A DNA stretch of 44,810 nt, taken from the NCBI GenBank assembly GCA_964573855.1, contig CAZNKO010000002.1:1-44810 (forward strand), written 5' to 3'. Each line of letters begins with the position of its first letter. Within the stretch, counting starts at the first letter, position 1. The position numbers and the translations under genes were made by a program. This document shows, one piece after another, positions 1 through 44,810 of this stretch. The DNA comes from an uncultured Gammaproteobacteria bacterium. GTDB taxonomy: Bacteria > Patescibacteriota > Patescibacteriia > UBA9934 > GWF2-40-263. The notes under the pieces are model-generated. The model saw only the letters and a list, made by a program, of their open reading frames with translations. It ran no database searches and was not told where the DNA came from.

Positions 1-1005
1 CGACTCTACAAGCTCCTAACGGAATTTGGTGGCAGAAGTTAGATATTCCCCTTGAGGATTATCGTTCGAAGTTTGAATCCTTGGTGCGCGAGCAGGGGAT
101 CTGGCCGGAGAATTTTAACGAAAATGCAAACAATTCTTCCGGGGAATACCTCTGGGATGTGACCGATGTCCGCGAAAGCTATCAATCCTTCGACCACGCC
201 CGCGATCTTTTTTATTGCTTCATGTGTTTTCATGAGGCAGAGCGACTCGCGTTTTGCGGCGGTTCCCTCGTTTGCAACGACATGATCGGCTCCGTCGTTA
301 ACAGTCGATCTTCAAATTGCAGGTATTGTTATGCCATGGTCGGTTGCCAGAACATGGAATACTCCATGAATTGTTTTAACTGTGAAAATTGTTTTGGCTG
401 TATTGGTCTTCAGAACAAAAAGTTTCATATTTTTAATGTCGCGTATCCAGAGGATGAATATTGGAAGATGGTAGATGAATTGAAATGCGCCATGCTGGAG
501 CGTGGGGAATATGGGGAATCGTTCCCGACCCGTTTTTCCGCCTCTTATTTTTATGAATCAGGAGCGGTCGCGCTTTTCGGGTGCGGAAAGGAGGACGCCG
601 AACAGTTGGGCATTGTTGAGTATGATCCGAACATGAATGGGGCTTCTGGGTACATGGAGGTCGCGAAAGACGTCAAGCGAACGTCCGATGTTCCAGACGC
701 CATAGACGACATGTCCGTGGATGAGTGGGCAGGGGTGCCGATTTTTGATGCAGAAAAAAATAGACAATATTCCTATCTGAAGCCGGAACTTGAGTTTTAT
801 CATCAAAAGCGGATTGCTGCCCCGAACAAGCATTTTATTTACCCGGATTTATGAGCTGACACAGCAGATGAACTCTGCAATTTTTGTTGCAGAAAAATGT
901 TCAAAATGTTCAAAGGCCATTCGGGTTGGAAAATGCTTCGGATATCCGGAACGGACGATCTACTGCCGCCCGTGTTATTTGCAATATCTCGAGACACACA
1001 ATTAA
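1..1005 (+). pseudogene. Cys-rich ~575-aa paralog family, copy 1. The 5' end lies outside the window and the frame is broken by a 1-nt shift near 836-845.
   Basis: Frame 3 is open from nt 3 (..LDIPLEDYRSKFESLVREQGIWPENFN..). It is colinear with the C-terminal half of the full-length paralogs (MEYSMNCFNCENCFGCIGLQNKKFHIFN, KCAMLERGEYGE). It stops after ..NKHFIYPDL (TGA 852-854). The family C-terminus (CSKCSK..YCRPCYLQYLE) continues in the next frame (ORF 790..1005). Confidence 0.6.
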
Positions 1006-1013
1006 TTCTCCAT

Positions 1014-1040
1014 TCTCTAATTCGCGCGAATAGGAGAATA
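1014..1040 (+). promoter_or_regulatory. Copy 1 of 6 of a conserved upstream motif (TTCTCTA-TTCGCGCGAATAGGAGAATA), containing the 14-bp perfect palindrome TATTCGCGCGAATA (1019-1032)
   Basis: Direct comparison with 5152, 28441, 28843, 29149 and 29615. It lies 9 nt upstream of the ATG at 1049. Confidence 0.6.
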
Positions 1041-1048
1041 AGGAAATT

Positions 1049-2776
1049 ATGTCCAAAACACCGAAATTTGATGCGAAAGTAAAAGCCATCCTCGACGCCA
1101 CCAAACCCGGCGAGCGCACGTGCGCGCTCACGGGAGAGAAATGGAACATGACAGATGAAGAAATTGGGTGGTACAAAAAATTCAATGTCCCGCCGTCGAA
1201 GTTCCATCCGGAAATGCGCCGGCGATTATTGTTTGGATTTCCTTCGGGGGTCGCGATTTGGCGGAAGCCGCATATGACTACGAAAGAGCCAATCTTGAGT
1301 TTCGTGCATCCAGACAGTCCGTATCAAGTCGTGACAGATAAGGAATGGGCGGTTGGGGAATATCTTCGGGAAGGTCCGGAGCTCGACGCTTCGCGCCCAT
1401 TTTTTGATCAATTCGAGTCTCTCGCACACGCCGTTCCGGTTTCCGCTTTGCGCGCGGACCCCGCGGACGTGAATACGATCGGTGTCGATACCCTAAAGAT
1501 CGAGGATTCCCAAATGGTGTTCGGGTGCGCGGAAAACAAACGATGTTTTTATCTTTATACTTCGTATCAATGTGAGGATTGCGTGGATATTGCCAACACG
1601 CGACTCACCCAGGATTGTTACGCGATCAACCGATCCAAACAGCTTCATCAATGTCAGTTCGTTTTTGAATCTGCCCAATGCCAGCAAAGCGCGTTTCTCT
1701 TTGACTGCAAAAATCTTGATTATTGTTTCGGTGCAACAAACAAGGTCAACAAGAAATACTTGTGGTTCAATGAACAGCTCACGAAAGAGGAATGGGAAAA
1801 ACGCCGCGCCACGGTGGACCTCTCATCTCGCGCGGTACTCGAGGAATATTATAAGAGATTTTACGATCTTATTGCGAAGGCTGCGTGGCCGCCTTCTTAC
1901 ATCATTGGTTCCGAAGATTGCACGGGAGAATATCTTCAGGAGTCTGTGCGGTGCCATGATTCGTACTGGGTCAATCTAGGTGTGGATTTATATTCCTGCT
2001 TCATGGCCGTGGAGTTCCAGCAGAGCGCTTTTTCCATTTGGATCGGGTGGGGAAGTGACGTGTATTATACGTGCGACCATGTCGGCGGCCCGGTAAAATT
2101 TTGTTTCCGCACGTGGGACTGCACGGACATGGAGTACTCCATGGATTGCCGCAACTGTGAACACTGTTTCGGATGCGCGGGATTAAAGCGAAAAAAGTAC
2201 TGCATTTTCAATGTCCAATACACGCCGGAGGCGTACTGGAAGAAGCTGGATGAAATAAAATGTGCGATGTTGGATCGCGGCGAGTATGGCGAATTTTTCC
2301 CAGCAAAATTTTCCCAGAGCGGTTTCCAATTCTCGATGGGAGATTTGTTTGCTGAATATACACCCGAGGAATACCGTTTGTTTGCGGCCCCGAAATTTGA
2401 TCCGAATCGTGCCGCGGTGCACGCCTCCATGCAGGATGGCGAGGCAGCACTCACCACGGATACGCTTCCGGATCGTCTCGCGGACGCTTCAGAATCTCTG
2501 GTCGGCAAGCCGATTTTTGACAAGAAACTCGGGAGAAATTACAGCATCGCGCCCCTCGAGTGGGCGTTTTACCAGCGCCACAAGCTTGCCATCCCGAGCG
2601 AGCACTTCTTGAGCCGCCTCCGGAATATCGTCCGCACCTCAAACTCACCGGTCAAAATGGCCGCCTCTTGTTCCTCTTGCGGCACAGAAATTACTACTTA
2701 CAAAAACGCAACGTTCCCAAAGCGCAACCTCATGTGCCGCCCGTGCTATCTGAAATATCTTGAAAAAAACAATTAG
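1049..2776 (+). CDS. Cys-rich repeat protein of unknown function, paralog copy 2 (575 aa), with a C-terminal CxxC..CxxC zinc ribbon
   Basis: Long ORF with an ATG start and the motif upstream. Signature blocks: FDCKNLDYCFGATNKVNKKYLWFNEQLTKEEWEKRR, MEYSMDCRNCEHCFGCAGLKRKKYCIFNVQYT, CSSCG..CRPCYLKYLE. Homologous over its full length to 3413..5146 and 5187..6923. Confidence 0.85.
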   Translation: MSKTPKFDAKVKAILDATKPGERTCALTGEKWNMTDEEIGWYKKFNVPPSKFHPEMRRRLLFGFPSGVAIWRKPHMTTKEPILSFVHPDSPYQVVTDKEWAVGEYLREGPELDASRPFFDQFESLAHAVPVSALRADPADVNTIGVDTLKIEDSQMVFGCAENKRCFYLYTSYQCEDCVDIANTRLTQDCYAINRSKQLHQCQFVFESAQCQQSAFLFDCKNLDYCFGATNKVNKKYLWFNEQLTKEEWEKRRATVDLSSRAVLEEYYKRFYDLIAKAAWPPSYIIGSEDCTGEYLQESVRCHDSYWVNLGVDLYSCFMAVEFQQSAFSIWIGWGSDVYYTCDHVGGPVKFCFRTWDCTDMEYSMDCRNCEHCFGCAGLKRKKYCIFNVQYTPEAYWKKLDEIKCAMLDRGEYGEFFPAKFSQSGFQFSMGDLFAEYTPEEYRLFAAPKFDPNRAAVHASMQDGEAALTTDTLPDRLADASESLVGKPIFDKKLGRNYSIAPLEWAFYQRHKLAIPSEHFLSRLRNIVRTSNSPVKMAASCSSCGTEITTYKNATFPKRNLMCRPCYLKYLEKNN

Positions 2777-2795
2777 GTCTGCTAATTTGAGCTAT

Positions 2796-3029
2796 ATGAC
2801 GTATCCGCATATTTCTCGCGACCCAGGCATATTGGGCGGAAAACCAGTGATTGCCGACACGCGTATTTCAGTGGATATGATTTTGGAGTTCCTTTCTTCA
2901 GGCATGTCTGCGAAAGATATCGTGAAGCAGTATCCTCAATTAACCGAGGAATTTATCCGTGAGGCCTTGGCGTACGCGGCTACGGATATCCGGCGTTCCG
3001 AAATTGACTCGATCCGGCTCCCGAGGTAA
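2796..3029 (+). CDS. DUF433-family antitoxin-like protein
   Basis: The sequence MTYPHISRDPGILGGKPVIADTRISVDMILEFL..G.S...I...YP.LT.E.I..AL is the typical DUF433 signature. The ATG at 2796 lies just after the stop of the upstream gene. The ORF-track start at 2760 is a TTG inside the upstream gene. Confidence 0.75.
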   Translation: MTYPHISRDPGILGGKPVIADTRISVDMILEFLSSGMSAKDIVKQYPQLTEEFIREALAYAATDIRRSEIDSIRLPR

Positions 3030-3034
3030 ATCGT

Positions 3035-3406
3035 ATGCGTTTCCTCGCGGACGAAAACGTGGCCGCGGAGGTTGTGCATGCCCTTGCCGAAGCCGGACAC
3101 GATGTGCTTCGCGTTTTTGATGTCATGCCTGGGGCAAGCGATAAAGACGTGCTTCAGCGCGCCTATCAGGAGGCGCGTATTATTTTGACGCATGATCAGG
3201 ATTTCGGAAATGTGCTTCGCTACCCCTTGCATGCCCATCGCGGCATTCTGCTCATGCGATTCAAAGATCAGTCACCCGCAAATGTCATTCGTCATTTAAA
3301 TGCATTGATCGATGAGACGTTTGAGCAGAAGATCCAAAATCGTCTCGTGATTGTCCGTGAGGATCACGTTCGATTTTATTCAGGTGAATCCAATAGTCGA
3401 TCATAA
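3035..3406 (+). CDS. DUF5615/PIN-like (Mut7-C-like) putative toxin, partner of DUF433
   Basis: MRFLADENV...THDQDFG is typical of the PIN-like proteins encoded next to DUF433 genes. It starts 5 nt after the DUF433 stop. Confidence 0.7.
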   Translation: MRFLADENVAAEVVHALAEAGHDVLRVFDVMPGASDKDVLQRAYQEARIILTHDQDFGNVLRYPLHAHRGILLMRFKDQSPANVIRHLNALIDETFEQKIQNRLVIVREDHVRFYSGESNSRS

Positions 3407-3412
3407 TTCAGT

Positions 3413-5146
3413 ATGTCCAAAACTCCGAACTACGATGCAAAAATCAAAGCCATCCTCGACGCCACGCGGCCGGGGGAGCGGACGTGCGCGCTCACCGGTC
3501 AGAAATGGGAACTTACGGCCGGGGAGCTCGAATGGTGCTGGCGATTTCTCGTTCCTCCTTCAACGATCCATCCGTTCGTCCGGATGAAAATACTTTTTGC
3601 TTATAATTCGGCCCTTTCACTCTGGCGCAAGCCGCATGCGATCACGGGCGAACCTATCCTTTCTTATATTCATCCAGACAACCAAGTAAAGGTGGTAACA
3701 GATGCAGAGTGGATGAGTCTCGATCAATCTTCTCAAGGGCGGTCGGTGGATGTGAGCCAGCCGTTTTTTGATCAGTTGTATCAGCGTTACCTTGACACCA
3801 GCTTTCGCGCGCTCGCGACCCCCGGGGATTCCGTGAATACGATCGGATTTGGAATGCACAAGTGTCTCGATAGTTTCATGATTTTTGCTTCTTTGGATAT
3901 CGAACGTTCCTCATACGTGGAGGCCTCGACCTCTGTCAGGGATTCGGTTGATGTGACGAATTCCCTTGGTGGTATCGCGGAGAGTTCCAGTATTAATCGT
4001 TGTCGTTCTCTCTATAACTGTCATGTTGCGTTTGAGTGCCATGACTGTCTCAATTCCTGGTTTTTGTTTGATTGTCGAAATTGCGAGTACTGTTTCGGCG
4101 CGACGAATCAGAGGAACAAAAAGTACCTTTGGTTCAATGAGCAACTGACGAAAGAAGAATGGGAGCGGCGGCGAGAGGCCGTCGGCCTTTCGTCCTATGC
4201 GATTTTTGAACGCGAACGCAAACGTTTTTTCGATCTGGTTGCTGGATCCGTCTGGCCGGAAACGTTTAATATCGCCGCGGGCGCATCCACTGGGGAATAT
4301 CTCGAGGAAACCGTCCGTGTCCTGGAAGGATACCAATTGCAGAAAGTTACGGACTGCTTTCGTGTGTGGTTCGCGGTCGGCAGTTCAGATTGTGCCTATC
4401 AGACCGGTTCCGGATTCGGGTCGGAAATTTGGCAGACGAGCGGGGCCGCCTATTCCCAAAACGTAAAGTTCTCACACAATCTCACCAGATGCGAAGACGT
4501 TGAATACTGTGTGGCGTGCATGAACTGCTCCCATTGTTTTGGTTGCGTGAATTTGAATCGGAAACAGTATTGCATTTTGAACAAGCAGTATACGGAACAG
4601 GATTATTGGCGGACGTTGGACGATCTTAAATGCGTCATGCTGGAGCGCGGGGAATACGGTAAATCCGTTCCCGGTAAGATGAGCATTGTTGGTATGCCGT
4701 TTTCCGCCGCCGCACTACTGCTAGGAATCTCCAAAGAGGAGATTGAATTATTTGGCGGTGAAATCTATGACGCGAAACGCGGTATGTCGTATATGCCGGC
4801 CGAAGTCGACCCTGGTCACCGGTTAACGCCCGAGGCTCTCCCGGACCGTCTTGAGGACGCGACGGGGCTTGTGAATCGGGCGGTCTGGGATCCCGCGGCT
4901 GGCCGTTCGTATCCGATCATGCCGCGCGATTTTGATTTTGCGGAGCGTCATCATCTTCCCCTCCCGCGAAAGCATTTCCTCTCCCGATTGCAAGAGCTGA
5001 ATCTTCTTTCCAATGTTCCCGAGACGATAGATAGGGCGTGTGCTTCCTGCGGCAAGGGGATCAAAGTTTACCGGAATAACACGTTTTCCACGCGCCGGGT
5101 CTTGTGTGAGGCATGTTATCTCGCGTATCTTGAATCGCGCGGTTGA
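3413..5146 (+). CDS. Cys-rich repeat protein of unknown function, paralog copy 3 (577 aa)
   Basis: Full-length homolog of 1049..2776, with an identical block NKKYLWFNEQLTKEEWERRR, VEYCVACMNCSHCFGCVNLNRKQYCILNKQYT and a C-terminal CASCG..CEACYLAYLE. It starts 6 nt after the PIN-like stop and has no copy of the upstream motif. Confidence 0.85.
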   Translation: MSKTPNYDAKIKAILDATRPGERTCALTGQKWELTAGELEWCWRFLVPPSTIHPFVRMKILFAYNSALSLWRKPHAITGEPILSYIHPDNQVKVVTDAEWMSLDQSSQGRSVDVSQPFFDQLYQRYLDTSFRALATPGDSVNTIGFGMHKCLDSFMIFASLDIERSSYVEASTSVRDSVDVTNSLGGIAESSSINRCRSLYNCHVAFECHDCLNSWFLFDCRNCEYCFGATNQRNKKYLWFNEQLTKEEWERRREAVGLSSYAIFERERKRFFDLVAGSVWPETFNIAAGASTGEYLEETVRVLEGYQLQKVTDCFRVWFAVGSSDCAYQTGSGFGSEIWQTSGAAYSQNVKFSHNLTRCEDVEYCVACMNCSHCFGCVNLNRKQYCILNKQYTEQDYWRTLDDLKCVMLERGEYGKSVPGKMSIVGMPFSAAALLLGISKEEIELFGGEIYDAKRGMSYMPAEVDPGHRLTPEALPDRLEDATGLVNRAVWDPAAGRSYPIMPRDFDFAERHHLPLPRKHFLSRLQELNLLSNVPETIDRACASCGKGIKVYRNNTFSTRRVLCEACYLAYLESRG

Positions 5147-5151
5147 TCTCC

Positions 5152-5179
5152 ATCTCTAATTCGCGCGAATGGTAGAATA
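5152..5179 (+). promoter_or_regulatory. Upstream motif copy 2 of 6 (ATCTCTAATTCGCGCGAATGGTAGAATA). Palindrome ATTCGCGCGAAT at 5159-5170; TGgTAGAAT resembles an extended -10.
   Basis: Direct sequence comparison. It ends 8 nt before the ATG at 5187. Confidence 0.6.
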
Positions 5180-5186
5180 AGAAGAT

Positions 5187-6923
5187 ATGAGCAAAACCTC
5201 GAACTACGACGCAAAAGTAAAAGCCATCCTCGACGCCACGCACCCGGGGGAGCGGGTTTGCGCGCTCACGGGAGAGAAGTGGATGATGGATGAGCGCGAA
5301 ATTGGTTGGTACAAAAAATTTAACGTCCCGCCGTCGAAGTACAGTCCCTTTACGCGCATTAAAGCAATGGCCGCGTATTTTATTTTGTTTGACATCTGGT
5401 ACAACAAACATGCGGAAACAGGAAAACCGATCATCAGCAATATCCATCCCGCGACCGGTATCCGCGTCCTTCCGGATGAAGACTGGTTTGGACGAGACTT
5501 TTCTGACCTTTCTCTTGCTTTGGATCTCCAGAAACCATTTTTTCAACAATTGTACCGTTTAAGCCGGATGGTTCCCCGCGCGGCCGGATACAATCCGGTG
5601 AAGCCGGAACGTTCCATTGCGTTCATTTCTTTCGGAGACGAAGATAGTTATTTTGTTCTCGCGTGTCGTTCCAAGCGCAGCGTCTACTGCATCAACGGGT
5701 TCGATGTTGAGGATAGCGCGGAGTTGGATGCCGTAAATTCTGCCCGACGTTCTTATAACGTTATTTATTCCGATCGTGTCTATCAATGTAAATTCATCCG
5801 AGAGTCGCGGGACGTTCAATTCTCTTCCTTCTTGTTCGATTGTCGCAATTGCGAATATTGCTTTGGCGCCACGAACCAACGCAATAAAAAATATCTCTGG
5901 TTCAACGAGCAACTCTCAAGAGAGGAATGGGAACGTCGCGTTGCTGCCGTCGACCTTGCTTCGTTTGCCGTCCGTCAGGAGTATGAAAGGAAATTCCATG
6001 AACTGGTGAGCAAGGCTATTTGGCCTGAAAATTTTAACATCAACAGTCCCGGGTGTACGGGGGAGTATTTGACGGATTGCGTGGACGTGAAGGAGAGCTA
6101 CAATGCTCGGGGGGCGAGAGACGCGGAATACATTTGCTATTCCATTGGCCCATCGCACGATCTGTATTATGCAAGCGGAAATGCGGACGCCTCCGATTGT
6201 TATTACGGGGTCGGTTTTCACTATACGAGTCAAAGCAAATTTTCCCTTTCGATTACCCAACGGTGCCTCGGGGTGGAGTATTGCGAGAGCTGTTATGATT
6301 GTTCGTATTGTTTTGGACGTGTTGGATTACAAAGGAAGTCGTTTTGCATTCTGAACAAGCAATACACGGAGGCGGAGTATTGGAAGACCGTCGATGCCTT
6401 GAAGTGTGCGATGCTCGATCGGGGGGAATATGGTGAAGCGGCGCCAGCCTATTTTTCAACGCAACATTGGCCAGGATCAGGAGCCACGACGATCTATGAG
6501 GCAACGGAAGAGGACGCGCGAAGATTGCGTGCGGCGCAATTTCAGGCGTCGGACGACGACGCGGAAGGTCCACCAGTAGACCAAACAAAAATTCGCAACG
6601 TGGAAAGCATGCCAGACCGTGTGGCAAATGAGAGCATTGACAGTCTTGTTAGGGTTCCGTTTTTGGACCCAAAGATGGGTCGGCGGTTTTCGTATCTTAA
6701 ACCAGAGCTTGAGCTGTATCAGAAATTGGGGGTTGCCCCGCTGAGGCGGCATCCGACGGGATGCATCCATGATCTCTATCGCGAAATGAATCGGCCGATT
6801 TTTCACGAAACGACATGCGCGAAGTGCGGGAAGGGGATTCGGGTCGCGGATAATCAGGCGTATCCGAAGCGAATCATCTATTGTCAGCTCTGCTATTTGA
6901 GGTATCTTGAAGAGCGTGGATGA
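5187..6923 (+). CDS. Cys-rich repeat protein of unknown function, paralog copy 4 (578 aa)
   Basis: Full-length homolog of copies 2 and 3 (FDCRNCEYCFGATNQRNKKYLWFNEQLSREEWERR, VEYCESCYDCSYCFGRVGLQRKSFCILNKQYT, CAKCG..CQLCYLRYLE). Confidence 0.85.
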   Translation: MSKTSNYDAKVKAILDATHPGERVCALTGEKWMMDEREIGWYKKFNVPPSKYSPFTRIKAMAAYFILFDIWYNKHAETGKPIISNIHPATGIRVLPDEDWFGRDFSDLSLALDLQKPFFQQLYRLSRMVPRAAGYNPVKPERSIAFISFGDEDSYFVLACRSKRSVYCINGFDVEDSAELDAVNSARRSYNVIYSDRVYQCKFIRESRDVQFSSFLFDCRNCEYCFGATNQRNKKYLWFNEQLSREEWERRVAAVDLASFAVRQEYERKFHELVSKAIWPENFNINSPGCTGEYLTDCVDVKESYNARGARDAEYICYSIGPSHDLYYASGNADASDCYYGVGFHYTSQSKFSLSITQRCLGVEYCESCYDCSYCFGRVGLQRKSFCILNKQYTEAEYWKTVDALKCAMLDRGEYGEAAPAYFSTQHWPGSGATTIYEATEEDARRLRAAQFQASDDDAEGPPVDQTKIRNVESMPDRVANESIDSLVRVPFLDPKMGRRFSYLKPELELYQKLGVAPLRRHPTGCIHDLYREMNRPIFHETTCAKCGKGIRVADNQAYPKRIIYCQLCYLRYLEERG

Positions 6924-7052
6924 GCTGGAATCTTTGAAATTTCTTCATCTGCTGCGTTGCGGGGCCCCGCTGACTCGTCAACGTACGGATAAAGTACGTC
7001 TCCTCGTCAGTTTCCCCGCGCCTAGCAGCTGGAGTTTTTCATAGATTCCAGT
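6924..7052. repeat. ~128-bp imperfect palindrome filling the intergenic gap after paralog copy 4
   Basis: GCTGGAATCT..CTGCTGCGTTGCGGGG..CCGCTGAC..ACGTAC ggataaa GTACGT..GTCAG..CCCCGCGCCTAGCAG..AGATTCCAG. The arms pair along most of their length. Confidence 0.6.
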
Positions 7053-7060
7053 CGATAGAT

Positions 7061-7756
7061 ATGCAAGAACATATTATATTCAAAACATCTGATGGTATCG
7101 AAATCGTTGGTGATTATTACGCTTCGGGCCCTTCGACAAGCTCAGGGCCTAACGGCAAGTTTGCAATTCTTCTCCACATGATGCCGGCAACGAAGGAGAG
7201 CTGGAAGCCGTTTGCCGCGAAACTTGTCGCAAAGGGTTACGATGTGCTCGCGATCGACGAGCGCGGGCATGGGGAGAGCACTATGGGTGGCACATTGGAT
7301 TACAAAAAATTTGGCGAGGCTGAACAGCAGGCAAAAATTTTAGACGTTGAGGCTGCATTTGAGTTTCTAAAAGGGAACCCTTCGACAAGCTCAGGGCCAA
7401 GGGGGGCGACGGAGAAGAACACGGTTTTGGTCGGCGCGTCGATTGGCGCGAATCTCACGATCCAATTTTTGACCATGCATCCAGGCGTGGCCGTCGGCGT
7501 TGCGCTTTCGCCTGGATTGAATTACCGCGGGGTGACGACCGATGATAAAATCACGAAGCTCCATTCGGGACAGAAAATCGTTTTGGTCGCGAGCGACGAC
7601 GATGATCGTGATTCGGCCGCGAGTTGCCGCGAGCTTCATAGATTAAATGAGGTGCAGACGGTTTTGATTGAAAAGAATGGTCTCGGGCACGGCACGACCA
7701 TGTTCGAGCGGGATCCGAAATTGATGGATGAGATGATTAACTATCTGTCATTCTGA
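7061..7756 (+). CDS. Alpha/beta hydrolase fold protein (231 aa) carrying two in-frame PSTSSG repeat insertions
   Basis: Nucleophile elbow GASIG and a C-terminal GLGHG. The overall pattern matches the dienelactone-hydrolase/alpha-beta hydrolase type. Confidence 0.7.
   Translation: MQEHIIFKTSDGIEIVGDYYASGPSTSSGPNGKFAILLHMMPATKESWKPFAAKLVAKGYDVLAIDERGHGESTMGGTLDYKKFGEAEQQAKILDVEAAFEFLKGNPSTSSGPRGATEKNTVLVGASIGANLTIQFLTMHPGVAVGVALSPGLNYRGVTTDDKITKLHSGQKIVLVASDDDDRDSAASCRELHRLNEVQTVLIEKNGLGHGTTMFERDPKLMDEMINYLSF
7129..7147 (+). repeat. Short type-A element CCCTTCGACAAGCTCAGGG, in-frame in the CDS (PSTSSG)
   Basis: Exact string repeated at 7378. Near-identical copies at 10522 and 20543. Confidence 0.8.
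7378..7396 (+). repeat. Short type-A element CCCTTCGACAAGCTCAGGG, in-frame in the CDS (PSTSSG)
   Basis: Exact copy of 7129..7147 within the same gene. Confidence 0.8.
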
Positions 7757-7805
7757 GCCGCAGGCGAAGAATCTTATGAGATCCTTCGCTGACGCTCAGG
7801 ATGAC
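7747..7805. repeat. Type-D palindromic element (GTCATTCTGAGC..GCGAAGAATCT tatg AGATCCTTCGC..GCTCAGGATGAC)
   Basis: An inverted repeat. The same element family is seen, in the opposite orientation, at 14098, 18791 and 33719. It contains the stop codon of the hydrolase gene. Confidence 0.7.
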
Positions 7806-7813
7806 AAAAGCCT

Positions 7814-8290
7814 ATGTCTTGGAAAGAAGCCGTTCTCGTCTTTGGGGCCGAATATCTGGTGTATGTCCAAGCGCTTGCAACGCTGGTTTTTGCTTGGCTT
7901 CAGCGCCGGATCATTCGCGCGACGTTTTTTGCCTACGCGATCGTGAGCGGAGTCCTCGCTTTTGCCCTGTCTCGTCTCGCCGGGCTTCTCTACAACAATC
8001 CTCGGCCGTTTGTCGTTGAAGGGTTTACGCCGCCGATTCCGCACGCGCCGGATAACGGATTCCCATCGGATCACACGCTTCTTGCCGCTTGGCTCGCAGC
8101 GCTTGTGATGCCGTATGACCGGCGGCTCGGAACGATCCTCGCGATCGGCGCGCTTTTGGTCGGATTCTTTCGAGTCGCGGCCGGCGTCCATCACATGGTT
8201 GATATCATCGGATCCATCGTGATTGTGACTGTCTCGGCTCTTTCTACCTTCTACTTTCTACCTTCTACCCGCCGTCTATGGCAGAAATGA
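7814..8290 (+). CDS. PAP2-superfamily phosphatase (membrane protein, BcrC/undecaprenyl-diphosphatase-like)
   Basis: PAP2 motifs NNPRPF, PSDHT and RVAAGVHHMVD, plus hydrophobic segments. Confidence 0.75.
   Translation: MSWKEAVLVFGAEYLVYVQALATLVFAWLQRRIIRATFFAYAIVSGVLAFALSRLAGLLYNNPRPFVVEGFTPPIPHAPDNGFPSDHTLLAAWLAALVMPYDRRLGTILAIGALLVGFFRVAAGVHHMVDIIGSIVIVTVSALSTFYFLPSTRRLWQK
8242..8269 (+). repeat. Heptanucleotide tandem array (TTCTACC/TTCTACT) x4
   Basis: ttctacc ttctact ttctacc ttctacc. It lies in the 3' tail of the PAP2 gene, immediately upstream of the HD gene start at 8278. Confidence 0.8.
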
Positions 8291-9630
8291 TCGAAGTTCG
8301 CGATCCGATCCATCGGCGCATTCCCTTTGACGAATTTGAGCGACGGGTGATTGATCACCCGTTTTTTCAGCGCTTGCGTTTCATCTCCCAGCTTTCTTTC
8401 TTGATGTCCTACGTCTACCCGGGCGGCGTGCATGACCGATTTTCGCACGGTCTCGGAGCGATGCATGTCGCTGGACGCTTGTTCGGGCGACTTCTCGCGA
8501 GCTCACCGCTTCTTTCCTCCAGATTTTCTCCGGAAGAAATTGAAGCCCTCCGCCGCCGCATGCGGCTTGCGGGGTTGCTCCACGACATAGGCCATGGCCC
8601 ATTCTCCCACGCGTCCGAGACGATTTTTCCGAAATTTCGCGATCTTCCGATGGATTGGTCGTGGTGGAACCCTTCGACTCCGGCCGGTTATCCCCTGAGC
8701 AACGTCGAAGGGCTAACCGGCCTCCGCTCAGGGAATAATAGACAGTCTAAGCATGAAGATTACAGCGTGCTTTTGATCCAAACGCTCGCGAAGGAAGGCG
8801 TGCTTGCCGAAGATCTTGCCCAAGACGTGGCGTCGCTTATTCACGGAGATGTCGTGCCGTCCGCGACATTTACGGGGTTGGAAAGACAAGCGCCGACTCT
8901 CCAAAAAATTTTGAAATCCCTCGTCTCGGGCGAAGTAGATTGCGACCGGATGGATTATCTTCTGCGTGACAGCTATTACTGCGGCGTCGCCTATGGCACG
9001 TTCGATCTCGATTGGCTCATTTCCAGTCTCGGCCTTGCAGAACAAGACGGGAAGTTTCTTCTCACGCTTTCGGAAAACGGCGTGCGTGCCTTTGAGGACA
9101 CGCTCCTCGCGCGCTACCACATGATCGATCAGGTTTATTTCCACAAAACCAAAGCCGGCTTTACGCATTACCTTGAGGAGGCGATTCGGACAAAGGAAGC
9201 GGATCTCACCATTCCGACCGATCCCTACGCCTATGCAGGCCTTCGGGACGGGCAGGTGATCGAGAAACTTTTCGCGGCGGCGAAAGACGAAAAGAATTAC
9301 TGGTCGCACCATTTGATGCGGCGGATTCCGGCGAAGCGGATTTTGCGGTTCCAGACCGCGAAGGCGGAAGATCGAGAGACATTAAAAAAGCTCGAAGAGA
9401 TTTGTCAAAAGAACAATATCCGTTTTTTTACCCACGCCGCGTCAAAGGAATTAACATTTCTCGGGGAAGGATCAAGCGCAGACAGCATTCAGGTTGCCAA
9501 GAAAACCATCGACGGTGTTCGCTATGTGCCGGTGTTTCAGTACTCGGATCTTCTTCAAAAATATCACGAGAAACTTCAGTTCACGGATTTTTTTGTGCTC
9601 CGCGAGGACGCAGAAAAATTTGAAAACTAG
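8278..9630 (+). CDS. HD-domain phosphohydrolase (COG1078/SAMHD1-like dNTP triphosphohydrolase family)
   Basis: HD motifs FSHGLG and LLHDIGHGPFSH, plus GEVDCDRMDYLLRDSYYCGV. It overlaps the preceding gene by 13 nt. Confidence 0.8.
   Translation: MAEMIEVRDPIHRRIPFDEFERRVIDHPFFQRLRFISQLSFLMSYVYPGGVHDRFSHGLGAMHVAGRLFGRLLASSPLLSSRFSPEEIEALRRRMRLAGLLHDIGHGPFSHASETIFPKFRDLPMDWSWWNPSTPAGYPLSNVEGLTGLRSGNNRQSKHEDYSVLLIQTLAKEGVLAEDLAQDVASLIHGDVVPSATFTGLERQAPTLQKILKSLVSGEVDCDRMDYLLRDSYYCGVAYGTFDLDWLISSLGLAEQDGKFLLTLSENGVRAFEDTLLARYHMIDQVYFHKTKAGFTHYLEEAIRTKEADLTIPTDPYAYAGLRDGQVIEKLFAAAKDEKNYWSHHLMRRIPAKRILRFQTAKAEDRETLKKLEEICQKNNIRFFTHAASKELTFLGEGSSADSIQVAKKTIDGVRYVPVFQYSDLLQKYHEKLQFTDFFVLREDAEKFEN
8670..8733 (+). 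repeat. Long (64-bp) type-A palindromic element inserted in-frame in the HD gene (PSTPAGYPLSNVEGLTGLRSG)
   Basis: It has the same termini as the short copies (CCCTTCGAC...GCTCAGGG). Internal inverted pairs: CCCTTCGAC/GTCGAAGGG, CCGGTTA/TAACCGG, CCCTGAGC/GCTCAGGG. Confidence 0.75.
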
Positions 9631-9995
9631 GACCCGAGAATCTTGGCCGCGTCGGCGAACATCTCGTCGTCCTCCTGCAGCTTCCAGAAACAGTGTGCTC
9701 CCAGTTTTTCCGCTTCCACCCGCGCTCCTTCCTCCATCATGGAGGAACGGAGAATGAAGGGAACTTGGAACCCTTGCTCACGCAACCGGCGCAGGAGATC
9801 GATCCCGCGCACCTTCGGCATGTTGAGGTCCGAGATCACGAGCGCCACATTCGCGTCGAACTTGTTCAGAGCGTCTTGACCGTCCACAGCCTCCTTGATG
9901 ATGACGTTCTCCTCGACGAGCGTGCGAAGCATGGCTCCCGCCGTGTCCCGGTGATCCGCGTCATCATCCACGATCAGCACTGTTTTACTGCTCAT
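9627..9995 (-). CDS. Single-domain response regulator (CheY-like receiver)
   Basis: VLIVDDDADHRD..ISDLNMPKVRGIDLL is a receiver signature. The ATG at 9995 is preceded by GGAGGAGG. The ORF-track start at 10055 is less likely. Confidence 0.75.
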   Translation of the reverse strand: MSSKTVLIVDDDADHRDTAGAMLRTLVEENVIIKEAVDGQDALNKFDANVALVISDLNMPKVRGIDLLRRLREQGFQVPFILRSSMMEEGARVEAEKLGAHCFWKLQEDDEMFADAAKILGS

Positions 9996-10063
9996 AACCC
10001 GCCTCCTCCAAAAAGGCATGATCATCTTGCCACCACGAATATTTTCTGGCAACATAAAACACT

Positions 10064-11335
10064 ATGCCAAAAGCCAAAAGCCAGAAGCCAAAAGCTAGCC
10101 CTGAGCGAAGTCAAAGGGTTCTTGTCGGCATGTCCGGCGGCGTGGATTCGTCCGTGTCCGCGGCATTGTTGTTGGAGGTTGGGTATGAGGTGATTGGCGC
10201 GTTCATGAAAAATTGGTCCGGACAGAAATGTGCGGATGGGTCGTTTAAAGAATGTGGGTGGCGCGACGAGCGGCGGGATGCCATGCGCGTGGCATCCACA
10301 CTCGGGATTCCGTTTGTGACGCTCGATTTTGAGGAACAGTATCGGCGCGATGTGGTTGAGAACATGTTCCGTGAGTTTGAAGCGGGCCGCACGCCGAATC
10401 CGGACGTGATGTGCAACAAGTTCATCAAATTTGATCGATTCGTGAAGGCGGCAGATGGGCTTGGATGTCAATTTGTCGCGACAGGACATTATGCCCGCAT
10501 ATTCCCCGAGCCTGTCGAGGGGCCTTCGACAAGCTCAGGCAATAATTTTCGTATCCTCATGGGCTCTGACCCAAACAAAGACCAAACCTATTTCCTCTGG
10601 GCCATGCCGCCCGCCGTTTTGTCGCGCGTGTTGTTTCCGGTTGGCGGCATGATAAAGGCGGATGTGCGAAAGAAAGCGCGTGAGCTTGAGCTTTCCACTG
10701 CTGACAAAAAAGACAGCACCGGCATTTGTTTTGTTGGGGAAGTGGACAGGCGTGAATTTTTGCAGGGGGGCATTCCGGAAGATCCAGGCGGGATTGTGAC
10801 GACCGAGGGAGAGATTGTCGGCCAGCATTCTGGGGTCGCGTTTTATACGATCGGCCAGCGCCACGGGCTCAACGTCGGTGGCGGCACGCCCTATTATGTT
10901 GTGGAGAAAAAACCAGCGACAAAACAGTTGGTCGTCTCAAGCAATTTTCATCCAGCCCTGTTCAAAAAAGAGTTAACGGCGATCCAATGCAACTGGTTCC
11001 GCGATCTTTCGCGTCCCCCTTTTCAAGGGGGACTACAGGGGGTTACCGGTGCATCGGCAACCCCTCCTCACCTCCCCTTGGAAAGGGGAGGAAGTACATT
11101 CCGCTGTCAGGCGCGGATTCGTTATCGCCAGCCTGTTGCGCCATGTACCGTGACCATTCTCCCCCTTTTTCCGCCAGAGGCGGATCCCGCTCTGCGGGAC
11201 AAGGGGGAGCCAGAGGGGGTTGCCGGTGATCGTGTCCACGTCCATTTTGACGGCCCCCAGCGCGCCGTCACCCCCGGCCAGTCCATTGTGTTTTATCAAG
11301 ACGACGAAATGCTGGGCGGGGGTGTGATAGAATGA
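10064..11335 (+). CDS. mnmA: tRNA-specific 2-thiouridylase MnmA, carrying three in-frame repeat insertions
   Basis: PP-loop motif VGMSGGVDSS, a central DQTYFL block and a C-terminal AVTPGQSIVFYQDDEMLGGGVIE. Confidence 0.9.
   Translation: MPKAKSQKPKASPERSQRVLVGMSGGVDSSVSAALLLEVGYEVIGAFMKNWSGQKCADGSFKECGWRDERRDAMRVASTLGIPFVTLDFEEQYRRDVVENMFREFEAGRTPNPDVMCNKFIKFDRFVKAADGLGCQFVATGHYARIFPEPVEGPSTSSGNNFRILMGSDPNKDQTYFLWAMPPAVLSRVLFPVGGMIKADVRKKARELELSTADKKDSTGICFVGEVDRREFLQGGIPEDPGGIVTTEGEIVGQHSGVAFYTIGQRHGLNVGGGTPYYVVEKKPATKQLVVSSNFHPALFKKELTAIQCNWFRDLSRPPFQGGLQGVTGASATPPHLPLERGGSTFRCQARIRYRQPVAPCTVTILPLFPPEADPALRDKGEPEGVAGDRVHVHFDGPQRAVTPGQSIVFYQDDEMLGGGVIE
10066..10100 (+). repeat. Heptanucleotide tandem array (GCCAAAA-like) x5 at the 5' end of mnmA
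   Basis: gccaaaa gccaaaa gccagaa gccaaaa gctagcc, encoding the N-terminal tail PKAKSQKPKAS. Confidence 0.75.
10522..10540 (+). repeat. Short type-A element (GCCTTCGACAAGCTCAGGC), in-frame in mnmA (PSTSSG)
   Basis: Matches the copies at 7129 and 7378 except at the terminal bases. Confidence 0.75.
11014..11091 (+). repeat. Palindromic repeat element (type C) in-frame in mnmA (..PPFQGGLQGVTGASATPPHLPLERGG..)
   Basis: Three consecutive hairpins: TCCCCCTT ttc AAGGGGGA; GGGGTTaCCG gtgcat CGGcAACCCC; CCTCCCCTT gga AAGGGGAGG. It shares the AGGGGGTTNCCG module with 11157 and 24946. Confidence 0.7.
11157..11226 (+). repeat. Palindromic repeat element (type B) in-frame in mnmA (ILPLFPPEADPALRDKGEPEGVAG)
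   Basis: TTCTCCCCCTTTTTCCGCCAGAGGCGGA..CTCTG..CAAGGGGGAG..AGAGGGGGTTGCCGG. An intergenic copy lies at 24946..25014. Confidence 0.75.
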
Positions 11336-11342
11336 ATGAACT

Positions 11343-11606
11343 ATGGCTCTCCTCGAATTTTACGGGCGTGAATGTCCGCATTGCATTAAAATGATGCCGC
11401 TTGTGGACAAATTGATTGCCGAAGGCACAAAGATCGAAAAGTTTGAAGTTTGGCACAATGCGGAAAACGCCAAAAAGATGGAAGAATACGACCGTGGCCT
11501 CTGCGGCGGTGTGCCGTTTTTCTACAACACCGACACGAAAGATTACATCTGCGGCGAGGCAGATGAAAAGGAGTTGCGAAAATGGGCGAAAGGGGATAAG
11601 GTTTAG
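11343..11606 (+). CDS. Thioredoxin-fold (glutaredoxin-like) small protein
   Basis: 87 aa, with a CPHC active-site motif near the N-terminus (EFYGRECPHCIKM). Confidence 0.7.
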   Translation: MALLEFYGRECPHCIKMMPLVDKLIAEGTKIEKFEVWHNAENAKKMEEYDRGLCGGVPFFYNTDTKDYICGEADEKELRKWAKGDKV

Positions 11607-11631
11607 CTATTATTTCTCTCTATTTTATACT

Positions 11632-12537
11632 ATGCCAGGTGAAAGGGAGTCATCTTTGGAACGTATTCGTGCTTTGAAGATGGAGTCACAAGCTAAGAAG
11701 GAGGGGGAAGAGAAAGAGAAAAAAGAGAAAACGGAGGGACTGCAAGAATCCTTCCTTCGGGCGACCCGCGAGGTTTGGCTCGCGCAGGCGGAGCTTCAGA
11801 CGGCCGAACAGGAGGCTGGGTCTTTGGAGGATTTGGATGAAGACACGCGGGAAGAAACGCAGGTGGTACTCAAGGAAATAAAGGAGAAGGGAGAAAAATT
11901 AGAAGACGACCGGAAAGCGATTTGGAAACAACTGGAAGAGCTGGGGGTGGAGGTGAAGGAACCGACGCAGGACGAAATTCGGGAATTAAACCTACGGGAA
12001 ATCAAAAAAGACATTGATTTGTTTGGGAAAGAATTTGCGGATGTGTGGCGGAAGGATGCGGGCTGGGCGCTGACGATAGGAGGAGACGATTCAGGATATT
12101 TGTTAGAAAACCACGCTCTCGTAGCGAAGTTACATGAAATTACTGACAAGAAACGTCGTATCAGTGGAGATCTCCACGAAAAACGAAACACTTTGTTGAA
12201 GATCGGGACAGGAAAGCTGGAGCGTCAATTGCGAAGTTTGGAAGATCAAGAGAAACCCATAGAACGGCAACTGGAAGCTTTGCAAAAAATCCAGGAAGAT
12301 ATACGTGCATCATATTATCGGTTGCTGGGTCTGATCCAAAAGGATCTCACTCGATTCTATCATCTTAGTGACAAGGAAAGACTGAAGAAGGAATTTCCTT
12401 TTGTGAATGTTCATTCTCACTACGGTGAAAAAGGCCACACGGAAACGGTTTCTATAGGAAATGATAAGGAATTTTTACGAATGTATGGATACGATTACGA
12501 CGAGGCGATGAGATCGAAAAGAAAAAACGGACGTTGA
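11632..12537 (+). CDS. Hypothetical Glu/Lys-rich coiled-coil protein (301 aa)
   Basis: ORF 11416..12537. The first ATG downstream of the thioredoxin-like stop is at 11632. The composition is strongly charged and helical. No family was recognised. Confidence 0.5.
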   Translation: MPGERESSLERIRALKMESQAKKEGEEKEKKEKTEGLQESFLRATREVWLAQAELQTAEQEAGSLEDLDEDTREETQVVLKEIKEKGEKLEDDRKAIWKQLEELGVEVKEPTQDEIRELNLREIKKDIDLFGKEFADVWRKDAGWALTIGGDDSGYLLENHALVAKLHEITDKKRRISGDLHEKRNTLLKIGTGKLERQLRSLEDQEKPIERQLEALQKIQEDIRASYYRLLGLIQKDLTRFYHLSDKERLKKEFPFVNVHSHYGEKGHTETVSIGNDKEFLRMYGYDYDEAMRSKRKNGR

Positions 12538-12678
12538 TTACGCCCGTTTTTTCTTTTCGGCAGGCTGTTTGAGTTTTCTGACGCGTTCACGGAATGATCG
12601 GATCTGTTTTCGGAGAGCGATGGCCTTCTTGTCGAGTTTATGAATAGAGACGAGAAGGGAGGGTTTGGTCTGCGGCAT
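12538..12678 (-). CDS. Possible small basic protein (46 aa, MPQTKPSLLVSIHKLDKKAIALRKQIRSFRERVRKLKQPAEKKKRA)
   Basis: Hand translation of the minus strand downstream of era. It is below the 60-aa cutoff of the ORF track, has no clear SD and matches no recognised family. Confidence 0.25.
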   Translation of the reverse strand: MPQTKPSLLVSIHKLDKKAIALRKQIRSFRERVRKLKQPAEKKKRA

Positions 12679-12717
12679 AGATAATTGAGTGATGAATCAT
12701 TCAACCAGTATATCACA

Positions 12718-13590
12718 TCACCCAAGTCGTTCCACCCAATGCGGGTCTACTTTGACGTTCAGGTCCAGGTAGACTTTTTTGTTCATAACGCCCTCGAGCT
12801 CGTAGCGCGCGGACTGGCCGATTTCTTTGATGCCGCGGGCGCCGGCGCCGATCACAATACGCTGGGTCCGGTCGCTCGTCGTGTAGACGGTCGCCGCAAT
12901 ATACACCATGCCGTTTTCGCGCTCCTGAATATCATCCACCTCAACATGGACTTTGTAGGGAAGCTCTTGGTGCAGGCGCAAAAATAGTTTTTCACGGATG
13001 ATCTCCGCGATCCATTCCTTGTTCGGCTGGTTGGTGAATTGATAGTCGGGATAATAGGGGTCGCCGATCGGAAGAAGGTCGTAAATGGTTTGGGCAACGG
13101 TTTTTACATGCGCGCCGTTGAGCGCCGATACCTCGAGCACGGTTGAAAATTTCGGCGCGAGGTCGCGGTAAAAGTCGATGAAGGGTTTTTCGTGCAGGTC
13201 GATTTTGTTGATGACCAGGATTTTTGGCTTTTCAATTTTTTCAATGAGCCGCATCACGGATTTTTCCTCGTCTCCGATCGAGCGCGTCGGGTCCACGATA
13301 TAGACGATCACGTCCACGCCTTTGAGCGACTGTTTGATGGAGGCAAGCAGGCGGCCGCCGAGCGAATCGCGCCGCTCCTGGAACACACCTGGCGTGTCCA
13401 CAAACACAATCTGGCCTTGCTCGGTCGTGAGAATGCCGTGGATCGGGAGCCGGGTCGTTTGCGGTTTTGGGGAGGTGATCGCAATCTTCGTGCCAACGAG
13501 CGCATTCAAGAGCGTTGATTTTCCAACGTTCGACCGCCCGACCAGAACCGCAAATCCAGATTTCTTTTTTTGTGTCGTTTCCTCTAACAT
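12718..13590 (-). CDS. era: GTPase Era
   Basis: G1 motif GRSNVGKSTLLN, DTPG, NKID and a C-terminal KH-domain region. ATG 13590 gives the typical N-terminus M..KKKSGFAVLVG. The ORF-track start at 13626 is a TTG. Confidence 0.9.
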   Translation of the reverse strand: MLEETTQKKKSGFAVLVGRSNVGKSTLLNALVGTKIAITSPKPQTTRLPIHGILTTEQGQIVFVDTPGVFQERRDSLGGRLLASIKQSLKGVDVIVYIVDPTRSIGDEEKSVMRLIEKIEKPKILVINKIDLHEKPFIDFYRDLAPKFSTVLEVSALNGAHVKTVAQTIYDLLPIGDPYYPDYQFTNQPNKEWIAEIIREKLFLRLHQELPYKVHVEVDDIQERENGMVYIAATVYTTSDRTQRIVIGAGARGIKEIGQSARYELEGVMNKKVYLDLNVKVDPHWVERLG

Positions 13591-13665
13591 GTCGCAGATG
13601 AAACCATGAAAAAGCCTTGCGGTCAATGGAGAAAGAAAAAACCGGCAGATCTTGCGACCAACCGG

Positions 13666-14037
13666 TTATCGTGCGTCGAGTGTGTCGGCGAAGCCGTCTT
13701 TGTCCGGGTCGAAACGCTTGACGAGGACCTTGACTCTGGAGTCCTTCCGGCGCCGGAAGCGATTGAGACATCCACGGATTGCGATCCCGAGTTGTTCGGC
13801 GAACACTTGTCGCTTCTCGTCCGTCCGATCCGGCTTTTCGAACAGGCCCTCGACGATGAAGAACGCTGGGGGGTAAGGCCTGGTCGGGACGCTTGGATCA
13901 TGCGGGAAGAAGACGTCCACCTCCTCCCCCTTGAACTCCCAGAACTCTTTTGTTACGGATTCGATCACTCCTGCGAGCACGGCCCGCCATTTCCGGCTGG
14001 CCGTCGGAGAGATGTTGTATCCGATAATGAGCGGCAT
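13666..14037 (-). CDS. Hypothetical protein (123 aa). The Met-Pro N-terminus followed by a beta-alpha-beta-like pattern hints at a tautomerase-like fold (speculative).
   Basis: ATG 14037 is preceded by GGAGGTG. No confident family was recognised. Confidence 0.45.
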   Translation of the reverse strand: MPLIIGYNISPTASRKWRAVLAGVIESVTKEFWEFKGEEVDVFFPHDPSVPTRPYPPAFFIVEGLFEKPDRTDEKRQVFAEQLGIAIRGCLNRFRRRKDSRVKVLVKRFDPDKDGFADTLDAR

Positions 14038-14097
14038 CTGTCTCACCTCCTCTCTTTGGAAATGGTGAGAGAGACAGCTCACCATAATGAGGATCTA

Positions 14098-14140
14098 TTG
14101 TCATCCTTGAAGATTCTTCACCTTCGGTTCAGAATGACAG
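14098..14140. repeat. Shortened type-D palindromic element (GTCATCCTTGAAGATTCTTCACCTTCGGTTCAGAATGAC)
   Basis: Its termini GTCATCCT...TCAGAATGAC are shared with 18791 and 33719. Confidence 0.6.
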
Positions 14141-14144
14141 ACGT

Positions 14145-14597
14145 ATGCTCGTGATCGCGCATAATATTCGATCTCTCCATAATGTCGGGGCCATGTTTCG
14201 GAGCGCCGATGCGTTTGGGGTTGAGAAATTGTATTTGACAGGATACACGCCTATTCCGCCGCGCCGCGAGATTGCGAAGACCGCGCTTGGGTCGGAAATG
14301 CGGGTCGCGTGGGAAAAAGCAGAAGATGTTCTCGAGTTGTTCCATCGGCTAAAAAAAGAAGGGAAAAAAGTCCTGGCCCTCGAGATCAGTGAGAACGCAT
14401 TGTCCGTCTCGGACGCCCGAGATCGTTTCAATCCAGCCGAGATCGTCTTGGTGCTCGGAAACGAGGTTGTGGGCCTCGAACCCGAGGTTCTTGCGGCGTG
14501 CGACGCGACCGTGATGATCCCCATACCAGGGCAAAAACGCTCGCTCAATGTCTCGGTTGCCTCCGGGATTGCGATGTTTGCATTGAGATCAAAATAG
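14145..14597 (+). CDS. SpoU/TrmH-family RNA 2'-O-methyltransferase
   Basis: NIRSLHNVGAMFRSADAFG, LVLGNEVVGL and IPIPGQKRSLNVSVASGIAMF are the three SPOUT motifs. Confidence 0.85.
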   Translation: MLVIAHNIRSLHNVGAMFRSADAFGVEKLYLTGYTPIPPRREIAKTALGSEMRVAWEKAEDVLELFHRLKKEGKKVLALEISENALSVSDARDRFNPAEIVLVLGNEVVGLEPEVLAACDATVMIPIPGQKRSLNVSVASGIAMFALRSK

Positions 14598-14633
14598 ATG
14601 TAATATTTGTAGAAAGTAGAACCTTCTACCCTT

Positions 14634-15356
14634 GTGCTTACCATCGTCATTCCGACGAAAAACGAGGAGGCCCTGTTGCCGAATCTTTTGGCATCTATCC
14701 GTCGCCAGACCTATCAACCGCGCGAAATTATCGTCTCGGATGCGGCTTCGACAGATCGCACGCGCGAGGTTGCCCACGCCTACGGTGTGCGCGTGGTCGC
14801 AGGCGGGCTTCCTGGAGTCGGGCGGAACCAAGGGGCTGCGCTGGCGCAAACCCCGCTTCTGCTTTTTTTGGATGCGGACGTAGAGCTCACGGATCCAGAA
14901 CTTCTGGAACATGCGGTCGGGGAGATGCTCGAGCGCGAGATTGATGTCGCAACCTGCGACGTCGAGCCCTTGTCGGCCGCCATGATCGATCGCCTACTCC
15001 ACGAAGCGTACAATAAGTATGTGCGGACGGTGGGACACGTGTTTCCGCATGCGCCGGGCTTCTGCATTTTTGTTCGGAAAGAACTTCACGATCAAATCGG
15101 CGGCTTTGATGAGACGGTCCGTTTCTGTGAGGACCACGATTACGCCCGTCGGGCGGCATTGAACGGGTCGTTCGGTTTTCTCTCGGTCCGGATCCCAGTT
15201 TCGACCCGCCGTCTCGAGCGCGACGGGCGGCTCATGATTGCGCTCAAGTATGCCCTCGCCGAACTCCACACCGCGACCCTGGGCCCCATCCGCCACGAAA
15301 TGTTCCGATATACGTTCGGGCATGGGGAGAGGGGACAAGTGACAAGAGACAAGTGA
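14634..15356 (+). CDS. Family 2 glycosyltransferase
   Basis: GTG start. LTIVIPTKNEE...IIVSDAASTDRT and a later DAD motif, with a GT-A fold pattern. Confidence 0.75.
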   Translation: MLTIVIPTKNEEALLPNLLASIRRQTYQPREIIVSDAASTDRTREVAHAYGVRVVAGGLPGVGRNQGAALAQTPLLLFLDADVELTDPELLEHAVGEMLEREIDVATCDVEPLSAAMIDRLLHEAYNKYVRTVGHVFPHAPGFCIFVRKELHDQIGGFDETVRFCEDHDYARRAALNGSFGFLSVRIPVSTRRLERDGRLMIALKYALAELHTATLGPIRHEMFRYTFGHGERGQVTRDK

Positions 15357-15365
15357 CAGGGATAA
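15324..15365 (+). repeat. Heptanucleotide tandem array (NGNGACA) x6
   Basis: ggggaga ggggaca agtgaca agagaca agtgaca gggataa. It spans the 3' tail and stop of the GT2 gene and runs into the SD (AAGGAGG) of pduL. Confidence 0.75.
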
Positions 15366-15372
15366 GGAGGAT

Positions 15373-15933
15373 ATGAATTTTCCTGTGGTCGTTCAACATC
15401 GGCACGTGCATTTGTCGGAGGAAGATCAAGCAAAATTGTTCGGAGAGGATGCGGCGCCGACCCCAGTCCGTCAGCTCGAGCACCAAGGTCAGGTCGTGTA
15501 TCGCGAGACCGTGGACCTGGTCGGAAAATCCGGCCGTCTCGAGCGCGTCCGCGTGCTCGGGCCCGCGCGGGAGAAAACCCAGGTGGAAGTCGCCGCGACC
15601 GACGCCTCTGCCCTCGGGATCGACGCTCCCGTCCGGCTTTCAGGAGATCTCACGAAGAGCGGCAGCTGCGAGCTCGTGGGGCCGGCGGGGAAGCTCAAGG
15701 TGAAGAGTGCCGTCATTATCCCGGCTCGCCATCTGCATTGTCCTTCTGCCGAATCGAAAAAACTCGGGCTTGTGCAAGGTCAGATCCTATCTTTAAAAAC
15801 CCCCGACGGCACCGAGATCGAACATCTGACGGTCCGGATCCATCCCACCTTCCGCCCCGCCTTTCACCTTGCCGCGGACGAAGCCGCCGAATACTGGCTT
15901 CACACCGGCGATCACGTGACCATTGTTATATGA
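15373..15933 (+). CDS. pduL: Phosphate propanoyl/acetyl-transferase PduL
   Basis: Duplicated PduL motifs ([14 protein letters not shown]; [21 protein letters not shown]; PARHLHC), at the typical ~190-aa size. Confidence 0.85.
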
Positions 15934-17150
15934 AATTTTACACGACTCAGCGACCAGTGACCCGGGACGAGGGACGAGGACAAAATTTTTTCGTTTTATT
16001 TTTTATCCTGGTTACTAGTCTCTGGTTCCTGGTCCCTTTGTATTTCGCCCACGCCGCTTCGGTTGACCTTTCTATTTCCAGCGATGGAATTTTCTTTTCA
16101 AAAACAACCCTCATCGCCGGTGACCGTATTCGCCTCTATGCGACGGTTCGAAACGTTGGGACCGAAGATGTCTCCGGCTACGTGACATTTTATCAGGGAG
16201 CCGCGGCGATCGGAGATTCGCAGGTGATTTCGGTCCGCGCGGGCGGCGTCCCCGAGGAGGTGTATGTAGATTTCACGGTGCCACCGAATACCTTCAACAT
16301 CCGGGCGGACATCCGCGGAACGGACCCCCAGGACATGAACTCCGCAAACGACAGCGCGCTCACAGGGCTTTTTACGCCCGTCGTGGATGATGATCGGGAT
16401 GGGGTGGAAAACTCTAAGGATAATTGTCCGTCCACTGCGAACGCCAGCCAGACGGACACGGATGGAGATAAATTGGGAGACGCGTGTGATCCGGATGATG
16501 ATAATGACGGGCTGACCGATGCAGAGGAAGCAAACAAGGGCACGAGTCCGACCAAGGCTGACACGGACGGCGATGGGGTGAATGACAAAGACGACGCCTA
16601 TCCGACTGATCCCTCAAAATCCAAGGTGCCGCCTCCGCCTCCTCCGCCTGCTCCAGAACCGGAACCTGCTCCAGCTCCGGCACCAAAACCTGCCCCGGCC
16701 CCGACCCCGGCGCCATCTCCCGCTCCCGCGCCTTCTTCTCCTGAAACTCCTACAACTTCTGAAACCCCTTCCGCCCCTTCCAACTCTTCCTCCCCCATCT
16801 CTTCCAAGGCGACATTTACATTCCGTCGCACTTCCTGGAATACGTACGAATTTTCTGCACTTGCCCCAGACACGGCTTCCTCTCGGTTCACATGGGACTT
16901 CGGCGATGGTGTTACTTCAAATCGTCACACGGTGACTCATGTGTATCGTGCACCGGGAGAATATACGGCCCGGTTCTCTTCGACCGATGCCGCGGGGGAG
17001 ACCACCGAAGATCAAACCCGCGTCTATGTTCCATTTTTTACCTTGCATAATCCGCTCGTGCTCGGACTCATTTCTGTTCTGGGACTTTTGTTCTTGGTCG
17101 GGATAGGGGCGATCGTGCGCACGAGCCGCAAGAAGGGGGAGGAGGAATAA
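15930..17150 (+). CDS. Membrane-anchored surface protein with thrombospondin-type-3-like Asp repeats, a Pro/Ala-rich linker, a PKD-like domain and a C-terminal TM helix
   Basis: ATG 15930 overlaps the pduL stop (ATGA). N-terminal TM helix; [22 protein letters not shown] and [12 protein letters not shown] repeats; [16 protein letters not shown] linker; [11 protein letters not shown].. PKD signature. Confidence 0.7.
15943..15984 (+). repeat. Heptanucleotide tandem array (GNGACNA-like) x6
   Basis: cgactca gcgacca gtgaccc gggacga gggacga ggacaaa. It lies in the 5' tail of the surface-protein gene, and its unit is related to the array at 15324. Confidence 0.7.
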
Positions 17151-18766
17151 TGTTCAGCTTCTTAAACACGGAGTCAAAAACCATCATGAGCGCCGCGGCC
17201 ATCGTCGGCGTTCTTTCCTTTGCGAGTCGCCTCGTCGGTCTCATCCGCGACCGCGTGCTCGCCGGGCTCTATGGCGCGGGTGATGTCCTCGACATTTACT
17301 ATACGGCATTCAAAGTGCCGGACCTTCTTTTTAATTTGCTCGTCGTCGGGGCCTTGTCCGCGAGTTTCATCCCGCTTTTCACGAAATATTATTACAACCA
17401 CGAGCAAAAACGCGCTTGGGATCTCGCGAACAACATTCTCCATTTACTTCTCATTGTGTTTAGCGTTTTGGCGATCGCGGCCGCATTTTTTTCCGAGCCC
17501 TTGGCACACGTCCTGGCACCCGGCTTTTCAGAAGCTAAACAAACGGATGTTGCTGCCTTTACCCGTGTCATGCTTATCGCACAAGTGGTCTTGGCTGTTT
17601 CCATGGTGTTTGGAAGCGCCTTGCAAGGGATGAAGCGATTCTTTCTCTATTCTTTTGCTCCGATCTTTTACAATGCTGGTATTATTATAGGGGCGCTCTG
17701 GCTCACCCAATGGCTTGGGCCGATCGGGCTCGCCTGGGGAGTGGTGCTCGGAGCCACCCTGCACGCCGCGACGCAAATCATCGGGGCCTCTGCCGCAGGA
17801 TACCGGTATATCTGGCGGCTGCGGTTGTTAGACCCTGACAGTCGGCAGATTCTGCGCCTCATGGGCCCACGTGTCCTGACGCTCGGGATCTATCGCGTGC
17901 TTTTTCTCGTCTTTACGATGATTGCTTCTACCCTTGCCGTCGGGAGCGTCACGATTTATCAGTTCGCGGACAACATTCAGCTTTTTCCGATCGGCATCAT
18001 CGGCATCTCGTATGCGGTCGCGGCGTTTCCGTCCTTTGCGGAGCACTTGAGCCGTGGGGAGACGAAGAAATTTGTGGAGGTGTTTGCGGGGACGGTGCGG
18101 CAGGTTTTGTTTTTCATGATCCCGCTCACGATGTTATTTTTGATTCTGCGCGCACAGATTGTCCGTGTTGTTGTTGGCGCCGGCGCGTTTGACTGGACCG
18201 CCACGATTTTGACAGCCGACACCCTCGCTTTTTTTACTTTAAGCATGACGGCCCAGGCGCTCGTCTTTATCGTCATCCGCGCATTTTTTGCTTTGCATGA
18301 CACATGGACCCCATTCATCGCTGGATTGGTTTCAGCGATTCTCGGCGTCGTGAGTGCTCTCTTTTTTACCTCAATCTGGGGAGTGGTTGGGTTCGGCATG
18401 GCTTTTTCGCTCGCGGCGACGGTTCACCTCGTTCTTCTCTGGGTCCCGCTCCGCCAACGGATTGGCACGCTTGGCGAGTCCACCATGATCCGGCCGCTCT
18501 TTGTGATGTCGGTCGCTGGAATGGCCGCGGGGGTTGTGATGCAGCTCCTTAAATCCTGGGTCGTGACCTTCATTTCACTCAACACATTTTGGGGCGTCTT
18601 TGATCAGGGATTGATCGCGGGCGGCATCGGTCTTCTCGTCTATGTTGGCGTTGCCTACGCGTTCCGCAACCAAGAGCTTCTTGATTTGGTCCACGGCGCC
18701 CGCCGTCGCTTCCTCAAGCGCTATCATCCGGAAGAGACGATCACGCCGGAATCGCCGACCGTCTGA
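17150..18766 (+). CDS. murJ: Lipid II flippase MurJ
   Basis: 538 aa and polytopic. The N-terminus (AAIVGVLSFASRLVGLIRDRVLAGLYGAG..D.YY.AF..P) is the MurJ/MviN signature. Confidence 0.85.
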   Translation: MFSFLNTESKTIMSAAAIVGVLSFASRLVGLIRDRVLAGLYGAGDVLDIYYTAFKVPDLLFNLLVVGALSASFIPLFTKYYYNHEQKRAWDLANNILHLLLIVFSVLAIAAAFFSEPLAHVLAPGFSEAKQTDVAAFTRVMLIAQVVLAVSMVFGSALQGMKRFFLYSFAPIFYNAGIIIGALWLTQWLGPIGLAWGVVLGATLHAATQIIGASAAGYRYIWRLRLLDPDSRQILRLMGPRVLTLGIYRVLFLVFTMIASTLAVGSVTIYQFADNIQLFPIGIIGISYAVAAFPSFAEHLSRGETKKFVEVFAGTVRQVLFFMIPLTMLFLILRAQIVRVVVGAGAFDWTATILTADTLAFFTLSMTAQALVFIVIRAFFALHDTWTPFIAGLVSAILGVVSALFFTSIWGVVGFGMAFSLAATVHLVLLWVPLRQRIGTLGESTMIRPLFVMSVAGMAAGVVMQLLKSWVVTFISLNTFWGVFDQGLIAGGIGLLVYVGVAYAFRNQELLDLVHGARRRFLKRYHPEETITPESPTV

Positions 18767-18790
18767 TCGTTGCCAAAGAAGCGATTTTTA

Positions 18791-18860
18791 TGTCATCCTG
18801 ACCCCGCCGACGGCGGGGGAAGGATCCCTAGAGATTCTTCACTTCGTTCAGAATGACACA
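18791..18860. repeat. Type-D palindromic element directly upstream of alaS
   Basis: GTCATCCTGA..CCGCCgaCGGCGG..GAAGGATCcctagaGATTCTTC..TCAGAATGAC. Confidence 0.7.
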
Positions 18861-18863
18861 CAC

Positions 18864-20717
18864 ATGACTTCCAAAGAATTACGGGCACAATTCCTCAAGT
18901 TTTTTGCGAGCCGCGGACACACCGTGATCCCGTCCGCTTCGCTTATTCCGGAAAATGATCCGACCGTGCTTTTTACGACCGCGGGTATGCATCCGCTCGT
19001 GCCGTTTTTGCTTGGAGAAAAACATCCAGGCGGAAAGCGGCTCACGAACGTGCAGAAGTGCATACGCACCGGCGATATTGACGAGGTCGGGGACGATACG
19101 CACCTCACGTTTTTTGAAATGCTCGGCAATTGGTCGCTCGGGGATTACTTCAAGAAGGAAGCGATCGCATGGAGCTTTGAATTCCTGACGGACAAGAAAT
19201 GGCTGGGCGTGGATCCGTCGCATCTCGCGATCTCCGTCTTTGCCGGCGATGAAAGCGCGCCACGGGATGAGGAATCCGTTGCCCTTTGGCTCGGCCAGGG
19301 AATCCCGAAAGACCGGATCGCCTATCTCGGCAAGGAAGATAACTGGTGGCCGGCTGGCGGAAAACATCCAGGGCCGCAAGGGCCAGACACGGAGATTTTT
19401 TATTGGACCGGAGCCATAAAGCCACCAAAGAAATTTGATCCGACCGATAAGTCTTGGGTAGAAATTTGGAACAACGTGTTCATGCAGTTCAATCGTCTGC
19501 CAGATGGCACGCTCGCGCCATTGAAGCAAAAGAATGTTGATACTGGCATGGGCCTTGAGCGCACGGTGGCCGTATTGCAAGGGAAGAAGAGTGTTTTTGA
19601 AACAGACGGATTCGTACCGATCATTCAAGCGATTGAGAAAGAAACAAAAAAATTGTATAGGAGCAATGAACGTCTCATGCGTGTCGTCGCGGATCATGTG
19701 CGCTCGGCTGTGATGTTGGTCTCTGATGGTGTCGTACCATCCAACAAGGACCAAGGGTACGTTTTGCGTAAATTGATTCGTCGGTCTGTTCGATATCTCA
19801 AACAGTTGGAAGCAATGGAAGCTATTGGAGCCGTCGCGGTCGCCGCCGCCGATACGTTAAAAGATGCGTATCCTGTACTTGTTGAGCGTGGAGATAATAT
19901 CGTGAAGACGATTAAGGATGAAGAAGCCAAGTTTGCAAAGGGACTCAAAGAAGTAGAAAGACTTGTACGTATCGGGAAGATTGAACTGATTTCCGAGGGA
20001 GCGGAACCAAAGATTTATAATCGAGTAGATTCAAAGAAGGCCTTTGATATTTATCAGACGTACGGTTTCCCACTTGAGTTGATTCAAGAAGAGCTTGCAA
20101 AAAAAGCGTTGGTCGTTGACGAGAAAGAATTCAAGGAAGAATTCAACAAACATTTCAAAAAGCACCAAGACCTGTCGCGCGCGGGCGCGGGACAAAAATT
20201 TGCTGGCGGGCTCGCGGATCATGCGGAGGAAACCGTGCGTCTCCACACCGCCACCCATCTTCTCCATCAAGCCCTTCGCTCTGTGCTTGGGTCCCATGTG
20301 TTCCAGAAAGGATCGAACATCACGCGCGAACGCTTGCGCTTTGATTTTTCCCATCCAGAAAAAATGACCCAGGATCAAATTAAAGCGGTTGAAAAATTGG
20401 TGAACGAACAAATCAAAAAAGATCTCCCCGTGCATTATGAGATTCTCAACATTGAGGAAGCAAAGAGGCGCGGGGCGATTGGGCTCTTCGAGGACAAGTA
20501 CGCCCAGCTCGGCGGCAAGATCAAAGTGTATTTCGTGGGCGACCCTTCGACAGGCTCAGGGCAGGCGATTGATGGTTATTTCAGCAAGGAAGTTTGCGGC
20601 GGGCCGCACGTGAAGCGTTCTAGCGAGATTGGCACCCTCAAGATCACAAAAGAAGAGGCCGTCTCCTCTGGCGTCCGCCGGATCAAGGCAGTCGTGAATG
20701 GTCAAAACGTGCCTTAA
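18864..20717 (+). CDS. alaS: Alanine--tRNA ligase, short form (617 aa, ends after the editing domain)
   Basis: MTSKELRAQFLKFFASRGH..FTTAGM..FEMLGNWSLGDYFK, editing-domain HTATHLLH and CGGPHV. ATG 18864 gives the canonical N-terminus. Confidence 0.9.
   Translation: MTSKELRAQFLKFFASRGHTVIPSASLIPENDPTVLFTTAGMHPLVPFLLGEKHPGGKRLTNVQKCIRTGDIDEVGDDTHLTFFEMLGNWSLGDYFKKEAIAWSFEFLTDKKWLGVDPSHLAISVFAGDESAPRDEESVALWLGQGIPKDRIAYLGKEDNWWPAGGKHPGPQGPDTEIFYWTGAIKPPKKFDPTDKSWVEIWNNVFMQFNRLPDGTLAPLKQKNVDTGMGLERTVAVLQGKKSVFETDGFVPIIQAIEKETKKLYRSNERLMRVVADHVRSAVMLVSDGVVPSNKDQGYVLRKLIRRSVRYLKQLEAMEAIGAVAVAAADTLKDAYPVLVERGDNIVKTIKDEEAKFAKGLKEVERLVRIGKIELISEGAEPKIYNRVDSKKAFDIYQTYGFPLELIQEELAKKALVVDEKEFKEEFNKHFKKHQDLSRAGAGQKFAGGLADHAEETVRLHTATHLLHQALRSVLGSHVFQKGSNITRERLRFDFSHPEKMTQDQIKAVEKLVNEQIKKDLPVHYEILNIEEAKRRGAIGLFEDKYAQLGGKIKVYFVGDPSTGSGQAIDGYFSKEVCGGPHVKRSSEIGTLKITKEEAVSSGVRRIKAVVNGQNVP
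20543..20561 (+). repeat. Short type-A element (CCCTTCGACAGGCTCAGGG), in-frame in alaS (PSTGSG)
   Basis: Differs by one nucleotide from the copies at 7129 and 7378, with the same orientation and reading frame. Confidence 0.75.
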
Positions 20718-20737
20718 ATTAGCGCAAATAGACAAAC

Positions 20738-20766
20738 TTGACACCCACATGCGATTTCCCTACAAT
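20738..20766 (+). promoter_or_regulatory. Consensus sigma-70-type promoter (TTGACA, 17-nt spacer, TACAAT) upstream of infA
   Basis: TTGACA at 20738-20743, a 17-nt spacer, TACAAT at 20761-20766, about 70 nt upstream of the infA ATG. Confidence 0.65.
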
Positions 20767-20837
20767 ATGCGCGCCTGCGATTGTCCACAGATCCCTTGCG
20801 ATTTTTTGGCTCAGATGATAGACTTTCGGCACTCTTT

Positions 20838-21071
20838 ATGAGTGATCAAGGGAACTCAGCGACAAAGCAGTTTATCGAAATGCGAGGAACGGTGGATGAA
20901 CTTCTGCCGTCCGCTCAATTCAAAATCACCCTTGAGAACGGGCAGAACATCATCGGACACTTGTCCGGCAAGATGCGTCTCAATCGCATCCGTCTTCTTC
21001 CGGGCGACGAGGTAAAGGTCGAGATGAGTCCGTACGATCTCACAAAAGGGCGTGTCGTGTATCGATTTTAA
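20838..21071 (+). CDS. infA: Translation initiation factor IF-1
   Basis: S1-like sequence [26 protein letters not shown]...IR.LPGD.V.VE.SPYDL.KGR..YR. Confidence 0.9.
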
Positions 21072-21080
21072 CAGTGAGAC

Positions 21081-21150
21081 ATTGGGAGTTGGAAATTGGA
21101 GGTGGGACGTGTTTCGTCCAACATCTCATCTCCAACCCCCAATTTCTATT
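21081..21150. repeat. Ten heptanucleotide units forming an inverted (TTGGAGN)n / (NTCCAAC)n hairpin. It fills the infA-rpmJ spacer.
   Basis: attggga gttggaa attggag gtgggac gtgtttc gtccaac atctcat ctccaac ccccaat ttctatt. Confidence 0.75.
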
Positions 21151-21154
21151 ATTT

Positions 21155-21268
21155 ATGAAGGTGCGATCCTCCGCCAAGGCCATGTGCCGCGACTGCAAAG
21201 TGATCCGACGCCGCGGTCGGGTGGTTGTGATCTGCAAGGACCCAAGACATAAACAGCGACAAGGATAA
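21155..21268 (+). CDS. rpmJ: 50S ribosomal protein L36
   Basis: [37 protein letters not shown] (37 aa). Confidence 0.9.
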
Positions 21269-21270
21269 AT

Positions 21271-21354
21271 ACGTGGATTGTGGAACGTGTAACGTGGAAC
21301 GTCTAACGTTATACGATCCACGATCTACGATCTACGATTCACGACCAACGAATA
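21271..21354. repeat. Twelve heptanucleotide units (6 x ACGTGGA-like, then 6 x ACGATCT-like). They fill the rpmJ-rpsM spacer.
   Basis: acgtgga ttgtgga acgtgta acgtgga acgtcta acgttat acgatcc acgatct acgatct acgattc acgacca acgaata. The halves are partly complementary (CGTGGAT/ATCCACG). Confidence 0.8.
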
Positions 21355-21357
21355 TCT

Positions 21358-21744
21358 ATGGCACGCATTGCCGGCGTCACACTCCCGAACGAAAAACGCA
21401 TTGTGGTGGCCCTCACCTATATTTATGGTGTCGGGACATCAACCGCGCGGAAAGTTTTGAAGGAAGCGAAGGTCAGCGAGGATATCCATGCGAAAGATCT
21501 GACCGAGACGCAGGCCGCCGCGATTCGGAACATTTTGGAAAAGAATTATCGTCTGGAAGGGGAGTTGAAGCGCCAGGTGCTTTCGAACATCAAGCGGCTG
21601 AAAGACATTGGGAGCTATCGCGGTATCCGCCACGTCAAAAAACTTCCGGTGCGCGGCCAGCGGACCAAGACGAATTCCCGCACCGTGCGCGGCAATGTGC
21701 GCCGCACGATGACGAGCGGCCGCCGTGTCCTCACAAAGACCTAA
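21358..21744 (+). CDS. rpsM: 30S ribosomal protein S13
   Basis: MARIAGV.LP..K.....LTYIYG.G...A; a 128-aa ORF. Confidence 0.95.
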
Positions 21745-22009
21745 GGGTGTGGGATGCATATAGCATCAATTGAGCGGAGCCAGTTTTGTTCAGCTGCAAG
21801 GCGTCGAGGAGCGACGCGATGCCAAAGCATCGCGAGCGACGAGCAACGCAGCAGATGGATGAAACTGGCCCGCCCAAGGGGAAGCTCAAATCTGGCTGAT
21901 TTCTGCGTTGCTCCTCCTTGAAGGAGCTTAAGCTCCTCCTTCGTCGTCGCGCCTTGAAATCATCACACATTTGAGCTTCTCAATTCGATGCTATATGCAT
22001 TTCACACCC
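21745..22009 (+). mobile_element. 265-bp MITE-like / structured-RNA element with ~30-bp terminal inverted repeats, flanked by TAA on both sides, inserted between rpsM and rpsK
   Basis: Left arm GGGTGTGGGATGCATATAGCATCAATTGAG (21745-21774). The reverse complement of the right arm (21979-22009) is GGGTGTGAAATGCATATAGCATCGAATTGAG. Flanks are cc-TAA|...|TAA-tATG. Internal perfect stems: GAGCAACGCAG/CTGCGTTGCTC, CGCGATGC-caaa-GCATCGCG, and the 18-bp palindrome AAGGAGCTTAAGCTCCTT. Confidence 0.6.
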
Positions 22010-22013
22010 TAAT

Positions 22014-22457
22014 ATGGCAACGGCAACCGTCAAACCGGCAGCAAAAACGACCGCCGAAGCCGCTGCCTCCCCGGTCGTGAAACCACGCAAGAAGACCAAA
22101 GCCGTGCGGCAGGTTCCGCACGGCTGTGCCTACGTTCAGGCAACCTACAACAACACGATCATCACGATCACGGACTTAAACGGCAATACGCTCGGATGGG
22201 CCTCGGCCGGCAACTGCGGATTCACGGGCCCCAAAAAGGCCACCCCGTATGCCGCGAGCATTATTGTGAAGACGATTGCGGATCGGGTGAAAGATTTCGG
22301 AGTGAAAGATTTGAACGTATTTGTAAAAGGAGTAGGGCAGGGGCGCGATTCCGCGGTTCGGGCCTTGAACACCCAGGGCTTTAACGTGCTGACCATGAAG
22401 GACGTCACGGCTTTGCCGCATAACGGCTGTCGCCCGTCACGGCCGCGTCGCGTGTAA
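22014..22457 (+). CDS. rpsK: 30S ribosomal protein S11
   Basis: ..G.AYVQATYNNTIITITD..GN.L.WASAG..GF.G.KK.TPYAA.. with an N-terminal basic extension. Confidence 0.95.
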   Translation: MATATVKPAAKTTAEAAASPVVKPRKKTKAVRQVPHGCAYVQATYNNTIITITDLNGNTLGWASAGNCGFTGPKKATPYAASIIVKTIADRVKDFGVKDLNVFVKGVGQGRDSAVRALNTQGFNVLTMKDVTALPHNGCRPSRPRRV

Positions 22458-22464
22458 AAATCCT

Positions 22465-23085
22465 ATGGGAGTCTCCCTCAAATCCACTTGCAAACTTTGC
22501 CGCCGGGAAGGCGTGTCGCTCTGCGGCCGCGAGAATTGCGCGGTTAAGCGCCGGCCGTTCCCGCCAGGCGTGCATGGGCCCGCGCAGATGAAGCGCCGGC
22601 CTCGTTTGTCATCCTACGGCACACAGCTCCGGGAAAAGCAGAAGGCCAAGCGCCTCTACAACATCATGGAGCGCCAGTTCCGCCGCTATTTCGAGAACGC
22701 GTCCAAAAAGAAAGGCAACACCGCGACGTATTTGATCCAGCTCCTTGAAACCCGGCTCGACAATGTCGTGTACCGCTTGGGGCTCGCCCTCACTCGCCGC
22801 CAGGCCCGCCAAATGGTAAGCCACGGTTTCTTTACCGTGAATGGCAAGCCGGTCAACATCCCGTCCTACCAAACACACCCAGGCGACATCGTCGCTGTAA
22901 AGGAATCGAAGCGCGCCAAGGGCCTCCTCGGCAACATTCAGGAGCGTCTTGCAAAAGTGGAGGCTCCGAAATGGCTTTCCCTCGAGGCAGTGAACCTGAC
23001 GGGCAAGGTTACGGCCCTGCCGGAAGGGGAGGACCTCCGGCAGGTGTTTGACCCCACCCTCATTGTCGAATTTTATTCCCGTTAA
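22465..23085 (+). CDS. rpsD: 30S ribosomal protein S4 (Zn-ribbon type)
   Basis: CKLCRREGVSLCGRENCAVKRR, YG.QLREKQK and the S4 RNA-binding domain LE.RLDNVVYRLG.A.TR.QARQ.V.HG. Confidence 0.95.
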   Translation: MGVSLKSTCKLCRREGVSLCGRENCAVKRRPFPPGVHGPAQMKRRPRLSSYGTQLREKQKAKRLYNIMERQFRRYFENASKKKGNTATYLIQLLETRLDNVVYRLGLALTRRQARQMVSHGFFTVNGKPVNIPSYQTHPGDIVAVKESKRAKGLLGNIQERLAKVEAPKWLSLEAVNLTGKVTALPEGEDLRQVFDPTLIVEFYSR

Positions 23086-23100
23086 TTTTTTCACGGGATT

Positions 23101-23826
23101 ATGGAAAATATTCTCCTCCCATCCTCGATCCGTTTTGAACCCGGGACCCGCCCGAACGAGGGCCTGATGGTCATTGAGCCTTGTTTCCACGGGTACGGTA
23201 CCACGCTTGGAAACGCCATTCGGCGCGTGCTGTTGTCGTCCCTTCCGGGCGCCGCGGTCACGGCCGTCAAGATCAAGGGGGTGACGCACGATTTTCAGGC
23301 CATGGACAACGTAAAAGAAGACGTCTTGGAAATCATTTTGAATTTGAAGACTCTCCGGCTTAAAGTGTTCAGCGAGGAGCCGGTGAAGCTCACGCTCAAA
23401 GTGACAGGGGAGAAGACCGTGAAAGCCGGGGACATTGAGCCGAATGCGGAAGTGGAGATTGTGAATCCGGAACTCAAGATCGCGACCCTGACGGACCCGA
23501 AGGCAACGCTCGAGATGGAACTCACGGTCGCCCGCGGTCGCGGATACAAGCCGACCGAGGAGCGTCTCAAGGAAAACAATGAACTCGGCGTCATCGCGAT
23601 CGATTCTTTGTACTCGCCGGTTCGAAACGTGGGCTACCGTGTCGAAAACACGCGCGTCGGGGAGATCACGAACTACGATAAACTCCTCATGACGATTGAA
23701 ACCGATGGCACCATCACACCTGAGGAGGCGGTAAAAGAGGCTGCGAAGGTTTTGATTGACCACTTCTCGCTTTTTCTGCAGCCGTCCGCCCCCGCAGAAG
23801 TGCCGGCCGAAGCTGCGGCAGAATAA
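23101..23826 (+). CDS. rpoA: DNA-directed RNA polymerase alpha subunit, N-terminal domain only (241 aa)
   Basis: GYG.TLGNA.RRVLLSS.PGAAVT.VKI.GV.H.F, RGRGY and VENTRVG...YDKL. The ORF ends after a short Ala/Pro/Glu tail. Confidence 0.9.
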   Translation: MENILLPSSIRFEPGTRPNEGLMVIEPCFHGYGTTLGNAIRRVLLSSLPGAAVTAVKIKGVTHDFQAMDNVKEDVLEIILNLKTLRLKVFSEEPVKLTLKVTGEKTVKAGDIEPNAEVEIVNPELKIATLTDPKATLEMELTVARGRGYKPTEERLKENNELGVIAIDSLYSPVRNVGYRVENTRVGEITNYDKLLMTIETDGTITPEEAVKEAAKVLIDHFSLFLQPSAPAEVPAEAAAE

Positions 23827-23829
23827 CCT

Positions 23830-24180
23830 ATGCGCCATCGGAAGAAAGGAAAAGTCTTGGATCGAGCAAAGGCCCCGCGCGAGGCCTTGCTTCGGAATTT
23901 GGCCGCGAGCGTCATTTTGTACGAAAAGGTAAAGACGACTGAGGCCAAGGCCAAAGCCGTGAAGCCGATGGTGGAGCGTGCGATTACCACTGGCAAGAAG
24001 CCCAGTCTTGCGGCGCGTCGGAATCTCATGAGGATTTTTTATACCGAGCACCCGGTGAAGAAAATTTTGGAAGTTTTGGGCCCCCGCTATGCCACGCGTC
24101 CGGGCGGTTACACTCGCATTGTGAAGCTCGGGACGCGGCAAGGCGACGGGGCGCAAGTGGTGCAGATTGAACTCGTATGA
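23830..24180 (+). CDS. rplQ: 50S ribosomal protein L17
   Basis: MRH.KKG.KL.R....R.ALLRNLA.S....E.V.TT..KAK.. Confidence 0.95.
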   Translation: MRHRKKGKVLDRAKAPREALLRNLAASVILYEKVKTTEAKAKAVKPMVERAITTGKKPSLAARRNLMRIFYTEHPVKKILEVLGPRYATRPGGYTRIVKLGTRQGDGAQVVQIELV

Positions 24181-24536
24181 TCAAGATCACTCCGAAAACC
24201 CACACGATTGATGCGGCGGGCAAAGTGCTCGGACGTTTGGCGTCCGAGATCGCCCCGCTTCTCATGGGGAAGAAAACCGCGGGCTATACGCCGAACATCG
24301 ATGCGGGAGATGTCGTGGAGGTCACCAATGCCGGCAAGATCATCGTGACCGGAAAAAAGATGGAACAGAAGATGTATTATCATCACACGACGCATCCGGG
24401 TGGACTCCGAACCAAACAGATGAAAACCCTTTGGGAAAAAGACGCGGGCGAGGCCTTGCGCCGCGCCGTGTCGCGAATGCTGCCGAAGAACAAGCTGCGC
24501 ACTCCGCGGCTCAACCGTTTGATTATCAAGAACTAA
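24177..24536 (+). CDS. rplM: 50S ribosomal protein L13
   Basis: GKVLGRLAS.IA.LL.GK....YTPN.D.GD.V.V.NA..I..TG.K...K.YY.HT..PGG. ATGA overlap with rplQ. Confidence 0.9.
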   Translation: MIKITPKTHTIDAAGKVLGRLASEIAPLLMGKKTAGYTPNIDAGDVVEVTNAGKIIVTGKKMEQKMYYHHTTHPGGLRTKQMKTLWEKDAGEALRRAVSRMLPKNKLRTPRLNRLIIKN

Positions 24537-24537
24537 T

Positions 24538-24942
24538 ATGGCTGAAGCAACGACACGCTACATTCCAGGTCTTGGCCGGCGAAAAGAAGCGACCGCCCAG
24601 GTTCGTTTGATTCCAAACGGCAGCGGCAAGATTACGATCAATGACCGCGAGATGGCCGCGTATTTTCCCGTGTATTCGCTTCAGCAGGTCGTGAAGGCGC
24701 CGCTTGCGGCCACAGGAGCAGAAGGGAAGTTTGATGTGAGCGTCAAAGTCATGGGCGGCGGCATCCACGGCCAGGCTGACAGTGTGCGCCTCGGCATCGC
24801 TCGCGCTCTCGTCGCCTTCAATCCAGATTATCGCACCTCACTCAAAAAACTTGGGCACTTGAAACGCGACGCCCGCGTTCGCGAACGCAAAAAGTACGGA
24901 AAGAAATCCGCCCGCCGTTCTCCTCAGTGGGCCAAACGTTAA
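24538..24942 (+). CDS. rpsI: 30S ribosomal protein S9
   Basis: GRRKEA.A.VRL..G.G.I.IN, V.GGG..GQA.....GIARAL and RDAR..ERKK.G...ARR..Q..KR. Confidence 0.95.
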   Translation: MAEATTRYIPGLGRRKEATAQVRLIPNGSGKITINDREMAAYFPVYSLQQVVKAPLAATGAEGKFDVSVKVMGGGIHGQADSVRLGIARALVAFNPDYRTSLKKLGHLKRDARVRERKKYGKKSARRSPQWAKR

Positions 24943-24945
24943 ATT

Positions 24946-25014
24946 TTCTCCCCCTTTTTCCGCCAGAGGCGGACCAGCCTCTGGCTGGCAAGGGGGAGTT
25001 AGAGGGGGTTACCG
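24946..25014. repeat. Intergenic copy of the type-B palindromic element
   Basis: TTCTCCCCCTTTTTCCGCCAGAGGCGGACCAGCCTCTGGCTGGCAAGGGGGAGTTAGAGGGGGTTACCG. Compare 11157..11226 inside mnmA. Confidence 0.75.
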
Positions 25015-25018
25015 CAAA

Positions 25019-25038
25019 CCGCCCACCCGGGCGGTTTT
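25019..25038 (+). terminator. Likely intrinsic terminator of the ribosomal-protein operon
   Basis: CCGCCC-accc-GGGCGG followed by TTTT. Confidence 0.55.
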
Positions 25039-25109
25039 AGTTTTGAAATGTGGATAAAAATTCTTGACAGATCACCGGAAATCTGATTGAATAGATCATA
25101 ACAAAGTTG

Positions 25110-25140
25110 AAATACAACTCCCCCGCAGGGAGTTGTATTT
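25110..25140. other. Perfect 13-bp stem / 5-nt loop hairpin at the left edge of the accessory island
   Basis: AAATACAACTCCC ccgca GGGAGTTGTATTT. No U-tract follows on either strand. Confidence 0.5.
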
Positions 25141-25222
25141 GTTAGGGTTTAATTAATCGACGGTCTGTTATATGATTGTGGAATCTCGTAAAGATTTTAG
25201 GTACCATTTGGCGGGAGAAGAT

Positions 25223-25978
25223 ATGAAAAAGTTGAAATATACTAAGGATTTTTTAAACAGGATTATTTGCGGTAATGCCGTAGATGTGATGAAACAGATA
25301 CCGAACGGATCTGTCGATTTGGTAATTACTTCGCCACCTTACAATCTGAAAAATTCCACCGGCAATGGTATGAAAGATGGCCGTGGCGGAAAATGGGCAA
25401 ATGCCGCTCTGCAAAATGGCTATACGCACCATAGTGATTGCATGCCGCACGATGAATATGTGAGCTGGCAGAGGGATTGCCTCAATGAAATGATGCGTGT
25501 TATTCCGGAAGATGGCGCGATTTTTTACAACCACAAATGGCGGGTGCAAGGTGGTTTATTGCAAGACCGGCAAGATATTGTGAATGAATTTCCCGTTCGT
25601 CAGATTATTATTTGGAGACGGAAAGGCGGCCTTAACTTCAATCCAGGGTATTTCTTACCCACTTATGAAGTGATTTATCTTATCGCCAAGCCGAAATTTA
25701 AATTAACATCGAAAGCCAACGCATACGGCGATATTTGGGATTTTACACAAGAGATGAATAATGAACATCCAGCTGCCTTTCCGGTAGACTTGATTGACAG
25801 AATCGTCTCGGCTACAGACGCTAAAATCATTTTGGACCCATTTATGGGCTCCGGTACAACGGCAATTTCTGCGATAAATTTCAAGCGAGATTATATCGGG
25901 ATTGATATTTCGCCTGAGTACTGCGAAATGGCTCGGAAAAGGATCAAACAACATCAATCTCAATCTAAACTTTGGTAG
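25223..25978 (+). CDS. Type II DNA methyltransferase, beta-class amino-methyltransferase (SPPY motif; N4-cytosine type likely)
   Basis: Motif IV DLVITSPPYN precedes motif I ILDPFMGSGTT, which is the beta-class order. ATG 25223 is preceded by GGGAGAAG. Confidence 0.85.
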   Translation: MKKLKYTKDFLNRIICGNAVDVMKQIPNGSVDLVITSPPYNLKNSTGNGMKDGRGGKWANAALQNGYTHHSDCMPHDEYVSWQRDCLNEMMRVIPEDGAIFYNHKWRVQGGLLQDRQDIVNEFPVRQIIIWRRKGGLNFNPGYFLPTYEVIYLIAKPKFKLTSKANAYGDIWDFTQEMNNEHPAAFPVDLIDRIVSATDAKIILDPFMGSGTTAISAINFKRDYIGIDISPEYCEMARKRIKQHQSQSKLW

Positions 25979-25982
25979 TCTT

Positions 25983-26780
25983 GTGGAAAAAAAACCTGTT
26001 ATTTATACAAAACCGGAGCTCATCGCGAAACTCAAAGAGATTTCGATGATGGGATTTGTACCGAATGCGCGTCGTGGAAACGCGGGAGGTATCGGCAACA
26101 CGCTTGAGGACCTTCTTGGTATCGAGGAAAATAATTTGCCGATACCGAACGCCGCGGAATGGGAACTAAAAACACAACGAATCAACACAATGTCTCTCAC
26201 AACGCTTTTTCACATGGAGCCATCCCCGCGCGCCGTTGGGTTTGTGCCGCAAGTATTTTTACCCAAATATAGTTGGTCACACGAGGAAGCTGGGCACAGA
26301 TACCCAAAGAGTGAGATGAGCTTTCGGCAGACGATCCATGGCCGATCACGGAGTGATCGCGGTTTTATGGTTGTGATTGACCGTAAGGCGCAGAAGATTT
26401 TGGTTTCATTTGATGCAGGAAGTGTTGATATTCGACATAAGGCATGGCTTGAATCCGTCAAAAAGCGTGTGGGACTTGGCGAACTTAACCCGCAACCCTA
26501 TTGGGGTTTTGATGATTTGGAACATAAAGCTGGAACAAAACTTCTCAATACTTTCTATGTTCAAGCTGATGTGAAAGTTGAACGGAGAAAAGAATCCTAT
26601 CATTACAAAAAAGTAATGATGTTGCAAAAATTCAGCTTTGATGTATTTTTGAAAGCGTTGGAGGAGGGAAAAATTTTGGTGGACTTCGATGCTCGCACCG
26701 GACACAACCACGGCACAAAATTCCGCATGCGGCAGGATTGTTTGCCGATGTTGTATGAAAAAGCAACCAGTGTCATATAA
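25983..26780 (+). CDS. Type II restriction endonuclease, MvaI/BcnI family
   Basis: Colinear with my recollection of BcnI: ..ELIAKLKEI..GFV, LEDLLGIEENN..IPNAAEWELKTQR...SLTTLFH, and C-terminal ILVDFDARTG.NHGTKFRMR...LP.LY. The GTG at 25983 is 5 nt after the methyltransferase stop. Confidence 0.7.
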   Translation: MEKKPVIYTKPELIAKLKEISMMGFVPNARRGNAGGIGNTLEDLLGIEENNLPIPNAAEWELKTQRINTMSLTTLFHMEPSPRAVGFVPQVFLPKYSWSHEEAGHRYPKSEMSFRQTIHGRSRSDRGFMVVIDRKAQKILVSFDAGSVDIRHKAWLESVKKRVGLGELNPQPYWGFDDLEHKAGTKLLNTFYVQADVKVERRKESYHYKKVMMLQKFSFDVFLKALEEGKILVDFDARTGHNHGTKFRMRQDCLPMLYEKATSVI

Positions 26781-26806
26781 AAGTCAGATAAATAATTTAT
26801 ATCCAT

Positions 26807-26841
26807 GTCAAAAAATGCCTTAAAATAAGGCATTTTTTGAC
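26807..26841. terminator. Bidirectional intrinsic terminator
   Basis: GTCAAAAAATGCCTT aaaat AAGGCATTTTTTGAC: a perfect 15-bp stem with A/T tracts on both sides. Confidence 0.8.
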
Positions 26842-26966
26842 TCTTAACTTTTTAACGAGTTTGTTTATTCTATAACTACCTCGACAGTAAATGGCCTCTT
26901 GCATTGTATTTTTAGGTGAAAAACGTTATGATATTTAATAAAGTAATAAATTAAGCATTAAATCGT

Positions 26967-27320
26967 ATGGACAAAAACGCCGAAATAATACTCAAAATTG
27001 AGGTCCTACTTGGACACCTTAAACAATCATTGGGGACAAAGACTTCTTCTGAAAAGAAGCATGGAGCGAAAGGATTGGATGGGATAAGCCGGATAAATTT
27101 TTTAGGCTTAACCAAGGAGATTTTTGATTTAGTTCAGGAGGGCTACTTCAAAGAACCGAGAACCATTTCAGAAATTAAAAAAAAATTGCATCAAAGAGCA
27201 GTGAATAAGCCCACAACATCTCTAATGAGACCCTTGCGTCTGCTCATACGCAAAAGAATTATTGAGCGCGAGAAACCCGACGGAAAAGGTCATTACAAAT
27301 ATTTTCAAGTAAATCAATAA
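26967..27320 (+). CDS. Small putative winged-helix protein, paralog 1 of 3 (117 aa)
   Basis: The C-terminal half (F.LVQEGYF.EPRTISEIKKKL....VNKPTTSLMRPLRLLIRKRIIEREKPDGKGHYKYFQV) aligns with 27322..27672 and 27685..27939. Confidence 0.55.
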   Translation: MDKNAEIILKIEVLLGHLKQSLGTKTSSEKKHGAKGLDGISRINFLGLTKEIFDLVQEGYFKEPRTISEIKKKLHQRAVNKPTTSLMRPLRLLIRKRIIEREKPDGKGHYKYFQVNQ

Positions 27321-27321
27321 T

Positions 27322-27672
27322 ATGAAAAAAGACCCACAAAAAATCGCCGCACAAATTATGGAACTTGTATCAGAACTTGTCACACTCGTGGGTGTACCCA
27401 TAGTTCATAGGTCAGCAAAGCCGCACAAATCACCTGCGAGTGAGAAAAGAGATATGTCCGGCGCCACTGGAGGTATTCGTTGGTTGGTTGAGGAAGGAAA
27501 GCTGGATTCACCAGAACAGTTATCCGAAATTATGGAATTTTTGCGGCAAGAAGGCAGACACTATTCTCGACCAACCATCTCGATGGGGTTATTGAACTTG
27601 GTGCGCGAAAGGGTTTTGACGCGATTCCACGACAAAGGAGATAAAAATTGGAAATACGTTATTCGAAAATAG
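27322..27672 (+). CDS. Small putative winged-helix protein, paralog 2 of 3 (116 aa)
   Basis: IRWLVEEGKLDSPEQLSEIMEFLRQEGRHYSRPTISMGLLNLVRERVLTRFHDKGDKNWKYVIRK. It starts 1 nt after the paralog 1 stop. Confidence 0.55.
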   Translation: MKKDPQKIAAQIMELVSELVTLVGVPIVHRSAKPHKSPASEKRDMSGATGGIRWLVEEGKLDSPEQLSEIMEFLRQEGRHYSRPTISMGLLNLVRERVLTRFHDKGDKNWKYVIRK

Positions 27673-27684
27673 TTATAACGAATT

Positions 27685-27939
27685 ATGTCGGCAAAAAGTC
27701 TGAAAGACAAGGCAAGCCAGCTCTCGCTTCAAGGCGGCAGTAAACACGAATTGATACAAAAGCTCATTGTCAACGGATTTTTTGACACACCCAAAATGAC
27801 AGGTGAGCTTATTTTGGAGGTTTGTCAAACTTTCGGAAAGAGGTTGCGATCAAATGAGATACAAACTTACATGAAAAAGTTCATGGAGGCGGCCATTATA
27901 CGGGCTGTTCACGATAAGCAGAGCAGGGGTAATTTTTGA
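27685..27939 (+). CDS. Small putative winged-helix protein, paralog 3 of 3. It ends at a TGA that is in-frame with the next ORF.
   Basis: LIQKLIVNGFFDTPKMTGELILEVCQTFGKRLRSNEIQTYMKKFMEAAIIRAVHDKQSRGNF*. The stop falls where paralogs 1 and 2 have Y/W. Confidence 0.5.
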   Translation: MSAKSLKDKASQLSLQGGSKHELIQKLIVNGFFDTPKMTGELILEVCQTFGKRLRSNEIQTYMKKFMEAAIIRAVHDKQSRGNF

Positions 27940-27951
27940 ATACTAGCCAGT

Positions 27952-28428
27952 ATGGATAAATCGAAAGCGGCACAGCTTATTGGCAAAAGCAAGAAAGTTC
28001 AAGAAATAGAGCACGACCTTTTTTCAGATGGCCTGCTCAAAAAATTTGGAAAGGACTTTGGTGTTGAGTTTACTGATTTACAATACAATTTCGATAGAAG
28101 CGGAACGTGTACGGCATTTCTTCTGCGGAAGATTCTGGAGAAGCTGATTTATCTTGCTTTTGCCAAGCACGGTGTTGGATCAAAATTAGAGGATAAGACA
28201 CGGGCTGGTCGTCTAGTTGGTCTCGAATCCATGATGAGCATTGCCGTTTCGGAAAAGATTAGCGGTGTGCCATTTTTGACCTCCAAAACGGCAAAAGAAA
28301 TTCAAGGCATTAAATTTTTAGGAGACGCGGCTGCACATAATCCACTAACCAACGTAGAGATGAGGACTATCATACCGCAAATGCCTTTCATTATTACCGC
28401 ATTTGAAGAAGTGGCAAAGAAGATGTAA
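27952..28428 (+). CDS. DUF4145-like protein (158 aa). It may be the C-terminal part of a fusion with 27685..27939.
   Basis: IQGIKFLGDAAAHNP resembles the R/K-x2-G-N/D-x-A-A-H signature of DUF4145. It shares a reading frame with the upstream ORF, separated by TGA plus four sense codons. Confidence 0.45.
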   Translation: MDKSKAAQLIGKSKKVQEIEHDLFSDGLLKKFGKDFGVEFTDLQYNFDRSGTCTAFLLRKILEKLIYLAFAKHGVGSKLEDKTRAGRLVGLESMMSIAVSEKISGVPFLTSKTAKEIQGIKFLGDAAAHNPLTNVEMRTIIPQMPFIITAFEEVAKKM

Positions 28429-28440
28429 TTTATAAAGGTA

Positions 28441-28468
28441 TTCTCTAATTCGCGCGAATGGTAGAATA
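28441..28468 (+). promoter_or_regulatory. Upstream motif copy 3 of 6 (TTCTCTAATTCGCGCGAATGGTAGAATA)
   Basis: Matches 5153..5179 over 27 nt (TCTCTAATTCGCGCGAATGGTAGAATA). Palindrome at 28448-28459. It ends 20 nt before the ATG at 28489. Confidence 0.6.
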
Positions 28469-28488
28469 GTTACGGATGCGCATTTATT

Positions 28489-28836
28489 ATGGCTACAAAA
28501 CGAAAGAAAGGAATGTCTAAATATTTATTGACCTATCTTTGCCAGAAATGCGGTATGGATTTTGGGGTGTCGGATATACACACACCGAAATGTTTTTACT
28601 GCGGTTCCAAACGAGGACACGAACTTGTGAAAAAACAAAAGATCACTCCACAGGTTTTGGCGGAACGGATGAAATTAGTGACTGACCGGATGATCGAAAA
28701 TCTTAAAAAGGCTTATAACGTAAGGCCTGCCGATACCGATGAGGATGAATTGCTCGAAGTTTTGGTAAAGGCGGATAAACTGCGCAGAGGCGTGAGGCGT
28801 CTTCCATTCAAACGTGGAAAACATTTGGCATCGTAA
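28489..28836 (+). CDS. Small zinc-ribbon protein (115 aa)
   Basis: CQKCG..(13 aa)..CFYCG four-Cys ribbon near the N-terminus, followed by a helical, charged C-terminal half. Confidence 0.55.
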   Translation: MATKRKKGMSKYLLTYLCQKCGMDFGVSDIHTPKCFYCGSKRGHELVKKQKITPQVLAERMKLVTDRMIENLKKAYNVRPADTDEDELLEVLVKADKLRRGVRRLPFKRGKHLAS

Positions 28837-28842
28837 GGCATA

Positions 28843-28870
28843 TTCTCTAATTCGCGCGAATGGTGGAATA
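28843..28870 (+). promoter_or_regulatory. Upstream motif copy 4 of 6 (TTCTCTAATTCGCGCGAATGGTGGAATA)
   Basis: Palindrome at 28850-28861. It ends 30 nt before the ATG at 28901. Confidence 0.6.
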
Positions 28871-28900
28871 GTTGGCCGGGTTGTAGTAGTCTTGAAGGAT

Positions 28901-29170
28901 ATGAAAGAGAAGGAAATGGAGCGGGTCCTCAAGGCCCTGGCCAATCGACGGCGTCTCGCCATTGTGAGATATTTGAAACGCACCAGAGAGGCGACGGTGG
29001 GGGATATCGCGGACGAGATTAGGCTTTCGTTCAAAGCGACGTCGAAACATCTCGGCGTCCTTTATGCCGCAGATATCGTGGATCGGGAACAGCGAAGCTT
29101 GCAGATGTGGTATCGTCTCGTCCCCAATCTTCATCCCGTTGCAAAACATATCTCTAATTCGCTCGAATAG
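28901..29170 (+). CDS. ArsR/SmtB-family winged-helix transcriptional regulator (89 aa, no Cys)
   Basis: LKALANRRRLAIVRYLKRTREATVGDIADEIRLSFKATSKHLGVLYAADIVDREQRSLQMWYRL is the canonical ArsR HTH_5 pattern. ATG 28901 is preceded by GAAGGA. The ORF-track start at 28814 overlaps the upstream gene and the motif. Confidence 0.8.
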   Translation: MKEKEMERVLKALANRRRLAIVRYLKRTREATVGDIADEIRLSFKATSKHLGVLYAADIVDREQRSLQMWYRLVPNLHPVAKHISNSLE

Positions 29171-29177
29171 GCGAATA
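29149..29177 (+). promoter_or_regulatory. Upstream motif copy 5 of 6 (TATCTCTAATTCGCTCGAATAGGCGAATA). It overlaps the last codons of the ArsR-family gene.
   Basis: The palindrome has one mismatch (ATTCGCTCGAAT). It ends 13 nt before the ATG at 29191. Confidence 0.55.
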
Positions 29178-29190
29178 GTTCGAGTGTCCT

Positions 29191-29583
29191 ATGTCCTTCC
29201 GTGGTGTCATCATTGAAGAAAGTTTGAAAAATAATAACATTCTTCAAGACGTAAAAATTTTGAAGACCAAGATTGAAAAGGTAACGGATGAGCACAAGAC
29301 TCCATGGCTGAAACAATGGACCTTGCATTCTGTGGAGATATCAGATGAGAGGGTAGACGAAGTGGCGAAAGAATTAAGCGGAGTTATCAATGATCAACCG
29401 AGCTCTTGGTATGCTGACTTTAAGAACGAAAATTTCCGCTACATCATTTACCCTGGTAAAATTTTTAAAATACATCGCGCGAATAACCAAGAATACCTTG
29501 CTGCGACCGAGTACGGTATTTCTCTTGGCATCCCGTCGTATCAGGTCGATTTCGTCCCTTATATTAAACAATGGGAACGATAG
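29191..29583 (+). CDS. Hypothetical protein (130 aa)
   Basis: ATG-initiated ORF preceded by the motif. No family was recognised. Confidence 0.5.
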   Translation: MSFRGVIIEESLKNNNILQDVKILKTKIEKVTDEHKTPWLKQWTLHSVEISDERVDEVAKELSGVINDQPSSWYADFKNENFRYIIYPGKIFKIHRANNQEYLAATEYGISLGIPSYQVDFVPYIKQWER

Positions 29584-29614
29584 CCATTGATTTTTGTATC
29601 CACACTCTTCTACC

Positions 29615-29642
29615 TTCTCTAATTCGCTCGAATAGGCGAATA
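29615..29642 (+). promoter_or_regulatory. Upstream motif copy 6 of 6 (TTCTCTAATTCGCTCGAATAGGCGAATA)
   Basis: Matches copy 5 over its last 27 nt (TCTCTAATTCGCTCGAATAGGCGAATA). It ends only 2 nt before the ATG at 29645. Confidence 0.55.
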
Positions 29643-29644
29643 GT

Positions 29645-30418
29645 ATGTCCGAGTATTACACGCCGCAGAGGACGAAGAATTTGTATGATCCCCGTCGACA
29701 TGGCTCGGGGCAGGCGGCCACGGAGCCGTTTAAGGTGTCGCGGTCGAAGATTGATCTCTTTCTCGAATGCCCGCGGTGTTTTTATTTTGACCGCCGGCTC
29801 GGGGTCGGGCGGCCGCCCGGGTTTCCGTTTGCGTTGAACTCGGCAGTGGACCATCTTTTGAAGCTCGAATTCGACATCCATCGGGCGAACGGCACTCAGC
29901 ATCCATTGATCAAAAAGTACGGCGTGGATGCGCGTCCGGTACCGCACAAAGATCTGAACAAATGGCGCGAAAATTTTACAGGTGTTCAGTATCTCCACAA
30001 GCCGACAAATTTTTTGGTGACAGGCGCGATTGATGACCTGTGGCAGAATTCGAAAAAGGAATATATCGTCGTGGATTACAAGGCGACGGCCAAGGATGAG
30101 GAGATCACGGAGTTGAATAAGGATTGGCATGAAGGATACAAACGGCAGATGGAGGTGTATCAGTGGCTCCTGCGCCAGAATGGCTACAAGGTATCGGACA
30201 TGGGGTATTTCGTGTACTGCAACGGGAAGACGGACCGCAAGGCGTTCGACGGCAAGCTTGAATTCGACGTGACGCTCATTGCATACGCGGGCGATGATGC
30301 GTGGGTGGATAAGACGCTCGAGAAGGCGCACAAGTGTTTGAATGGCGATAAGATTCCGAAAGCGGGTAAGGATTGCGACTACTGCAGTTACGTCGAGACG
30401 CGAGACAAATACGTATAG
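29645..30418 (+). CDS. PD-(D/E)XK nuclease, Cas4/RecB-like, with putative Fe-S cysteines
   Basis: N-terminal SRSKIDLFLECPRCFYF, then IDDL...EYIVVDYKA (D..D/E-x-K), QMEVYQWLL (QxxxY) and C-terminal C..(13 aa)..CDYC. Confidence 0.7.
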   Translation: MSEYYTPQRTKNLYDPRRHGSGQAATEPFKVSRSKIDLFLECPRCFYFDRRLGVGRPPGFPFALNSAVDHLLKLEFDIHRANGTQHPLIKKYGVDARPVPHKDLNKWRENFTGVQYLHKPTNFLVTGAIDDLWQNSKKEYIVVDYKATAKDEEITELNKDWHEGYKRQMEVYQWLLRQNGYKVSDMGYFVYCNGKTDRKAFDGKLEFDVTLIAYAGDDAWVDKTLEKAHKCLNGDKIPKAGKDCDYCSYVETRDKYV

Positions 30419-30467
30419 AGAAAGGCGCCTCTTGAACCGGGTGGCGTTTCGTTATATGATAGGTTCT

Positions 30468-31097
30468 ATGAAAAAAATCATCCCACTTCTTGGCATACTT
30501 CTTTTTGGTGCGGGTTGCGTCACGGCGCCAGCAAGCAGGGAGACATCGGAAACGCCAAAGACGACGTACTATGAGAGCGCCGATCTCGGCCTCGGCTTTT
30601 ATTACCCCAACGCCTGGGGTGAGCCAGTCATCATCGAGGAACAAGGTCAGACAGACGGGAAGTCCGGCGGCTGCGTCTACCAGCGTGCGGTGAGTTTTCC
30701 CGATCTTCCCGATCTTGGGGGCAACAGTATGATCGTTCTCGCGGCCGTGAATACCACGACCTGCATAGCCCCAGGTCGCGGTGGCTATTGGGGTGATAAT
30801 GGCAGTACCATCGTTCCATACCAGGCGTATATGTCCGTGTGCGAAGACGGAGGTGCGGACGTGTGTGAGACGTTAAAGACGAAAAACGGCGAGTTGGTTT
30901 GGCACTATCGTTTCCCGAAATACTCCGTTCCATTCAGCGATCTTGAGCTGACCGGTGTTAATGAATACCAGCTCTATCACGATGGGCACCCGCTTTCCGG
31001 GATTATCCTTTCCGACGAACGGTTGCTCGAAAATGGCTACGCCCGATACCAAGATGAACTCCGGGCGCTCGTTGAGTCGATTTCTTTCATGAAGTGA
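30468..31097 (+). CDS. Lipoprotein (hypothetical)
   Basis: MKKIIPLLGILLFGAGC is a signal peptide plus lipobox. An alternative ATG lies at 30456. Confidence 0.65.
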   Translation: MKKIIPLLGILLFGAGCVTAPASRETSETPKTTYYESADLGLGFYYPNAWGEPVIIEEQGQTDGKSGGCVYQRAVSFPDLPDLGGNSMIVLAAVNTTTCIAPGRGGYWGDNGSTIVPYQAYMSVCEDGGADVCETLKTKNGELVWHYRFPKYSVPFSDLELTGVNEYQLYHDGHPLSGIILSDERLLENGYARYQDELRALVESISFMK

Positions 31098-31140
31098 CCT
31101 GGCGTTGCCATGTCACAGCCCTCGGGAAACACGCATAAGG

Positions 31141-31176
31141 GATTGCTTCGCCCCGCGTTGCGGGGCTCGCAATGAC
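31141..31176. repeat. Short GC-rich palindromic element (GATTGC ttcg CCCCGC gtt GCGGGG ctc GCAATG)
   Basis: Nested inverted repeat in the intergenic region. Confidence 0.5.
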
Positions 31177-31230
31177 AGATGGCGGTAAACGCTGGATTTT
31201 TGGGCGGCGCGGTGCTAATCTTAGGCCACT

Positions 31231-32727
31231 GTGTCTTCGCTACAGCTCGCCAAAAATACGCTCTATCTCACGGCTGCGTCCGTGGGGCAAAAGCTCCTCT
31301 CGTTCGTCTATTTTCTTTTGATCGCCCGCAGCTTGCTCCCCGAGCAGACCGGCGCGTATTTTTTGACGCTCTCATTCATCGTGATTTTTTTAGTCGTGGC
31401 AGACGTCGGGACAACCTCGGTCGTGATCCGTGACGTGGCGCAGAGGCCGGAAGAGGCAAAACGGAGCGTGCGGCTTGCGATGGCCGTGAAAATCCCGGCA
31501 ACCGCGCTTGCGATTCTGGCTGCGATCGCCGCGTCCATTCTTTTGGGTTACGACCCGATCGTACGCGGACTCATTCTTCTTGCCACGTTTATTTTGATCG
31601 CCGATTCTTTCTCCATTTTTTTCTACGGCGTTCTCCGCGGCCATCACGTGCTTGCCTATGAGTCCGTTGGCATGTTTGCAGGGCAGTTTATTACTCTGAT
31701 CATTGGCGGCGCCGTGCTCCTTACCACCCGTTCGCTCCCAGTCCTTATCGCGGCACTGATCGCGGGCAGTACGTTTAATTTTCTCCTTTCAATCTATCAG
31801 ACCGCGCGGCGGCTCGGCTGGGGCATACTCCTCCCCCTTTGGAACCGGAAATTGATTGCGGTTCTTTTGAAAACCGCTCTGCCATTTTTTCTTGCAGCCA
31901 TTTTCGTGAAACTTTACAATTACATCGATGTTCAGCTTTTGTACATGTACCTCGGCAAGGCCACGGTGGGGCTCTATGGCGTCGCATACAAATATACCTA
32001 TGCCTTCCAGTTTTTGCCGCTTTCGTTTATCGCGGCCCTCTATCCGGGCATGAGCCGGCTCGCCCACCGCGACCATGCGGCACTCGCGAAGCTATTTGAT
32101 CAAGCCCTTTGGTACATGTTCCTTCTCGTGATGCCGCTTGCCTTCGGCCTTTGGTCGCTTGCGGAGGACGCCGTGGCGCTTACGGGCCTTGAATATGCTG
32201 CCGCGATTCCGGTTTTGCAAATATTAGTGTTTGCCCTCATTCCAAACTTTTTGGATTTTCCCGTGGGCTCGCTCCTCAATGCGTCGGGCCGGCAGGGGAC
32301 GAAAACGATCCTGTTCGGGATTGCCATGGTCGTAAATTTTATTCTGAATCTGTTTTTGATTCCGCGCTTTGGGATGCTGGGTGCCGCGTGGGGCTCGATC
32401 GTGAGTCTCACAGTTCTGTTCCTGTCCGGGCTTTGGTTTGTCCGCAAGATTCTTCCGGCGTTCCATCCTCTGTCTCTCTTACGCTTTGCGATCCCGATGG
32501 CGGCTTCTGGGGCCATCATGGCGTTTGTGGCCGTGTCCGCGCGCCCCTGGTTTGATGCGGCAGGGGATTTGGTTGCCGTTCTTCTCACCATCGCGGTGTC
32601 CGTGACGGTATATTTTGGCTTGTTGATTCTTTTCCGCGTGCTCCGGAAATCGCACTGGGAAAATATGAAACGGATGCTCAATCGTTCTCCGCAGGGTTAT
32701 GTCGAAACTCCTCCTTCCCACGCTTGA
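31231..32727 (+). CDS. MOP/Wzx-type polysaccharide (oligosaccharide) flippase
   Basis: 498 aa and polytopic, with a GTG start. The N-terminus (LAKNTLYLTAASVGQKLLSFVYFLLIARSL..E..G.Y) is typical of the polysaccharide biosynthesis protein family. Confidence 0.7.
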   Translation: MSSLQLAKNTLYLTAASVGQKLLSFVYFLLIARSLLPEQTGAYFLTLSFIVIFLVVADVGTTSVVIRDVAQRPEEAKRSVRLAMAVKIPATALAILAAIAASILLGYDPIVRGLILLATFILIADSFSIFFYGVLRGHHVLAYESVGMFAGQFITLIIGGAVLLTTRSLPVLIAALIAGSTFNFLLSIYQTARRLGWGILLPLWNRKLIAVLLKTALPFFLAAIFVKLYNYIDVQLLYMYLGKATVGLYGVAYKYTYAFQFLPLSFIAALYPGMSRLAHRDHAALAKLFDQALWYMFLLVMPLAFGLWSLAEDAVALTGLEYAAAIPVLQILVFALIPNFLDFPVGSLLNASGRQGTKTILFGIAMVVNFILNLFLIPRFGMLGAAWGSIVSLTVLFLSGLWFVRKILPAFHPLSLLRFAIPMAASGAIMAFVAVSARPWFDAAGDLVAVLLTIAVSVTVYFGLLILFRVLRKSHWENMKRMLNRSPQGYVETPPSHA

Positions 32728-32770
32728 GTTTCCGCCGCAGATCGGCGGGATTGCGGAATAGCTCGCGGCC

Positions 32771-33775
32771 TTGGCGAGATTTTTTGAGGGTGAGATCGAA
32801 GTGGTGGAATCCGAAGCGCTTCTTTGGCGCCGCCTGTGGCCGCGGTGGGGGAAAGCGGTCGTGGAGCTTGTGAAACGCCGGTCGTCGTATGAAACAGTCA
32901 TCGTGAGCCATCTCCTTCCGATCGGGACGGCCGCGTGGTTCGCACGGTTTTTTACGCATCGAAAATATATTGTGATCGTGCACGGGATGGATGTGGGGAT
33001 GGCGAAACGAACCGCGATCAAACGGATGCTCGCGGGGTTTGTTTTGCGCGGCGCGCATCTGGTAGCCGCGAATTCACGGGCGCTCGAGCAAGATGTGCGA
33101 AAAGTTTTTGGAGTGAAGAAAACGCTTGTCGTCTATCCGTGCGTTTCTTTACAGTCCTTTCAGCCTTCCAAACCCTCCTCTCCCTTGACTCTCTTGACCG
33201 TCGCGCGGCTCGTGCCGCGCAAAGGCCACCGGCGCGTACTTGAGGCTTTGGCACACTTGAAAGCGAGCGGTCGTCTGCCGGACCTGCGCTATCGGATCGT
33301 GGGGGACGGGCCGGAGCGCGACGCTATTCTGATGGATGTAGAGCGGCTCGGTCTCCAGGAGATCGTACGGCTTGAACCCGGGATTCCGCGCGATCAATTG
33401 TCTCCGATTTACGCCAGTGCGCATCTTTTTGTGATGCCAACCGTGCGTGACGCCGCAGATCGGGAAGGGTTCGGTATGGTCTATCTCGAGGCCGCGCTTT
33501 TTGGCGCGCCGTCCATTGCGACCAACCAGCCGGGGGTGAACGAAGCTGTTCTTGACGGAGAAACGGGGATCTTGGTGCCGGATGGTGATATTTCTGCGCT
33601 CGCGGATGCGATCCATCGTCTGCTTATAGACCATGCGCTTCGCACGCGCCTGGGCGCAGCAGCCCGCGCGCGCGTGGAACGTGAGTTCACATACGACCGA
33701 CAATTTGGCAAGTTAGCCGTCATCCTGAACGCAGTGAAGGATCCCCATGAAGATTCTTCGCTACGCTCAGAATGA
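32771..33775 (+). CDS. GT4-family glycosyltransferase. The N-terminal 24 codons are separated by an in-frame TAG (see findings).
   Basis: EGFGMVYLEAALFGAPSIATNQPGVNEAVLDGETGILV is the GT4 (Glycos_transf_1) signature. The canonical N-terminus MSKLLLPTLEFPPQIGGIAE is encoded in the same frame at 32699..32758, followed by TAG. Confidence 0.8.
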   Translation: MARFFEGEIEVVESEALLWRRLWPRWGKAVVELVKRRSSYETVIVSHLLPIGTAAWFARFFTHRKYIVIVHGMDVGMAKRTAIKRMLAGFVLRGAHLVAANSRALEQDVRKVFGVKKTLVVYPCVSLQSFQPSKPSSPLTLLTVARLVPRKGHRRVLEALAHLKASGRLPDLRYRIVGDGPERDAILMDVERLGLQEIVRLEPGIPRDQLSPIYASAHLFVMPTVRDAADREGFGMVYLEAALFGAPSIATNQPGVNEAVLDGETGILVPDGDISALADAIHRLLIDHALRTRLGAAARARVEREFTYDRQFGKLAVILNAVKDPHEDSSLRSE

Positions 33776-33776
33776 T
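33719..33776. repeat. Type-D palindromic element forming the 3' end of the GT4 gene and the start region of the next gene
   Basis: GTCATCCTGAACGCAGTGAAGGATCCCCATGAAGATTCTTCGCTACGCTCAGAATGAT. Confidence 0.7.
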
Positions 33777-34527
33777 AAAGAGTATGAACCGCATCTCCGT
33801 CATCATTCCGACCTTTCAGCATGCCTCGACCATCGCGCGTTGCCTCGAAAGCGTTTTGGCACAGACGCTTCAGCCGAGCGAGATCATTGTGGTTGACGAT
33901 GGGTCCACAGACAACACGGCCGAGATTTTGAAGCCGTACGAAGGTCGTGTCAAAATCATGCATCAATTCAATCAAGGCGCAAACACGACACGGAATGCCG
34001 GCTTTGCCGTCTCCCACGGCGAGCGTGTGATTTTTTGCGACGCAGACGCCGTCTTGAGACCTATCATGCTCGAGCGTTTGTCCGCAGCCCTCGACCGAAA
34101 CATCGAGGCGAGTTATGCCTACAGTGGTTTTAAATTTGGTTGGAAAAAATTCCGGAGTTTCTCATTCAATCCCATGAAACTCCGAAATATGAACCACATC
34201 CACACCTCCGCGCTCATCCGCCGCGAACATTTTCCGGGTTTTGATCCCGCGATCCATCGCCTGCAGGATTGGGATTTGTGGCTCACCATGCTGGAGCAGG
34301 GACACACGGGCGTTTGGGTGGATGAAGAGCTGTTCCGGATTGTGGATGCGCACGGCCGGAAGGGGATTTCGCAGTGGCGTCCGACACTTTGGTACACTAT
34401 TCCGTGGCAGCGCCTCGGGTGGAGGCCATCGTCGATCAGAAAGTTTGATGAGGCGCGCGAAACGATCCTAGCCAAGCACGGTATTTTTGTCTCCAACCCC
34501 TCACCTCCAACCCCTCACCTCCATTAG
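33772..34527 (+). CDS. Family 2 glycosyltransferase
   Basis: ISVIIPTFQHASTIARCLESVLAQT....EIIVVDDGSTDNT and a later DAD motif. ATGA overlap with the upstream stop. An alternative ATG lies at 33784. Confidence 0.8.
   Translation: MIKSMNRISVIIPTFQHASTIARCLESVLAQTLQPSEIIVVDDGSTDNTAEILKPYEGRVKIMHQFNQGANTTRNAGFAVSHGERVIFCDADAVLRPIMLERLSAALDRNIEASYAYSGFKFGWKKFRSFSFNPMKLRNMNHIHTSALIRREHFPGFDPAIHRLQDWDLWLTMLEQGHTGVWVDEELFRIVDAHGRKGISQWRPTLWYTIPWQRLGWRPSSIRKFDEARETILAKHGIFVSNPSPPTPHLH
34491..34525 (+). repeat. Heptanucleotide (14-mer) tandem array: CTCCAAC CCCTCAC x2 plus CTCCATT
   Basis: It encodes the C-terminal tail SNPSPPTPHLH and ends 4 nt before the next ATG. The unit is related to the right arm of the array at 21116-21143. 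Confidence 0.75.
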
Positions 34528-34529
34528 TT

Positions 34530-35372
34530 ATGGTCAGCATCGTGACCGTTAATTTCCGCACCAAGGCGTATCTTGAAAAGATGCTCGAGAGCCTCTTTCA
34601 GCACGCCAAAGGGGAGTGTGAAGTTTTTGTGATTGAGAATGGATCCGGCGAGGATTTGAGCAGTTTGAAGCAACAATTTCCCGCGATTGAGTTGATCGTG
34701 AGCGAGAAGAATCTCGGCTTTGCCGGCGGATGCAATCTTGGGATCGCCCGGGCAAAAGGGGACTACATCGTCCTCGTGAATCCAGACATTGTTTTTGAGA
34801 GTGACGCCATTGCCGCGATCGAAGAGAGGATGAATGCGGATCAGGATGTTGGGGTTGGCGGGATTTCACTCAAGAACCTCGACGGGACCCAGCAGGCTTG
34901 TGTTTGGCGATTTCCCACCCCTTTTGATCAGCTGTTGCTTCTTCTCAAGGTGCCACATGTGTTTCTGAACGCCCGCCCGATTGATCGTTGGCTCATGAAG
35001 GATTTTGATTACACGAAGACCGCAGATGTGGATCAAGTCATGGGTGCCTTCTTTTGCATCCGACGCGAGGTGATCCAGGAGATCGGCCCCCTCGATCAGG
35101 AGTTCTTTATGTGGTACGAGGAAGTAGATTTTTGCCGTCGTGCAACCAAAGCCGGATGGAAAGTGCGATACTATGCCGACATTTCCGCGCGGCACAAGAA
35201 AGGAAGCAGTTTTGAAACTCTTACGACATTGAAAAAACAGGCCATGCTCCGTCGGAGCTTGCGCAGGTACATGAGAAAGCATTTTGGATTTGGCGCGTGG
35301 CTCCTGTTCACAATCCTTGAGCCGCTGTATGTGACGCTCGCGTTTCTCGCCAGCCTCGTGAAGCCCATATGA
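34530..35372 (+). CDS. Family 2 glycosyltransferase
   Basis: VSIVTVNFRTKAYLEKMLESL, NGS.., NLGFAGGCN and VNPD form a GT2 (rhamnosyltransferase-like) pattern. Confidence 0.75.
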   Translation: MVSIVTVNFRTKAYLEKMLESLFQHAKGECEVFVIENGSGEDLSSLKQQFPAIELIVSEKNLGFAGGCNLGIARAKGDYIVLVNPDIVFESDAIAAIEERMNADQDVGVGGISLKNLDGTQQACVWRFPTPFDQLLLLLKVPHVFLNARPIDRWLMKDFDYTKTADVDQVMGAFFCIRREVIQEIGPLDQEFFMWYEEVDFCRRATKAGWKVRYYADISARHKKGSSFETLTTLKKQAMLRRSLRRYMRKHFGFGAWLLFTILEPLYVTLAFLASLVKPI

Positions 35373-36910
35373 TGGAACCATTCGTCGGAAAACCGTTTTG
35401 GACTACGCTCGGCGCGCTTGCGGCCGTGTTCGTCCTCGCGATGCTCGCGTTTTCGGAAGCGTTTGTTTGGCCGGTCCTTATCCTTGTCATGATCGGGACG
35501 GTGATACTCACCTGGCATCGTCTCGAGTGGGGGATCGCGGCTGCGTTTGCCGAGCTGTTTGCGAATTCCCATGGCCATCTTGTGGATGCGGATCTTGGCG
35601 GCTTCTCGTTCTCCCTGCGCATGGCCGTGTTTGTTTCCGTCATGGGCGTGTATGGACTCAGACTTCTCTTTCGACAGAGTCCATTGCCATTATGGAAGGA
35701 CGCGCGCCTCCCTCCGTTTTTGCTGCTGTTTGCGGCTGTGATCATCGGTTTTTTCATCGGCGTCCGGGACCATCCCATCCGGAACGCCTTTGATGACGCG
35801 AACGGATACCTGTACGTCCTGTACATCTTCCCAGTCCTTTCCGTTTCCTGGACCGCAACGACGCGACGTCTGATGCTGCAGGTCCTGTGTGCTTCAGCGG
35901 TTTGGGTGTCCCTCATCAGTCTCGCTCTCCTGTTTATCTTCACGCACTTACCTGTAGAAGCACTTGCCGCGACGTATACGTTTATCCGCGATACACGTAC
36001 GGGGGAACTGACGCGCATGGGCGCTGGCATCTTCCGCATCTTCCTGCAGGCACAATTCTCCGTGGCCGTTGCGTGGCTTGCCCTGGCCGCCTGGGGATGG
36101 ACGCAGAAGGAAATGGTTTGGTTTTCCAGATCGTGGCTTGCCCTTTCAACCCTGTTTCTTGCCACCCTCCTCATCAGCCTTTCGCGCAGTTTCTGGATCG
36201 GGCTTGTTGCGGCGCTTCTGGCAGTCCTGACCCATGCGCTCGCGCATCGTATCCCTCGACCGTTGTTTGTACTGCGAAAGATCGGAGTTGGGATAGGCTC
36301 GGCCCTGATAGGATTTTTTCTTCTCGTGGGGATCGTCGTATTCCCGTTTCCAAAAAGTACGGTAGATTGGGATGATCTCGGAAGTCTTTTGTCTTCGCGC
36401 GCGACGGATCTGGATGATGTTTCCATCTCGAGTCGCTGGAATCTCCTCCCCCCGCTTTTCACCGAAAATTTAGAGAGCCCAATCCTTGGCAAAGGATTCG
36501 GCGAGGAAGTGACGTTTCAGACCGATGATCCTCGGGCGCGAGCTCTCTCTCCAGATGGGACCTGGACGACATACGCTTTTGAATGGGGCTGGCTCGACAT
36601 CTGGCTCAAGATGGGGCTTTTCGGGCTTGCGGCGTTCGGATGGATATTGGTGCGTCTGTGGAAGGGGATGGCGGAGCACCTTCGGGGCAAGGAACCGTGG
36701 GTCGGCATGTTTGGCCTTATGGCCCTTGTTTTTGTCTACGTCGCGCACGCCTTTTCGCCCTATCTCAATCATCCGCTCGGTCTCGGACTCCTTCTTTTCC
36801 TTCTTCCGTTTTGGAAACAAAAAACCCCGGCCGCGCGATTGGTCGAGGCGTCAGAATCTGTGAGGCGTCCCCTCGCTCAACCGAGCGTGGCCCCGTTGAT
36901 ATCGGAGTAA
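35369..36910 (+). CDS. O-antigen ligase/polymerase-like polytopic membrane protein
   Basis: 513 aa with at least 10 hydrophobic segments, in a glycan cluster. The SLSRSFWIGL.. segment resembles the Wzy_C region. ATGA overlap with the upstream gene. Confidence 0.55.
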   Translation: MMEPFVGKPFWTTLGALAAVFVLAMLAFSEAFVWPVLILVMIGTVILTWHRLEWGIAAAFAELFANSHGHLVDADLGGFSFSLRMAVFVSVMGVYGLRLLFRQSPLPLWKDARLPPFLLLFAAVIIGFFIGVRDHPIRNAFDDANGYLYVLYIFPVLSVSWTATTRRLMLQVLCASAVWVSLISLALLFIFTHLPVEALAATYTFIRDTRTGELTRMGAGIFRIFLQAQFSVAVAWLALAAWGWTQKEMVWFSRSWLALSTLFLATLLISLSRSFWIGLVAALLAVLTHALAHRIPRPLFVLRKIGVGIGSALIGFFLLVGIVVFPFPKSTVDWDDLGSLLSSRATDLDDVSISSRWNLLPPLFTENLESPILGKGFGEEVTFQTDDPRARALSPDGTWTTYAFEWGWLDIWLKMGLFGLAAFGWILVRLWKGMAEHLRGKEPWVGMFGLMALVFVYVAHAFSPYLNHPLGLGLLLFLLPFWKQKTPAARLVEASESVRRPLAQPSVAPLISE

Positions 36911-37818
36911 CCGCGCAGGAATTCCTCGGCGCTCATGGAAGATTTTCCTTCCGGTTGAAGTTCGAGGATTTCGAGCGCGCCCGATCCTGTGCCGATGAAC
37001 AGATGTTTTCCGTCGGCCAAAACTTGTCCCGCGGGGAGGTTTTTTTGGTCGGACATTTTCATCCCGATCCATTTGAGGCGCAAAGGTTTTTTGCGTCGTG
37101 TCCATTCACTCCAAAGCCCGGGCCACGGCCAGTAGGCGCGGAATTTCCGCTCGATCACGTCTGCCGATTCTTGCCAATGCACGTTGCCGTCTTCGCGGGC
37201 GAGCATCCGACTCAAGGTTGCATTTACGTCGTCCTGGGGTTTTGGTTTGATACGGCCAGCGGCGTAGCCCTTGAGGGTTTGAACCAGAAGCGGAGGCCCG
37301 GCGGTGCAGACTTTTTCCGTGAAGGATGCTGTGGTCTCGTCGGAGGCAAGGGGAATAATTTTTGCCGCGAGTATCGGGCCCGTGTCTATTCCCTCGTCGA
37401 GGAGCATGATGGTGATGCCGCTCTCACGCTCACCCGCTTCGATCGCGGCTTGTCGAGGCGACGGCCCGCGCCAGCGCGGAAGAAGGGAAGGGTGGACGTT
37501 GATGCATCCGAGCCTTGGAATGGAGAGCACGGACGGAGGGATGATCTTCCCGTAGGCAACCACGACAAAAATATCGACCTTCAAGCCGCGGAGAGCCTCG
37601 AGGGTTGGGGTGTCTTTCAACTTTGCGGGTTGGAGAATAGGAAGATGGCGCTCGAGCGCGAGGCGCTTCACGGGAGATTCAATAATTTTTTGTCCACGGC
37701 CGCTGGGCTTGTCCGGCATGGTTACAACAGCCGTTATCTCGAGATCCGGATCTTTTGCGAGAGCATCCAAAAAGGGCACCGCGAGCTCCGGCGTCCCAAA
37801 AAAGGCTAGACGAATCAT
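36877..37818 (-). CDS. fmt: Methionyl-tRNA formyltransferase
   Basis: MIRLAFFGTPELAVPFLDAL, PDKPSGRGQK and NVHPSLLPRWRGPSP. ATG 37818 overlaps the def stop (ATGA). The ORF-track start at 38016 lies inside def. Confidence 0.9.
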   Translation of the reverse strand: MIRLAFFGTPELAVPFLDALAKDPDLEITAVVTMPDKPSGRGQKIIESPVKRLALERHLPILQPAKLKDTPTLEALRGLKVDIFVVVAYGKIIPPSVLSIPRLGCINVHPSLLPRWRGPSPRQAAIEAGERESGITIMLLDEGIDTGPILAAKIIPLASDETTASFTEKVCTAGPPLLVQTLKGYAAGRIKPKPQDDVNATLSRMLAREDGNVHWQESADVIERKFRAYWPWPGLWSEWTRRKKPLRLKWIGMKMSDQKNLPAGQVLADGKHLFIGTGSGALEILELQPEGKSSMSAEEFLRGYSDINGATLG

Positions 37819-38288
37819 AAGGCAGCCGCTTTGTCGCCCGGCACCATCTTGTCGATGAAAAGCGTCCCGTTCAGATGATCGATTTCGTGCTGGAAAATGA
37901 TGGCCGTGAGCTCGGTCGCGGTGATCCTGACCGGTTTTCCATCCTGATCCAGCGCCTTCACTTTTACCCCCCGATGGCGTTTCACTTTTCCAAAAATCCC
38001 TGGAACCGAGAGGCATCCCTCATCACTTTCAACTTTCCGGAGCGAGCGCGAGACGATTTCCGGATTGAAAAAGATGTGCGGTTGATTATTCATGTGCACA
38101 ACGATGATACGTTTTCCGATCCCAATCTGCGGACCCGCGAGGCCGATCCCATCCGCGCCATACATCGTCTCGATCATGTCCGCGAGAAGCTCGCGCGTTT
38201 CGGGCTTGGGAATATCTGCAACATCAAACAGATCCGCTTTTTGGCGGAGAAAGGCGTCGGGTTCTTTGAGGATGGGGCGCAGAGCCAT
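37815..38288 (-). CDS. def: Peptide deformylase
   Basis: Motifs GIGLAGPQIG, EGCLSVPG and HEIDHLNG. Confidence 0.95.
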   Translation of the reverse strand: MALRPILKEPDAFLRQKADLFDVADIPKPETRELLADMIETMYGADGIGLAGPQIGIGKRIIVVHMNNQPHIFFNPEIVSRSLRKVESDEGCLSVPGIFGKVKRHRGVKVKALDQDGKPVRITATELTAIIFQHEIDHLNGTLFIDKMVPGDKAAAL

Positions 38289-38414
38289 AGGGTTAGAAAA
38301 TTCGAAATCCGAAATCCGAAATCCGAAAAAATACTAAATTCAAAATTTGAAAATTTGAATTTTGTATTTTCAGTCGTTTTTTCGGATTTTCTTCATTTTG
38401 GATTTTCGTTTTTT
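38289..38414. repeat. AT-rich nested palindrome with heptamer units. It fills the priA-def spacer.
   Basis: (CGAAATC)x3 then CGAAAAA at 38303-38330. Central stem AAATTCAAA atttgaaaa TTTGAATTT. The right arm TTTTTTCGGATTTTC...TTGGATTTTCG complements the left. Confidence 0.7.
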
Positions 38415-40214
38415 TCATATATCGGCGTGCGTGTCAATGATATAGCGGTCGTCGAGGTTTGAGAAGCGAGCAAGGAGCTCCTCAACGTTCTGTTCCGCAA
38501 GGATGCACAGAAGGGAGCTGTTGGATATTTGTAATTCAACCCCGGTGACATGGGTGCGGAGATCGTGAGCGAGTTCTTGGATGGCGTTTGTGGCTCCGGC
38601 CCCACGCGCTTCAACACGGACCCAGCGCACGAAAGGCGGTTGACGGTATGTCCGACGGAGTTCCAACTCGTTTTTAAGCACAGTCAGAGGGTCGCGAAAG
38701 GCGTCTCGAAACAGGTCGGGAAATTGAGTTTGGAGAAAAAACGGCGCGCCGGAGGCGTTCGCAATCCCGGTCCATTCGTAGGCGGAAAGGAGCGCCTCCT
38801 CGGTCGAACGGAACGTGGGTTGGAAAAGAGGCGCGTCGGCGTTGAGTTCAACGACGCATCCGAATGGAGGGGGATGAAATGGATCAAAAAGTTGTTCCAG
38901 ATAATAACGAGTAACGAGAAGGATCGGGGCAGTGTCATCAGAGCCGGGACGATCTTTTTCGATCACGTGGACTCGAGAGCCGGGACACAGGTGCTCAAGA
39001 GCCATGGCGATTTGGCGATTACCGAATCCACGACGCGAAAATTCTGTGCTCCGGCAACTGGGGCATGCGAGCGGAACGGATTCGGAGTGACGACAGCGGT
39101 GGCAACGCAGATCACGTTCATAGACGACGAGGGGGCCGCCGCACTTGGGGCAGGGGAACGCGTGGCCACAGTCGCGGCAAGCGAGGTGATGGGACATGCC
39201 TTTTCGGTTGTAGATGCACAGGACTTGTTTTTTGCGTTCGAGAGCGGCTTGAATTGCATCAAGAGCCGCAGGCATGATCGCCGGGTGCGAGGCGAGTTTT
39301 CGGTCTGCGAGAAAGGAGATGATGATCGGCGGCGAATAGGGAAAGGCGTTCGGAATGGAAGTTGCTGTTGTTAGAAGATCTGCGCGCGGGAGAACGTCCA
39401 AAAAAATGCAGCGTGCCCTGGAGGCGGAGGCAAGGATGGGCGCGAGCCGCAGGGTATCGTAACGGGGATTTTGGTCGGCCTGTTTGTGGTTTGGATGACC
39501 GGCGCGTACGACGACAATCACCCCGAGGTTCGGATGCGGGAAGAGAACCCCGAGGCGGGTGGCAATGAGCACACCGTTTTTTTGGGCTCGGAACGATTGC
39601 CACGCCGCGGCGCGTGTGCTCGCACTTTCTTCGCCGGTGAGAAGAAGAGGATGTGTTTCACCGAGATGGGCAAAAAGCGTTTTCGCGTCGCGGACGTTCG
39701 GGGCCAAAATGATCATGCCCCCTTTTCGATCCCGAGCGAGTCCCGCAATAATTGCAGCCGAGCGCCGGAGATCAGGGACTTGTGTGAAGACGATTCCTGT
39801 TGTTTCCCGCAGACGTTGAACCAGGAGCCTCATTCCCTGAGCTTCGTTGGATGGGACCATGAGCGGCTGATGGAGGGCAGGAGCCGTGTTTGTCCGTGGA
39901 CGTCTCAACGGTCGCGGGATCGCGGCGTGGAGGATAGAGCTGACGGATTGGACCAGGTCCTGCGAGATTTTTTCAAAATATTCGAGTTCCTGATCCGCAA
40001 GATCCCATTTCGGGACACGTTCCAGAATTATTTTGACGGCACCCGGAGCATCACTTTTTTCTTTTACCTTTCCAACGTAAGCAAAAGCGGATGAGGTCCG
40101 AAACGGCACGCGCACGGCTGAACCGCGGCGGATCTCCATTCCCTCGGGTACCGCGTAATCAAAAACATGAAACCGCCGGGGCATCCTCCGCACCGGATAG
40201 ACTTCAGCGATCAT
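38415..40214 (-). CDS. priA: PriA-like primosomal protein N' homolog lacking recognisable Walker A and DExH motifs
   Basis: N-terminal 3'-BD-like region (VYPVRRMPRRFHVFDYAVPEG), a Cys-rich Zn region (CRDCGHAFPCPKCGGPLVVYERDLRCHRCRHSESVPLACPSCRS) and a C-terminal region colinear with my recollection of E. coli PriA. TQVPDLRR replaces GVTGSGKT, and VVVRAGH replaces VIDEEH. Confidence 0.75.
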   Translation of the reverse strand: MIAEVYPVRRMPRRFHVFDYAVPEGMEIRRGSAVRVPFRTSSAFAYVGKVKEKSDAPGAVKIILERVPKWDLADQELEYFEKISQDLVQSVSSILHAAIPRPLRRPRTNTAPALHQPLMVPSNEAQGMRLLVQRLRETTGIVFTQVPDLRRSAAIIAGLARDRKGGMIILAPNVRDAKTLFAHLGETHPLLLTGEESASTRAAAWQSFRAQKNGVLIATRLGVLFPHPNLGVIVVVRAGHPNHKQADQNPRYDTLRLAPILASASRARCIFLDVLPRADLLTTATSIPNAFPYSPPIIISFLADRKLASHPAIMPAALDAIQAALERKKQVLCIYNRKGMSHHLACRDCGHAFPCPKCGGPLVVYERDLRCHRCRHSESVPLACPSCRSTEFSRRGFGNRQIAMALEHLCPGSRVHVIEKDRPGSDDTAPILLVTRYYLEQLFDPFHPPPFGCVVELNADAPLFQPTFRSTEEALLSAYEWTGIANASGAPFFLQTQFPDLFRDAFRDPLTVLKNELELRRTYRQPPFVRWVRVEARGAGATNAIQELAHDLRTHVTGVELQISNSSLLCILAEQNVEELLARFSNLDDRYIIDTHADI

Positions 40215-40217
40215 ACG

Positions 40218-41009
40218 TCAGGCGAGATGAATTTGAGCGACCAAGAGCCCGACTCCGAACGGCGCTTCGTAGGAAAGGATTTCCGGCCGGCCGTGCTTTT
40301 CCTCGAGAAGCCCGAGAAATATGAGGAGGGGCCGCCAGGCGCATTCGGCGGCGGTTTTCACACTCTCGGGTTCGAGGGACAGCAGTCGTGAGAGGGAAGA
40401 ATCCACGATTGCCTCACGCACGCTATCATCAAAGATTTTGCCTTCTTTATGGAATCCCGCGGGCGCTTTGTTTGAGAGGGCGTGGGAAAGGTCCCCAGAG
40501 GCAATGACTGCGATCCGCCGCGGGCTCGCCTCGAGCACGTCGCGGAGGGCGCGACCAAAAGCGGCGTGGGCCTTGGCATCAAGTCCGCTGTAGGAGATTG
40601 GGACGATACGGATCTCCGGTAACCGTTCCGTGAGCAGGAGGAGCGGGACGGCCGTTCCGTGATCGAGTGCCGCATCGGAATCAAGGGTCATGGGCTGGTC
40701 CGCCCGGCGGAGACTGCGCTGGATCGCATCCATGAGGGCGAGGTCTGGCAGAAACTCTCCTTTGGTCCCAAGGTCGCCGAATCGCGAAAGATCCGTGACA
40801 TATTCGTCATGGAGATTTATGGAAAAAGCTGTTTCATGCATGGTGCTATGGGAAGATAAGATGACGACCGTCTCGGGCATCGCAGTATATAAATGCTCGG
40901 CAAGCGTTTTCATTGCCTCGAGCGTAAGCTTCAGGCGTTTGCGATGCTCCTTGCCGATCACGGGCAGGAGGAGCGGACTGTGCGGCATGAAGGCGGCAAA
41001 GACGATCAT
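40218..41009 (-). CDS. Class III extradiol dioxygenase-like (LigB/Memo-like fold) protein
   Basis: FMPHSP.., LDHGTAVPL and SGDLSH.L motifs, at ~260 aa. Confidence 0.55.
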   Translation of the reverse strand: MIVFAAFMPHSPLLLPVIGKEHRKRLKLTLEAMKTLAEHLYTAMPETVVILSSHSTMHETAFSINLHDEYVTDLSRFGDLGTKGEFLPDLALMDAIQRSLRRADQPMTLDSDAALDHGTAVPLLLLTERLPEIRIVPISYSGLDAKAHAAFGRALRDVLEASPRRIAVIASGDLSHALSNKAPAGFHKEGKIFDDSVREAIVDSSLSRLLSLEPESVKTAAECAWRPLLIFLGLLEEKHGRPEILSYEAPFGVGLLVAQIHLA

Positions 41010-42418
41010 AAAGAGGCCGTATCGATCGGGGAGAGGTCTTCCACGGTTGGGGCGTTCACGTCGGGGCCGGGGGGATGGAGTTCAAGCGACCGCGCATCCG
41101 TCCAGACGATGCGATCCCAGCGCCAGTGGAAATGGCGAAAGGTTTCTTCGTCTTTAATGTGGCGGCGCAGACCATCGGAAATCACATACACTTCCGGCGC
41201 TCCCCGAACTCCGACCAGAGTCCCGTCCGGGAACCCGAGCGCCGGGCTTCTCGCGTAAGCGTCCAATGCTGCCGGAGTGACAGGGGTTGGTCTCGTATCG
41301 GGGAAACGAGTTGTGAAAATTTCCCGAGAGATGAGGGGGGATTTTTTGTTGCCGTCTACGTAGTAGACCCCACCTGTCTTATTATTTTGGAGGAGGCGGC
41401 CTGGACCCGCGGAGGTCTCTTTCTCGAGCGACGTTCCAAAGTCAAAAGCTTCGAGTTCCTCGTCCGTGATGTCCATCACGTCATCCCACATGAAACCGAG
41501 AGATCGGAATGCTTCCGGCGAAGGGATGAGCCGGAGCGTGTGGTCCACGAGAAGATAAATGTTGCCGCTCGACGTCTTGAGAAGAGAATAGTTGGGAAAA
41601 CGGATCGCGTCGCCGGTCGGATACGCCTCGAGGGTTGAGGGATCCACGGAGACGATGTTGCGTTCGTTGTAGCGGGAAGAGAAGGCTGTGCGCGAGGTGA
41701 TGGGGCGGCGGATGCCATTTCGGATGAGCCAGACTCCGCCCGTGCGGTTGTTTTGGAGCAGGGTCCCATTTGGATAGTCGGGGACGAACCACCGGCGCCA
41801 AATGCGGACGAAATTTTCATTGCCGTGAAGATGCGGAGTGTACGTGTAGAGGGCCGCGGTGGCTTTGTTCGTTGGGATCACGGTGACCCCGTCGATCATG
41901 GTCGGGATCCCGGGACCGACTCCAGAGATCGTTTGGCCGTTTTCGTGCAAGTCACCAAGATAGGATTCGCGGATTCGTTTGGCTGCATAATACACCTGTG
42001 CCCCAAAGCCGCGATATTTTTGAAGCGCTGGATCATTTTTAGAGCAATCGTCGCAGATCGCATATCCCATGGCCCAATCAAGTTGGTCTTGGGTTGGATG
42101 ATTGTCTTCGACGAGACTTTGTTCGCGTTGAAGAAGAACCAGGAGCGCGCGCGGATTCAAACGAAATTCCTGCGCGGCACGCCAGAGAATATCGATGGCT
42201 GGGCGCAGAACTCCTTCCGCGTCTGCTGTTGTATAAGTCGCGAGTGAGCCACGTGACAAAAATGTTTGCAATTCCTCTCGACTTATCGCGGCCGTGTTTG
42301 TTAATTCCTCGTCCGAAAGAAGCGTGTTGAAAGAAATGGATTCCGCCTGGCCAGGGGAGGGGATGGCCGTGAGTCCGAGGCTCACCAGAAGAAAAAAGGC
42401 AATGAATCGTGTTGCCAT
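41006..42418 (-). CDS. Secreted protein (470 aa) with three C-terminal ~60-aa repeats
   Basis: ATG 42418 gives the signal peptide MATRFIAFFLLVSLGLTAIPSPGQA. Repeats: LLQNNRTGGVWLIRNGIRRPITSRTAF, LLQNNKTGGVYYVDGNKKSPLISREIF, GTLVGVRGAPEVYVISDGLRRHIKDEETF. The ORF-track start at 42688 is upstream of the terminator. Confidence 0.65.
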   Translation of the reverse strand: MATRFIAFFLLVSLGLTAIPSPGQAESISFNTLLSDEELTNTAAISREELQTFLSRGSLATYTTADAEGVLRPAIDILWRAAQEFRLNPRALLVLLQREQSLVEDNHPTQDQLDWAMGYAICDDCSKNDPALQKYRGFGAQVYYAAKRIRESYLGDLHENGQTISGVGPGIPTMIDGVTVIPTNKATAALYTYTPHLHGNENFVRIWRRWFVPDYPNGTLLQNNRTGGVWLIRNGIRRPITSRTAFSSRYNERNIVSVDPSTLEAYPTGDAIRFPNYSLLKTSSGNIYLLVDHTLRLIPSPEAFRSLGFMWDDVMDITDEELEAFDFGTSLEKETSAGPGRLLQNNKTGGVYYVDGNKKSPLISREIFTTRFPDTRPTPVTPAALDAYARSPALGFPDGTLVGVRGAPEVYVISDGLRRHIKDEETFRHFHWRWDRIVWTDARSLELHPPGPDVNAPTVEDLSPIDTASL

Positions 42419-42549
42419 ATCGGCTCGAGTATAGCCGATTTTTGGCTTTTTCGCAAAAACCCGCCTCCGCAAAAGCTTCCGCCGACGCCAAGGCTTTGGC
42501 GGACAAGTCGGCGGGTTCTTTGTTGTTTCTTTTGAAATTTTGGAGAAAG

Positions 42550-42590
42550 AAAAAAACGGCGGGGCATTGCTTGCGCAATGCCGCGCCGTT
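42550..42590 (-). terminator. Strong intrinsic terminator after the large lipoprotein gene
   Basis: On the minus strand: CGGCGCGGCATTGC gcaa GCAATGCCCCGCCG (13 of 14 bp) followed by TTTTTTT. Confidence 0.8.
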
Positions 42591-42605
42591 GGAGTCACGT
42601 CCGTA

Positions 42606-44624
42606 TCAGAACGTGATGGTGCCTCCGACCGCAGCCGCCGCGTCCGAAGCCTTGACGGAGCTCGGGTAGAGCGATGGGTTGGTGACACCCACCCAGCTCA
42701 CCTCCTCGTGGGGGGTGATTGTGAACGTATCGTGCTGGGTTGTGGATGCACCAGTCGTGTCCATCCATACGCTGATCGTACGTGTCGTGCCTTTCGCGAC
42801 AACGAGCGTGCCGTTGAACGTGGCCTTGAAGTGAAAGGCCAGTGGATCGTCTCCCGTCTTCATGATGATCGCAATGGGCGTCGTCTGTCCGGTTTCTGAT
42901 ACGCGCGTTTTTTGCACAACGTCGTCGTACAAGCGGGAACCCCAGCCGTTTAAGGTCTTGTCCGTATACGCGGCCTTGAACCGAAGCCACTGGATCGAGA
43001 CATCATCACACAGACCCGCTTCGATCTGCAGACGATAGACCTCGATCATGCCAGGCGTTGCCTGTCCTGACGGACTTCCTGCCGCGAGACTGAAGAACGG
43101 ACGCGTCGGGAAGAGCCGGGCACTTCCATCCATCAGGGTCACGGTGTACCCGCAGCCCACGTTGGCCACCACGCGCGGCGGATTTCCGTTCATCTGCGAG
43201 ACACGGAAAATCGTCGGGCTTTGCGCCTGACCCCCGACGATCTCGATCGCGAACGAGTCCGACGCTCCGACGCTACCGATAGCAACAAAGTCGCAGACCA
43301 CGTCGTAAAAGCCGTAGTCTCCGACCGTGAACGGACCCGGGAACACCAAGCTTCCGTCAGCAGCGATCGGCACCGGGCCAGCCACGACCATCGAAGGCGG
43401 CCAGGCCTTGAGACGACAGTTCGTGAGGCGATCCTGGGCTCGGACGTTTCCATCCGCTCCTTGGGCGAACACGGATCCCGCGTCGGACACCATGACTGCG
43501 AGCGTCAGGTTCGACACCTGTGTGCTCGCGGTTGGGTCCGTGCTGTCGAGATAGATCGTCCCGAGCTTCACGTTCGTATCTCCGGGGGACACGTTGAAGG
43601 GTCCCGCGACGGAGGGAGTGAGCAGGAACTCGGCCCGGATCTCTGCAGCCGGTGACGTAGAGGGTGTTTGACAGCTCACCCCGTCCGGTGCCAGGCACTG
43701 GTTCGCGTTGCACGGATTCGTCCAGGCGAAAGGTTTCGCTCGACACGTTCCGTTCTCCATCACCTGTCCTGGAGAGCAGTCGAACAGGGGCCTGCACTGT
43801 TGGTCACGAGTGTCATATCCCTTCGTTACGTCCGCGCAGGGATTGTTCCAGAGGAACGGCGCCGTCTTGCACGATCCGTTCTCCATCACCTGTCCCGAAG
43901 GACAGTCGAAGAGACGATGGCACGTTCCCTTCGTGTTGATGCCTTCGCGCTCCGGATCGCACGCGAATTCCCAGGCGAACGGCGGATTCTTACACTGGGG
44001 CGGACCCTCAAACGGCTTCACCGCAACCATGCCGAGCGGACACGGCCAGACACACTCCGTCTCCGAGTCGTAGCAGTTGCCGTTCACGTCCTCGAGCTTG
44101 TTGTCAGGGCAGTGACGCCGCGGCTCGCAGGTGTTTGCCTGCGTGTAGACGACGCTCGCTCCGGTGCACGGGTTGCGCGCTTCGCACGTCCCTGCCGGTC
44201 CGATCACTTCACGGGCGGTTTCGTTACACCCGAGAGCCGTGTAGGGATTCCCCGCGTCCGGCGGGTTCACGTCCACCCCGCCGTCGACTCCGCCATCGAT
44301 CCCGCCGTCTTCCGTTCCGCCATCGAGCGCGCGCGGAACGCAGACTTCGATCTTGTCCTCCTCGCAGGAGGGCCCTGCGTCCGGCGTCGGACACTGGACC
44401 CCACCATCGGGCGTCTCGCCACCATCCGGAATCTGGATCGTCGAGTCGCAGATGCGTTCGCCATGTTCGTCCTTCTTCTTCTGGCGCTCATCGCAACAAA
44501 TGCCGAGGTAGTCGAACGACTCCGTCGGCTTGTCGCAGGACTTGGGGGTCGGCTCCGGCCCGCACCCGCCTCCGCCCGTGATCGTCGCAGCGAAGAGGGA
44601 AATAACCGTTCCCAAAATCTTCAT
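42606..44624 (-). CDS. Large Cys-rich lipoprotein / surface protein (672 aa)
   Basis: ATG 44624 is preceded by GGGAGGA and gives MKILGTVISLFAATITGGGGC (lipobox). There are repeated Cys modules (..FDCPSGQVMENGSCKTAPFLWNNPC.. / ..FDCSPGQVMENGTCRAKPFAWTNPC..) and a beta-rich C-terminal half. Confidence 0.7.
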   Translation of the reverse strand: MKILGTVISLFAATITGGGGCGPEPTPKSCDKPTESFDYLGICCDERQKKKDEHGERICDSTIQIPDGGETPDGGVQCPTPDAGPSCEEDKIEVCVPRALDGGTEDGGIDGGVDGGVDVNPPDAGNPYTALGCNETAREVIGPAGTCEARNPCTGASVVYTQANTCEPRRHCPDNKLEDVNGNCYDSETECVWPCPLGMVAVKPFEGPPQCKNPPFAWEFACDPEREGINTKGTCHRLFDCPSGQVMENGSCKTAPFLWNNPCADVTKGYDTRDQQCRPLFDCSPGQVMENGTCRAKPFAWTNPCNANQCLAPDGVSCQTPSTSPAAEIRAEFLLTPSVAGPFNVSPGDTNVKLGTIYLDSTDPTASTQVSNLTLAVMVSDAGSVFAQGADGNVRAQDRLTNCRLKAWPPSMVVAGPVPIAADGSLVFPGPFTVGDYGFYDVVCDFVAIGSVGASDSFAIEIVGGQAQSPTIFRVSQMNGNPPRVVANVGCGYTVTLMDGSARLFPTRPFFSLAAGSPSGQATPGMIEVYRLQIEAGLCDDVSIQWLRFKAAYTDKTLNGWGSRLYDDVVQKTRVSETGQTTPIAIIMKTGDDPLAFHFKATFNGTLVVAKGTTRTISVWMDTTGASTTQHDTFTITPHEEVSWVGVTNPSLYPSSVKASDAAAAVGGTITF

Positions 44625-44810
44625 TCGTGCATCCTCCCTTTCTTCTTTCGTTGGCACAGGTCTGTGCCAGTTTCAGGTTTGAAGAAGCTGATCAAACACT
44701 CGCTTGACCCGCGCGCACCATACCATTTTTGACGGTTTTGTCAATGGTTCCAACCAAGGCGCCGTACCAAAACGTGGTTGGTGATTATTGCGTTTTAGTT
44801 CTCTGTTAAG

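What the first reader, a model, noticed from the sequence alone, without database searches (positions are those of the whole stretch)
1..6923. Tandem array of four divergent ~575-aa Cys-rich paralogs of unknown function
Nearly 7 kb of a streamlined genome is spent on four head-to-tail paralogs.
- Each has a conserved N-terminus (MSKTPxxDAKxKAILDATxPGERxCALTGxKW..WYKKFNVPPS).
- Each has two internally duplicated Cys-rich repeat regions. Both end in a related block: CxNCxYCFGATNxxNKKYLWFNEQLTxEEWExRR, and xEYxxxCxNCxxCFGCxxLxRKxYCIxNxQYTxxxYW.
- Each has a variable acidic linker, a second FY/PxP motif, and a C-terminal CxxC...CxxCYLxYLE zinc ribbon.
- The proteins have diverged, yet a 20-nt stretch (AAAGCCATCCTCGACGCCAC) is identical at the 5' end of copies 2, 3 and 4. 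That suggests gene conversion or selection at the nucleotide level.
I recognise the CFGC..L..K.YCI.N.QYT repeat only from uncharacterised 'hypothetical' proteins of uncultured bacteria, not from any characterised family. This pattern of expansion, diversification and dedicated regulation is what one expects of an interaction, defence or metal-handling system rather than housekeeping.
Basis: partly seen in the sequence, partly recalled or inferred. Interest (0 to 1): 0.7.

Follow-up and report, generated by a model that had tools for sequence, protein, structure and literature searches.

The report
Tandem zinc-finger solenoid paralogs beside T4CP ATPases
The four tandem genes are real, old paralogs of a large, undescribed protein family of ultra-small (CPR/Patescibacteria) bacteria that is copied up to about 25 times per tiny genome and usually sits in one operon-like block with an "orphan" type-IV-secretion coupling ATPase whose role is an open question.

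Summary
Window 1-6923 carries four head-to-tail paralogs of about 575 aa, 32-46% identical to one another. Copy 1 is cut by the contig start and also has a 1-nt frameshift. A DUF433/PIN-like toxin-antitoxin pair is inserted between copies 2 and 3.

Each protein has the layout A-S-S'-linker-A'.
- A and A' are homologous basic zinc-finger modules.
- S and S' are homologous acidic domains with a strict 3-residue Cys/Ser/aliphatic ladder, which suggests a beta-solenoid.
- Neither AlphaFold model matches a solved or viral structure, and the core has no Pfam, NCBIfam, PADLOC or PHROG family.

The family is large: 3,762 clusters at 50% identity. It is spread across CPR classes, always in tandem arrays of 2-11 copies per locus and 11-25 or more per Uhrbacteria genome.

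The paralogs are old, because orthologues in other genomes are closer than array neighbours. This is not an assembly artefact or a recent burst.

The window array occupies a conserved slot: SecDF, DUF8128, two T4CP-like ATPases, the array, then hydrolase/BacA, HD and MnmA. Array genes lie next to T4CP-like genes on the same strand in many CPR classes, but not in Saccharibacteria.

Best guess (about 0.4): they are alternative clients or adaptors of that ATPase. Function remains untested.

The parts
1..1005 (+). Copy 1 of the family. It is 5'-truncated by the contig start. The reading frame 3..854 ends early, and the C-terminal zinc module continues in the frame of 838..1005.
   Evidence: The family HMM matches 3-854 (HMM 264-525) and 790-1005 (HMM 514-578).
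831..840 (+). Frameshift site in copy 1, in the run CATTTTATTT. Removing one A restores ...KHF-FTRIYELTQQMN..., which aligns with HFLSRLRNIVRTSN of copy 2.
   Evidence: read directly from the sequence.
1017..1031 (+). Palindrome-containing motif CTAATTCGCGCGAAT, 18 nt upstream of the copy 2 start codon.
   Evidence: 7 matches in the window against 0.24 expected.
1049..2776 (+). Copy 2 (575 aa), intact. Domains:
- N-module A, about aa 18-115.
- S1, about aa 115-270.
- S2, about aa 270-420.
- Acidic linker, about aa 420-480.
- C-module A', about aa 480-575, ending CxxC-x18-CxxC.
1082..1101 (+). 20-mer AAAGCCATCCTCGACGCCAC (codons K-A-I-L-D-A-T). It recurs at 3446-3465 and 5220-5239.
2760..3029 (+). 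DUF433 antitoxin-like gene inserted in the array. It overlaps the end of copy 2.
   Evidence: PF04255, E 6e-24.
3035..3406 (+). DUF5615 / PIN-like toxin-like gene inserted in the array.
   Evidence: PF18480, E 3e-26; PIN_10, E 1e-6.
3413..5146 (+). Copy 3 (577 aa), intact.
5156..5170 (+). Second copy of the CTAATTCGCGCGAAT motif, 17 nt upstream of the copy 4 start.
5187..6923 (+). Copy 4 (578 aa), intact. It is the last gene of the array.
   Evidence: Its best orthologues in other genomes are 56-58% identical.
7061..7756 (+). Alpha/beta hydrolase, a conserved downstream flank of the array.
7814..8290 (+). PAP2 phosphatase, at the position where relatives carry BacA.
8278..9630 (+). HD-domain protein, part of the conserved flank.
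10064..11335 (+). MnmA tRNA 2-thiouridylase, part of the conserved flank.

Best explanation
The four genes are the 3' part of a conserved operon-like array. They encode soluble cytoplasmic proteins of a CPR-wide family with the layout A-S-S'-linker-A'.
- A and A' are basic zinc-finger modules. Each is a zinc ribbon plus a LIM-like treble clef.
- S and S' are acidic domains with a 3-residue Cys/Ser/aliphatic ladder, read here as beta-solenoid-like.

I propose that the proteins work with the T4CP-like (VirD4/TrwB/HerA-type) ATPase encoded just upstream of such arrays, together with its DUF8128 membrane partner. On this view they are its alternative clients, either substrates or substrate adaptors. 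The conserved terminal zinc modules would dock on the ATPase or on a protein or nucleic-acid partner. The divergent solenoid surfaces and linker of each old paralog would give it its own specificity.

Shown:
- the array and the domain layout;
- the all-or-none Cys quartets in the terminal modules;
- the age of the paralogs;
- the conserved synteny;
- same-strand adjacency to T4CP-like genes in several CPR classes.

Inferred:
- any physical or functional coupling to the ATPase;
- zinc occupancy;
- the solenoid fold;
- a direct role in translocation.
For: **Family size.** 814 hits. 3,762 clusters at 50% identity have E <= 1e-3, and 1,521 have E <= 1e-30.

**Arrays elsewhere.**
- L001 has 6 copies and L003 has at least 8.
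- Uhrbacteria-type loci carry up to 9 per locus.
- Summing the loci by contig-accession prefix gives 11-25 copies per MAG.
- Other CPR classes carry up to 11 per locus.

**Conserved slot.** The order is SecD-SecF-DUF8128-T4CP-T4CP-[family x 2-9]-(hydrolase)-BacA-(HD)-MnmA on one strand. The window matches its 3' part.

**T4CP link.**
- Pfam assigns TrwB_AAD_bind, T4SS-DNA_transf, TraG-D_C and DUF87 to the neighbouring ATPases.
- A T4CP-like gene lies in 33 of 77 family-seeded loci from Peribacteria, Gracilibacteria, Nomura-, Staskawicz- and Abawacabacteria and Paceibacterota. It is sometimes interleaved with family genes, as in L081, L083, L100 and L126-L128.
- There are 53 adjacent T4CP/family gene pairs. 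50 are on the same strand, with a median gap of about 55-60 nt.
- Chance expectation is about 3% per roughly 16-kb locus. This assumes about 2 T4CP genes per genome (PMC12102498) and a genome of about 1 Mb, which is my assumption.
- That paper reports 5,713 VirD4-like T4CPs in 2,918 Patescibacteria genomes, only 148 of them near virB4. It leaves their role open.

**Domains.**
- hhalign gives A~A' and S~S'.
- The C-terminal module matches zf_Tbcl_2/TIGR04272 in relatives. It also matches the second zinc finger of LIM domains, with PDB 1ctl at E 7e-4.
- Cys quartets (6,9,34,37), (56,59,77,80) and (471,474,499,502) co-occur with phi up to 1.0, and (521,524,542,545) is near invariant.
- The termini have pI 9-10 and the core pI 4.7-5.5. 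There is no TM segment.

**Old paralogs.**
Against: - The T4CP-seeded scan found the family next to T4CP in only 12 of 80 loci. It found none beside the T4CP of the loci labelled Saccharibacteria (49 of the 80), nor in Magasanik-, Buchanan- and Dojkabacteria loci. The ATPase therefore does not need this family.
- Some of the adjacency could be inherited synteny.
- Many arrays lie elsewhere in the genome with no T4CP nearby.
- No interaction, fusion or expression data exist. The only fusion seen is to a GNAT domain (P0251).
- The T4CP of Ca. Southlakia epibionticum was reported as non-essential for epibiotic growth (PMC12102498).
- In this window the upstream T4CP genes are not observed, because the contig starts inside the array.
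Confidence: 0.4

Rival explanations
1. The proteins are translocated effectors or surface proteins. The T4CP-like ATPase feeds them to an export channel, and they act outside the cell, on the host or as adhesins. The Cys ladder would become disulfide-bonded once outside. The many paralogs would be a repertoire for different hosts.
For: - There is no signal peptide or TM segment, but T4CP adjacency is present.
- The C-terminal module is basic (pI 9-10), as in some T4SS substrates (my own knowledge).
- A Cys/Ser ladder with 3/6/12 spacing recalls the disulfide-laddered Tenebrio antifreeze beta-helix. The profile hits to 1ezg are only E 1.6 and 8.
- Multi-copy, variable-number arrays are known from Patescibacteria T4SS loci, where VirB2 forms arrays (PMC12102498).
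Against: - The paralogs are old, length-conserved and have orthologues across genomes. Fast-evolving effector repertoires do not look like this.
- Ladder Cys show no pairwise co-occurrence, and odd and even Cys counts are equally common, which argues against obligate disulfides.
- The CxxC...CxxC zinc sites are typical of cytoplasmic proteins.
- Patescibacteria T4CPs are rarely near virB4.
Confidence: 0.17
2. The proteins are independent nucleic-acid- or protein-binding scaffolds or regulators. Their basic zinc-finger ends would bind RNA or DNA. The position beside T4CP would be inherited gene order with no functional link.
For: - The terminal modules are basic zinc-ribbon and treble-clef types.
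- T4CP occurs without the family in Saccharibacteria.
- The sigma70-like-DUF8128-T4CP and SecDF-DUF8128-T4CP blocks are themselves conserved core synteny.
- Many arrays lie away from T4CP.
Against: - Gene order is otherwise poorly kept between these CPR classes, yet adjacency recurs. It includes interleaved T4CP-family-T4CP arrangements and gaps of about 55 nt on the same strand.
- No known nucleic-acid-binding domain was detected.
Confidence: 0.2
3. The proteins handle metal or redox stress, as zinc or iron-sulfur storage or buffering proteins, in the manner of large metallothionein-like proteins under ArsR/SmtB-type control.
For: - The proteins carry 23-40 Cys each.
- ArsR-type HTH_5 genes lie directly upstream of sub-arrays in L001 and L002.
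- Conserved CxxCxxCxxC-x8-C clusters end each S domain.
Against: - Most S-domain Cys are freely exchanged with Ser, Val or Ile and show no quartet or pair co-occurrence.
- The Uhrbacteria copies have lost three of the four terminal Cys quartets.
- Cys content is only 4-7%.
- The ArsR-like protein in the window (28901..29170) has no Cys and no obvious metal site (by inspection).
Confidence: 0.08
4. The array with the HerA/T4CP-like ATPase is an anti-phage or conflict system. The paralogs would be a sensor repertoire.
For: - The neighbouring ATPases hit PADLOC mad8 (E 1e-16) and HerA models.
- Toxin-antitoxin, AbiEii, NYN and Bro-N genes are inserted between array copies.
Against: - The family itself has no PADLOC hit.
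- The locus is core and syntenic, not a variable island.
- The paralogs are old.
- The family is essentially absent from viral contigs.
Confidence: 0.07
5. The tandem copies are an assembly artefact of a single gene.
For: None. The only pointers are that the source is a metagenome contig and that copy 1 has a frameshift.
Against: - The copies are only 32-46% identical.
- The same kind of array is seen in many independent assemblies, including contigs of 0.3-0.6 Mb that hold arrays and complete 1.0-1.3 Mb chromosomes that carry the family.
Confidence: 0.01

Closest known systems
Type IV coupling protein (VirD4/TrwB/TraG) systems with zinc-binding adaptor subunits, such as Legionella DotL with DotN/IcmSW (the comparison rests on my own knowledge)
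   Same: A hexameric T4CP-type ATPase is encoded next to soluble partner proteins, some of which bind zinc. Partners or substrates come in many kinds.
   Different: - There is no sequence or fold similarity between this family and DotN, IcmS or IcmW.
- The CPR T4CPs are mostly far from any virB4 channel genes (PMC12102498).
- The partners here are one family of 2-25 paralogs of fixed length.
- No interaction has been shown.
zf_Tbcl_2 (PF23477) / TIGR04272 CxxC-x17-CxxC treble-clef domain, and the second zinc finger of LIM domains (CRP1, PDB 1ctl/1b8t)
   Same: The C-terminal 35 aa (CxxC-x18-CxxC...VYC..CY.K) of the family aligns with these. Relatives score E 2e-6 to 4e-4 against PF23477. The profile scores E 7e-4 against 1ctl.
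   Different: - The match covers only about 6% of the protein.
- The window copies themselves do not reach any threshold.
- It is a half-LIM at most.
- The S domains have no counterpart.
Beta-solenoid proteins with internal residue ladders: left-handed beta-helix acyltransferases and gamma-carbonic anhydrases, and the Tenebrio antifreeze beta-helix
   Same: - The S domains show a long, strictly periodic pattern of small or aliphatic inward-type residues.
- The weak tail of Foldseek hits for the Cys-complete model is dominated by left-handed beta-helix proteins.
- There are weak profile hits to 1ezg.
   Different: - All matches are non-significant (Foldseek E >= 1.8, probability <= 0.03; HMM E >= 1.6).
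- The period is 3/6 with C/S and aliphatic residues at equal spacing. This is not the [LIV]-[GAED]-x2-[STAV]-x hexapeptide.
- No catalytic motifs are present.
VirB2 pilin tandem arrays in Patescibacteria T4SS loci (PMC12102498)
   Same: Divergent tandem paralog arrays in CPR genomes, linked to type-IV-secretion-related genes.
   Different: The proteins are unrelated: small membrane pilins against 575-aa soluble proteins. The arrays sit at different loci, next to T4CP rather than virB4.

Membership tests
zf_Tbcl_2 (PF23477) / TIGR04272 CxxC-x17-CxxC domain | Two CxxC knuckles about 17 residues apart at the C-terminus | tested here: met
   Copy 2 reads CSSC-x18-CRPC. HMM columns 521/524/542/545 are Cys in 89-100% of 413 members.
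zf_Tbcl_2 (PF23477) / TIGR04272 CxxC-x17-CxxC domain | Score above the curated cut-off of the family model | tested here: inconclusive
   The window copies give no hit at E <= 1. Against PF23477 (cut-off 27 bits), relative P0183 scores 27.8 bits and other relatives 20-22 bits. TIGR04272 scores are all below its 36-bit cut-off.
LIM domain | Two consecutive zinc fingers (C2HC + C4/C2HC) forming one about 55-aa domain | tested here: not met
   Only the second finger aligns (profile 516-549 against 1ctl 30-66, E 7e-4). No Pfam LIM hit was found.
Client (substrate or adaptor) of a type IV coupling protein | Encoded next to, and on the same strand as, a T4CP-family ATPase | tested here: met
   Not observable in the window itself, because the contig starts inside the array. 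It is inferred from 15 Uhrbacteria-type loci in which T4CP-like genes precede the array, several of which continue into the window's downstream flank.
Client (substrate or adaptor) of a type IV coupling protein | Physical interaction with the T4CP, or T4CP-dependent translocation | not testable with these tools
   Needs pull-down, two-hybrid, a multimer structure prediction or a secretion assay.
Client (substrate or adaptor) of a type IV coupling protein | Co-distribution with the T4CP across genomes | tested here: not met
   T4CP orthologues in the loci labelled Saccharibacteria and in several other CPR loci have no family gene within 10 kb. The family is adjacent in only 12 of 80 T4CP-seeded loci. 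Whole-genome presence or absence was not tested.
Left-handed beta-helix (hexapeptide-repeat) proteins | [LIV]-[GAED]-x2-[STAV]-x hexapeptide repeats and a significant fold match | tested here: not met
   No Pfam Hexapep hit was found. Foldseek E >= 1.8 with probability <= 0.03. The period is 3 with equal spacing.
Metallothionein-like metal-storage proteins | Very high Cys content, with conserved Cys clusters that all act as ligands | tested here: not met
   Cys content is 4-7%. S-domain Cys are exchangeable with Ser, Val or Ile and are not co-conserved.
Known anti-phage defence systems (PADLOC-DB 2.0) | Match of the protein to a defence-system model | tested here: not met
   No hit for copies 2 and 4 or for P0183. 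Only the neighbouring ATPases hit mad8 and HerA models.

The most novel reading that the evidence does not exclude
The 'orphan' T4CP-like ATPase of CPR bacteria, with its DUF8128 membrane part, is a stand-alone translocon. This family is its dedicated cargo. The cargo would be acidic, rod-like, solenoid-like proteins, possibly DNA-like in shape and charge, capped by zinc-finger handles. They would be pumped to the cell surface or into the host cell. Each old paralog would serve a different target. That would be a new protein-export pathway with its own substrate class, specific to episymbiotic bacteria.
Probability: 0.12. Interest if true: 0.9.

Novelty: new variant of a known kind. Interest (0 to 1): 0.65.

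Why it matters
CPR/Patescibacteria have genomes of about 1 Mb and discard most non-essential genes. Uhrbacteria nevertheless keep 11-25 or more copies of this 1.7-kb gene. On a 1-Mb genome that is up to roughly 4%.

Other CPR classes also keep arrays. The family has no described function and no recognisable fold.

A recent survey (PMC12102498) found about two VirD4-like coupling ATPases per Patescibacteria genome. Almost none were next to a secretion channel, and the paper left their role open. The operon-like link found here names a concrete candidate partner family. That makes the question testable through co-purification, co-expression and localisation.

It also gives structural biology a new repeat architecture to solve: a triplet Cys/Ser ladder domain, duplicated, between duplicated zinc-finger modules.

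Tried and rejected
**Database and structure searches**
- Pfam and NCBIfam on the window copies: nothing above threshold.
- PDB sequence search with a single sequence and with two profiles: only the C-terminal finger matched, to LIM domains and S27e. The Tenebrio antifreeze protein matched at E > 1.
- Two AlphaFold models, with pLDDT 84 and 85 and pTM 0.83 and 0.86. Foldseek against PDB had a best E of 1.8-2.9. No fold could be assigned.
- PADLOC and PHROGs on the family: nothing.
- Viral contigs: one partial hit at a contig end, so a phage origin is rejected.

**Tests on the sequence**
- I tested whether the conserved CCTC in the 20-mer pairs with the Shine-Dalgarno sequence to form a regulatory hairpin. 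Folding -35..+64 of the three copies gave z-scores of -0.5 to +1.0, so this is rejected.
- Recent gene conversion: synonymous-codon identity is only moderately raised at the 5' end, and orthologues are closer than paralogs. Rejected as the main cause.
- I tested whether the 550-640-aa genes beside T4CP in loci without the family are hidden, divergent members. hmmsearch --max gave E > 0.2 and they have few Cys, so this is rejected.

**Look-ups that failed**
- Exact look-up of the window's own protein to find its assembly: not on record. The genome's other contigs, and the missing upstream T4CP genes, could not be examined.
- Literature searches for the family: nothing relevant. Only the T4SS survey bears on the neighbours.


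Full report
**Observation**

ORF listing and translation show four same-strand genes in window 1-6923.
- Copy 1 fills frame 3 from the first base of the contig to a stop at 854.
- Copies 2-4 are intact: 1049..2776, 3413..5146 and 5187..6923, encoding 575, 577 and 578 aa.

A four-way alignment gives 32-46% pairwise identity. The copies cannot be an assembly duplication.

Reading the DNA after the copy 1 stop shows that its C-terminal zinc module continues in another frame, 838..1005 (FTRIYELTQQMN...CSKC...CRPCYLQYLETHN*). One extra A in CATTTTATTT near 837 breaks the gene.

The 20-mer is exact at 1082, 3446 and 5220.

**Architecture**

Profile-profile comparison of alignment slices shows two internal duplications.

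| Pair compared | Cys-complete relatives | Uhrbacteria subfamily |
|---|---|---|
| N-terminal module vs C-terminal module | probability 99.8%, E 2e-28 | 89% |
| First vs second 'Cys-rich' region | 100%, E 1.5e-39 | 99.2%, E 2.6e-19 |

The layout is A-S-S'-acidic linker-A'. The termini are basic (pI 9-10) and the core is acidic (pI 4.7-5.5). There is no signal peptide or TM segment.

The last 35 aa (CxxC-x18-CxxC) match two known models.
- The treble-clef models zf_Tbcl_2/TIGR04272 in relatives.
- The second zinc finger of LIM domains, with PDB 1ctl at E 7e-4.

**Cysteines**

I aligned 413 family members to one HMM. The terminal modules hold four all-or-none Cys quartets:
- columns 6/9/34/37;
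- columns 56/59/77/80;
- columns 471/474/499/502;
- columns 521/524/542/545.

Their co-occurrence (phi) is 0.67-1.0. This is the signature of Zn(Cys)4 sites.

The Uhrbacteria subfamily, which includes the window copies, keeps only the last quartet. It has replaced CxxC...F.I by CALTGEKW and similar sequences.

The S domains behave differently.
- Every third residue over about 90 positions is Cys, Ser, Val, Ile, Leu or Ala. Autocorrelation is 0.5-0.7 at lags that are multiples of 3 in S1 (it decays in S2) and about -0.26 at other lags.
- Cys occupancy per column is only 25-60%.
- There is no pairwise or quartet co-occurrence, and odd and even Cys counts are equally common.

Most 'Cys-rich' positions are therefore an interchangeable inward-facing ladder, not metal ligands. 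The exception is the conserved end motif CxxCxxCxxC-x8-C (CxNCxxCFGC..L..K.YCI).

**Fold**

Two AlphaFold models were made, one of copy 2 and one of the Cys-complete relative P0183. Both are confident overall (pLDDT 84/85, pTM 0.83/0.86). The S regions score lower (60-79) and have almost no DSSP-assigned structure.

Foldseek found nothing significant in PDB for either model, or in BFVD for the copy 2 model. The non-significant tail for the second model is dominated by left-handed beta-helix proteins.

I read the S domains as a solenoid-like repeat of a new sequence type. This is an inference.

**Family and expansion**

The word-indexed search gave 814 hits. All are 'hypothetical', mostly from Ca. 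Uhrbacteria and Patescibacteria, and several come from the same genomes.

The exhaustive representative search with a 49-sequence profile found 3,762 clusters at 50% identity with E <= 1e-3, and 1,521 with E <= 1e-30. More distant members of about 550 aa are Cys-complete. UniRef names them only 'Zinc-binding domain-containing protein'.

Scans of GTDB species representatives found the family in many groups:
- Uhrbacteria-type MAGs;
- Kerfeld-, Peri-, Peregrini-, Gracili-, Abawaca-, Nomura-, Staskawicz- and Harrisonbacteria;
- Paceibacterota.

HMM annotation of all fetched loci shows tandem arrays everywhere.
- Uhrbacteria carry up to 9 copies per 21-kb locus.
- Other CPR carry up to 11 (L080).
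- Summing the loci of single MAGs by contig-accession prefix gives at least 25 (JBDRLV), about 16 (CAYZPO), about 15 (JAZDEQ), about 14 (UBA10169) and about 11 copies.
- Split or frameshifted copies recur (L009, L018, L024, L025, L049, L072). The broken copy 1 fits a birth-and-death pattern, although an assembly error is not excluded.

**Age of the paralogs**

In 13 primary arrays, almost every copy is more similar to a gene in another genome than to any neighbour in its own array. For the window:
- copy 2 is 53% identical to its best match elsewhere and 45% to its best array neighbour;
- copy 4 is 58% against 41%.

The array is a set of old, separately maintained paralogs. It is not a recent diversifying burst or the product of ongoing homogenisation.

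**The 20-mer**

Given the amino acids KAILDA, the chance that one further copy uses exactly the same six codons is about 0.003 from the window's own codon usage. The triple identity is therefore more than chance.

Synonymous-codon identity is only moderately higher in the first 60 codons (54-68%) than elsewhere (30-50%).

The same codon preference is seen across 120 family members in the Uhrbacteria-type loci:
- Leu CTC is 61% at this motif against 14% in the gene bodies;
- Asp GAC is 70% against 32%.

This points to a nucleotide- or codon-level preference at this site rather than recent gene conversion. Its cause is unexplained. A hairpin that sequesters the Shine-Dalgarno sequence was tested and not supported.

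**Genomic context**

In Uhrbacteria-type loci the primary array sits in a fixed slot, all on one strand: SecD-SecF-DUF8128 (a membrane protein)-T4CP-T4CP-[family x 2-9]-(alpha/beta hydrolase)-BacA-(HD)-MnmA.

The window shows the 3' part of this slot: four copies, then hydrolase, PAP2, HD, MnmA and Era. The contig simply begins inside the array.

The neighbouring ATPases carry TrwB_AAD_bind, T4SS-DNA_transf, TraG-D_C and DUF87 signatures. PHROG 5156 covers DUF8128 and the ATPase in one 824-position profile. The two therefore look like halves of one membrane-anchored coupling-protein-like unit.

The link extends beyond Uhrbacteria.
- In a Kerfeldbacteria genome the same DUF8128-T4CP-T4CP block precedes an array.
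- In 77 family-seeded loci from other CPR classes, a T4CP-like gene is present in 33 and directly adjacent in 23. It is sometimes interleaved, as T4CP-family x3-T4CP.
- Over all sets there are 53 adjacent pairs. 50 are on the same strand, with a median gap of about 55-60 nt.

TrmB-type regulators and ArsR-type regulators are also common inside or beside arrays.

**The reciprocal test weakens the link**

Seeding with the ATPase returned 80 loci. Only 12 have the family nearby; these are Peri-, Peregrini-, Abawaca- and Daviesbacteria and others. Loci labelled Saccharibacteria (49 of the 80), plus Magasanik-, Buchanan- and Dojkabacteria loci, have none. A relaxed search found no hidden divergent members.

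The ATPase is therefore a broadly conserved CPR gene that does not need this family. The family is at most an accessory partner in some classes.

The published survey of Patescibacteria T4SS reports the following (PMC12102498):
- 5,713 VirD4-like T4CPs in 2,918 genomes;
- only 148 of them near virB4;
- a T4CP that was non-essential in Ca. Southlakia epibionticum;
- a role that is left open.

**Interpretation**

Best supported is that these are soluble proteins whose terminal modules bind zinc, with a solenoid-like core. They would work with the adjacent T4CP-like ATPase as alternative clients, either substrates or adaptors. The conserved zinc-finger ends would be the common handle and the divergent core and linker the specific part. 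I put this at about 0.4.

Rivals, in order of weight:
- independent binding or regulatory scaffolds whose adjacency is inherited synteny (0.2);
- exported effectors or surface proteins (0.17);
- metal or redox handling (0.08), weakened by the Cys analysis;
- a defence system (0.07), with no PADLOC support and a core syntenic locus;
- artefact (about 0).

**Novelty**

No literature on the family was found. The core domains are absent from Pfam, NCBIfam, PADLOC and PHROGs. The sequences are public but unnamed.

I file the finding as a new variant of a known kind, namely a T4CP-type ATPase with a new class of associated proteins. The protein architecture itself has no described relative.

Noticed in passing
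window 831-1005: Copy 1 has a 1-nt frameshift, an extra A in CATTTTATTT. Its zinc-finger C-terminus is intact in the other frame. This could be a pseudogene, an assembly error or, less likely, programmed frameshifting. Split copies also occur in L009, L018, L024, L025, L049 and L072.
   Followed up: partly
window 1017, 5156, 28445, 28847, 29154, 29619 (+ strand): The motif CTAATTCGC[G/T]CGAAT contains the perfect palindrome ATTCGCGCGAAT and is followed by a GAATA(G/A) box. It occurs 6 times (7 matches counting both strands, against 0.24 expected). Each site is 15-55 nt upstream of a start codon. The downstream genes include copies 2 and 4 and an ArsR-like HTH gene (28901..29170). Near-identical motifs precede family genes in another genome (L001). 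It is probably a shared operator or promoter element.
   Followed up: partly
window 2760-3406: A DUF433 + DUF5615 (PIN-like) toxin-antitoxin-type pair is inserted between copies 2 and 3. Arrays in other genomes carry Bro-N, NYN, AbiEii and TrmB genes at equivalent positions, so the arrays seem to tolerate or attract insertions.
   Followed up: partly
window 1088-1099 and equivalent sites in 120 family genes of loci L001-L075: At the conserved I-L-D-A motif (codons 14-17), codon choice departs strongly from the gene-body background across the Uhrbacteria-type loci. CTC is 61% against 14%, GAC 70% against 32%, and ATC 48% against 30%. No RNA structure was found. The cause is unexplained.
   Followed up: partly
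window about 26000-30400: A low-GC stretch (0.41-0.45 against about 0.53) holds several small genes: a 115-aa zinc-ribbon protein, an ArsR-like HTH, and a 257-aa protein with CxxC motifs. Four of them are preceded by the palindromic motif. It may be an acquired island.
   Followed up: no
L001:71-5123; L004:181-5981; PHROG 5156: The DUF8128-like membrane protein and the T4CP-like ATPase match consecutive parts (80-357 and 402-806) of a single 824-position phage protein family of unknown function. This suggests they are two halves of one unit.
   Followed up: partly
L164-L215 (Saccharibacteria T4CP loci): Many Saccharibacteria-labelled loci keep a conserved block: a protein of about 800 aa, then a sigma70-like protein of about 350 aa, then a T4CP of about 900 aa, with no family member nearby. 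In other CPR classes the block is SecDF-DUF8128-T4CP.
   Followed up: partly
L008, L020, L024, L029 intergenic regions between family genes: Within each genome the spacers between array genes carry their own repeated hairpin-forming sequences. Examples are GTGAATAGTGACCGGTCGGTCACTATTCACGG in L024 and GACAGGC...GCCTGTC / GACACCC...GGGTGTC in L029. The sequences differ between genomes.
   Followed up: no
P0251 (731 aa): One distant family member carries an N-terminal GNAT acetyltransferase domain. It is the only domain fusion seen.
   Followed up: no
L009, L015, L019, L029, L031, L036, L050 and others: Several public MAGs that carry Uhrbacteria-type arrays are titled 'uncultured Gammaproteobacteria'. 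CPR-type loci also occur in records titled Bdellovibrionota, Chlamydiae, Bulleidia and Alphaproteobacteria. These are probably mislabelled or contaminated bins.
   Followed up: no

Follow-up and report, generated by a model that had tools for sequence, protein, structure and literature searches.

The window, by which is meant the whole 44,810-nt stretch of DNA that was analysed, carries several copies of one palindromic sequence at the head of genes as different as Cys-rich paralogues and a nuclease. The question raised by this locus is what the sequence does, and which protein acts on it. A search with the pattern TCTCTAATTCGCNCGAATRGNRGAATA, tolerating up to 3 mismatches, returned six matches, all on the + strand, starting at 1014, 5153, 28442, 28844, 29151 and 29616, as against 0 in the shuffled window sequence, and a scan of the window with up to 4 mismatches of 17 revealed no sites beyond these six. 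The 12-mer core gave 14 strand-matches in the window compared with 1.7 expected. The motif has the form TCTCTAATTCGC[G/T]CGAAT..GAATA and each copy lies 5' of a start codon, the distance between its position 28 and the ATG being, copy by copy, 7, 6, 19, 29, 12 and 1 nt. The sixfold occurrence in front of start codons, always on the + strand, had been described in a first-pass annotation of this DNA and was recovered here; of the starts given there, one was exact and five were 1-2 nt low because the optional leading base had been included, and the distance of 2-30 nt to the start codons was corrected to 1-29 nt.

Each copy is an imperfect inverted repeat of about 30 bp, (t)ATTCTCTAATTCG-CG-CGAATnnnnGAATA, that is, an imperfect palindrome of the 12-2-12 to 14-2-14 type. 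The 12-bp core, reported earlier as a perfect palindrome, is one in four of the six copies (ATTCGCGCGAAT), the other two containing ATTCGCTCGAAT; the string attributed to copy 1, 'TATTCGCGCGAATA', is absent, the actual sequence being TAATTCGCGCGAATAG. The identity of the copies at 5153 and 28442 over 27 nt was confirmed, and no similarity between copies was found outside the motif. The two clusters are composed of the following features.

1014..1041, + strand: predicted operator copy 1 (TCTCTAATTCGCGCGAATAGGAGAATAA), occupying the 43-nt gap between Cys-rich copies 1 and 2; GAGAAT arm, with the ATG 9 nt downstream
1049..2776, + strand: predicted target, coding for Cys-rich paralogue 2 of 575 aa, which matches neither Pfam nor NCBIfam
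5153..5180, + strand: predicted operator copy 2, in which the arm next to the gene, TGGTAGAAT at 5170-5178, equals the extended -10 consensus, with the ATG 8 nt after the arm
5187..6923, + strand: predicted target, coding for Cys-rich paralogue 4 of 578 aa
28442..28469, + strand: predicted operator copy 3; proximal arm TGGTAGAAT at 28459-28467
28489..28836, + strand: 115-aa protein with CxxC pairs, all family matches sub-threshold; predicted target gene
28844..28871, + strand: predicted operator copy 4, the putative autoregulation site 5' of the regulator gene; proximal arm TGGTGGAAT at 28861-28869
28901..29170, + strand: predicted cognate repressor, an 89-aa winged-helix regulator of the ArsR/SmtB family that contains no Cys
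29151..29178, + strand: predicted operator copy 5, which covers the 3' end of the regulator gene, including its final codons and stop codon (..ISNSLE*), and heads the next gene
29191..29583, + strand: 130-aa protein, no family assigned; predicted target gene
29616..29643, + strand: predicted operator copy 6, with the annotated ATG 1 nt after the site
29645..30418, + strand: PD-(D/E)XK (Cas4/RecB-like) nuclease, 257 aa; predicted target gene

The reading that we prefer, with a probability of roughly 0.7, is that the six copies are operators, fused to promoters, of the ArsR/SmtB-family protein encoded at 28901..29170, which would be an autoregulated repressor. Two arrangements are envisaged. In one, the proximal arm itself would serve as an extended -10 element (TGGTAGAAT), the start codon following 6-9 nt further on in a leaderless mRNA, and the bound protein would cover approximately -32 to -5; in the other, a separate -10 element would lie downstream and the operator would cover approximately -55 to -25, including the -35 region. 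One dimer, or two, on the site would block RNA polymerase. The regulator would thus repress its own gene, the gene immediately 3' and a few others, the predicted targets here being the two Cys-rich paralogues, the CxxC protein, the 130-aa protein and the PD-(D/E)XK nuclease, and repression would persist until a non-metal signal frees the regulator.

The assignment of 28901..29170 as the putative regulator of the motif is strongly supported by comparative genomics. Matches to the left half and the core of the motif came from at least 119 stretches belonging to species-representative genomes, whose record titles, the sole source of the taxonomic labels, are mostly those of Patescibacteria or candidate phyla inside Patescibacteria. 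Genes in these foreign loci were called crudely, by taking the first ATG and ORFs of 50-60 aa or more. An ArsR orthologue was present in 37 of 120 motif-anchored loci, typically with one site 30-100 nt 5' of the gene and the other fixed at +260, and in most of them the TAA stop codon of the regulator gene is the TAA of TCTCTAA. For an unbiased test, 80 loci were retrieved through the ArsR-like protein alone and a site was counted at up to 4 mismatches of 17. The own-gene upstream site (TTCTCTAATTCG-CG-CGAAT..) was then found in 80/82 orthologues and a further site at the gene's 3' terminus, often with the stop codon inside, in 69/83, while the best match in random 145-nt windows had mostly 6-9 mismatches of 17 (mode 8). 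No other gene family conserved beside the motif was found. Moreover, divergent ArsR paralogues carry variant palindromes of their own on both flanks: in locus L179 the palindrome CATTGTACAATTCCATAGAATTGTACAATG is paired with a K-to-N change in the recognition helix, and in L078 the variant is CATAGGCTAATTCGTACGAATTAGCCTATG. The regulator protein and its predicted operator vary together. The search for a published description of this regulator-site circuit in Patescibacteria returned no paper, and the pair, apparently built into promoters and recurring with hardly any change in about 80 of the Patescibacteria genomes sampled, seems to be undescribed.

The regulator scored above the thresholds of Pfam HTH_5 (36.3 bits, cut-off 22), HTH_20 (34.6, cut-off 27) and NCBIfam NF033788 (65.7, threshold 55). 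Its AlphaFold2 model (pLDDT 88.2) showed the order a1-a2-a3-a4-b1-b2-a5 of the ArsR/SmtB fold, with helices at 2-13, 16-28, 33-40, 44-56 and 79-87 and strands at 60-65 and 68-73, and Foldseek aligned it with HlyU, CzrA, SqrR, NolR, PagR and CadC at TM 0.78-0.84. Among orthologues there is almost no variation in the recognition helix LSFKATSKHL or in the inner half-site ATTCG; the positions of the protein that never vary are E7, K11, A14, N15, R17, R18, V33, I40, S43, T47, S48, K49, H50, L51, L54, Q64 and Y71. A metal or metalloid site (a3N CxC or a5 D/H-x-H...H-x-x-E/H) was sought and is absent, the a5 region is not conserved among orthologues, and no sensor site of any recognisable kind was found in the protein. 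Members of the ArsR/SmtB family bind promoter repeats of the 12-2-12 type (PMC8790569). Membership is indicated by the profile thresholds, the fold and the repeat at the regulator's own promoter, the metal-sensing site being the feature that is missing. We infer that the protein is a non-metal, ArsR/HlyU-like repressor.

The comparison with known systems showed that the 12-2-12 autorepressors SmtB, CzrA, ZiaR and AzuR share with the present regulator a small winged-helix protein of the same fold (modelled here) and an imperfect 12-2-12 repeat overlapping their own and target promoters. In contrast to them, it contains neither a3N/a5 metal ligands nor Cys, and is therefore not a recognisable metal sensor; its half-site is ATTCG/CGAAT instead of the TGAACA type, a second operator overlaps its stop codon, and the predicted targets are not metal transporters. 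The closest matches are HlyU (Vibrio; 3.6e-14 in the PDB profile search), NolR (Sinorhizobium) and PagR (Bacillus anthracis), with TM 0.8-0.83 and identity of just 22-30%, which are likewise short proteins without a metal site that bind AT-rich palindromes (here predicted). They differ in that the present system belongs to Patescibacteria and heads putative leaderless genes, and HlyU, the closest solved relative, activates or anti-silences virulence genes, whereas many operators here overlap -10 or -35 elements.

A LexA/SOS regulon of Patescibacteria, likewise defined by comparative genomics, has reportedly been described (Sanchez-Osuna, Barbe and Erill 2017, Environ Microbiol 19:3465, as cited in PMC8565304). 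The likeness extends to some DNA-repair genes among the predicted targets here (methylpurine glycosylase, DinB, UvrC, PD-(D/E)XK nuclease, exonuclease), while the regulator family and the motif are both different. The DNA-repair share among motif-linked ORFs is weak, about 15/147.

The direction of the sites is tied to genes. Among 141 non-palindromic sites, a same-direction gene start lay within 200 nt in 77 and a divergent start in 16; random orientation, named in the first-pass annotation as an argument against a regulatory role, is thus not what was found. In the symmetric-core alignment of 79 sites the distal arm TCTCTA occurred in 48 and the proximal arm GGTAGA in 24, the outer ATA of the proximal arm being 84-95% conserved when anchored on the core. 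The element TGnTAnAAT is present at 5170-5178 and 28459-28467, partial at 28861-28869 and absent at 1014, 29151 and 29616, where GAGAAT or GCGAAT arms are poor -10 elements and, at 29616, the annotated ATG comes merely 3 nt past the arm. The earlier remark that the 3' part of the motif resembles an extended -10 stands for the copies with TGGTAGAAT; the 3' part is also the second arm of a longer palindrome.

A wider survey covered 103 non-redundant orthologue upstream regions. At ArsR orthologues with the site no more than 12 nt from the ATG, a TAnAAT arm was present in 9/10 (Fisher p = 1.6e-4). The ATG followed the arm by exactly 6 nt in 7 orthologues and by 8-9 nt in 3, the window copies having 8-9 nt; with the ATG 6-9 nt after an extended -10 arm, the mRNA would be leaderless. 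In the other 93 regions a TAnnnT ended 5-9 nt before the ATG in 55, exactly 6 nt before it in 30, against a rate of 8% at random positions, and a Shine-Dalgarno-like sequence was detected in just 3 of the 103. Operator centres clustered at -20.5, -31.5, -40.5 and -43.5. Centres near -41 to -44 would also fit activation.

That the same protein binds the sites and acts as an HlyU-like activator or anti-silencer is unlikely in our judgement, even with HlyU as the top sequence and structure match, with centres at -40.5 to -44.5, as is typical of class II activators, in 22 of the 64 operators whose -10 could be identified, and with a -35 element missing from many target promoters. Nine operators are centred at -20.5, overlapping the -10 and spacer, and are incompatible with activation; the spacing between operator and -10 is not fixed, no alpha-CTD, which activators usually contact, is seen in the RpoA of this genome, and members of the ArsR family are mostly autorepressors (PMC8790569). 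Co-localisation by itself would fit a regulator or a target equally, and some other protein might bind the palindrome, the ArsR-like gene being just its most conserved target. The lack of a second gene family conserved near the sites, the variant palindromes flanking the divergent paralogues and an architecture matching that of the ArsR/SmtB family make this quite improbable.

That the motif acts at the RNA level, whether as a hairpin in the 5' leader or by terminating or attenuating transcription behind the regulator gene, has very little to recommend it. The palindrome is able to pair, the fold of copy 1 reaching -12.3 kcal/mol (z = -2.5), and the copy at the 3' end of the regulator gene is transcribed; against this, the six copies fold differently (z-scores -0.04 to -2.5), complementarity is usually broken at arm positions 19-21, conservation lies in specific bases and not in pairing, neither a U-tract nor an Rfam match at gathering thresholds was found, and the putative start sites lie downstream of most copies. 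It is just as improbable that the motif is the general promoter of the lineage or that of an alternative sigma factor: TCTCTA and GAATAG stand 16 nt apart, like -35/-10 hexamers, and an extended -10 can be formed by the proximal arm, but the motif heads only 6 of about 45-50 window genes and is absent from 198 kb of 79 related-genome loci, it keeps no constant distance from the -10 or the ATG (its centres range from -20.5 to beyond -100), and perfect palindromic versions occur. Moreover, the canonical promoter TTGACA-17-TACAAT claimed for infA was found upstream of 20781, and the earlier proposal of a regulon as opposed to a general promoter is supported. A selfish dispersed repeat or recombination site (REP, MITE, integron attC) is scarcely credible. 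The palindrome does precede each of four short unrelated consecutive genes at the edge of a low-GC island, but near-identical sequence occurs in loci of about 80 genomes with many candidate-phylum labels in their record titles, while REP-type repeats are usually confined to a species or genus. The orientation is strongly tied to genes, the copies share nothing outside the motif, no integrase, transposase or recombinase domain was found among the annotated window ORFs, the GTTRRRY core of attC is lacking, and viral contigs are without the motif apart from 2 chance matches.

A regulon joining the Cys-rich array to the island cassettes, as further proposed, would be peculiar to this genome: among the Cys-rich homologues sampled elsewhere 0/79 carry the site.

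Patescibacteria (the candidate phyla radiation) account for a large and mostly uncultured share of bacterial diversity, with tiny genomes and few regulators. That the ArsR-like protein, together with its hardly varying 30-bp site, is the main global transcription switch of the sampled lineages is a speculation that we consider doubtful. If it were true, the site would unite promoter and operator in one portable, self-contained unit for leaderless genes, one arm containing an extended -10, and genes would enter the regulon merely by gaining a 30-bp module, which would account for the differing targets of different genomes and for the accumulation of cassettes beside the regulator; an RNA polymerase without the alpha C-terminal domain would fit such a switch, favouring dependence on repression over classical activation. 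The repressor-operator pair that we favour, predictable from sequence in about 80 sampled genomes, provides a concrete handle for laboratory work, and could guide the annotation of start codons, since the regulator genes seem to lack leaders. It would also place a large family of uncharacterised Cys-rich proteins and several DNA-repair and cell-envelope genes under common predicted control. The predicted target set is without coherent function. Homologues of the PD-(D/E)XK nuclease are also preceded by the motif in two other loci, L087 and L161.

A search of the window for TCTCTAATTCGCNCGAATRGNRGAATA with up to three mismatches gave exactly six sites, all on the + strand, and zero matches in 100 shuffles of the window; the six-copy motif reported by the first-pass annotation is thus present in the sequence as described. 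The copies and the predicted cognate regulator are listed below, the proximal arm being the palindrome half nearer to the downstream gene start and the distance that between motif position 28 and the annotated ATG.

1014, + strand: ahead of Cys-rich paralogue 2; weaker proximal arm; 7 nt
5153, + strand: ahead of Cys-rich paralogue 4; full TGGTAGAAT proximal arm, with the ATG 8 nt after it; 6 nt
28442, + strand: ahead of the gene for a 115-aa protein; full TGGTAGAAT proximal arm; 19 nt
28844, + strand: ahead of the ArsR-like gene; TGGTGGAAT proximal arm; 29 nt
29151, + strand: ahead of the gene for a 130-aa protein; weaker proximal arm; 12 nt
29616, + strand: ahead of the gene for a PD-(D/E)XK protein; weaker proximal arm; 1 nt
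28901..29170, + strand: ArsR-like gene, 89 aa, predicted cognate regulator

The 12-mer core alone had 14 strand-matches against 1.7 expected, and no weaker copy (up to 4 mismatches over 17 positions) occurs elsewhere in the window. The perfect palindrome attributed to the core holds as ATTCGCGCGAAT in four copies, the remaining two reading ATTCGCTCGAAT, and the match claimed between copies 5153 and 28442 is an identity over 27 nt. In the gaps of 43 nt and 40 nt that separate tandem Cys-rich paralogues, copies 1014 and 5153 leave little room, and the ArsR-like gene has its final codons and its stop codon within copy 29151. The suggested likeness of the 3' part to an extended -10 element is good at 5153 and 28442 and poorer at 1014, 29151 and 29616. 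A two-hexamer sigma-70 scan of the window found no promoter at any copy and no alternative promoter in the short gaps, which would fit promoters without a -35 element.

An exact scan for TCTCTAATTCGCNCGAAT over one genome per species matched at least 119 stretches. Among the matches listed, the taxonomic labels, taken from record titles, were mostly Patescibacteria or candidate phyla inside it (for example Zambryskibacteria, Sungbacteria, Giovannonibacteria, Nomurabacteria, Kaiserbacteria, Liptonbacteria, Harrisonbacteria and Doudnabacteria); many other records were labelled Candidatus Saccharibacteria, a few bore other labels or plain 'bacterium', and a few were chance matches in unrelated bacteria. 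Judged by the flanks, a unit of some 30 bp is conserved, (t)ATTCTCTAATTCG-CG-CGAATnnnnGAATA(g), and it shares the 12-2-12 layout of ArsR/SmtB operators (PMC8790569). The perfect palindrome TATTCTCTAATTCGCGCGAATTAGAGAATA was present in ten of the loci listed, some with predicted ORF starts at either side. Viral contigs gave only two matches, which are due to chance, since they are identical to each other and both are without the right arm.

An orthologue of the 28901..29170 protein was found in 37 of the 120 motif-anchored sequences listed. The usual layout in this set was one site 30-100 nt upstream of the ArsR-like gene and another at a constant offset of +260, the TAA stop of the gene being the TAA of TCTCTAA in most orthologues; the window gene and those of a few relatives are read in another frame there, ending ..ISNS[L/R]E*. 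Because these sequences had been selected by the motif, the test was repeated with loci retrieved only through the ArsR-like protein (the best 80 of 279 relatives, the motif being ignored in the selection). With up to 4 mismatches over 17 positions, an upstream site was present at 80 of 82 orthologues, 40 of them with zero mismatches, and a 3'-end site at 69 of 83; the best match in random 145-nt windows of the same loci mostly had 6-9 mismatches (mode 8). Next to the motif, any other ORF family was present in at most 6 of the 80 loci, antisense artefacts of the ArsR-like gene aside. Among the orthologues, both the recognition helix (LSFKATSKHL) and the inner half-site ATTCG are almost invariant.

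Some genomes carry a second, divergent ArsR-like paralogue with its own variant palindrome (in the foreign loci L179, at 415-687, L078 and L047). Two such paralogues have the variant on each flank, CATTGTACAATTCCATAGAATTGTACAATG in L179, where K49 is replaced by N, and CATAGGCTAATTCGTACGAATTAGCCTATG in L078, which suggests duplicated regulator-operator pairs with altered specificity. In comparative genomics, the combination of autoregulatory placement, exclusivity and paralogue-specific operators is the usual hallmark of a regulator with its site, and on this basis the ArsR-like protein is predicted to bind the motif; binding by a different, unseen protein is very improbable.

The 28901..29170 protein scored above the curated thresholds of ArsR-family models, and its orthologue profile matched the solved structures of HlyU (3.6e-14), Lmo1102, CzrA and NolR. 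An AlphaFold2 model built with database homologues (pLDDT 88; order a1-a2-a3-a4-b-b-a5) superposed on HlyU, CzrA, SqrR, NolR and PagR with a TM of about 0.8. The protein has no cysteine, and metal ligands are conserved at neither a3N nor a5 in its sequence and orthologues; it is therefore assigned, as a prediction, to the non-metal group of the family. At E <=1e-8 it matches more than 1,300 sequence clusters, every one only generically named.

Random orientation, named beforehand as the mark of a dispersed repeat, was not found: a gene start in the same direction lies within 200 nt of 77 of the 141 non-palindromic sites listed, and a divergent start of only 16. The site is used asymmetrically. 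In 79 protein-selected upstream sites, anchored on the symmetric core to remove the search bias, the gene-distal arm was TCTCTA in 48 and the commonest proximal arm GGTAGA (24 of 79), and the outer ATA was conserved at 84-95% in the proximal arm against 44-65% at the mirror positions of the distal one. Genes in foreign loci were called crudely, and start codons were placed by alignment for 103 non-redundant orthologue promoters. In ten of these the ATG follows 6-9 nt past the arm, and nine of the ten have a TAnAAT arm, mostly TGGTAGAAT (Fisher p = 1.6e-4). Among the remaining 93, a TAnnnT hexamer ends 5-9 nt before the ATG in 55, and exactly 6 nt before it in 30, the background at random positions being 8%; of the 64 -10 elements that could be identified, 35 have the extended TG. 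With the ATG just after the -10 and a Shine-Dalgarno-like sequence in only 3 of the 103 promoters, the genes look leaderless.

The operator centres lie at -20.5, where the site contains the -10, or at -31.5, -40.5 and -43.5, over the spacer and the -35 region. A bound protein could occlude the promoter at either placement, which is consistent with repression. Where the centre falls near -41 to -44, activation rather than repression is a real alternative.

The reading of the motif as a general or alternative-sigma promoter is excluded. The first-pass annotation had expected a general promoter to precede a large fraction of all genes; the motif is too rare for this, being found at only 6 of about 45-50 window genes and nowhere in 198 kb of related loci, and its spacing to the -10 varies as well. 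An RNA element is unlikely, as the six copies have no common fold (z-scores -0.04 to -2.5), positions 19-21 usually break the pairing of the arms and no Rfam match occurs anywhere in the window. It is likewise unlikely that the motif is a selfish repeat or an attC-like site: near-identical sequence is found in loci from about 80 genomes of many different candidate-phylum labels, its orientation is coupled to genes, viral contigs are without it apart from the two chance matches, and no recombinase was found among the annotated window ORFs. Repair genes among the targets prompted an SOS-like reading, which was down-weighted because a LexA network, based on a different regulator from the ArsR-like protein, has reportedly been described for Patescibacteria.

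In kind, the system would be an ArsR-family autorepressor with a 12-2-12 operator, which is a known kind. Its unusual features, as predicted from the loci compared, would be a 30-bp site near-invariant across many candidate-phylum labels in low-GC and high-GC contexts alike, the fusion of the operator with an extended -10 for apparently leaderless genes, and the stop codon of the regulator inside the next predicted operator. The literature search found no description of the site sequence or of an ArsR regulon or promoter circuit in Patescibacteria, CPR or Parcubacteria.

Across the loci listed, the regulator itself accounted for 85 of 256 distinct downstream ORFs; the other recurrent families were as follows.

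Cys-rich family, about 575 aa: 10 downstream ORFs
Mur ligases: 5
DUF167: 4-5
Methylpurine-DNA glycosylase: 3-4
PD-(D/E)XK nucleases: 3
TspO: 2-4
FemAB, acylphosphatase, TfoX_N, NUDIX, GIY-YIG (one of them UvrC) and RNase_T exonuclease: two each
DinB: one gene, two overlapping ORF calls in the foreign locus L138

The 116 singletons make most predicted targets unique to one genome, and the predicted regulon is therefore probably small and plastic, leaning weakly towards DNA repair and the cell envelope. Downstream of the regulator in L138, the DinB (Pol IV) ORF (1826-3055) has an in-frame motif copy, translated ..HSLIRANRR..; either this is an operator within the gene, or the gene is split. The Cys-rich family was rejected as a conserved target: among 79 loci retrieved through this protein family, none had a site within 200 nt upstream, and the best matches (6-9 mismatches) equalled within-gene controls. 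The proposed joining of the Cys-rich array to the motif regulon therefore stands for the window's genome only.

Within that array, copy 3 is the paralogue without the motif. Paralogue 1 (3-1005) appears frameshifted, ORF 3..854 aligning to family residues about 264-522 and the conserved C-terminus (..CRPCYLQYLE..) running on in another frame as ORF 790..1005. Between copies 2 and 3 (2760-3406) lie a DUF433 gene (2760..3029) and a DUF5615/PIN-like gene (3035..3406), a putative toxin-antitoxin module.

The proteins most closely related to those of the window, an NCBI contig of 44,810 bp, were labelled Candidatus Uhrbacteria or Patescibacteria. Ordinary chromosomal genes are present (mnmA, era, murJ, alaS, infA, those for ribosomal S11, S4, L17, L13 and S9, rpoA, polysaccharide synthesis genes, fmt and priA), and the annotated ORFs yielded no integrase or transposase domain. 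A low-GC island (25000-29600; 41-43% vs 53-58% GC) is opened by a type II restriction-modification pair:

25172..25978: N6/N4 DNA methylase
25902..26780: MvaI/BcnI-family endonuclease

Five small ORFs without family matches follow, and then the motif-headed cassettes. The rpoA product (23101-23826) has only 241 aa; Pfam matched its N-terminal dimerisation and insert domains, and with the E limit raised to 10 there was still no match to the alpha C-terminal domain. The gene for L17 comes immediately afterwards, at 23830. Classical activation and UP-element use would be restricted in an RNA polymerase without the alpha-CTD. The heptad TTCTACY occurs in three to four tandem copies at 8242-8268, just 5' of an HD-domain gene (8278..9630), and in an inverted copy at 14609-14621, upstream of a glycosyltransferase gene at 14634 (four matches vs 0.02 expected). 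It may be a second regulatory motif, and a similar 'cttctacc' stands ahead of motif copy 29616.

What the first reader, a model, noticed from the sequence alone, without database searches (positions are those of the whole stretch)
7129..8733. A short palindromic element inserted in-frame, always in the same frame, into several conserved genes
CCCTTCGACA[A/G]GCTCAGGG occurs at 7129 and 7378 (alpha/beta hydrolase), 10522 (mnmA) and 20543 (alaS).
- Each copy is in the same orientation and the same reading frame, adding P-S-T-S/G-S-G to the protein.
- A 64-bp version at 8670-8733 in the HD phosphohydrolase has the same termini (CCCTTCGAC ... GCTCAGGG).
- It also has three interleaved inverted-repeat pairs (order a-b-c-a'-b'-c'). 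It is translated as PSTPAGYPLSNVEGLTGLRSG.
- The short copies therefore look like internally deleted derivatives or footprints of the long element.
The known precedent for selfish repeats tolerated inside ORFs is the Rickettsia palindromic elements. Here the strict frame bias toward a Ser/Thr/Gly linker suggests purifying selection on insertions.
Basis: partly seen in the sequence, partly recalled or inferred. Interest (0 to 1): 0.65.

Follow-up and report, generated by a model that had tools for sequence, protein, structure and literature searches.

The report
Tiny hairpin repeats translated inside genes
A 19-base hairpin-forming DNA repeat found in many bacterial phyla has landed, in frame, in surface loops of four conserved enzymes of this small-genome (Candidatus Uhrbacteria) bacterium, where it is read as a short Pro-Ser-Thr-Ser-Ser-Gly loop; this kind of event is already known from Rickettsia and other bacteria.

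Summary
CCCTTCGACA[A/G]GCTCAGGG is exact at 7129, 7378 and 20543. A 2-mismatch copy at 10522 is the right arm of a 37-nt inverted doublet. The 64-nt element at 8670-8733 has the same termini. Every forward copy is read P-S-T-S/G-S-G. Alignments with 60-150 orthologues per protein show all five sites are insertions of 7-19 residues in loops or beta-turns.

The element is not lineage-specific. The exact 19-mer occurs in at least 120 species-representative genomes from about 17 phyla, in viral contigs and in plasmids, mostly between genes. It is a REP-type stem-loop: a 4-bp covarying stem, tandem G·A pairs and a conserved 5-nt loop. It occurs as singlets, inverted doublets and nested composites. 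The closest described relatives are the CGTC/TGTC-tagged REPs (which include Rickettsia RPE-4/6) and intragenic REPs (Di Nocera 2013).

The frame bias extends beyond this window: 12 of 13 forward genic copies are PSTSSG and 5 of 5 reverse copies are PExVEG. Evidence for turnover:
- AlaRS carries the element at the same turn in scattered lineages, with nucleotide identity far above the synonymous background.
- A 78-nt in-frame indel of a sister palindrome family separates strains 99.4% identical.

The 64-nt composite is a recurrent family. No transposase was found. Verdict: a new member of a known kind.

The parts
7129..7149 (+). Single hairpin unit H (CCCTTCGACAAGCTCAGGG plus CC) inside the alpha/beta hydrolase gene (7061-7756). 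It is read as G-PSTSSG-P, residues 23-29.
   Evidence: Exact match and frame. Here 118 of 120 orthologues are 6-8 residues shorter. The site lies in a beta-hairpin turn with a pLDDT dip to 71.
7378..7398 (+). Second single unit H in the same hydrolase gene, 21 nt identical to the first. It is read as N-PSTSSG-P, residues 106-112.
   Evidence: family D7. Here 117 of 120 orthologues are 7-8 residues shorter. The site is a helix-to-strand loop with a pLDDT dip.
8670..8733 (+). 64-nt nested composite in the HD phosphohydrolase gene (8278-9630). The outer unit H is split at its centre (8670-8678 and 8726-8733). Between the halves is a hairpin stem b/b' (8682-8690 and 8714-8722) with an inverted unit at its tip (8693-8712). 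Translation: PSTPAGYPLSNVEGLTGLRSG.
   Evidence: The loop is 18-19 residues shorter in 97 of 120 orthologues, and the syntenic orthologue in L121 lacks the element. A homologous composite lies in the opposite orientation in mnmA of L122/L123.
10504..10540 (+). 37-nt inverted doublet (rc-type arm 10504-10522, H-type arm 10522-10540) in mnmA (10064-11335). It is read as PEPVEG-PSTSSG.
   Evidence: There is an 8-9 residue gap in solved MnmA structures. The empty site in Uhrbacteria orthologues is GHYARIEDGRILAGSD.
20543..20566 (+). Single unit H (A-to-G variant) with the common CAGGC flank, in alaS (18864-20717). It is read as D-PSTGSG-QA.
   Evidence: The modal orthologue lacks 12 residues here, and the L165-type orthologue differs by exactly 21 nt. 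The same unit sits at the same turn in L161 and L162.
7061..7756 (+). Host gene: alpha/beta hydrolase (Hydrolase_4).
   Evidence: orthologues.
8278..9630 (+). Host gene: HD-domain phosphohydrolase (HD and HD_assoc_2 domains).
   Evidence: orthologues.
10064..11335 (+). Host gene: tRNA 2-thiouridylase MnmA. It also carries two inserts of a different, G-rich palindrome family.
18864..20717 (+). Host gene: alanyl-tRNA synthetase. The likely true start is the ATG at 18864.

Best explanation
The repeat is a REP-type (repetitive palindromic) stem-loop module of about 19-24 nt. On the GAGC strand its anatomy is a 4-bp stem of variable, covarying sequence, then tandem G·A/A·G pairs, one G-C pair and a conserved 5-nt loop (NNNCT-GA-G-CYTGT-C-GA-AGNNN). 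It belongs to a very widespread superfamily of short bacterial hairpin repeats. These occur as singlets, as inverted doublets (REPIN-like) and as nested composites, and they are normally extragenic.

In this gene-dense Candidatus Uhrbacteria genome, copies have entered coding DNA. The copies seen today are those that selection tolerated. They lie in surface loops or beta-turns, add a multiple of three bases, and sit in the phase that reads Pro...Gly: PSTSSG forward and PExVEG reverse. They are simply translated as short flexible loops.

The inserts turn over quickly by new insertion into, or next to, older inserts and by in-frame deletion. That is why the same loops carry different palindrome families, or none, in related genomes.

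Shown: the anatomy, the insertion status, the frame bias, the patchy distribution, nucleotide conservation above the synonymous background, and an in-frame indel polymorphism in a sister family.

Inferred: that the copies are translated; that selection rather than mechanism sets the frame; and the way copies spread. The enzyme is unknown. By analogy with REP/REPIN elements I favour mobilisation in trans through a single-stranded hairpin intermediate.
For: - Repeat far beyond chance: 0.00 matches expected in shuffles of the window.
- Insertions relative to 60-150 orthologues at all five sites. The hydrolase model places both inserts in low-confidence loops of an otherwise confident fold (pLDDT 92).
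- Broad occurrence: the exact 19-mer is in at least 120 genomes of about 17 phyla, against roughly 9 chance matches expected in 596 Gb. These copies share flanks (CGAACGG, TGAGCGG, TGACA) and partner arms. 99 of 137 copies are not in long ORFs.
- Stem covariation in copies not selected by the query: 81-89% Watson-Crick at 4 positions, against 31-76% after shuffling partners, with CG, GC, TA and AT pairs all used. The window holds 9 such hairpins against 0.4 expected.
- Genic, in-frame copies elsewhere: RlmM, PepA of a Saccharibacterium, an FAD oxidoreductase and an FGE-sulfatase (all PSTSSG); MetH and HsdR (PELVEG); RecG (PFDRLR).
- Frame counts: 12 of 13 forward copies in one frame (p = 1.7e-5) and 5 of 5 reverse.
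- AlaRS carries the unit at the same turn in genomes of 53, 43 and 37% GC. There 4-5 of 6 codons are identical, against 25-30% for conserved residues elsewhere in the gene. Each bearer's nearest relatives lack it.
- L124 and L127 are 99.4-100% identical except for a 78-nt in-frame palindromic indel in the same HD loop.
- The closest relatives carry other palindrome families at the very same hydrolase and HD sites.
- Literature: intragenic REPs encode 7-9 residues as singles and 20-30 as dimers, and RPE-4/6 are CGTC REPs (PMC3733652).
Against: - No transposase or other recurrent neighbouring gene was found. A tblastn with RAYT and IS200 sequences written from memory found nothing in about 1.3 Mb. 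The only recurrent neighbours were phage head genes of related viral contigs.
- No clear target-site duplication is present, only ambiguous GG(G/C) repeats at the junctions.
- An 18-24 nt unit is shorter than any element shown experimentally to transpose.
- The presence/absence polymorphism between near-identical strains was seen for the G-rich sister family, not for H itself.
- Only one 44.8-kb contig of the source genome is available, so there is no genome-wide census.
- Translation of the inserts is assumed from intact frames, not observed.
- 19 of 19 identity across phyla is more conservation than a purely selfish, decaying repeat would be expected to keep.
Confidence: 0.65

Rival explanations
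1. No dedicated transposase is involved. The hairpins spread by host replication or repair: template switching or microhomology-primed copying from another copy, with loss by slippage across the hairpin. Insertion occurs preferentially where the target has G-rich turn codons (GGN). This would also set the reading phase, because the terminal GGG of the unit becomes a Gly codon in both preferred frames.
For: - Short GG(G/C) direct repeats bracket the inserts. The alaS insert equals an L165-type empty site (GGC|CAA GCT) plus exactly 21 nt ending in GGG. The hydrolase sites show GGGCC...GGGCC and GGG...GGG.
- In both favoured frames, forward and reverse, the 3' GGG is read as Gly.
- Different palindrome families occupy identical sites in close relatives.
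- The 78-nt indel can be split into 27-nt and 51-nt hairpin-bounded pieces.
- No transposase was found, and the CGTC REPs also lack one (PMC3733652).
Against: - Gly precedes the unit in only about 4 of 10 verified genic copies. The preceding residues are His, Ser, Asp, Asn or Gly.
- The microhomologies are 2-5 nt and could be chance in G-rich sequence.
- This mechanism does not explain why the loop sequence is identical across phyla.
Confidence: 0.2
2. The hairpin is a functional cis-element kept by selection on the nucleic acid itself. It would be bound by a conserved host factor or act in RNA, for example in processing, stability or pausing of translation. Genic copies would then persist because they do something, not merely because they are tolerated.
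For: - The 12-nt core is invariant while the stem covaries.
- The 19-mer is identical across about 17 phyla.
- Synonymous positions of the unit are conserved in AlaRS of genomes with 37-53% GC.
- An H-type inverted doublet forms part of a transcribed small RNA family of Aggregatibacter, RF02901.
- REPs are thought to act as RNA elements downstream of genes (PMC3733652).
Against: - Most orthologues of all four proteins lack the element, and close relatives carry unrelated palindromes at the same sites.
- The singlets do not fold better than shuffled sequence.
- In the window, the strand with the stabilising G·A pairs is the antisense strand.
- Almost no G-T pairs occur in the stems, so nothing indicates RNA-level pairing on either strand.
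- There is no Rfam match at gathering threshold.
Confidence: 0.12
3. The PSTSSG segments are protein-level features: a convergently selected or ancestral Ser/Thr/Gly linker. They are not insertions of a DNA element.
For: PSTGSG occurs at the same AlaRS turn in several divergent orthologues. The peptide is a plausible flexible loop.
Against: - Copies in unrelated genes are identical at every synonymous position.
- The same 19-mer is mostly extragenic in other phyla.
- It is read in other frames in RecG, MetH and HsdR.
- Codon identity inside the unit is 4-5 of 6, against 25-30% outside it.
- Nearest AlaRS relatives lack it.
Confidence: 0.02
4. The copies are an assembly or sequencing artefact, for example chimeric joins at a repeated oligonucleotide.
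For: The window is a single metagenomic contig, and repeats can mislead assemblers.
Against: - All host genes stay full-length and colinear with their orthologues on both sides of every copy.
- The same element occurs in isolate genomes (Microbacterium, Sphingopyxis, Porphyrobacter, Microlunatus), in complete plasmids and in independent assemblies of related organisms.
Confidence: 0.01

Closest known systems
Rickettsia palindromic elements (RPE; Ogata et al. 2000 and 2002, from my own knowledge; RPE-4 and RPE-6 reclassified as CGTC-tagged REPs in PMC3733652)
   Same: Short palindromic repeats inserted in frame into conserved genes and translated as extra surface segments. Singles encode about 8 residues, and several copies can sit in one gene. 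tRNA-modification, aminoacyl-tRNA synthetase and repair genes are hit in both cases.
   Different: The sequence family differs: RPE peptides are VIPAKAGI, WIPWSNHGMT and the like. RPE-1 is 100-150 bp. RPEs were described in Rickettsia, whereas this 19-mer occurs across many phyla and is mostly extragenic elsewhere.
CGTC/TGTC- and GTAG-tagged REPs, including intragenic REPs (Di Nocera et al. 2013, PMC3733652)
   Same: 20-40 nt stem-loops with 4-5 nt loops, occurring as singles and head-to-head dimers, mostly extragenic but with documented in-frame intragenic copies. No dedicated transposase is known for the CGTC class. Many copies of H in other phyla carry a TGTCA tag next to CCCTGAGC. The window also holds classical TGTC-tagged copies (7744-7810 and others).
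   Different: The stem of H is 4 bp plus G·A pairs, not 8-9 bp starting with AT. The window's H copies have no CGTC/TGTC or GTAG tag. H peptides are absent from that paper's list of intragenic REPs.
REPIN/RAYT systems (Bertels and Rainey 2011, PMC3116915)
   Same: Inverted doublets of a REP form a longer hairpin, as in the mnmA doublet and the usual pan-bacterial arrangement (arm, spacer, arm).
   Different: No RAYT gene was found. REPIN sequences are lineage-specific and inherited vertically, whereas the H core is the same across phyla and occurs on plasmids and viral contigs.
Rfam RF02901 AaHKsRNA41 (Aggregatibacter small RNA)
   Same: Its consensus contains an H-type inverted doublet, CUGAgCUUGcCGAAG ... 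UUCGgCAAGcUCAg. Such a doublet is therefore transcribed in at least one organism.
   Different: The match scores only 30 bits against a gathering score of 97, and the rest of the 187-nt model is unrelated. The window gives no match at all.
Bacterial MITEs found in frame in genes (reviewed in PMC10969869 and PMC2229807)
   Same: Non-autonomous repeats that can sit in coding regions without destroying them.
   Different: MITEs are 50-500 bp with terminal inverted repeats matching an IS element and with target-site duplications. H units are 19-24 nt and have neither.

Membership tests
REP (repetitive extragenic palindrome), general sense | Short (20-40 nt) imperfect palindrome able to form a stem-loop, repeated many times | tested here: met
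   19-37 nt units; stem covariation; 7 units in the window; at least 120 genomes.
REP (repetitive extragenic palindrome), general sense | Predominantly extragenic location | tested here: inconclusive
   Met across phyla: 99 of 137 copies are not in long ORFs. Not met in this window, where all 5 sites are genic. With about 90% coding density (my estimate from the ORF list) and n = 5, this is not significant.
GTAG-tagged REP / RAYT-associated REP | Conserved GTAG tetranucleotide at one end | tested here: not met
   Flanks of all copies were read; none carries a GTAG/CTAC tag.
GTAG-tagged REP / RAYT-associated REP | A RAYT (Y1 HUH transposase) gene in the genome, often flanked by REPs | tested here: inconclusive
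   No tblastn hit in the window or in about 1.3 Mb of loci. The queries were written from memory, and only fragments of genomes were available.
CGTC/TGTC-tagged REP (Di Nocera 2013) | CGTC (or TGTC/CCTC) tag at one end | tested here: inconclusive
   Absent from the window's H copies. Present as TGTCA next to CCCTGAGC in many copies elsewhere, e.g. L008, L023, L060, L070, L089, L100, L111.
CGTC/TGTC-tagged REP (Di Nocera 2013) | 8-9 bp stem beginning with A-T pairs; 4-5 nt loop; CCA tail | tested here: not met
   The stem is 4 Watson-Crick pairs (mostly C-G), then G·A/A·G, then one G-C pair. Complementarity stops after 4 positions. The 5-nt loop does fit.
Rickettsia palindromic elements | In-frame insertion into conserved genes, absent from orthologues | tested here: met
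Rickettsia palindromic elements | Sequence similarity to an RPE consensus | tested here: not met
   The encoded peptides of RPE-4/6 (CGTC-1/4) listed are unrelated to PSTSSG or PELVEG. The nucleotide consensus of RPE-1 to RPE-8 was not available for comparison.
REPIN | Two REPs in inverted orientation separated by a short spacer, forming one long hairpin | tested here: met
   The mnmA doublet has zero spacer. The usual arrangement in other phyla is arm, 10-25 nt, arm.
MITE | 50-500 bp, terminal inverted repeats related to an IS element, target-site duplication | tested here: not met
   Units are 19-64 nt. There is no consistent duplication at the junctions and no IS in the window.
Rfam RF02901 AaHKsRNA41 | Score at or above the gathering threshold (97 bits) | tested here: not met
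   30 bits for a full doublet in L032; no match in the window.

The most novel reading that the evidence does not exclude
The unit is an undescribed, near-universal mobile hairpin. Its 12-nt core would be held identical across about 17 phyla, plasmids and phage-like contigs because a conserved factor recognises it. It would re-enter the very same protein turns again and again (AlaRS in at least 3 scattered lineages; MnmA, HD and hydrolase loops in sister genomes). That would make it a general, ongoing source of loop insertions in bacterial proteins, working without a linked transposase.
Probability: 0.2. Interest if true: 0.8.

Novelty: new member of a known kind. Interest (0 to 1): 0.5.

Why it matters
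It extends 'protein-coding palindromes' from Rickettsia and a few REP-rich Proteobacteria to the Candidate Phyla Radiation. Those genomes are so gene-dense that repeats have little non-coding space to land in.

It also shows that a handful of loops in housekeeping enzymes act as recurrent landing pads, with rapid in-frame turnover. In practice such segments inflate apparent protein divergence. They create spurious 'lineage-specific inserts' in alignments and structure predictions, and they generate the familiar junk peptides (PFDKLRANG, LRQAQGER, LSLSKGE; recalled from my own knowledge) when extragenic copies are mis-called as ORFs.

The unexplained part is why a 19-nt hairpin stays identical across most bacterial phyla with no known enzyme. 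That question could be addressed with existing genome collections.

Tried and rejected
- Looking up the window's MnmA to obtain more of the source genome found nothing. The window is the whole contig.
- A metagenome scan with the HD protein found 34 related loci but no near-identical strain of the window organism. Presence/absence of H itself could therefore not be tested directly.
- Full-text searches for the DNA motif and for its six-frame peptides found no relevant paper. A search for CPR-specific literature on palindromic insertions also found nothing.
- Rfam at gathering threshold gave no match in the window or in 12 loci. At permissive threshold there was only the sub-threshold RF02901 hit, and the paper behind that family does not mention repeats.
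- tblastn for a RAYT or IS200 transposase gave no hit (the queries were written from memory).
- Clustering of about 5,000 ORFs next to 240 H-bearing loci to find an associated enzyme yielded only phage portal, protease and capsid genes from one group of related viral contigs.
- Hammerhead, group II intron domain V, attC, CRISPR repeat, tRNA or rRNA fragment and sequencing adaptor were considered from memory and dropped, because the conserved positions do not fit.
- An ORF-length screen of pan-bacterial copies was unreliable in high-GC genomes. For example, the Microbacterium 'genic' copy lies upstream of gatB. Only Pfam-verified cases were counted.
- Replication-strand bias: GC skew is positive across the whole window, and all the host genes lie on the same strand. 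Orientation relative to replication, to transcription and to frame therefore cannot be separated.


Full report
**1. The observation**

The 19-mer CCCTTCGACA[A/G]GCTCAGGG is exact at 7129, 7378 and 20543 on the + strand. Dinucleotide-preserving shuffles give 0.00 expected matches. The copy at 10522 is a 17-of-19 variant. It is directly preceded by its own inverted copy at 10504-10522. The mnmA insert is therefore a 37-nt hairpin doublet. It folds at -20.7 kcal/mol on the + strand and -28.4 kcal/mol on the - strand, z = -5.6.

All copies lie in + strand genes with the first C at codon position 3, so they read CCT TCG ACA AGC TCA GGG = PSTSSG, or PSTGSG in alaS. The host genes are:
- a Hydrolase_4 alpha/beta hydrolase;
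- an HD/HD_assoc_2 phosphohydrolase;
- MnmA;
- AlaRS.

MnmA homologues place the organism in Candidatus Uhrbacteria, within the Patescibacteria/CPR.

The 64-nt element at 8670-8733 has the stated termini and the three interleaved repeat pairs. Structurally it is one unit, H, split at its centre by a hairpin. The stem of that hairpin (b/b') carries an inverted H at its tip. This gives a fully nested fold as well as the alternative long-range a/a' and c/c' pairings.

**2. Are they insertions?**

Yes, at all five sites.

| Site | Modal loop length (residues) | Window (residues) | Orthologues compared |
|---|---|---|---|
| Hydrolase site 1 | 10 | 17 | 120 |
| Hydrolase site 2 | 9 | 17 | 120 |
| HD | 13-14 | 32 | 120 |
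| MnmA | 14 | 27 | 60 |
| AlaRS | 17 | 29 | 151 sequences (150 orthologues plus the window) |

- Hydrolase: only one or two other proteins have long inserts at either site.
- HD: the syntenic orthologue in L121 reads WSWWKHKPEKRRAVHEDYS.
- MnmA: solved structures show an 8-9 residue gap. The empty site in Uhrbacteria is the tight turn GHYARIEDGRILAGSD.
- AlaRS: an L165-type orthologue (GGC|CAA GCT ATT GAT) differs from the window by exactly 21 nt.

An AlphaFold model of the hydrolase has mean pLDDT 92.4. Confidence dips only at residues 21-30 (71) and 101-120 (77, 86). These are the two inserts, in a beta-hairpin turn and in a helix-to-strand loop.

**3. The same loops are hot spots**

The closest hydrolase relative (76% identity, L126) carries a different, G-rich palindrome at both of the same sites. 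The closest HD relatives carry other inserts in the same loop. In MnmA, 34 of 60 Uhrbacteria orthologues have some palindrome-derived peptide at the same turn, from at least four sequence families. These include H-type arrangements in P0042 and P0057.

**4. What the element is**

The exact 19-mer is not specific to this lineage. Roughly 9 chance matches would be expected in 596 Gb (my calculation, assuming equal base frequencies). The loci come from:
- Bacteroidota, Cyanobacteria and Alpha-, Beta- and Gammaproteobacteria;
- Actinomycetota, including isolates of Microbacterium, Microlunatus and Gordonia;
- Chloroflexota, Acidobacteriota, Nitrospirota, NC10 and Planctomycetota;
- Armatimonadota, Myxococcota, several CPR lineages and others.

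It is also in at least 120 IMG/VR contigs and in plasmids of Moraxella, Sphingobium and Comamonas, where nothing is annotated under it.

The usual context is an inverted doublet such as ccgttcgGGCTGAGCCTGTCGAAGCCc, a spacer, then CCCTTCGACAAGCTCAGGGcgaacgg. Recurring flanks are CGAACGG, TGAGCGG, TGACA and ACCGA. Tandem arrays also occur.

I took every occurrence of the core GAGCYTGTCGA and set aside the copies that the query itself had selected. In the rest, the four flanking positions are complementary in 81-89% of copies. The figure is 31-76% when partners are shuffled. CG, GC, TA and AT pairs are all used, and complementarity stops after four positions.

The unit is therefore a small stem-loop: a 4-bp covarying stem, tandem G·A/A·G pairs, one G-C pair and a 5-nt loop. 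The window contains 9 hairpins of this general design against 0.4 expected.

The centre of the unit can carry an extra hairpin, as seen in L031, L121 and L127. The 64-nt composite of the window recurs about 80% identical, but reverse-complemented, in a different loop of mnmA in L122/L123. The composite is therefore a family and not a local accident. Its inner part, CCGGTTATC-CCCTGAGC..GAAGGG-CTAACCGG, corresponds to the full-length form common elsewhere, CCGTTCG-CCCTGAGC..GAAGGG-CGAACGG.

**5. Genic versus extragenic copies, and frame**

Across phyla, 99 of 137 copies are not inside long open frames. Pfam-verified genic copies do exist:
- PSTSSG frame: RlmM (AEPVEA...HPSTSSGRT), PepA of a Saccharibacterium, an FAD oxidoreductase and an FGE-sulfatase.
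- PELVEG frame: MetH and HsdR.
- PFDRLR frame: RecG.

Adding the window and the Uhrbacteria loci, 12 of 13 forward genic copies use the PSTSSG phase (p = 1.7e-5 against one-third). All 5 reverse copies use the PExVEG phase. Both favoured phases start with Pro and end with Gly.

About 370 kb of other Uhrbacteria loci contain few H copies. The window, with 7 units in 44.8 kb, is enriched.

**6. Evidence for turnover**

*AlaRS.* L161 (43% GC) and L162 (37% GC) carry CCT TCG ACx GGC TCA GGx at the same turn as the window. Within the unit 4-5 of 6 codons are identical. Only 25-30% of codons are identical for conserved four- and six-fold residues elsewhere in the gene (p about 0.01 per comparison). 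None of the H-bearing AlaRS is the nearest relative of another, and each has closer relatives that lack the insert. This fits repeated gain, frequent precise loss, or homogenisation. It does not fit an ancestral peptide.

*HD loop.* L124 and L127 are 99.4-100% identical over 2.7 kb. The exception is a 78-nt in-frame palindromic segment in the HD loop, from the G-rich family. The short allele keeps only the right arm, so it looks like a deletion derivative.

**7. Comparison with what is known**

Di Nocera et al. 2013 (PMC3733652) sorted prokaryotic REPs into GTAG- and CGTC-tagged superfamilies. They showed that R. conorii RPE-4 and RPE-6 are CGTC REPs. They listed intragenic REPs in many species, with singles encoding 7-9 residues and dimers 20-30, and many of them in repair and tRNA-related genes. 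They also noted that CGTC REPs lack a dedicated transposase.

H fits this kind of element, but its peptides are absent from that paper's list of intragenic REPs. The window copies have no GTAG or CGTC tag. The stem is 4 bp plus G·A pairs rather than 8-9 bp starting with A-T. Many copies elsewhere do carry TGTCA beside CCCTGAGC.

The window also holds classical TGTC-tagged dimers at gene ends.

Rfam has no family for H. The consensus of RF02901, an Aggregatibacter small RNA, contains an H-type doublet, but the match is far below threshold.

**8. How it most likely works**

*Shown:*
- a conserved hairpin module;
- insertion into loops;
- a strong phase bias;
- patchy distribution with nucleotide conservation;
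- in-frame indel turnover in a sister family.

*Inferred:*
- copies arrive in coding DNA about as often as anywhere else, since these genomes are roughly 90% coding (my estimate from the ORF list);
- only in-frame, stop-free, loop-compatible copies survive;
- these copies are translated.

The means of spread is unknown. No RAYT or IS200-like gene and no recurrent neighbouring gene was found. A single-stranded hairpin intermediate acted on in trans (REP-like) is my preferred reading. Transposase-free template switching with G-rich microhomology is the main rival. Selection on the nucleic acid itself cannot be excluded and would best explain the identity across phyla.

**9. Verdict**

It is a new member, in a new host lineage and with a new sequence family, of a known kind: intragenic REP/RPE-like palindromes. 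The most interesting residue is unexplained. A 19-nt hairpin stays identical across most bacterial phyla, on phage-like contigs and on plasmids, and repeatedly occupies the same protein turns.

Noticed in passing
window 11018-11095 and 11157-11225 (both inside mnmA); 24946-25014 (intergenic): A second, G-rich palindrome family (TCTCCCCCTT...AAGGGGGAG...GGGGGT). In MnmA it is read as PFQGGLQGV...PPHLPLERGG and PLFPPEADPALRDKGEPEGV. Both segments are absent from solved MnmA structures and from most orthologues. The copy at 11157 is 84% identical to the intergenic one.
   Followed up: partly
window 7744-7810, 14110-14141, 18790-18860, 33756-33785: Classical TGTC-tagged REPs (TGTC-ATTCTGAGC-CGCAG-GCGAAGAAT), as singles and head-to-head dimers at gene ends. 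The copy at 7744 supplies the last residues and the TGA stop of the hydrolase. The copy at 33756 supplies the C-terminus and stop of a glycosyltransferase. The copy at 14110 lies in frame near the end of ORF 13606-14154.
   Followed up: partly
L124 917 versus L127 6397-6475: Two metagenomic contigs from different samples are 99.4-100% identical. They differ by a 78-nt in-frame palindromic segment in the same HD loop that holds the 64-nt element in the window. The shorter allele keeps only the right arm of the palindrome.
   Followed up: yes
window 1011-1043, 5150-5182, 28439-28471, 28841-28873, 29148-29180, 29613-29645: Six copies of a 30-33 nt motif, TATTCTCTAATTCGCGCGAATGGTAGAATA, with the palindrome ATTCGCGCGAAT followed by TAGAAT. 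At least four of the six (1011, 5150, 29148, 29613) end within about 10 nt of the start of the next listed ORF. It looks like a shared promoter or operator.
   Followed up: no
window 81-854 (partial), 1049-2776, 3413-5146, 5187-6923: A tandem array of paralogous genes for Cys-rich proteins of about 575 residues (repeated CxxC motifs). They have no Pfam match. A homologue sits in the same place upstream of the hydrolase in L127.
   Followed up: no
L032 3304-3474; Rfam RF02901: The Rfam small-RNA family AaHKsRNA41 of Aggregatibacter contains an H-type inverted doublet in its consensus. At least part of that 'sRNA' is therefore a copy of this widespread repeat. The source paper does not mention repeats.
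   Followed up: partly
L220 4639-4699 and related viral loci L169, L183, L195, L204, L218, L225, L232: In a group of related phage or gene-transfer-agent-like head-gene clusters (portal, prohead protease, capsid, DUF2460), H copies lie close to the head genes; in L220 (4639-4699) they sit between the portal and protease genes.
   Followed up: partly
L127 5402-5470 (between the hydrolase and PAP2 genes): An intergenic H unit split by a central hairpin and flanked by the inverted repeat GCCGTTGTT...AACAACGGC. It occupies the spacer that in the window holds a TGTC-type dimer instead.
   Followed up: no

Follow-up and report, generated by a model that had tools for sequence, protein, structure and literature searches.

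The 265 bp between rpsM and rpsK in the window (the whole stretch of DNA analysed, 44,810 nucleotides) are a lineage-specific insertion at a formerly compact junction. The inserted element (21745..22009, assigned to neither strand) was delimited by its fold, its inverted repeat and its absence from the same junction in relatives. It is probably a non-coding, self-folding, MITE-like double hairpin, related to a dispersed hairpin-repeat family designated here R1, and selfish or neutral for its host. No evidence was seen that it regulates anything.

The rpsM-rpsK Junction and Its Empty Site

The gene upstream of the element is rpsM (ribosomal protein S13; 21358..21744, + strand), an open reading frame with the domain PF00416 on an identical Logan gene and a product that shares 59-81% identity with S13 from 29 relatives. 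Downstream lies rpsK (ribosomal protein S11; 22014..22457, + strand), an open reading frame with PF00411 and with homologs in 58 of 61 genomes; no Shine-Dalgarno-like sequence precedes its start. The spacer between these two genes measured 1-18 nt in 25 of 28 related genomes, and the empty-site form TAA-T-ATG was read in seven relatives. When the element and one TAA were removed from the window, the same TAA-T-ATG was obtained, and the end of rpsM and the start of rpsK were unchanged with respect to the relatives. A previous inspection of these letters (the sequence-only reading) had claimed that deleting the element plus one TAA restores a compact junction and had proposed the comparison with relatives, which do carry that empty site.

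The insertion is flanked by a TAA direct repeat, formed by the rpsM stop codon (21742-21744) and a right copy (22010..22012, + strand) at which the ancestral-type junction TAA-T-ATG comes next. A 3-bp flanking repeat has a chance origin of 1/64 and is weak evidence on its own.

That the palindrome is a chimera produced during assembly or amplification is highly improbable. The genome is a MAG of 68 contigs, and MDA or mis-assembly can create palindromes; nevertheless, a separate Logan contig (SRR12113399_137285, 1526 bp) was 100% identical to window positions 21291-22816, the arms do not match perfectly and have internal structure, and the junctions are clean, with both genes intact.

Anatomy of the Element

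Each arm of the inverted repeat (21744-21767 and 21987-22010) spans 24 nt; the two are 92% complementary and, past a single bulge, extend to ~28-31 nt. The left terminal inverted repeat, or TIR (21744..21774, + strand), consists of AGGGTGTGGGATGCATATAGCATC, the bulge and then AATTGAG, and the right TIR (21979..22010, + strand) of CTCAATTCGATGCTATATGCATTTCACACCCT. Pairing in this closing stem begins with the final A of the rpsM stop codon; counting that outermost A-T pair (21744/22010), the element measures 267 bp, and the rpsK ATG, at 22014, stands 3 nt beyond the stem. The right TIR holds a mini-ORF of five codons, ATGCATTTCACACCCTAA (21995-22012), read directly from the sequence and terminating on the right TAA. 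In the interior, three stems were located: I3, GAGCAACGCAG/CTGCGTTGCTC; I14, CGCGATGC-caaa-GCATCGCG; and I12, AGGAGCTT/AAGCTCCT. The TIRs, TAA flanks and interior stems listed in the sequence-only reading were thus each found, as was its G opposite T at two TIR positions: left GG faces right TT, so that the + strand forms G-U pairs there and the - strand has A-C mismatches. The expected number of occurrences of the TIR word in the shuffled window was 0.00.

The predicted fold of the element RNA was -142.6 kcal/mol for the + strand (z = -11.1) and -138.5 for the - strand (z = -10.1), and the DNA fold gave z = -9.4; no shuffle matched any of the three. The four ORFs inside the element, three on the + strand and one of 79 aa on the - strand, had no Pfam match at E <= 10; the sequence-only reading had called the 79-aa frame unlikely to be real. 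No promoter-like or terminator-like site was found when these were looked for inside the element.

The R1 Hairpin-Repeat Family

R1 is a family of hairpin repeats of ~130 nt, for which a covariance model was built in this work. At least 17 copies are present in this genome, and 34 of 61 relatives also carry the family, the count per genome ranging from 0 to 29. Compensatory changes were recorded in 22 of 44 pairs (seven copies). An Rfam search of seven R1 loci at E <= 1 returned only tRNAs, and R1 matches nothing in Rfam 15; the literature searched held nothing specific on R1 or on hairpin repeats or MITEs of Patescibacteria. One full copy lies in the window (6923..7052, - strand; 132.9 bits with the R1 covariance model) between two + strand genes, antisense to both neighbors, the downstream one (7061-7753, +) being an alpha/beta hydrolase gene. 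Another copy in this genome is located between rplV and rpsC. Adjacent pairs of copies also occur, such as G000 C42:6671-6793 and 6825-6955, and the genome contains nested hairpins, filled and shorter versions among them.

For 50 R1 copies the strand of a downstream ORF (80 codons or more) was scored: it was the top strand in 11 cases and the bottom strand in 15. The top strand folded better in 15 of 16 copies, and its paired positions comprised 69 G-T vs 13 A-C, in an alignment fitted to the model, which itself favors G-U over A-C. Flanking direct repeats of 3-5 bp were found in 4 of 40 copies, against ~0.6 expected. R1 is a real structured repeat, dispersed, patchy and placed in either orientation to genes. 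It behaves like selfish DNA and not like a cis-regulatory RNA, and its strand asymmetry points to a single-stranded DNA stage.

At least two other lineages have independently acquired an insert at the rpsM-rpsK junction. In a genome of a different family (G057), the spacer is 136 nt long and is filled by an R1 copy, the outer stem of which takes in the rpsM stop codon itself (TAGAACT...AGTTCTA). In another genome (G055), the same junction is filled by a different hairpin.

Two Inverted Modules Form the Interior

The two halves of the element appear, from their alignment, to derive from a single hairpin module, present in inverted orientation and since diverged. The right half was 64% identical to the left, with an interior score at z ~3.8 against shuffles, and the element matched its own reverse complement with E 6e-12 (nhmmer). 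The halves also have opposite strand asymmetry, the left folding better on the + strand and the right on the - strand. This two-module interior had not been remarked in the sequence-only reading.

The left module (21769..21879, + strand), assigned by its fold and by the R1 covariance model, scored 33.6 bits with that model (E 9e-6 for the window and 2e-4 for the genome). Its stem, GCCAGTTTTGTTCA / TGGATGAAACTGGC, is specific to this copy, and CGCGATGC-caaa-GCATCGCG forms the apex. Block X, TTCAGCTGCAAGGCG (15 nt; 21789..21803, + strand), is identical to part of an R1 copy at G000 C9:5775-5789, and block Y, GCAACGCAGCAGATGGA (17 nt; 21843..21859, + strand), to part of another at G000 C1:16658-16674; block Y also matches four further R1 copies at 15/15. 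Both blocks occupy matching hairpin positions in the left module and in R1, the exact 15- and 17-nt matches being to the conserved R1 blocks by the closing helix (..CAGMTGCAAGGCG.. / ..GCAACGCAGCAGATGG..). A sequence-only R1 profile scored the two blocks weakly, at 3.4 bits each.

The right module (21876..21983, - strand) is inverted and more degenerate, and was assigned by alignment to the left half together with a weak R1 model score of 17.6 bits (E 0.05), other hairpins of the window reaching 12-16 bits. It contains AAGGCGCG and GAGCAACGCAG, and its reverse complement bears TTTCAAGGCGCG ... GGAGCAACGCAGAAATCA, with the apex AAGGAGCTTAAGCTCCTT. The pairing of GAGCAACGCAG with CTGCGTTGCTC as a designed 11-bp stem was rejected, this being the same family block present once per inverted half. 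Neither module has the R1 apex CGTAC-7 nt-GTACG or the GCGGGG/CCCCGC stem. Since both modules carry other apices, the element is classed as a distant relative or derivative of R1 and not as a standard member. Its outer stems are copy-specific and near-perfect, with one per module and one for the whole element.

This architecture bears on the possibility that the element was built in place, one or two R1-type hairpins having landed at the junction and a template-switch process of palindrome extension or correction having then made the long, near-perfect outer stem, with the TAA incidental. As a rule, R1 copies have near-perfect outer stems of their own, the stem in G057 includes the rpsM stop as if the flank had been copied inverted, and the nested hairpins and the adjacent R1 pairs mentioned above also speak for such a process. 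Nevertheless, the outer-stem sequence is unlike either flank, the end of rpsM and the start of rpsK are as in relatives, and removal of one block and one TAA restores the empty site exactly. In addition, the 31-nt end and the module are common to both halves, which fits the duplication of one unit better than two landings. Construction in place is accordingly judged unlikely.

Evidence Bearing on a Regulatory Role

The sequence-only reading had considered plausible a domesticated element controlling S11/S4/RpoA. Such a structured RNA of the alpha-operon transcript could serve as an operator of translation, as a site of processing or as a stabilizer. The element is necessarily transcribed if rpsM and rpsK remain one operon, its fold is very stable, its right arm stops 3 nt before the ATG, an obvious Shine-Dalgarno sequence is missing at rpsK and the genome encodes RNase III; furthermore, Correia/NEMIS and ERIC repeats alter mRNA processing (PMC3184786). 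It also resembles the Alpha-operon leader (RF00140) in being a structured RNA near a start codon in the rpsM-rpsK-rpsD-rpoA-rplQ operon. However, an Rfam scan of positions 20500-23200 at E <= 5 gave nothing within the element; the sole weak match to Alpha_RBS was at 21270-21389, upstream of rpsM, with 17.5 bits against a cut-off of 38. Unlike ribosomal-protein autoregulatory leaders, the element is conserved in no relative, being missing from every one examined. The - strand folds nearly as well as the + strand, the two halves have opposite strand asymmetry, the promoter- and terminator-like sites looked for were not found inside, and the G-U argument comes down to two positions. The proposal is not supported by these results, and a functional RNA at this site is very unlikely.

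Searches for Further Copies and for a Mobilizing Enzyme

In its own genome, the element has no duplicate and its TIR does not recur, and BLAST detected no homolog in 60 relatives and in all 161 other genomes of the order. The exact TIR pattern gave one chance match in 185,579 species genomes and one in 241 million metagenome records, both in unrelated coding DNA. A TIR-like match in a relative (G004) was discarded for lying within a coding gene, and short BLAST matches of the left apex in relatives were chance-level similarities within rpsP and other coding DNA. Facing Y blocks, which would mark other double-module elements, were absent from 162 genomes of the order and gave only three matches, chance-looking, in 400 sampled genomes of the phylum. 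The mobility of this particular element rests on one event, because a second copy of the element or its TIR was found nowhere.

Transposases of the IS4/IS5, PIF/Harbinger and IS630 types (PF01609, PF13359, PF13358) are absent from the genome, which is rated 100% complete. A single Y1_Tnp gene is present, split across the ends of contigs C29 and C26, and none was seen next to the element. Across 61 genomes the presence of Y1 and the R1 copy number were uncoupled, with 18 R1 copies and no Y1 in G049 and no R1 and 16 Y1 in G055; a Y1 transposase was discarded as the mover for this lack of co-variation. Tiny GIY-YIG genes (~9) also occur in the genome, some of them between TIRs with TATG flanks, e.g., C10:20466-20764. 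Kinship with these mini-transposons was rejected, as the ends of the element are unrelated and the triplet duplicated at its flanks is TAA, a single base ahead of the ATG; no GIY-YIG signal was detected in the ORFs of the element. Genes of the 23S-IVS type were likewise set aside, being sited between heptamer arrays and not R1-like. The ~70 true MITEs of this genome carry other TIRs, CCCCGTACTACAAC and CCCCGTTAGA.

These searches weigh on a classical IS-derived MITE with 31-bp TIRs, moved in trans by a DDE transposase making 3-bp TAA/TNA duplications (IS5/IS1031 or PIF/Harbinger type), of which the element would be the last surviving copy or one delivered from outside. The TIRs, the TAA flanks, the clean empty site in relatives and a size typical of MITEs as defined in PMC3184786 all suit this origin. 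It is contradicted by the single copy in the genome, by the absence of the TIR word from the species genomes and metagenome records bar one chance match each, by the lack of BLAST relatives in 161 genomes of the order, by the missing transposase families and by the different TIRs of the resident MITEs. A classical MITE is therefore quite unlikely. The suggestion of a TA/TAA-duplicating MITE made in the sequence-only reading held for the insertion, the miniature inverted-repeat anatomy and the TAA repeat, and failed for the multi-copy family, no IS4/IS5, PIF/Harbinger or IS630 transposase being present; the TIR, many copies of which it had put forward as the sign of a MITE, has a single copy in the own genome and none in the 161 others.

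Comparison With Known Systems

Rickettsia palindromic elements (RPE) are selfish palindromes that insert at sites at which their folding leaves the host product functional, and they have been described chiefly in coding regions, as translated sequence. The element would resemble these and other self-contained hairpin insertions in such siting and in its patchiness among relatives; unlike RPE, the copy described here is intercistronic.

Bacterial MITEs as defined in PMC3184786 include the co-transcribed Correia/NEMIS of Neisseria, RUP and Nezha. Like them, the element is small and non-coding, forms a long stem-loop with TIRs and a short direct repeat, and is intergenic inside a transcription unit, with an empty site in relatives. 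Unlike them, its TIR is known in one copy, with no matching IS or DDE transposase. Whereas the ends are conserved in classical MITEs, the outer stems of R1 vary by copy, and the interior of the element consists of two R1-related modules.

With ERIC/IRU repeats (~127 bp) the element shares an imperfect palindrome of ~110-130 nt per module and a location in transcribed intergenic DNA in either orientation. The 3' arm of the E. coli ERIC, GAGCGAACGCAGACGCAGCACATG, resembles GAGCGACGAGCAACGCAGCAGATG of the element in the same arm and orientation, a local alignment score reached by only 3 of 500 shuffles, and ERIC has GCAGGAAGGCGAC at the position of GCAAGGCGTCGA in the element. The R1 covariance model gave 8 bits on ERIC, from the outer stem only; the R1 sequence profile (nhmmer) did not match ERIC, and a BLAST search for the link against 5,426 E. 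coli genomes returned no matches. Furthermore, ERIC-type repeats have common ends and TA flanks (PMC3184786 for the flanks), whereas the ends of the element are unique and its flank is TAA. Homology between the element and ERIC is not established.

The element is also similar to REP doublets, REPINs and BIMEs, in which two inverted hairpin units form one larger foldback, and the strand-specific folding of R1, suggestive of a single-stranded DNA stage, recalls RAYT-mobilized REPs; the genome has its one Y1_Tnp gene. However, REP units are 20-40 nt long and those of the element ~110 nt, and unlike the pairing of REP with RAYT, the number of R1 copies per genome does not follow the presence of Y1 genes.

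A Model for the Tolerated Insertion

In the reading that we favor, an R1-related double hairpin, made of two inverted and diverged module copies between inverted ends of ~31 bp, would have inserted after the rpsM stop and ahead of the rpsK start, leaving the TAA direct repeat. Once transcribed with the operon, the element is expected to fold back on itself, and its closing stem, running from the last base of the rpsM stop to 3 nt before the rpsK ATG, would restore the ancestral proximity of stop and start. Termination-reinitiation coupling could then continue across the folded element; alternatively, RNase III could trim the closing stem. The insert is probably tolerated by the host because the closing stem rejoins the rpsM stop and the rpsK start.

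More speculatively, and with low confidence, the element may belong to a class of strand-specific, self-folding mobile hairpins that extends beyond this order, with shared X/Y blocks (possibly also in ERIC), copy-specific outer stems and a single-stranded DNA stage, and that colonizes junctions coupled at 1 nt. In such a class the closing stem would set the stop beside the start even at 1-nt, translationally coupled junctions, and the 265 nt would in effect be bypassed by the ribosome on termination, or by RNase III, much as in ribosome shunting.

Significance

On its own, the element is a further case of selfish palindromic DNA. Its position shows that an insert of 265 nt can be accommodated at an essential ribosomal-protein junction as tightly coupled as TAA-T-ATG, which makes this junction a natural test case for translation across a large stable hairpin in unculturable organisms. 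For annotation, fold stability alone is insufficient to call such spacers riboswitches or leaders. An orphan element is tied here to the large R1 family, whose conserved cores and copy-specific stems, combined with strand-specific folding that is independent of the direction of transcription, point to an unexplained way of moving.

Results

The + strand of the window carried infA, rpmJ, rpsM, rpsK, rpsD, rpoA, rplQ, rplM and rpsI, in a source genome of 0.9 Mb (68 contigs, completeness rating 100%). The rpsM-rpsK junction measured 269 nt, and the operon junctions further downstream were of 1–15 nt or overlapping. Both rpsM and rpsK were found in 29 related genomes, and the spacer was only 1–18 nt long in 25 of the 28 in which it could be measured. 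In seven relatives the junction was taa-T-atg, that is, the target site minus the element and one TAA. Hence, the content of this spacer is an insertion, in agreement with that part of the proposal that it was a MITE.

The three long spacers among these relatives (62, 66 and 148 nt) were not related to the element. The one of 148 nt (L051/L103, G055:C35) was a different hairpin, with arms of TACGAAA heptamer repeats and a fold z of −7.0. In G057, from another family of the order, a 136-nt rpsM-rpsK spacer was filled by a minus-orientation copy (L102, G057:C172, 987–1115) of R1, a family of ~130-nt hairpin repeats; the outer stem of this copy took in the rpsM stop codon. Since the target element, the G055 hairpin and the G057 copy occupy one and the same junction, at least three independent colonisations of it have taken place.

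The features listed in the sequence-only reading of the 265-bp element (21745–22009), namely terminal inverted repeats, TAA flanks and interior stems, were all found. The repeat arms (21744–21767 and 21987–22010) were 24 nt long and 92% complementary, reaching ~28–31 nt when carried beyond a one-base bulge. One TAA is the rpsM stop codon (21742–21744) and the other lies at 22010–22012, followed by a T and the rpsK ATG at 22014. The three interior stems were located, and the 11-bp one (GAGCAACGCAG/CTGCGTTGCTC) proved to be not a stem but a family block common to both halves of the element, once in each. The predicted fold was very stable for RNA of the + strand (−142.6 kcal/mol, z = −11.1), RNA of the − strand (−138.5, z = −10.1) and DNA (z = −9.4). 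A 1526-bp contig from the Logan assembly of a public run was identical to window 21291–22816; therefore, the element does not depend on any single assembler. The right inverted repeat also contains a five-codon mini-ORF, ATG CAT TTC ACA CCC TAA (21995–22012), whose stop is the right-hand TAA and recreates the TAA-T-ATG coupling context before rpsK, and the left repeat holds a mirror ATG at 21754, the start of a 55-codon frame.

A multi-copy MITE was rejected. The whole element and its terminal repeats occurred once in their own genome (BLAST, word-size-7 BLAST and nhmmer). BLAST detected no relative either in 60 close genomes or across the 161 further members of the order. When the repeat core was scanned for as an exact pattern, the collections of species genomes and of metagenomes each yielded a single chance match, in both cases within coding DNA unrelated to the element. 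Pattern searches of 162 order-level and 400 phylum-level genomes found no second two-module copy. Transposase domains of the IS4/IS5, PIF/Harbinger and IS630 types were not found in the source genome.

The alternative proposal, a structured regulatory RNA, was not supported, and a known or conserved RNA was rejected. At E ≤ 5, Rfam gave no match within the element. Its four ORFs had no Pfam match, and nothing resembling a promoter or a terminator was found inside it. The sole alpha-operon-leader signal was a sub-threshold Alpha_RBS match upstream of rpsM (21270–21389; 17.5 bits with a cut-off of 38, E 0.5), spanning a heptamer array and the rpsM start, and is probably noise.

Sensitive self-searches revealed that element positions 45–59 and 99–115 recur jointly at several intergenic sites of the genome, and these sites are copies of R1. 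The R1 consensus is a copy-specific stem, GAAAAACTCCAGMTGCAAGGCGCGGGGAAGCC, a variable hairpin whose apex is CGTAC-loop-GTACG, GGCGGGGCCCCGCAACGCAGCAGATGGAGGAATTTC and the complementary copy-specific stem. Its covariance model scored 33.6 bits on the left half of the element and, with the strand reversed, 17.6 bits on the right half. The left half had exact 15- and 17-nt blocks in common with R1 copies, and the reverse complement of the right half had AAGGCGCG and GAGCAACGCAG at the corresponding positions. Aligned over their whole length in inverted orientation, the halves were 64% identical, with an interior score ~3.8 sd over shuffles. Nevertheless, they are distant R1 relatives and not standard members, since the conserved apex and the GCGGGG/CCCCGC stem are missing from both. 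The left half favoured the + strand fold and the right half the − strand fold, each matching its own family orientation, which weakened the argument from G-U pairs for an RNA of the + strand.

R1 itself had no match in Rfam; it combines a conserved core with perfect outer stems that differ from copy to copy. The consensus fold from seven copies showed compensatory changes in 22 of 44 pairs. At E < 1e-5 the covariance model called 17 copies in the genome, including C9:5756–5886, C1:34644–34773, C1:16565–16695, C3:16269–16399, C5:1565–1695, C29:4446–4575 and window 6923–7052 (antisense to both flanking genes), plus 10 more. Copies were detected in 34 of 61 related genomes (0–29 each) with no simple phylogenetic pattern, tightly filling intergenic gaps such as rplV-rpsC or lying directly upstream of tRNA. 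Their orientation with respect to adjacent genes was mixed: of 50 copies, 11 adjoined the start of a downstream ORF (≥80 codons) on the top strand of R1, and 15 adjoined one on the bottom strand. The top strand nevertheless folded better than its complement in 15/16 copies, irrespective of host gene direction, and its paired columns held 69 G-T against 13 A-C, though this alignment had itself been fitted to the model. Most copies lacked flanking direct repeats, with repeats of 3–5 bp in 4 of 40 (~0.6 expected). A 46-nt hairpin, GAGACTGCTGAAAAACTCCAGAGGAATTTCAGCGGTCTC (C3:12117–12162), corresponds to only the outer conserved part of the copy at C3:16269–16399 and looks like a core-less or un-filled R1; its junction does not fit a clean empty site.

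No connection between R1 and ERIC (one E. coli copy) was obtained by BLAST, the R1 covariance model or the R1 sequence profile. A local alignment of the 3′-arm block between the element and ERIC (GAGCGAACGCAGACGCAGCACATG against GAGCGACGAGCAACGCAGCAGATG; same arm and orientation) was unusual, with a score reached by only 3/500 shuffles, and is no more than a lead.

Regarding candidate mobilising genes, one Y1 (IS200/RAYT-type) transposase gene was present as halves at contig ends (C29:10499–10639 and C26:12165–12395), the assembly break probably being in or beside a repeat; over 61 genomes, the presence of Y1 genes did not correspond to R1 counts. About nine tiny GIY-YIG genes were also found, some flanked by inverted repeats with TATG flanks; frames of 87–132 aa, enclosed by inverted repeats and flanked by (T)ATG, lay at C10:20466–20764, C34:4995–5243 and C20:~11400–11700. 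Genome-wide, ~70 ordinary short MITEs had GIY-YIG-element ends, among them dozens of gene-less ones of ~132 bp ending in CCCCGTACTACAAC (46 matches) or CCCCGTTAGA (82 matches). These arrangements agree with the Ssn nuclease family, whose members act on single-stranded DNA at hairpin repeats (PMC11893778). The target ends had nothing in common with the GIY-YIG-element or MITE ends.

The C20 element (~11420–11710; ends CCCCGCACCTTTTATCA and TGATAAAAGGTGCGGGG) is directly followed by GGAGGAAAGTCCGAAC, which resembles the conserved P4 region of RNase P RNA, so that the element may sit within that RNA gene or at its 5′ edge. Other GIY-YIG genes were inserted at tRNA genes (C24:10480–10800 and C31:9280–9700); in C24, 17 nt from the 5′ end of the tRNA (ATGCGCCCGTAGCTCAG) are duplicated, and an R1 copy lies just upstream (C24:10840–10967). 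The 23S-rRNA-IVS protein family (PF05635) is represented by five to seven genes, among them C6:8083–8400, C28:9015–9329, C14:1700–2017, C35:4719–5009 and C3:23626–23928. Each of these genes lay between inverted arrays of 7-nt repeats, and they showed no likeness to R1. The heptamer arrays filling the infA-rpmJ and rpmJ-rpsM spacers (window 21072–21357) look like gene-less versions of this arrangement.

Discussion

The observation of an inverted-repeat-bounded insert between rpsM and rpsK was confirmed, and its reading as a MITE-like insertion was supported in part. The element is a small palindromic mobile element, of a kind already known. We infer that it inserted in a single piece, duplicating 3 bp, and that it has been kept as selfish or neutral DNA.

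Its tolerance is probably explained by the predicted closing stem of the transcript, which would bring the rpsM stop and the rpsK start together because it would run from the last base of the stop codon to 3 nt before the ATG. With no Shine-Dalgarno sequence visible for rpsK here or in relatives, this stem would restore in space the ancestral stop/start proximity for coupled translation. A terminating ribosome would melt the first dozen base pairs, freeing the start region. Alternatively, the stem might be cut by RNase III, which is encoded in the source genome, as in the stem cleavage of NEMIS repeats in work cited in PMC3184786. The element matters modestly alone, and more as an entry point to the R1 hairpin family.

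Follow-up and report, generated by a model that had tools for sequence, protein, structure and literature searches.

We report a palindrome of about 30 bp and an 89-amino-acid (aa) ArsR/SmtB-family protein encoded beside it in a 44,810-nt stretch of Patescibacteria DNA (the window), and we consider it probable, on the strength of sequence comparison across genomes, that the protein is the autoregulating binder of the palindrome, that the sites also govern neighboring genes, and that Parcubacteria-type CPR lineages have kept the two together. Very probably, this is an ordinary kind of self-regulating transcription factor with its sites, and apparently an undescribed one: a literature search covering the motif string, Patescibacteria or CPR together with ArsR, and Parcubacteria promoters found no description of it. 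The pair reveals no new kind of mechanism. Very little is known, as far as we could find, about transcriptional regulation in the largely uncultured CPR/Patescibacteria, and this pair is defined at the level of single bases, conserved across many candidate phyla, and testable with no more than the 89-aa protein and a 30-bp oligonucleotide. The pair could serve as an anchor for promoter prediction in CPR genomes, apparent leaderless starts included; it offers a first regulatory context for several large families of unknown function, namely, the Cys-rich family of the 575-aa protein and, in the genome studied here, a 130-aa family shared with DPANN archaea; and it is a clear example of a conserved regulator whose targets turn over almost completely between genomes.

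The window holds six copies of the near-palindrome TATTCTCTAATTCGCGCGAATggTAGAATAg, every one on the + strand. The string TCTCTAATTCGCKCGAATRGNNGAATAGT matches with no mismatches at 28442, 28844, 29151, and 29616 and with two mismatches at 1014 and 5153, against an expectation of 0 matches from 100 shuffles. A position weight matrix (PWM) trained on other genomes scored the six sites at 45 to 50 bits, the rest of the window at no more than 8 bits, and shuffled sequence below 0. Four copies form a run from 28439 to 29643 in which, as the first-pass annotation had described, each stands before a single gene: copy 3 (TATTCTCTAATTCGCGCGAATGGTAGAATAG, 28439 to 28469, 49.9 bits) before that for a Zn-ribbon protein, copy 4 (28841 to 28871, 48.2 bits) before the ArsR gene itself, as its putative autoregulatory site, copy 5 (29148 to 29178, 45.5 bits) before that for a 130-aa protein, and copy 6 (29613 to 29643, 46.3 bits) before that for a PD-(D/E)XK nuclease. 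Their start-to-start distances are 402, 307, and 465 nt; the first is the annotated value, and the other two had been given as 306 and 466, each off by one. The ATGs at 28489, 28901, 29191, and 29645 lie 18, 28, 11, and 0 nt past the end of the 29-mer, copy 6 thus directly abutting the nuclease ATG. Copy 5 covers the last six ArsR codons and the stop (ATC TCT AAT TCG CTC GAA TAG, or ISNSLE*), an overlap already pointed out in the annotation. Of the two distant copies, copy 1 (CATTCTCTAATTCGCGCGAATAGGAGAATAA, 1011 to 1041, 49.6 bits) abuts the stop codon of a frameshifted upstream paralog and precedes the ATG of the 575-aa paralog (1049) by 6 nt, and copy 2 (5150 to 5180, 46.4 bits) precedes that of the 578-aa paralog (5187) by 5 nt. 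At about 30 bp, the element is longer than had first been described. Scanning the window for tRNAs and against Rfam returned no matches, the palindrome included.

The proposed binder is encoded on the + strand at 28901 to 29170, with a start codon that agrees with the public gene call. Its assignment to the ArsR family stands on several profiles: it scores 36.3 bits against Pfam HTH_5 (cutoff, 22; 5e-9), 34.6 bits against HTH_20 (cutoff, 27), and 65.7 bits against NCBIfam NF033788, "metalloregulator ArsR/SmtB family" (cutoff, 55), placing its winged helix-turn-helix above the curated thresholds for ArsR/SmtB membership. Nearly all of its 30 PDB relatives belong to this family or its close kin (HlyU, CzrA, SmtB, CadC, NolR, BigR), and the nearest solved relative is HlyU (3jth; E value, 3e-14). 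The protein contains no Cys, from which it had been argued that it is probably not a thiolate metal sensor, and the wider family agrees with this: a 27-sequence alignment has no conserved Cys and no conserved His/Asp cluster. The ligands that mark the metal- and thiol-sensing subset of the family (SmtB, CzrA, CadC, ArsR, and BigR), namely, Cys in α3/α3N, Asp/His/Glu in α5, or a redox Cys pair, are absent, and we do not place the protein in that subset. The residues that are invariant (E7, K11, N15, R17, R18, V33, I40, T47, S48, K49, H50, L51, L54, Q64, and Y71) are confined to α1 and the recognition helix, in which K-A/S-T-S-K-H-L is invariant.

Strong evidence that protein and palindrome belong together comes from a reverse test, in which 80 loci from independent genomes were picked by ArsR homology alone and then searched for the palindrome core. 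The core was found upstream (within 150 nt) in 69 of the 80, at the 3′ end in 66, at both in 61, and at either in 74, always in the orientation of the gene. The remaining 6 loci bear variant palindromes, with a central TA and altered outer arms. The divergent ArsR gene of locus L070, for example, has ggcTAATTCGTACGAATTAgcc on both flanks, and L155 and L173 have variants of their own; divergent copies of the protein with divergent palindromes indicate that protein and site change together. Conversely, an 18-mer genome scan gave at least 119 matches, nearly all in Patescibacteria metagenome-assembled genomes, and in 36 of the matched loci (each no longer than 8 kb) a strong ArsR orthologue adjoins the site. 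No alternative binder and no partner or sensor gene was found to be conserved beside ArsR across these genomes, and the linkage supports ArsR as by far the strongest candidate for the motif-binding factor. LexA was considered as the binder and rejected: among 199 motif- or ArsR-anchored loci there is one LexA-like open reading frame (ORF), which does not adjoin a site, and the element does not qualify as a LexA/SOS box. The two sites that flank ArsR genes are 276 to 407 nt apart with no 10- to 11-bp phasing (Rayleigh P > 0.18), and looping between them was likewise discarded.

The element is an imperfect palindrome of four ATTC/GAAT quarter-sites spaced 8 bp apart, with a 10-bp core, ATTCG-N2-CGAAT, that is invariant across sites and outer quarter-sites ATTC/GAAT. 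Its sequence is conserved nearly base for base across class-level lineages, perfect 30-bp palindromes are present in many genomes, and the arms covary, with outer positions above the shuffled expectation; covariation and perfect palindromes are what a symmetric binder should produce. Arm covariation does not in itself discriminate between a protein dimer and a hairpin. The consensus is asymmetric (left, TCTCTA; right, aGgaGAATAg), and its orientation relative to the gene is fixed, neither of which a symmetric operator needs; we tentatively ascribe both to promoter elements that overlap the site.

How the protein binds, in which direction it regulates, and with what stoichiometry are inferred as follows. 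The 89-aa protein would be a sequence-specific DNA-binding dimer, possibly with two dimers per site, and would recognize the palindrome TATTCTCTAATTCGCGCGAATTAGAGAATA. With one site before its own gene and another over its stop codon, ArsR would control its own synthesis and the following gene; the four further sites would subject the Zn-ribbon protein, the nuclease, and the two Cys-rich paralogs to the same control. The site appears to lie on the core promoter. Of the six window copies, those at 28439 and 5150 have as their right arm TGGTAGAAT, which matches a sigma-70 extended −10, and so do about one-third (27/86) of the ArsR-upstream sites elsewhere; TGGTGGAAT is found at 28841, and the other three window copies have no usable hexamer. 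The ATG of several ArsR genes elsewhere lies 6 to 9 nt past the −10, and a start codon so close would yield leaderless or near-leaderless mRNA. At other loci, TGnTATAAT about 20 nt farther downstream would put the site over the −35 region; downstream −10 hexamers peak there at motif positions 39 to 44 and 49. Release of the protein would take a signal, and the family has no conserved metal or thiol ligands. The pair is kept across Parcubacteria-type CPR lineages at about 5 to 10 sites per Mb with a genome-specific set of targets.

A protein bound on the core promoter should block RNA polymerase, which would mean repression and autorepression. The −10 overlap seen at many sites makes repression likelier than activation, and this ArsR probably represses its own gene. 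Its autoregulation is deduced from the sites within 150 nt upstream of the gene in 69 of the 80 orthologue loci and from the extended −10 in the right arm of 27 of 86 upstream sites. The original proposal of a cognate autoregulatory repressor accordingly draws support from the 74/80 co-occurrence, the six variants, and the −10 overlap, all at the level of sequence. As counterpoints, a site centered near −41 would also suit a class II activator, and HlyU, the nearest structural relative, is described as an activator. Copies 5 and 6 have the right arm TAGGCGAAT, and no convincing −10 can be placed for either; instead of promoters, they may be secondary operators or roadblocks within an arsR–130aa–nuclease transcript. 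A generic sigma-70 scan of the window called no promoters at the palindromes, and no intrinsic terminators were found between the co-directional genes around them.

The genes behind the palindromes in the window are candidate targets of diverse kinds, all on the + strand. The 575-aa protein (1049 to 2776; 26 Cys) matches nothing in Pfam or NCBIfam; its 814 homologues are all "hypothetical," the closest occurring in "Ca. Uhrbacteria," and a fold search of the PDB with its AF2 model (pLDDT, 82) gave no match. Its 578-aa Cys-rich paralog (5187 to 6923) was assigned by alignment, at 40 to 45% identity. The 115-aa protein (28489 to 28836) has a zinc-ribbon-like CxxC…CxxC pattern in its sequence and subthreshold family matches only, and no homologue of it was found in other motif loci. 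The 130-aa protein (29191 to 29583) has no Cys and no family match; about 1,900 homologues at 55 to 70% identity occur in CPR bacteria and DPANN archaea, and its AF2 model (pLDDT, 87) has no PDB match at an E value of ≤0.001. We regard it as a candidate target in this genome only, the motif being upstream of its closest relatives in 0 of 69 other loci. The 257-aa nuclease (29645 to 30418), with Cys clusters at both its N and C termini, belongs to the PD-(D/E)XK superfamily (PDDEXK_1, PF12705; 56.7 bits; cutoff, 22; 4e-15), and its homologues adjoin the ArsR gene in four other loci (L161, L079, L116, and L192). It had been called a Cas4-like Fe-S nuclease, of which the nuclease fold and the Cys clusters hold; as a Cas4 equivalog it fails, barely passing the Pfam Cas_Cas4 cutoff, scoring 33.6 bits against a TIGR00372 cutoff of 65, and lacking any cas gene or CRISPR array in the window, so that only the fold class is Cas4-like.

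Across genomes, no target other than the ArsR gene is conserved. The other genes behind the motif are heterogeneous, including DNA repair enzymes, Mur ligases, t6A enzymes (TsaD and TsaE among them), TspO, transporters, ArgRS, and ribosomal proteins such as L21 and L25, and none encodes metal efflux or metallothionein functions. The regulon of Cys-, Zn-, and Fe-S-rich proteins envisaged in the first-pass annotation does not survive this comparison, nor does a conserved place in it for the 575-aa paralogs, whose closest relatives have the motif upstream in 0 of 76 loci. The targets do repeatedly include repair enzymes (the MPG and Fpg glycosylases, MGMT, DinB, UvrC, PD-(D/E)XK and GIY-YIG nucleases, DnaQ-like exonucleases, and MutT-like NUDIX proteins), and this recurrence is what suggests a damage regulon akin to SOS; the enrichment is about 2-fold, a rough estimate made with no proper background. 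An extended reading, in which the pair is a conserved, sensor-less circuit of Parcubacteria-type CPR with a small, lineage-rewired regulon (about 5 to 10 sites per genome), an SOS-like role in damage or stress, and the large CPR-specific Cys-rich proteins of unknown fold among its members, strikes us as unlikely.

It is also unlikely that the motif is chiefly a promoter element, read by RNA polymerase or by a dedicated sigma factor, with the ArsR gene a user of it and its product not the binder. The fixed orientation, the very short and fixed distance to start codons, the extended −10 within the right arm at 43 of 319 sites, and the housekeeping genes downstream are all what such an element would show. 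The invariant ATTCG-N2-CGAAT core, however, is a perfect dyad unlike any −35 or −10, and perfect full-length palindromes are common; a usable −10 is present in only about one-third of sites, and the distances to separate −10 elements form at least two classes. At about 5 to 8 per Mb of unselected CPR DNA, the sites are moreover far too sparse for a general promoter, variant ArsR genes are accompanied by variant motifs, and a sigma-type promoter would not be expected to show 93% local linkage with a single small gene.

It is highly improbable that the palindromes serve recombination or mobility, as integron attC-like or REP/MITE-like sites bounding single-gene cassettes in which ArsR is a passenger. 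The layout of one repeat per gene, which had earlier invited comparison with cassette arrays, fits this explanation, as do the low-GC restriction–modification island immediately upstream, the lack of conserved neighbors of the ArsR gene across genomes, and the GC-rich insert of 17 to 45 nt that interrupts the palindrome center in about a dozen loci. Integron arrays do resemble the window in having an imperfect palindrome at each boundary of small co-directional genes. No integrase, transposase, or RAYT gene, however, was found in the 44.8-kb window, and the sites stand in front of chromosomal housekeeping genes, oriented with transcription. attC sites are conserved in structure only, and REPs are species specific; the palindrome is conserved in sequence, nearly base for base across class-level lineages. 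Window-type sites are 30 bp long and promoter proximal, lying 5′ of start codons over promoter elements and occurring singly before housekeeping genes elsewhere, and with no integrase among the window ORFs scanned, the run does not qualify as an integron array of the IntI/attI/attC type. A phage origin was rejected on a search of 2.9 million viral contigs, which returned only 2 matches to the motif. Equally hard to credit is a hairpin acting as RNA or single-stranded DNA between genes (an attenuator, processing site, or terminator), for although a 12- to 14-bp stem can form, outer-position covariation exceeds the shuffled expectation, and the sites lie between co-directional genes devoid of intrinsic terminators, no U-tract comes after the palindrome, most sites are noncomplementary at positions 0/13 and −1/14 and the −3/16 pair is Watson–Crick in only 46%, Rfam holds no match, a right arm serving as the −10 would start transcription downstream of the palindrome, and a dimeric protein predicts the covariation equally well.

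As an autoregulating ArsR and its operator, the pair can be compared with several known systems. SmtB/CzrA/ArsR repressors are autoregulated and bind promoter-overlapping inverted repeats of the 12-2-12 type; the window protein belongs to the same family, being above the NF033788 cutoff, but its own family lacks the conserved α3N Cys and the α5 Asp/His/Glu ligands and, at 86 to 89 aa, sits at the minimal end of the ArsR/SmtB size range. HrcA–CIRCE, NrdR boxes, and LexA boxes share with it a near-invariant promoter palindrome kept taxonomically wide with an autoregulated repressor; they differ in protein family, and the targets of the window system vary between genomes and form no coherent pathway. 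The LexA motif of Patescibacteria is cited as a direct repeat. The best-matching solved structure is that of HlyU of Vibrio, a non-metal-sensing ArsR/SmtB winged-helix protein of about 90 to 100 aa, with no metal sites, that binds as a dimer. HlyU binds TAATTCAGACTAAATTA, a 17-bp imperfect palindrome to which 7 bp can be added at either end (PMC4330345), giving a footprint close in overall size to the 30-bp element; the half-site TAATTC is identical, which adds to the support for pairing the window protein with the palindrome, and its spacing is N4 in the window element versus N5 in HlyU. HlyU activates from a site about 170 bp upstream with no strict consensus, whereas the window site is near invariant and apparently on the core promoter, and the Cys redox switch proposed for the Vibrio cholerae protein has no counterpart in a family without conserved Cys. 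Finally, the window ArsR gene is flanked by its own sites, and HlyU genes are not.

The pattern TCTCTAATTCGCKCGAATRGNNGAATAGT matches the window six times, always on the + strand, at 1014, 5153, 28442, 28844, 29151, and 29616, and no matches are expected by chance (100 shuffles of the window). A repeat finder resolves the element as a ~30-bp imperfect palindrome, TATTCTCTAATTCGCGCGAATggTAGAATA, containing four ATTC/GAAT quarter-sites at 8 bp intervals, and an ATG follows 0–28 nt past the end of each copy. With a position weight matrix derived from other genomes, the six sites score 45–50 bits, the rest of the 44.8 kb at most 8 bits, and shuffled sequence at most 0. The placement of one copy before each of four clustered genes, proposed in the first-pass annotation, is therefore real and highly non-random. 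Of the spacings it gave (402, 306, and 466), the first stands and the others are each off by one, the measured start-to-start distances being 402, 307, and 465 nt. The rest of that observation was borne out when the six sites, the gene identities, the overlap of the copy at 29151 with the ArsR stop codon (…ISNSLE*), and the lack of Cys in the ArsR protein sequence were checked.

The four clustered genes encode a 115-aa CxxC…CxxC protein with no family matches (28489–28836), the 89-aa ArsR/SmtB-family protein (28901–29170; Pfam HTH_5; NCBIfam NF033788 at 65.7 bits, cutoff 55), whose start codon agrees with the public gene call, a 130-aa protein with no family matches (29191–29583), and a 257-aa PD-(D/E)XK nuclease (29645–30418; PF12705, 4e-15). 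The nuclease barely passes the Pfam Cas_Cas4 cutoff and scores far below the Cas4 equivalog threshold. The two remaining copies stand before two of the three complete Cys-rich paralogs (575–578 aa); paralog 2 (3413–5146) is the sole complete paralog lacking an operator.

Comparative genomics ties the palindrome to this ArsR, which is very likely its cognate, DNA-binding factor as predicted from sequence. Searched against 185,579 species genomes, the 18-mer TCTCTAATTCGCKCGAAT returned at least 119 loci, and those listed are almost all Patescibacteria MAGs; the taxa among the matches listed include Zambryski-, Sung-, Giovannoni-, Lipton-, Nomura-, Kaiser-, Harrison-, Doudna-, and Kerfeldbacteria and "Paceibacterota." A strong orthologue of the window ArsR (E < 1e-20) adjoins the motif in at least 36 of these loci (each at most 8 kb), and in several others listed it lies elsewhere in the same assembly. 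In the reverse direction, an orthologue alignment recovered 279 relatives; the 80 best loci were retained, with the motif ignored in the choice. The core of the palindrome (ATTCG-N2-CGAAT) is found no more than 150 nt upstream of the ArsR gene in 69 of these 80 loci, at its 3′ end in 66, at both positions in 61, and at either in 74, always facing the same way as the gene. The six seemingly exceptional loci carry variant palindromes, for example with a central TA for GC. The co-occurrence check suggested in the first-pass annotation thus supports the pairing in both directions.

Where the ArsR has diverged further, so have the palindromes that flank its gene on either side, such as ggcTAATTCGTACGAATTAgcc, ctcctagaaccATTCGCGCGAATggttctaggag, and TATTCTACTATTCGAGCGAATAGTAGAATA (loci L070, L155, and L173 of our motif and homologue searches), so protein and site change together. 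Both the ArsR recognition helix (K-A/S-T-S-K-H-L) and the 10-bp core are invariant; palindromes perfect over all 30 bp are frequent, and the arms show co-variation with each other. We found no other gene conserved beside the sites, and LexA was rejected as the binding factor, its genes not being linked to them.

The 89-aa protein scores above the ArsR/SmtB family-model thresholds and, by the ligand residues tested, falls outside the metal- and thiol-sensing subset; the ArsR alignment holds no conserved ligand residues. It most closely resembles HlyU-like members, which likewise have no metal sites, and HlyU is its best relative among solved structures. HlyU binds TAATTCAGACTAAATTA, a palindrome of 17 bp that can be lengthened by 7 bp at either end (PMC4330345); its TAATTC half-site is identical to that of the window operator and the total size is similar. 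The system is of a familiar type, in which a repressor, as predicted here, controls its own gene through a palindromic operator. The apparent novelty lies in the specific ArsR–palindrome pair, its near-invariance over many candidate phyla, an operator that overlaps the stop codon of its own regulator, and the turnover of targets. We found no prior description of the pair in the searchable literature, and public records name the protein only an "ArsR family" or "winged helix-turn-helix" regulator. Several MAGs with the CPR-specific regulator, operator, or Cys-rich family (L013, L062, L181, L200, and others) are labeled "Gammaproteobacteria," "Bdellovibrionales," "Nanoarchaeota," or "Saccharibacteria"; the labeling appears unreliable, or else the contigs were mis-binned.

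The operator consensus is asymmetric (left arm TCTCTA, right arm aGgaGAATAg), and each site faces its downstream gene in a fixed orientation. The right arm is the extended −10 TGGTAGAAT in 43 of 319 oriented sites, and in 27 of 86 ArsR-upstream sites versus 5 of 76 3′-end sites; in several ArsR genes the ATG comes 6–9 nt after it, which implies a leaderless mRNA. Elsewhere, a TGnTATAAT distinct from the right arm is most frequent at motif positions 39–44 and 49, so that the palindrome covers the −35 region. A sigma-type promoter element is an unlikely reading of the palindrome: the −10 occurs in only some sites, the invariant core is a dyad, sites are sparse, and a single small gene is tightly associated with them. 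Recombination or cassette sites are also unlikely, and the cassette-array idea of the first-pass annotation finds no footing; no integrase or transposase was found in the window, site orientation tracks transcription, the sequence is kept across classes, and viral contigs are almost devoid of sites. An RNA hairpin is unlikely given fixed non-complementary positions, no U-tract, no Rfam matches, and, at −10-type sites, a transcription start that would fall downstream of the palindrome.

Autorepression is a habit of the ArsR/SmtB family, and an ArsR bound over −33 to −3 would occlude RNA polymerase in agreement with it; at −41-type sites, ArsR could possibly act as an activator. Within the window, the copies starting at 28439 and 5150 carry a perfect TGGTAGAAT and that at 28841 carries TGGTGGAAT. 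Those at 29148 and 29613 carry TAGGCGAAT, with no space for a −10 before the ATG, and may be secondary operators or roadblocks inside an arsR–130aa–nuclease transcript. Spacing between the two ArsR-flanking sites shows no helical phasing, which gives no support to looping. About a dozen genomes have an operator interrupted exactly at its center by a GC-rich, hairpin-forming insert of 17–45 nt (L146:2889, L174:3254, L181:1545 and 2291, L165:4230, L126:462, L171:481, L053:2509, L116, and L185), often containing GCCTGCC or GGCAGG, with the junction changed from CGAAT to GGGAAT or from ATTCG to ATTCC. These could be a small insertion element targeting the palindrome or a long-spacer site variant.

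Only the ArsR gene, with whichever gene comes after it, is conserved as a target. The 293 unique proteins encoded downstream of sites include 85 ArsR and 16 from a distant Cys-rich branch that has an N-terminal CQNC and shares about 24% identity with the window paralogs; the remainder are heterogeneous. They span DNA repair and related functions (MPG and Fpg glycosylases, MGMT, DinB, UvrC, PIF1, DnaQ-like exonucleases, PD-(D/E)XK and GIY-YIG nucleases, NUDIX, TfoX), the cell wall (FemAB, Mur ligases), translation (TsaD, TsaE, Sua5, ArgRS, L21, L25), and others (TspO, DUF167, transporters). DNA-repair functions look like a candidate over-representation, and a PD-(D/E)XK nuclease adjoins the ArsR gene again in four other loci. 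The Cys/Zn/Fe-S regulon first envisaged holds loosely in the window (4 of 6 targets) and fails as a general rule, the targets being heterogeneous. The motif precedes none of 76 closest relatives of the window Cys-rich paralogs and none of 69 members of the 130-aa family. The closest relative, L282, is arranged as 130aa–site–ArsR–site–exonuclease. That locus also has an operator-like site within a phosphoglycerate kinase reading frame (1469-1499; …ISHSLIRANGG…), an apparent loop insertion after the conserved SHxGRP motif. CPR DNA chosen without regard to the motif has about 5–8 sites per Mb, hence an expected handful per genome, against which six in 45 kb form a dense cluster.

The 130-aa family, seen in the window and in loci L282-L361, has about 1900 members (55–70% identity) and spans both CPR bacteria and DPANN archaea (Woese-, Pace-, Nano-, Aenigm-, and Micrarchaeota); it lacks a Pfam model, and its confident AF2 model (pLDDT 87) gave no PDB fold match. 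The ~575-aa family (1049-2776, 3413-5146, 5187-6923; 23–26 Cys) is widespread in CPR, with several paralogs per genome that are often in tandem, and gave no Pfam or NCBIfam model and no match of its AF2 model (pLDDT 82) to the PDB. Operator copy 1 starts directly after the stop of a fourth Cys-rich paralog (1-1009), truncated by the contig start; its body lies in frame 3 to about 854 and its conserved C-terminus (…CRPCYLQYLETHN*) in frame 1, so the gene is frameshifted, whether as a pseudogene or through a fault in the assembly. Between paralogs 1 and 2 (2796-3406), a DUF5615/PIN_10 protein (3035–3406) and a small ORF before it look like a toxin–antitoxin module.

The window comes from an ordinary part of a CPR bacterial chromosome; its Cys-rich proteins are closest to those of Ca. 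Uhrbacteria. It encodes MnmA, Era, MurJ, AlaRS, and an S11–S4–RpoA–L17–L13–S9 block, which is followed by a low-GC restriction–modification island, the four motif genes, and polysaccharide-synthesis genes. The island (25172-28428; 41% GC versus 50–57% elsewhere), which immediately precedes the four genes with operators, encodes an N4/N6 DNA methylase and an MvaI/BcnI-family restriction endonuclease, followed by four small ORFs (117, 116, 84, and 158 aa) with no Pfam or NCBIfam matches. RpoA (23101-23826; 241 aa) has the N-terminal and dimerization domains in Pfam, the alpha C-terminal domain was not found, and the L17 gene begins 4 nt past its stop; an RNA polymerase lacking the alpha-CTD would restrict UP-element use and class I activation. 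An intergenic element, TTCTCCCCCTTTTTCCGCCAGAGGCGGA…GGGGGAG..AGAGGGGGTTACCG, occurs twice (11027-11228 and 24946-25014) and is possibly a terminator or REP-like repeat; similar hairpins, ctctcccccagggagaggag, precede Cys-rich genes at L205 and L210.
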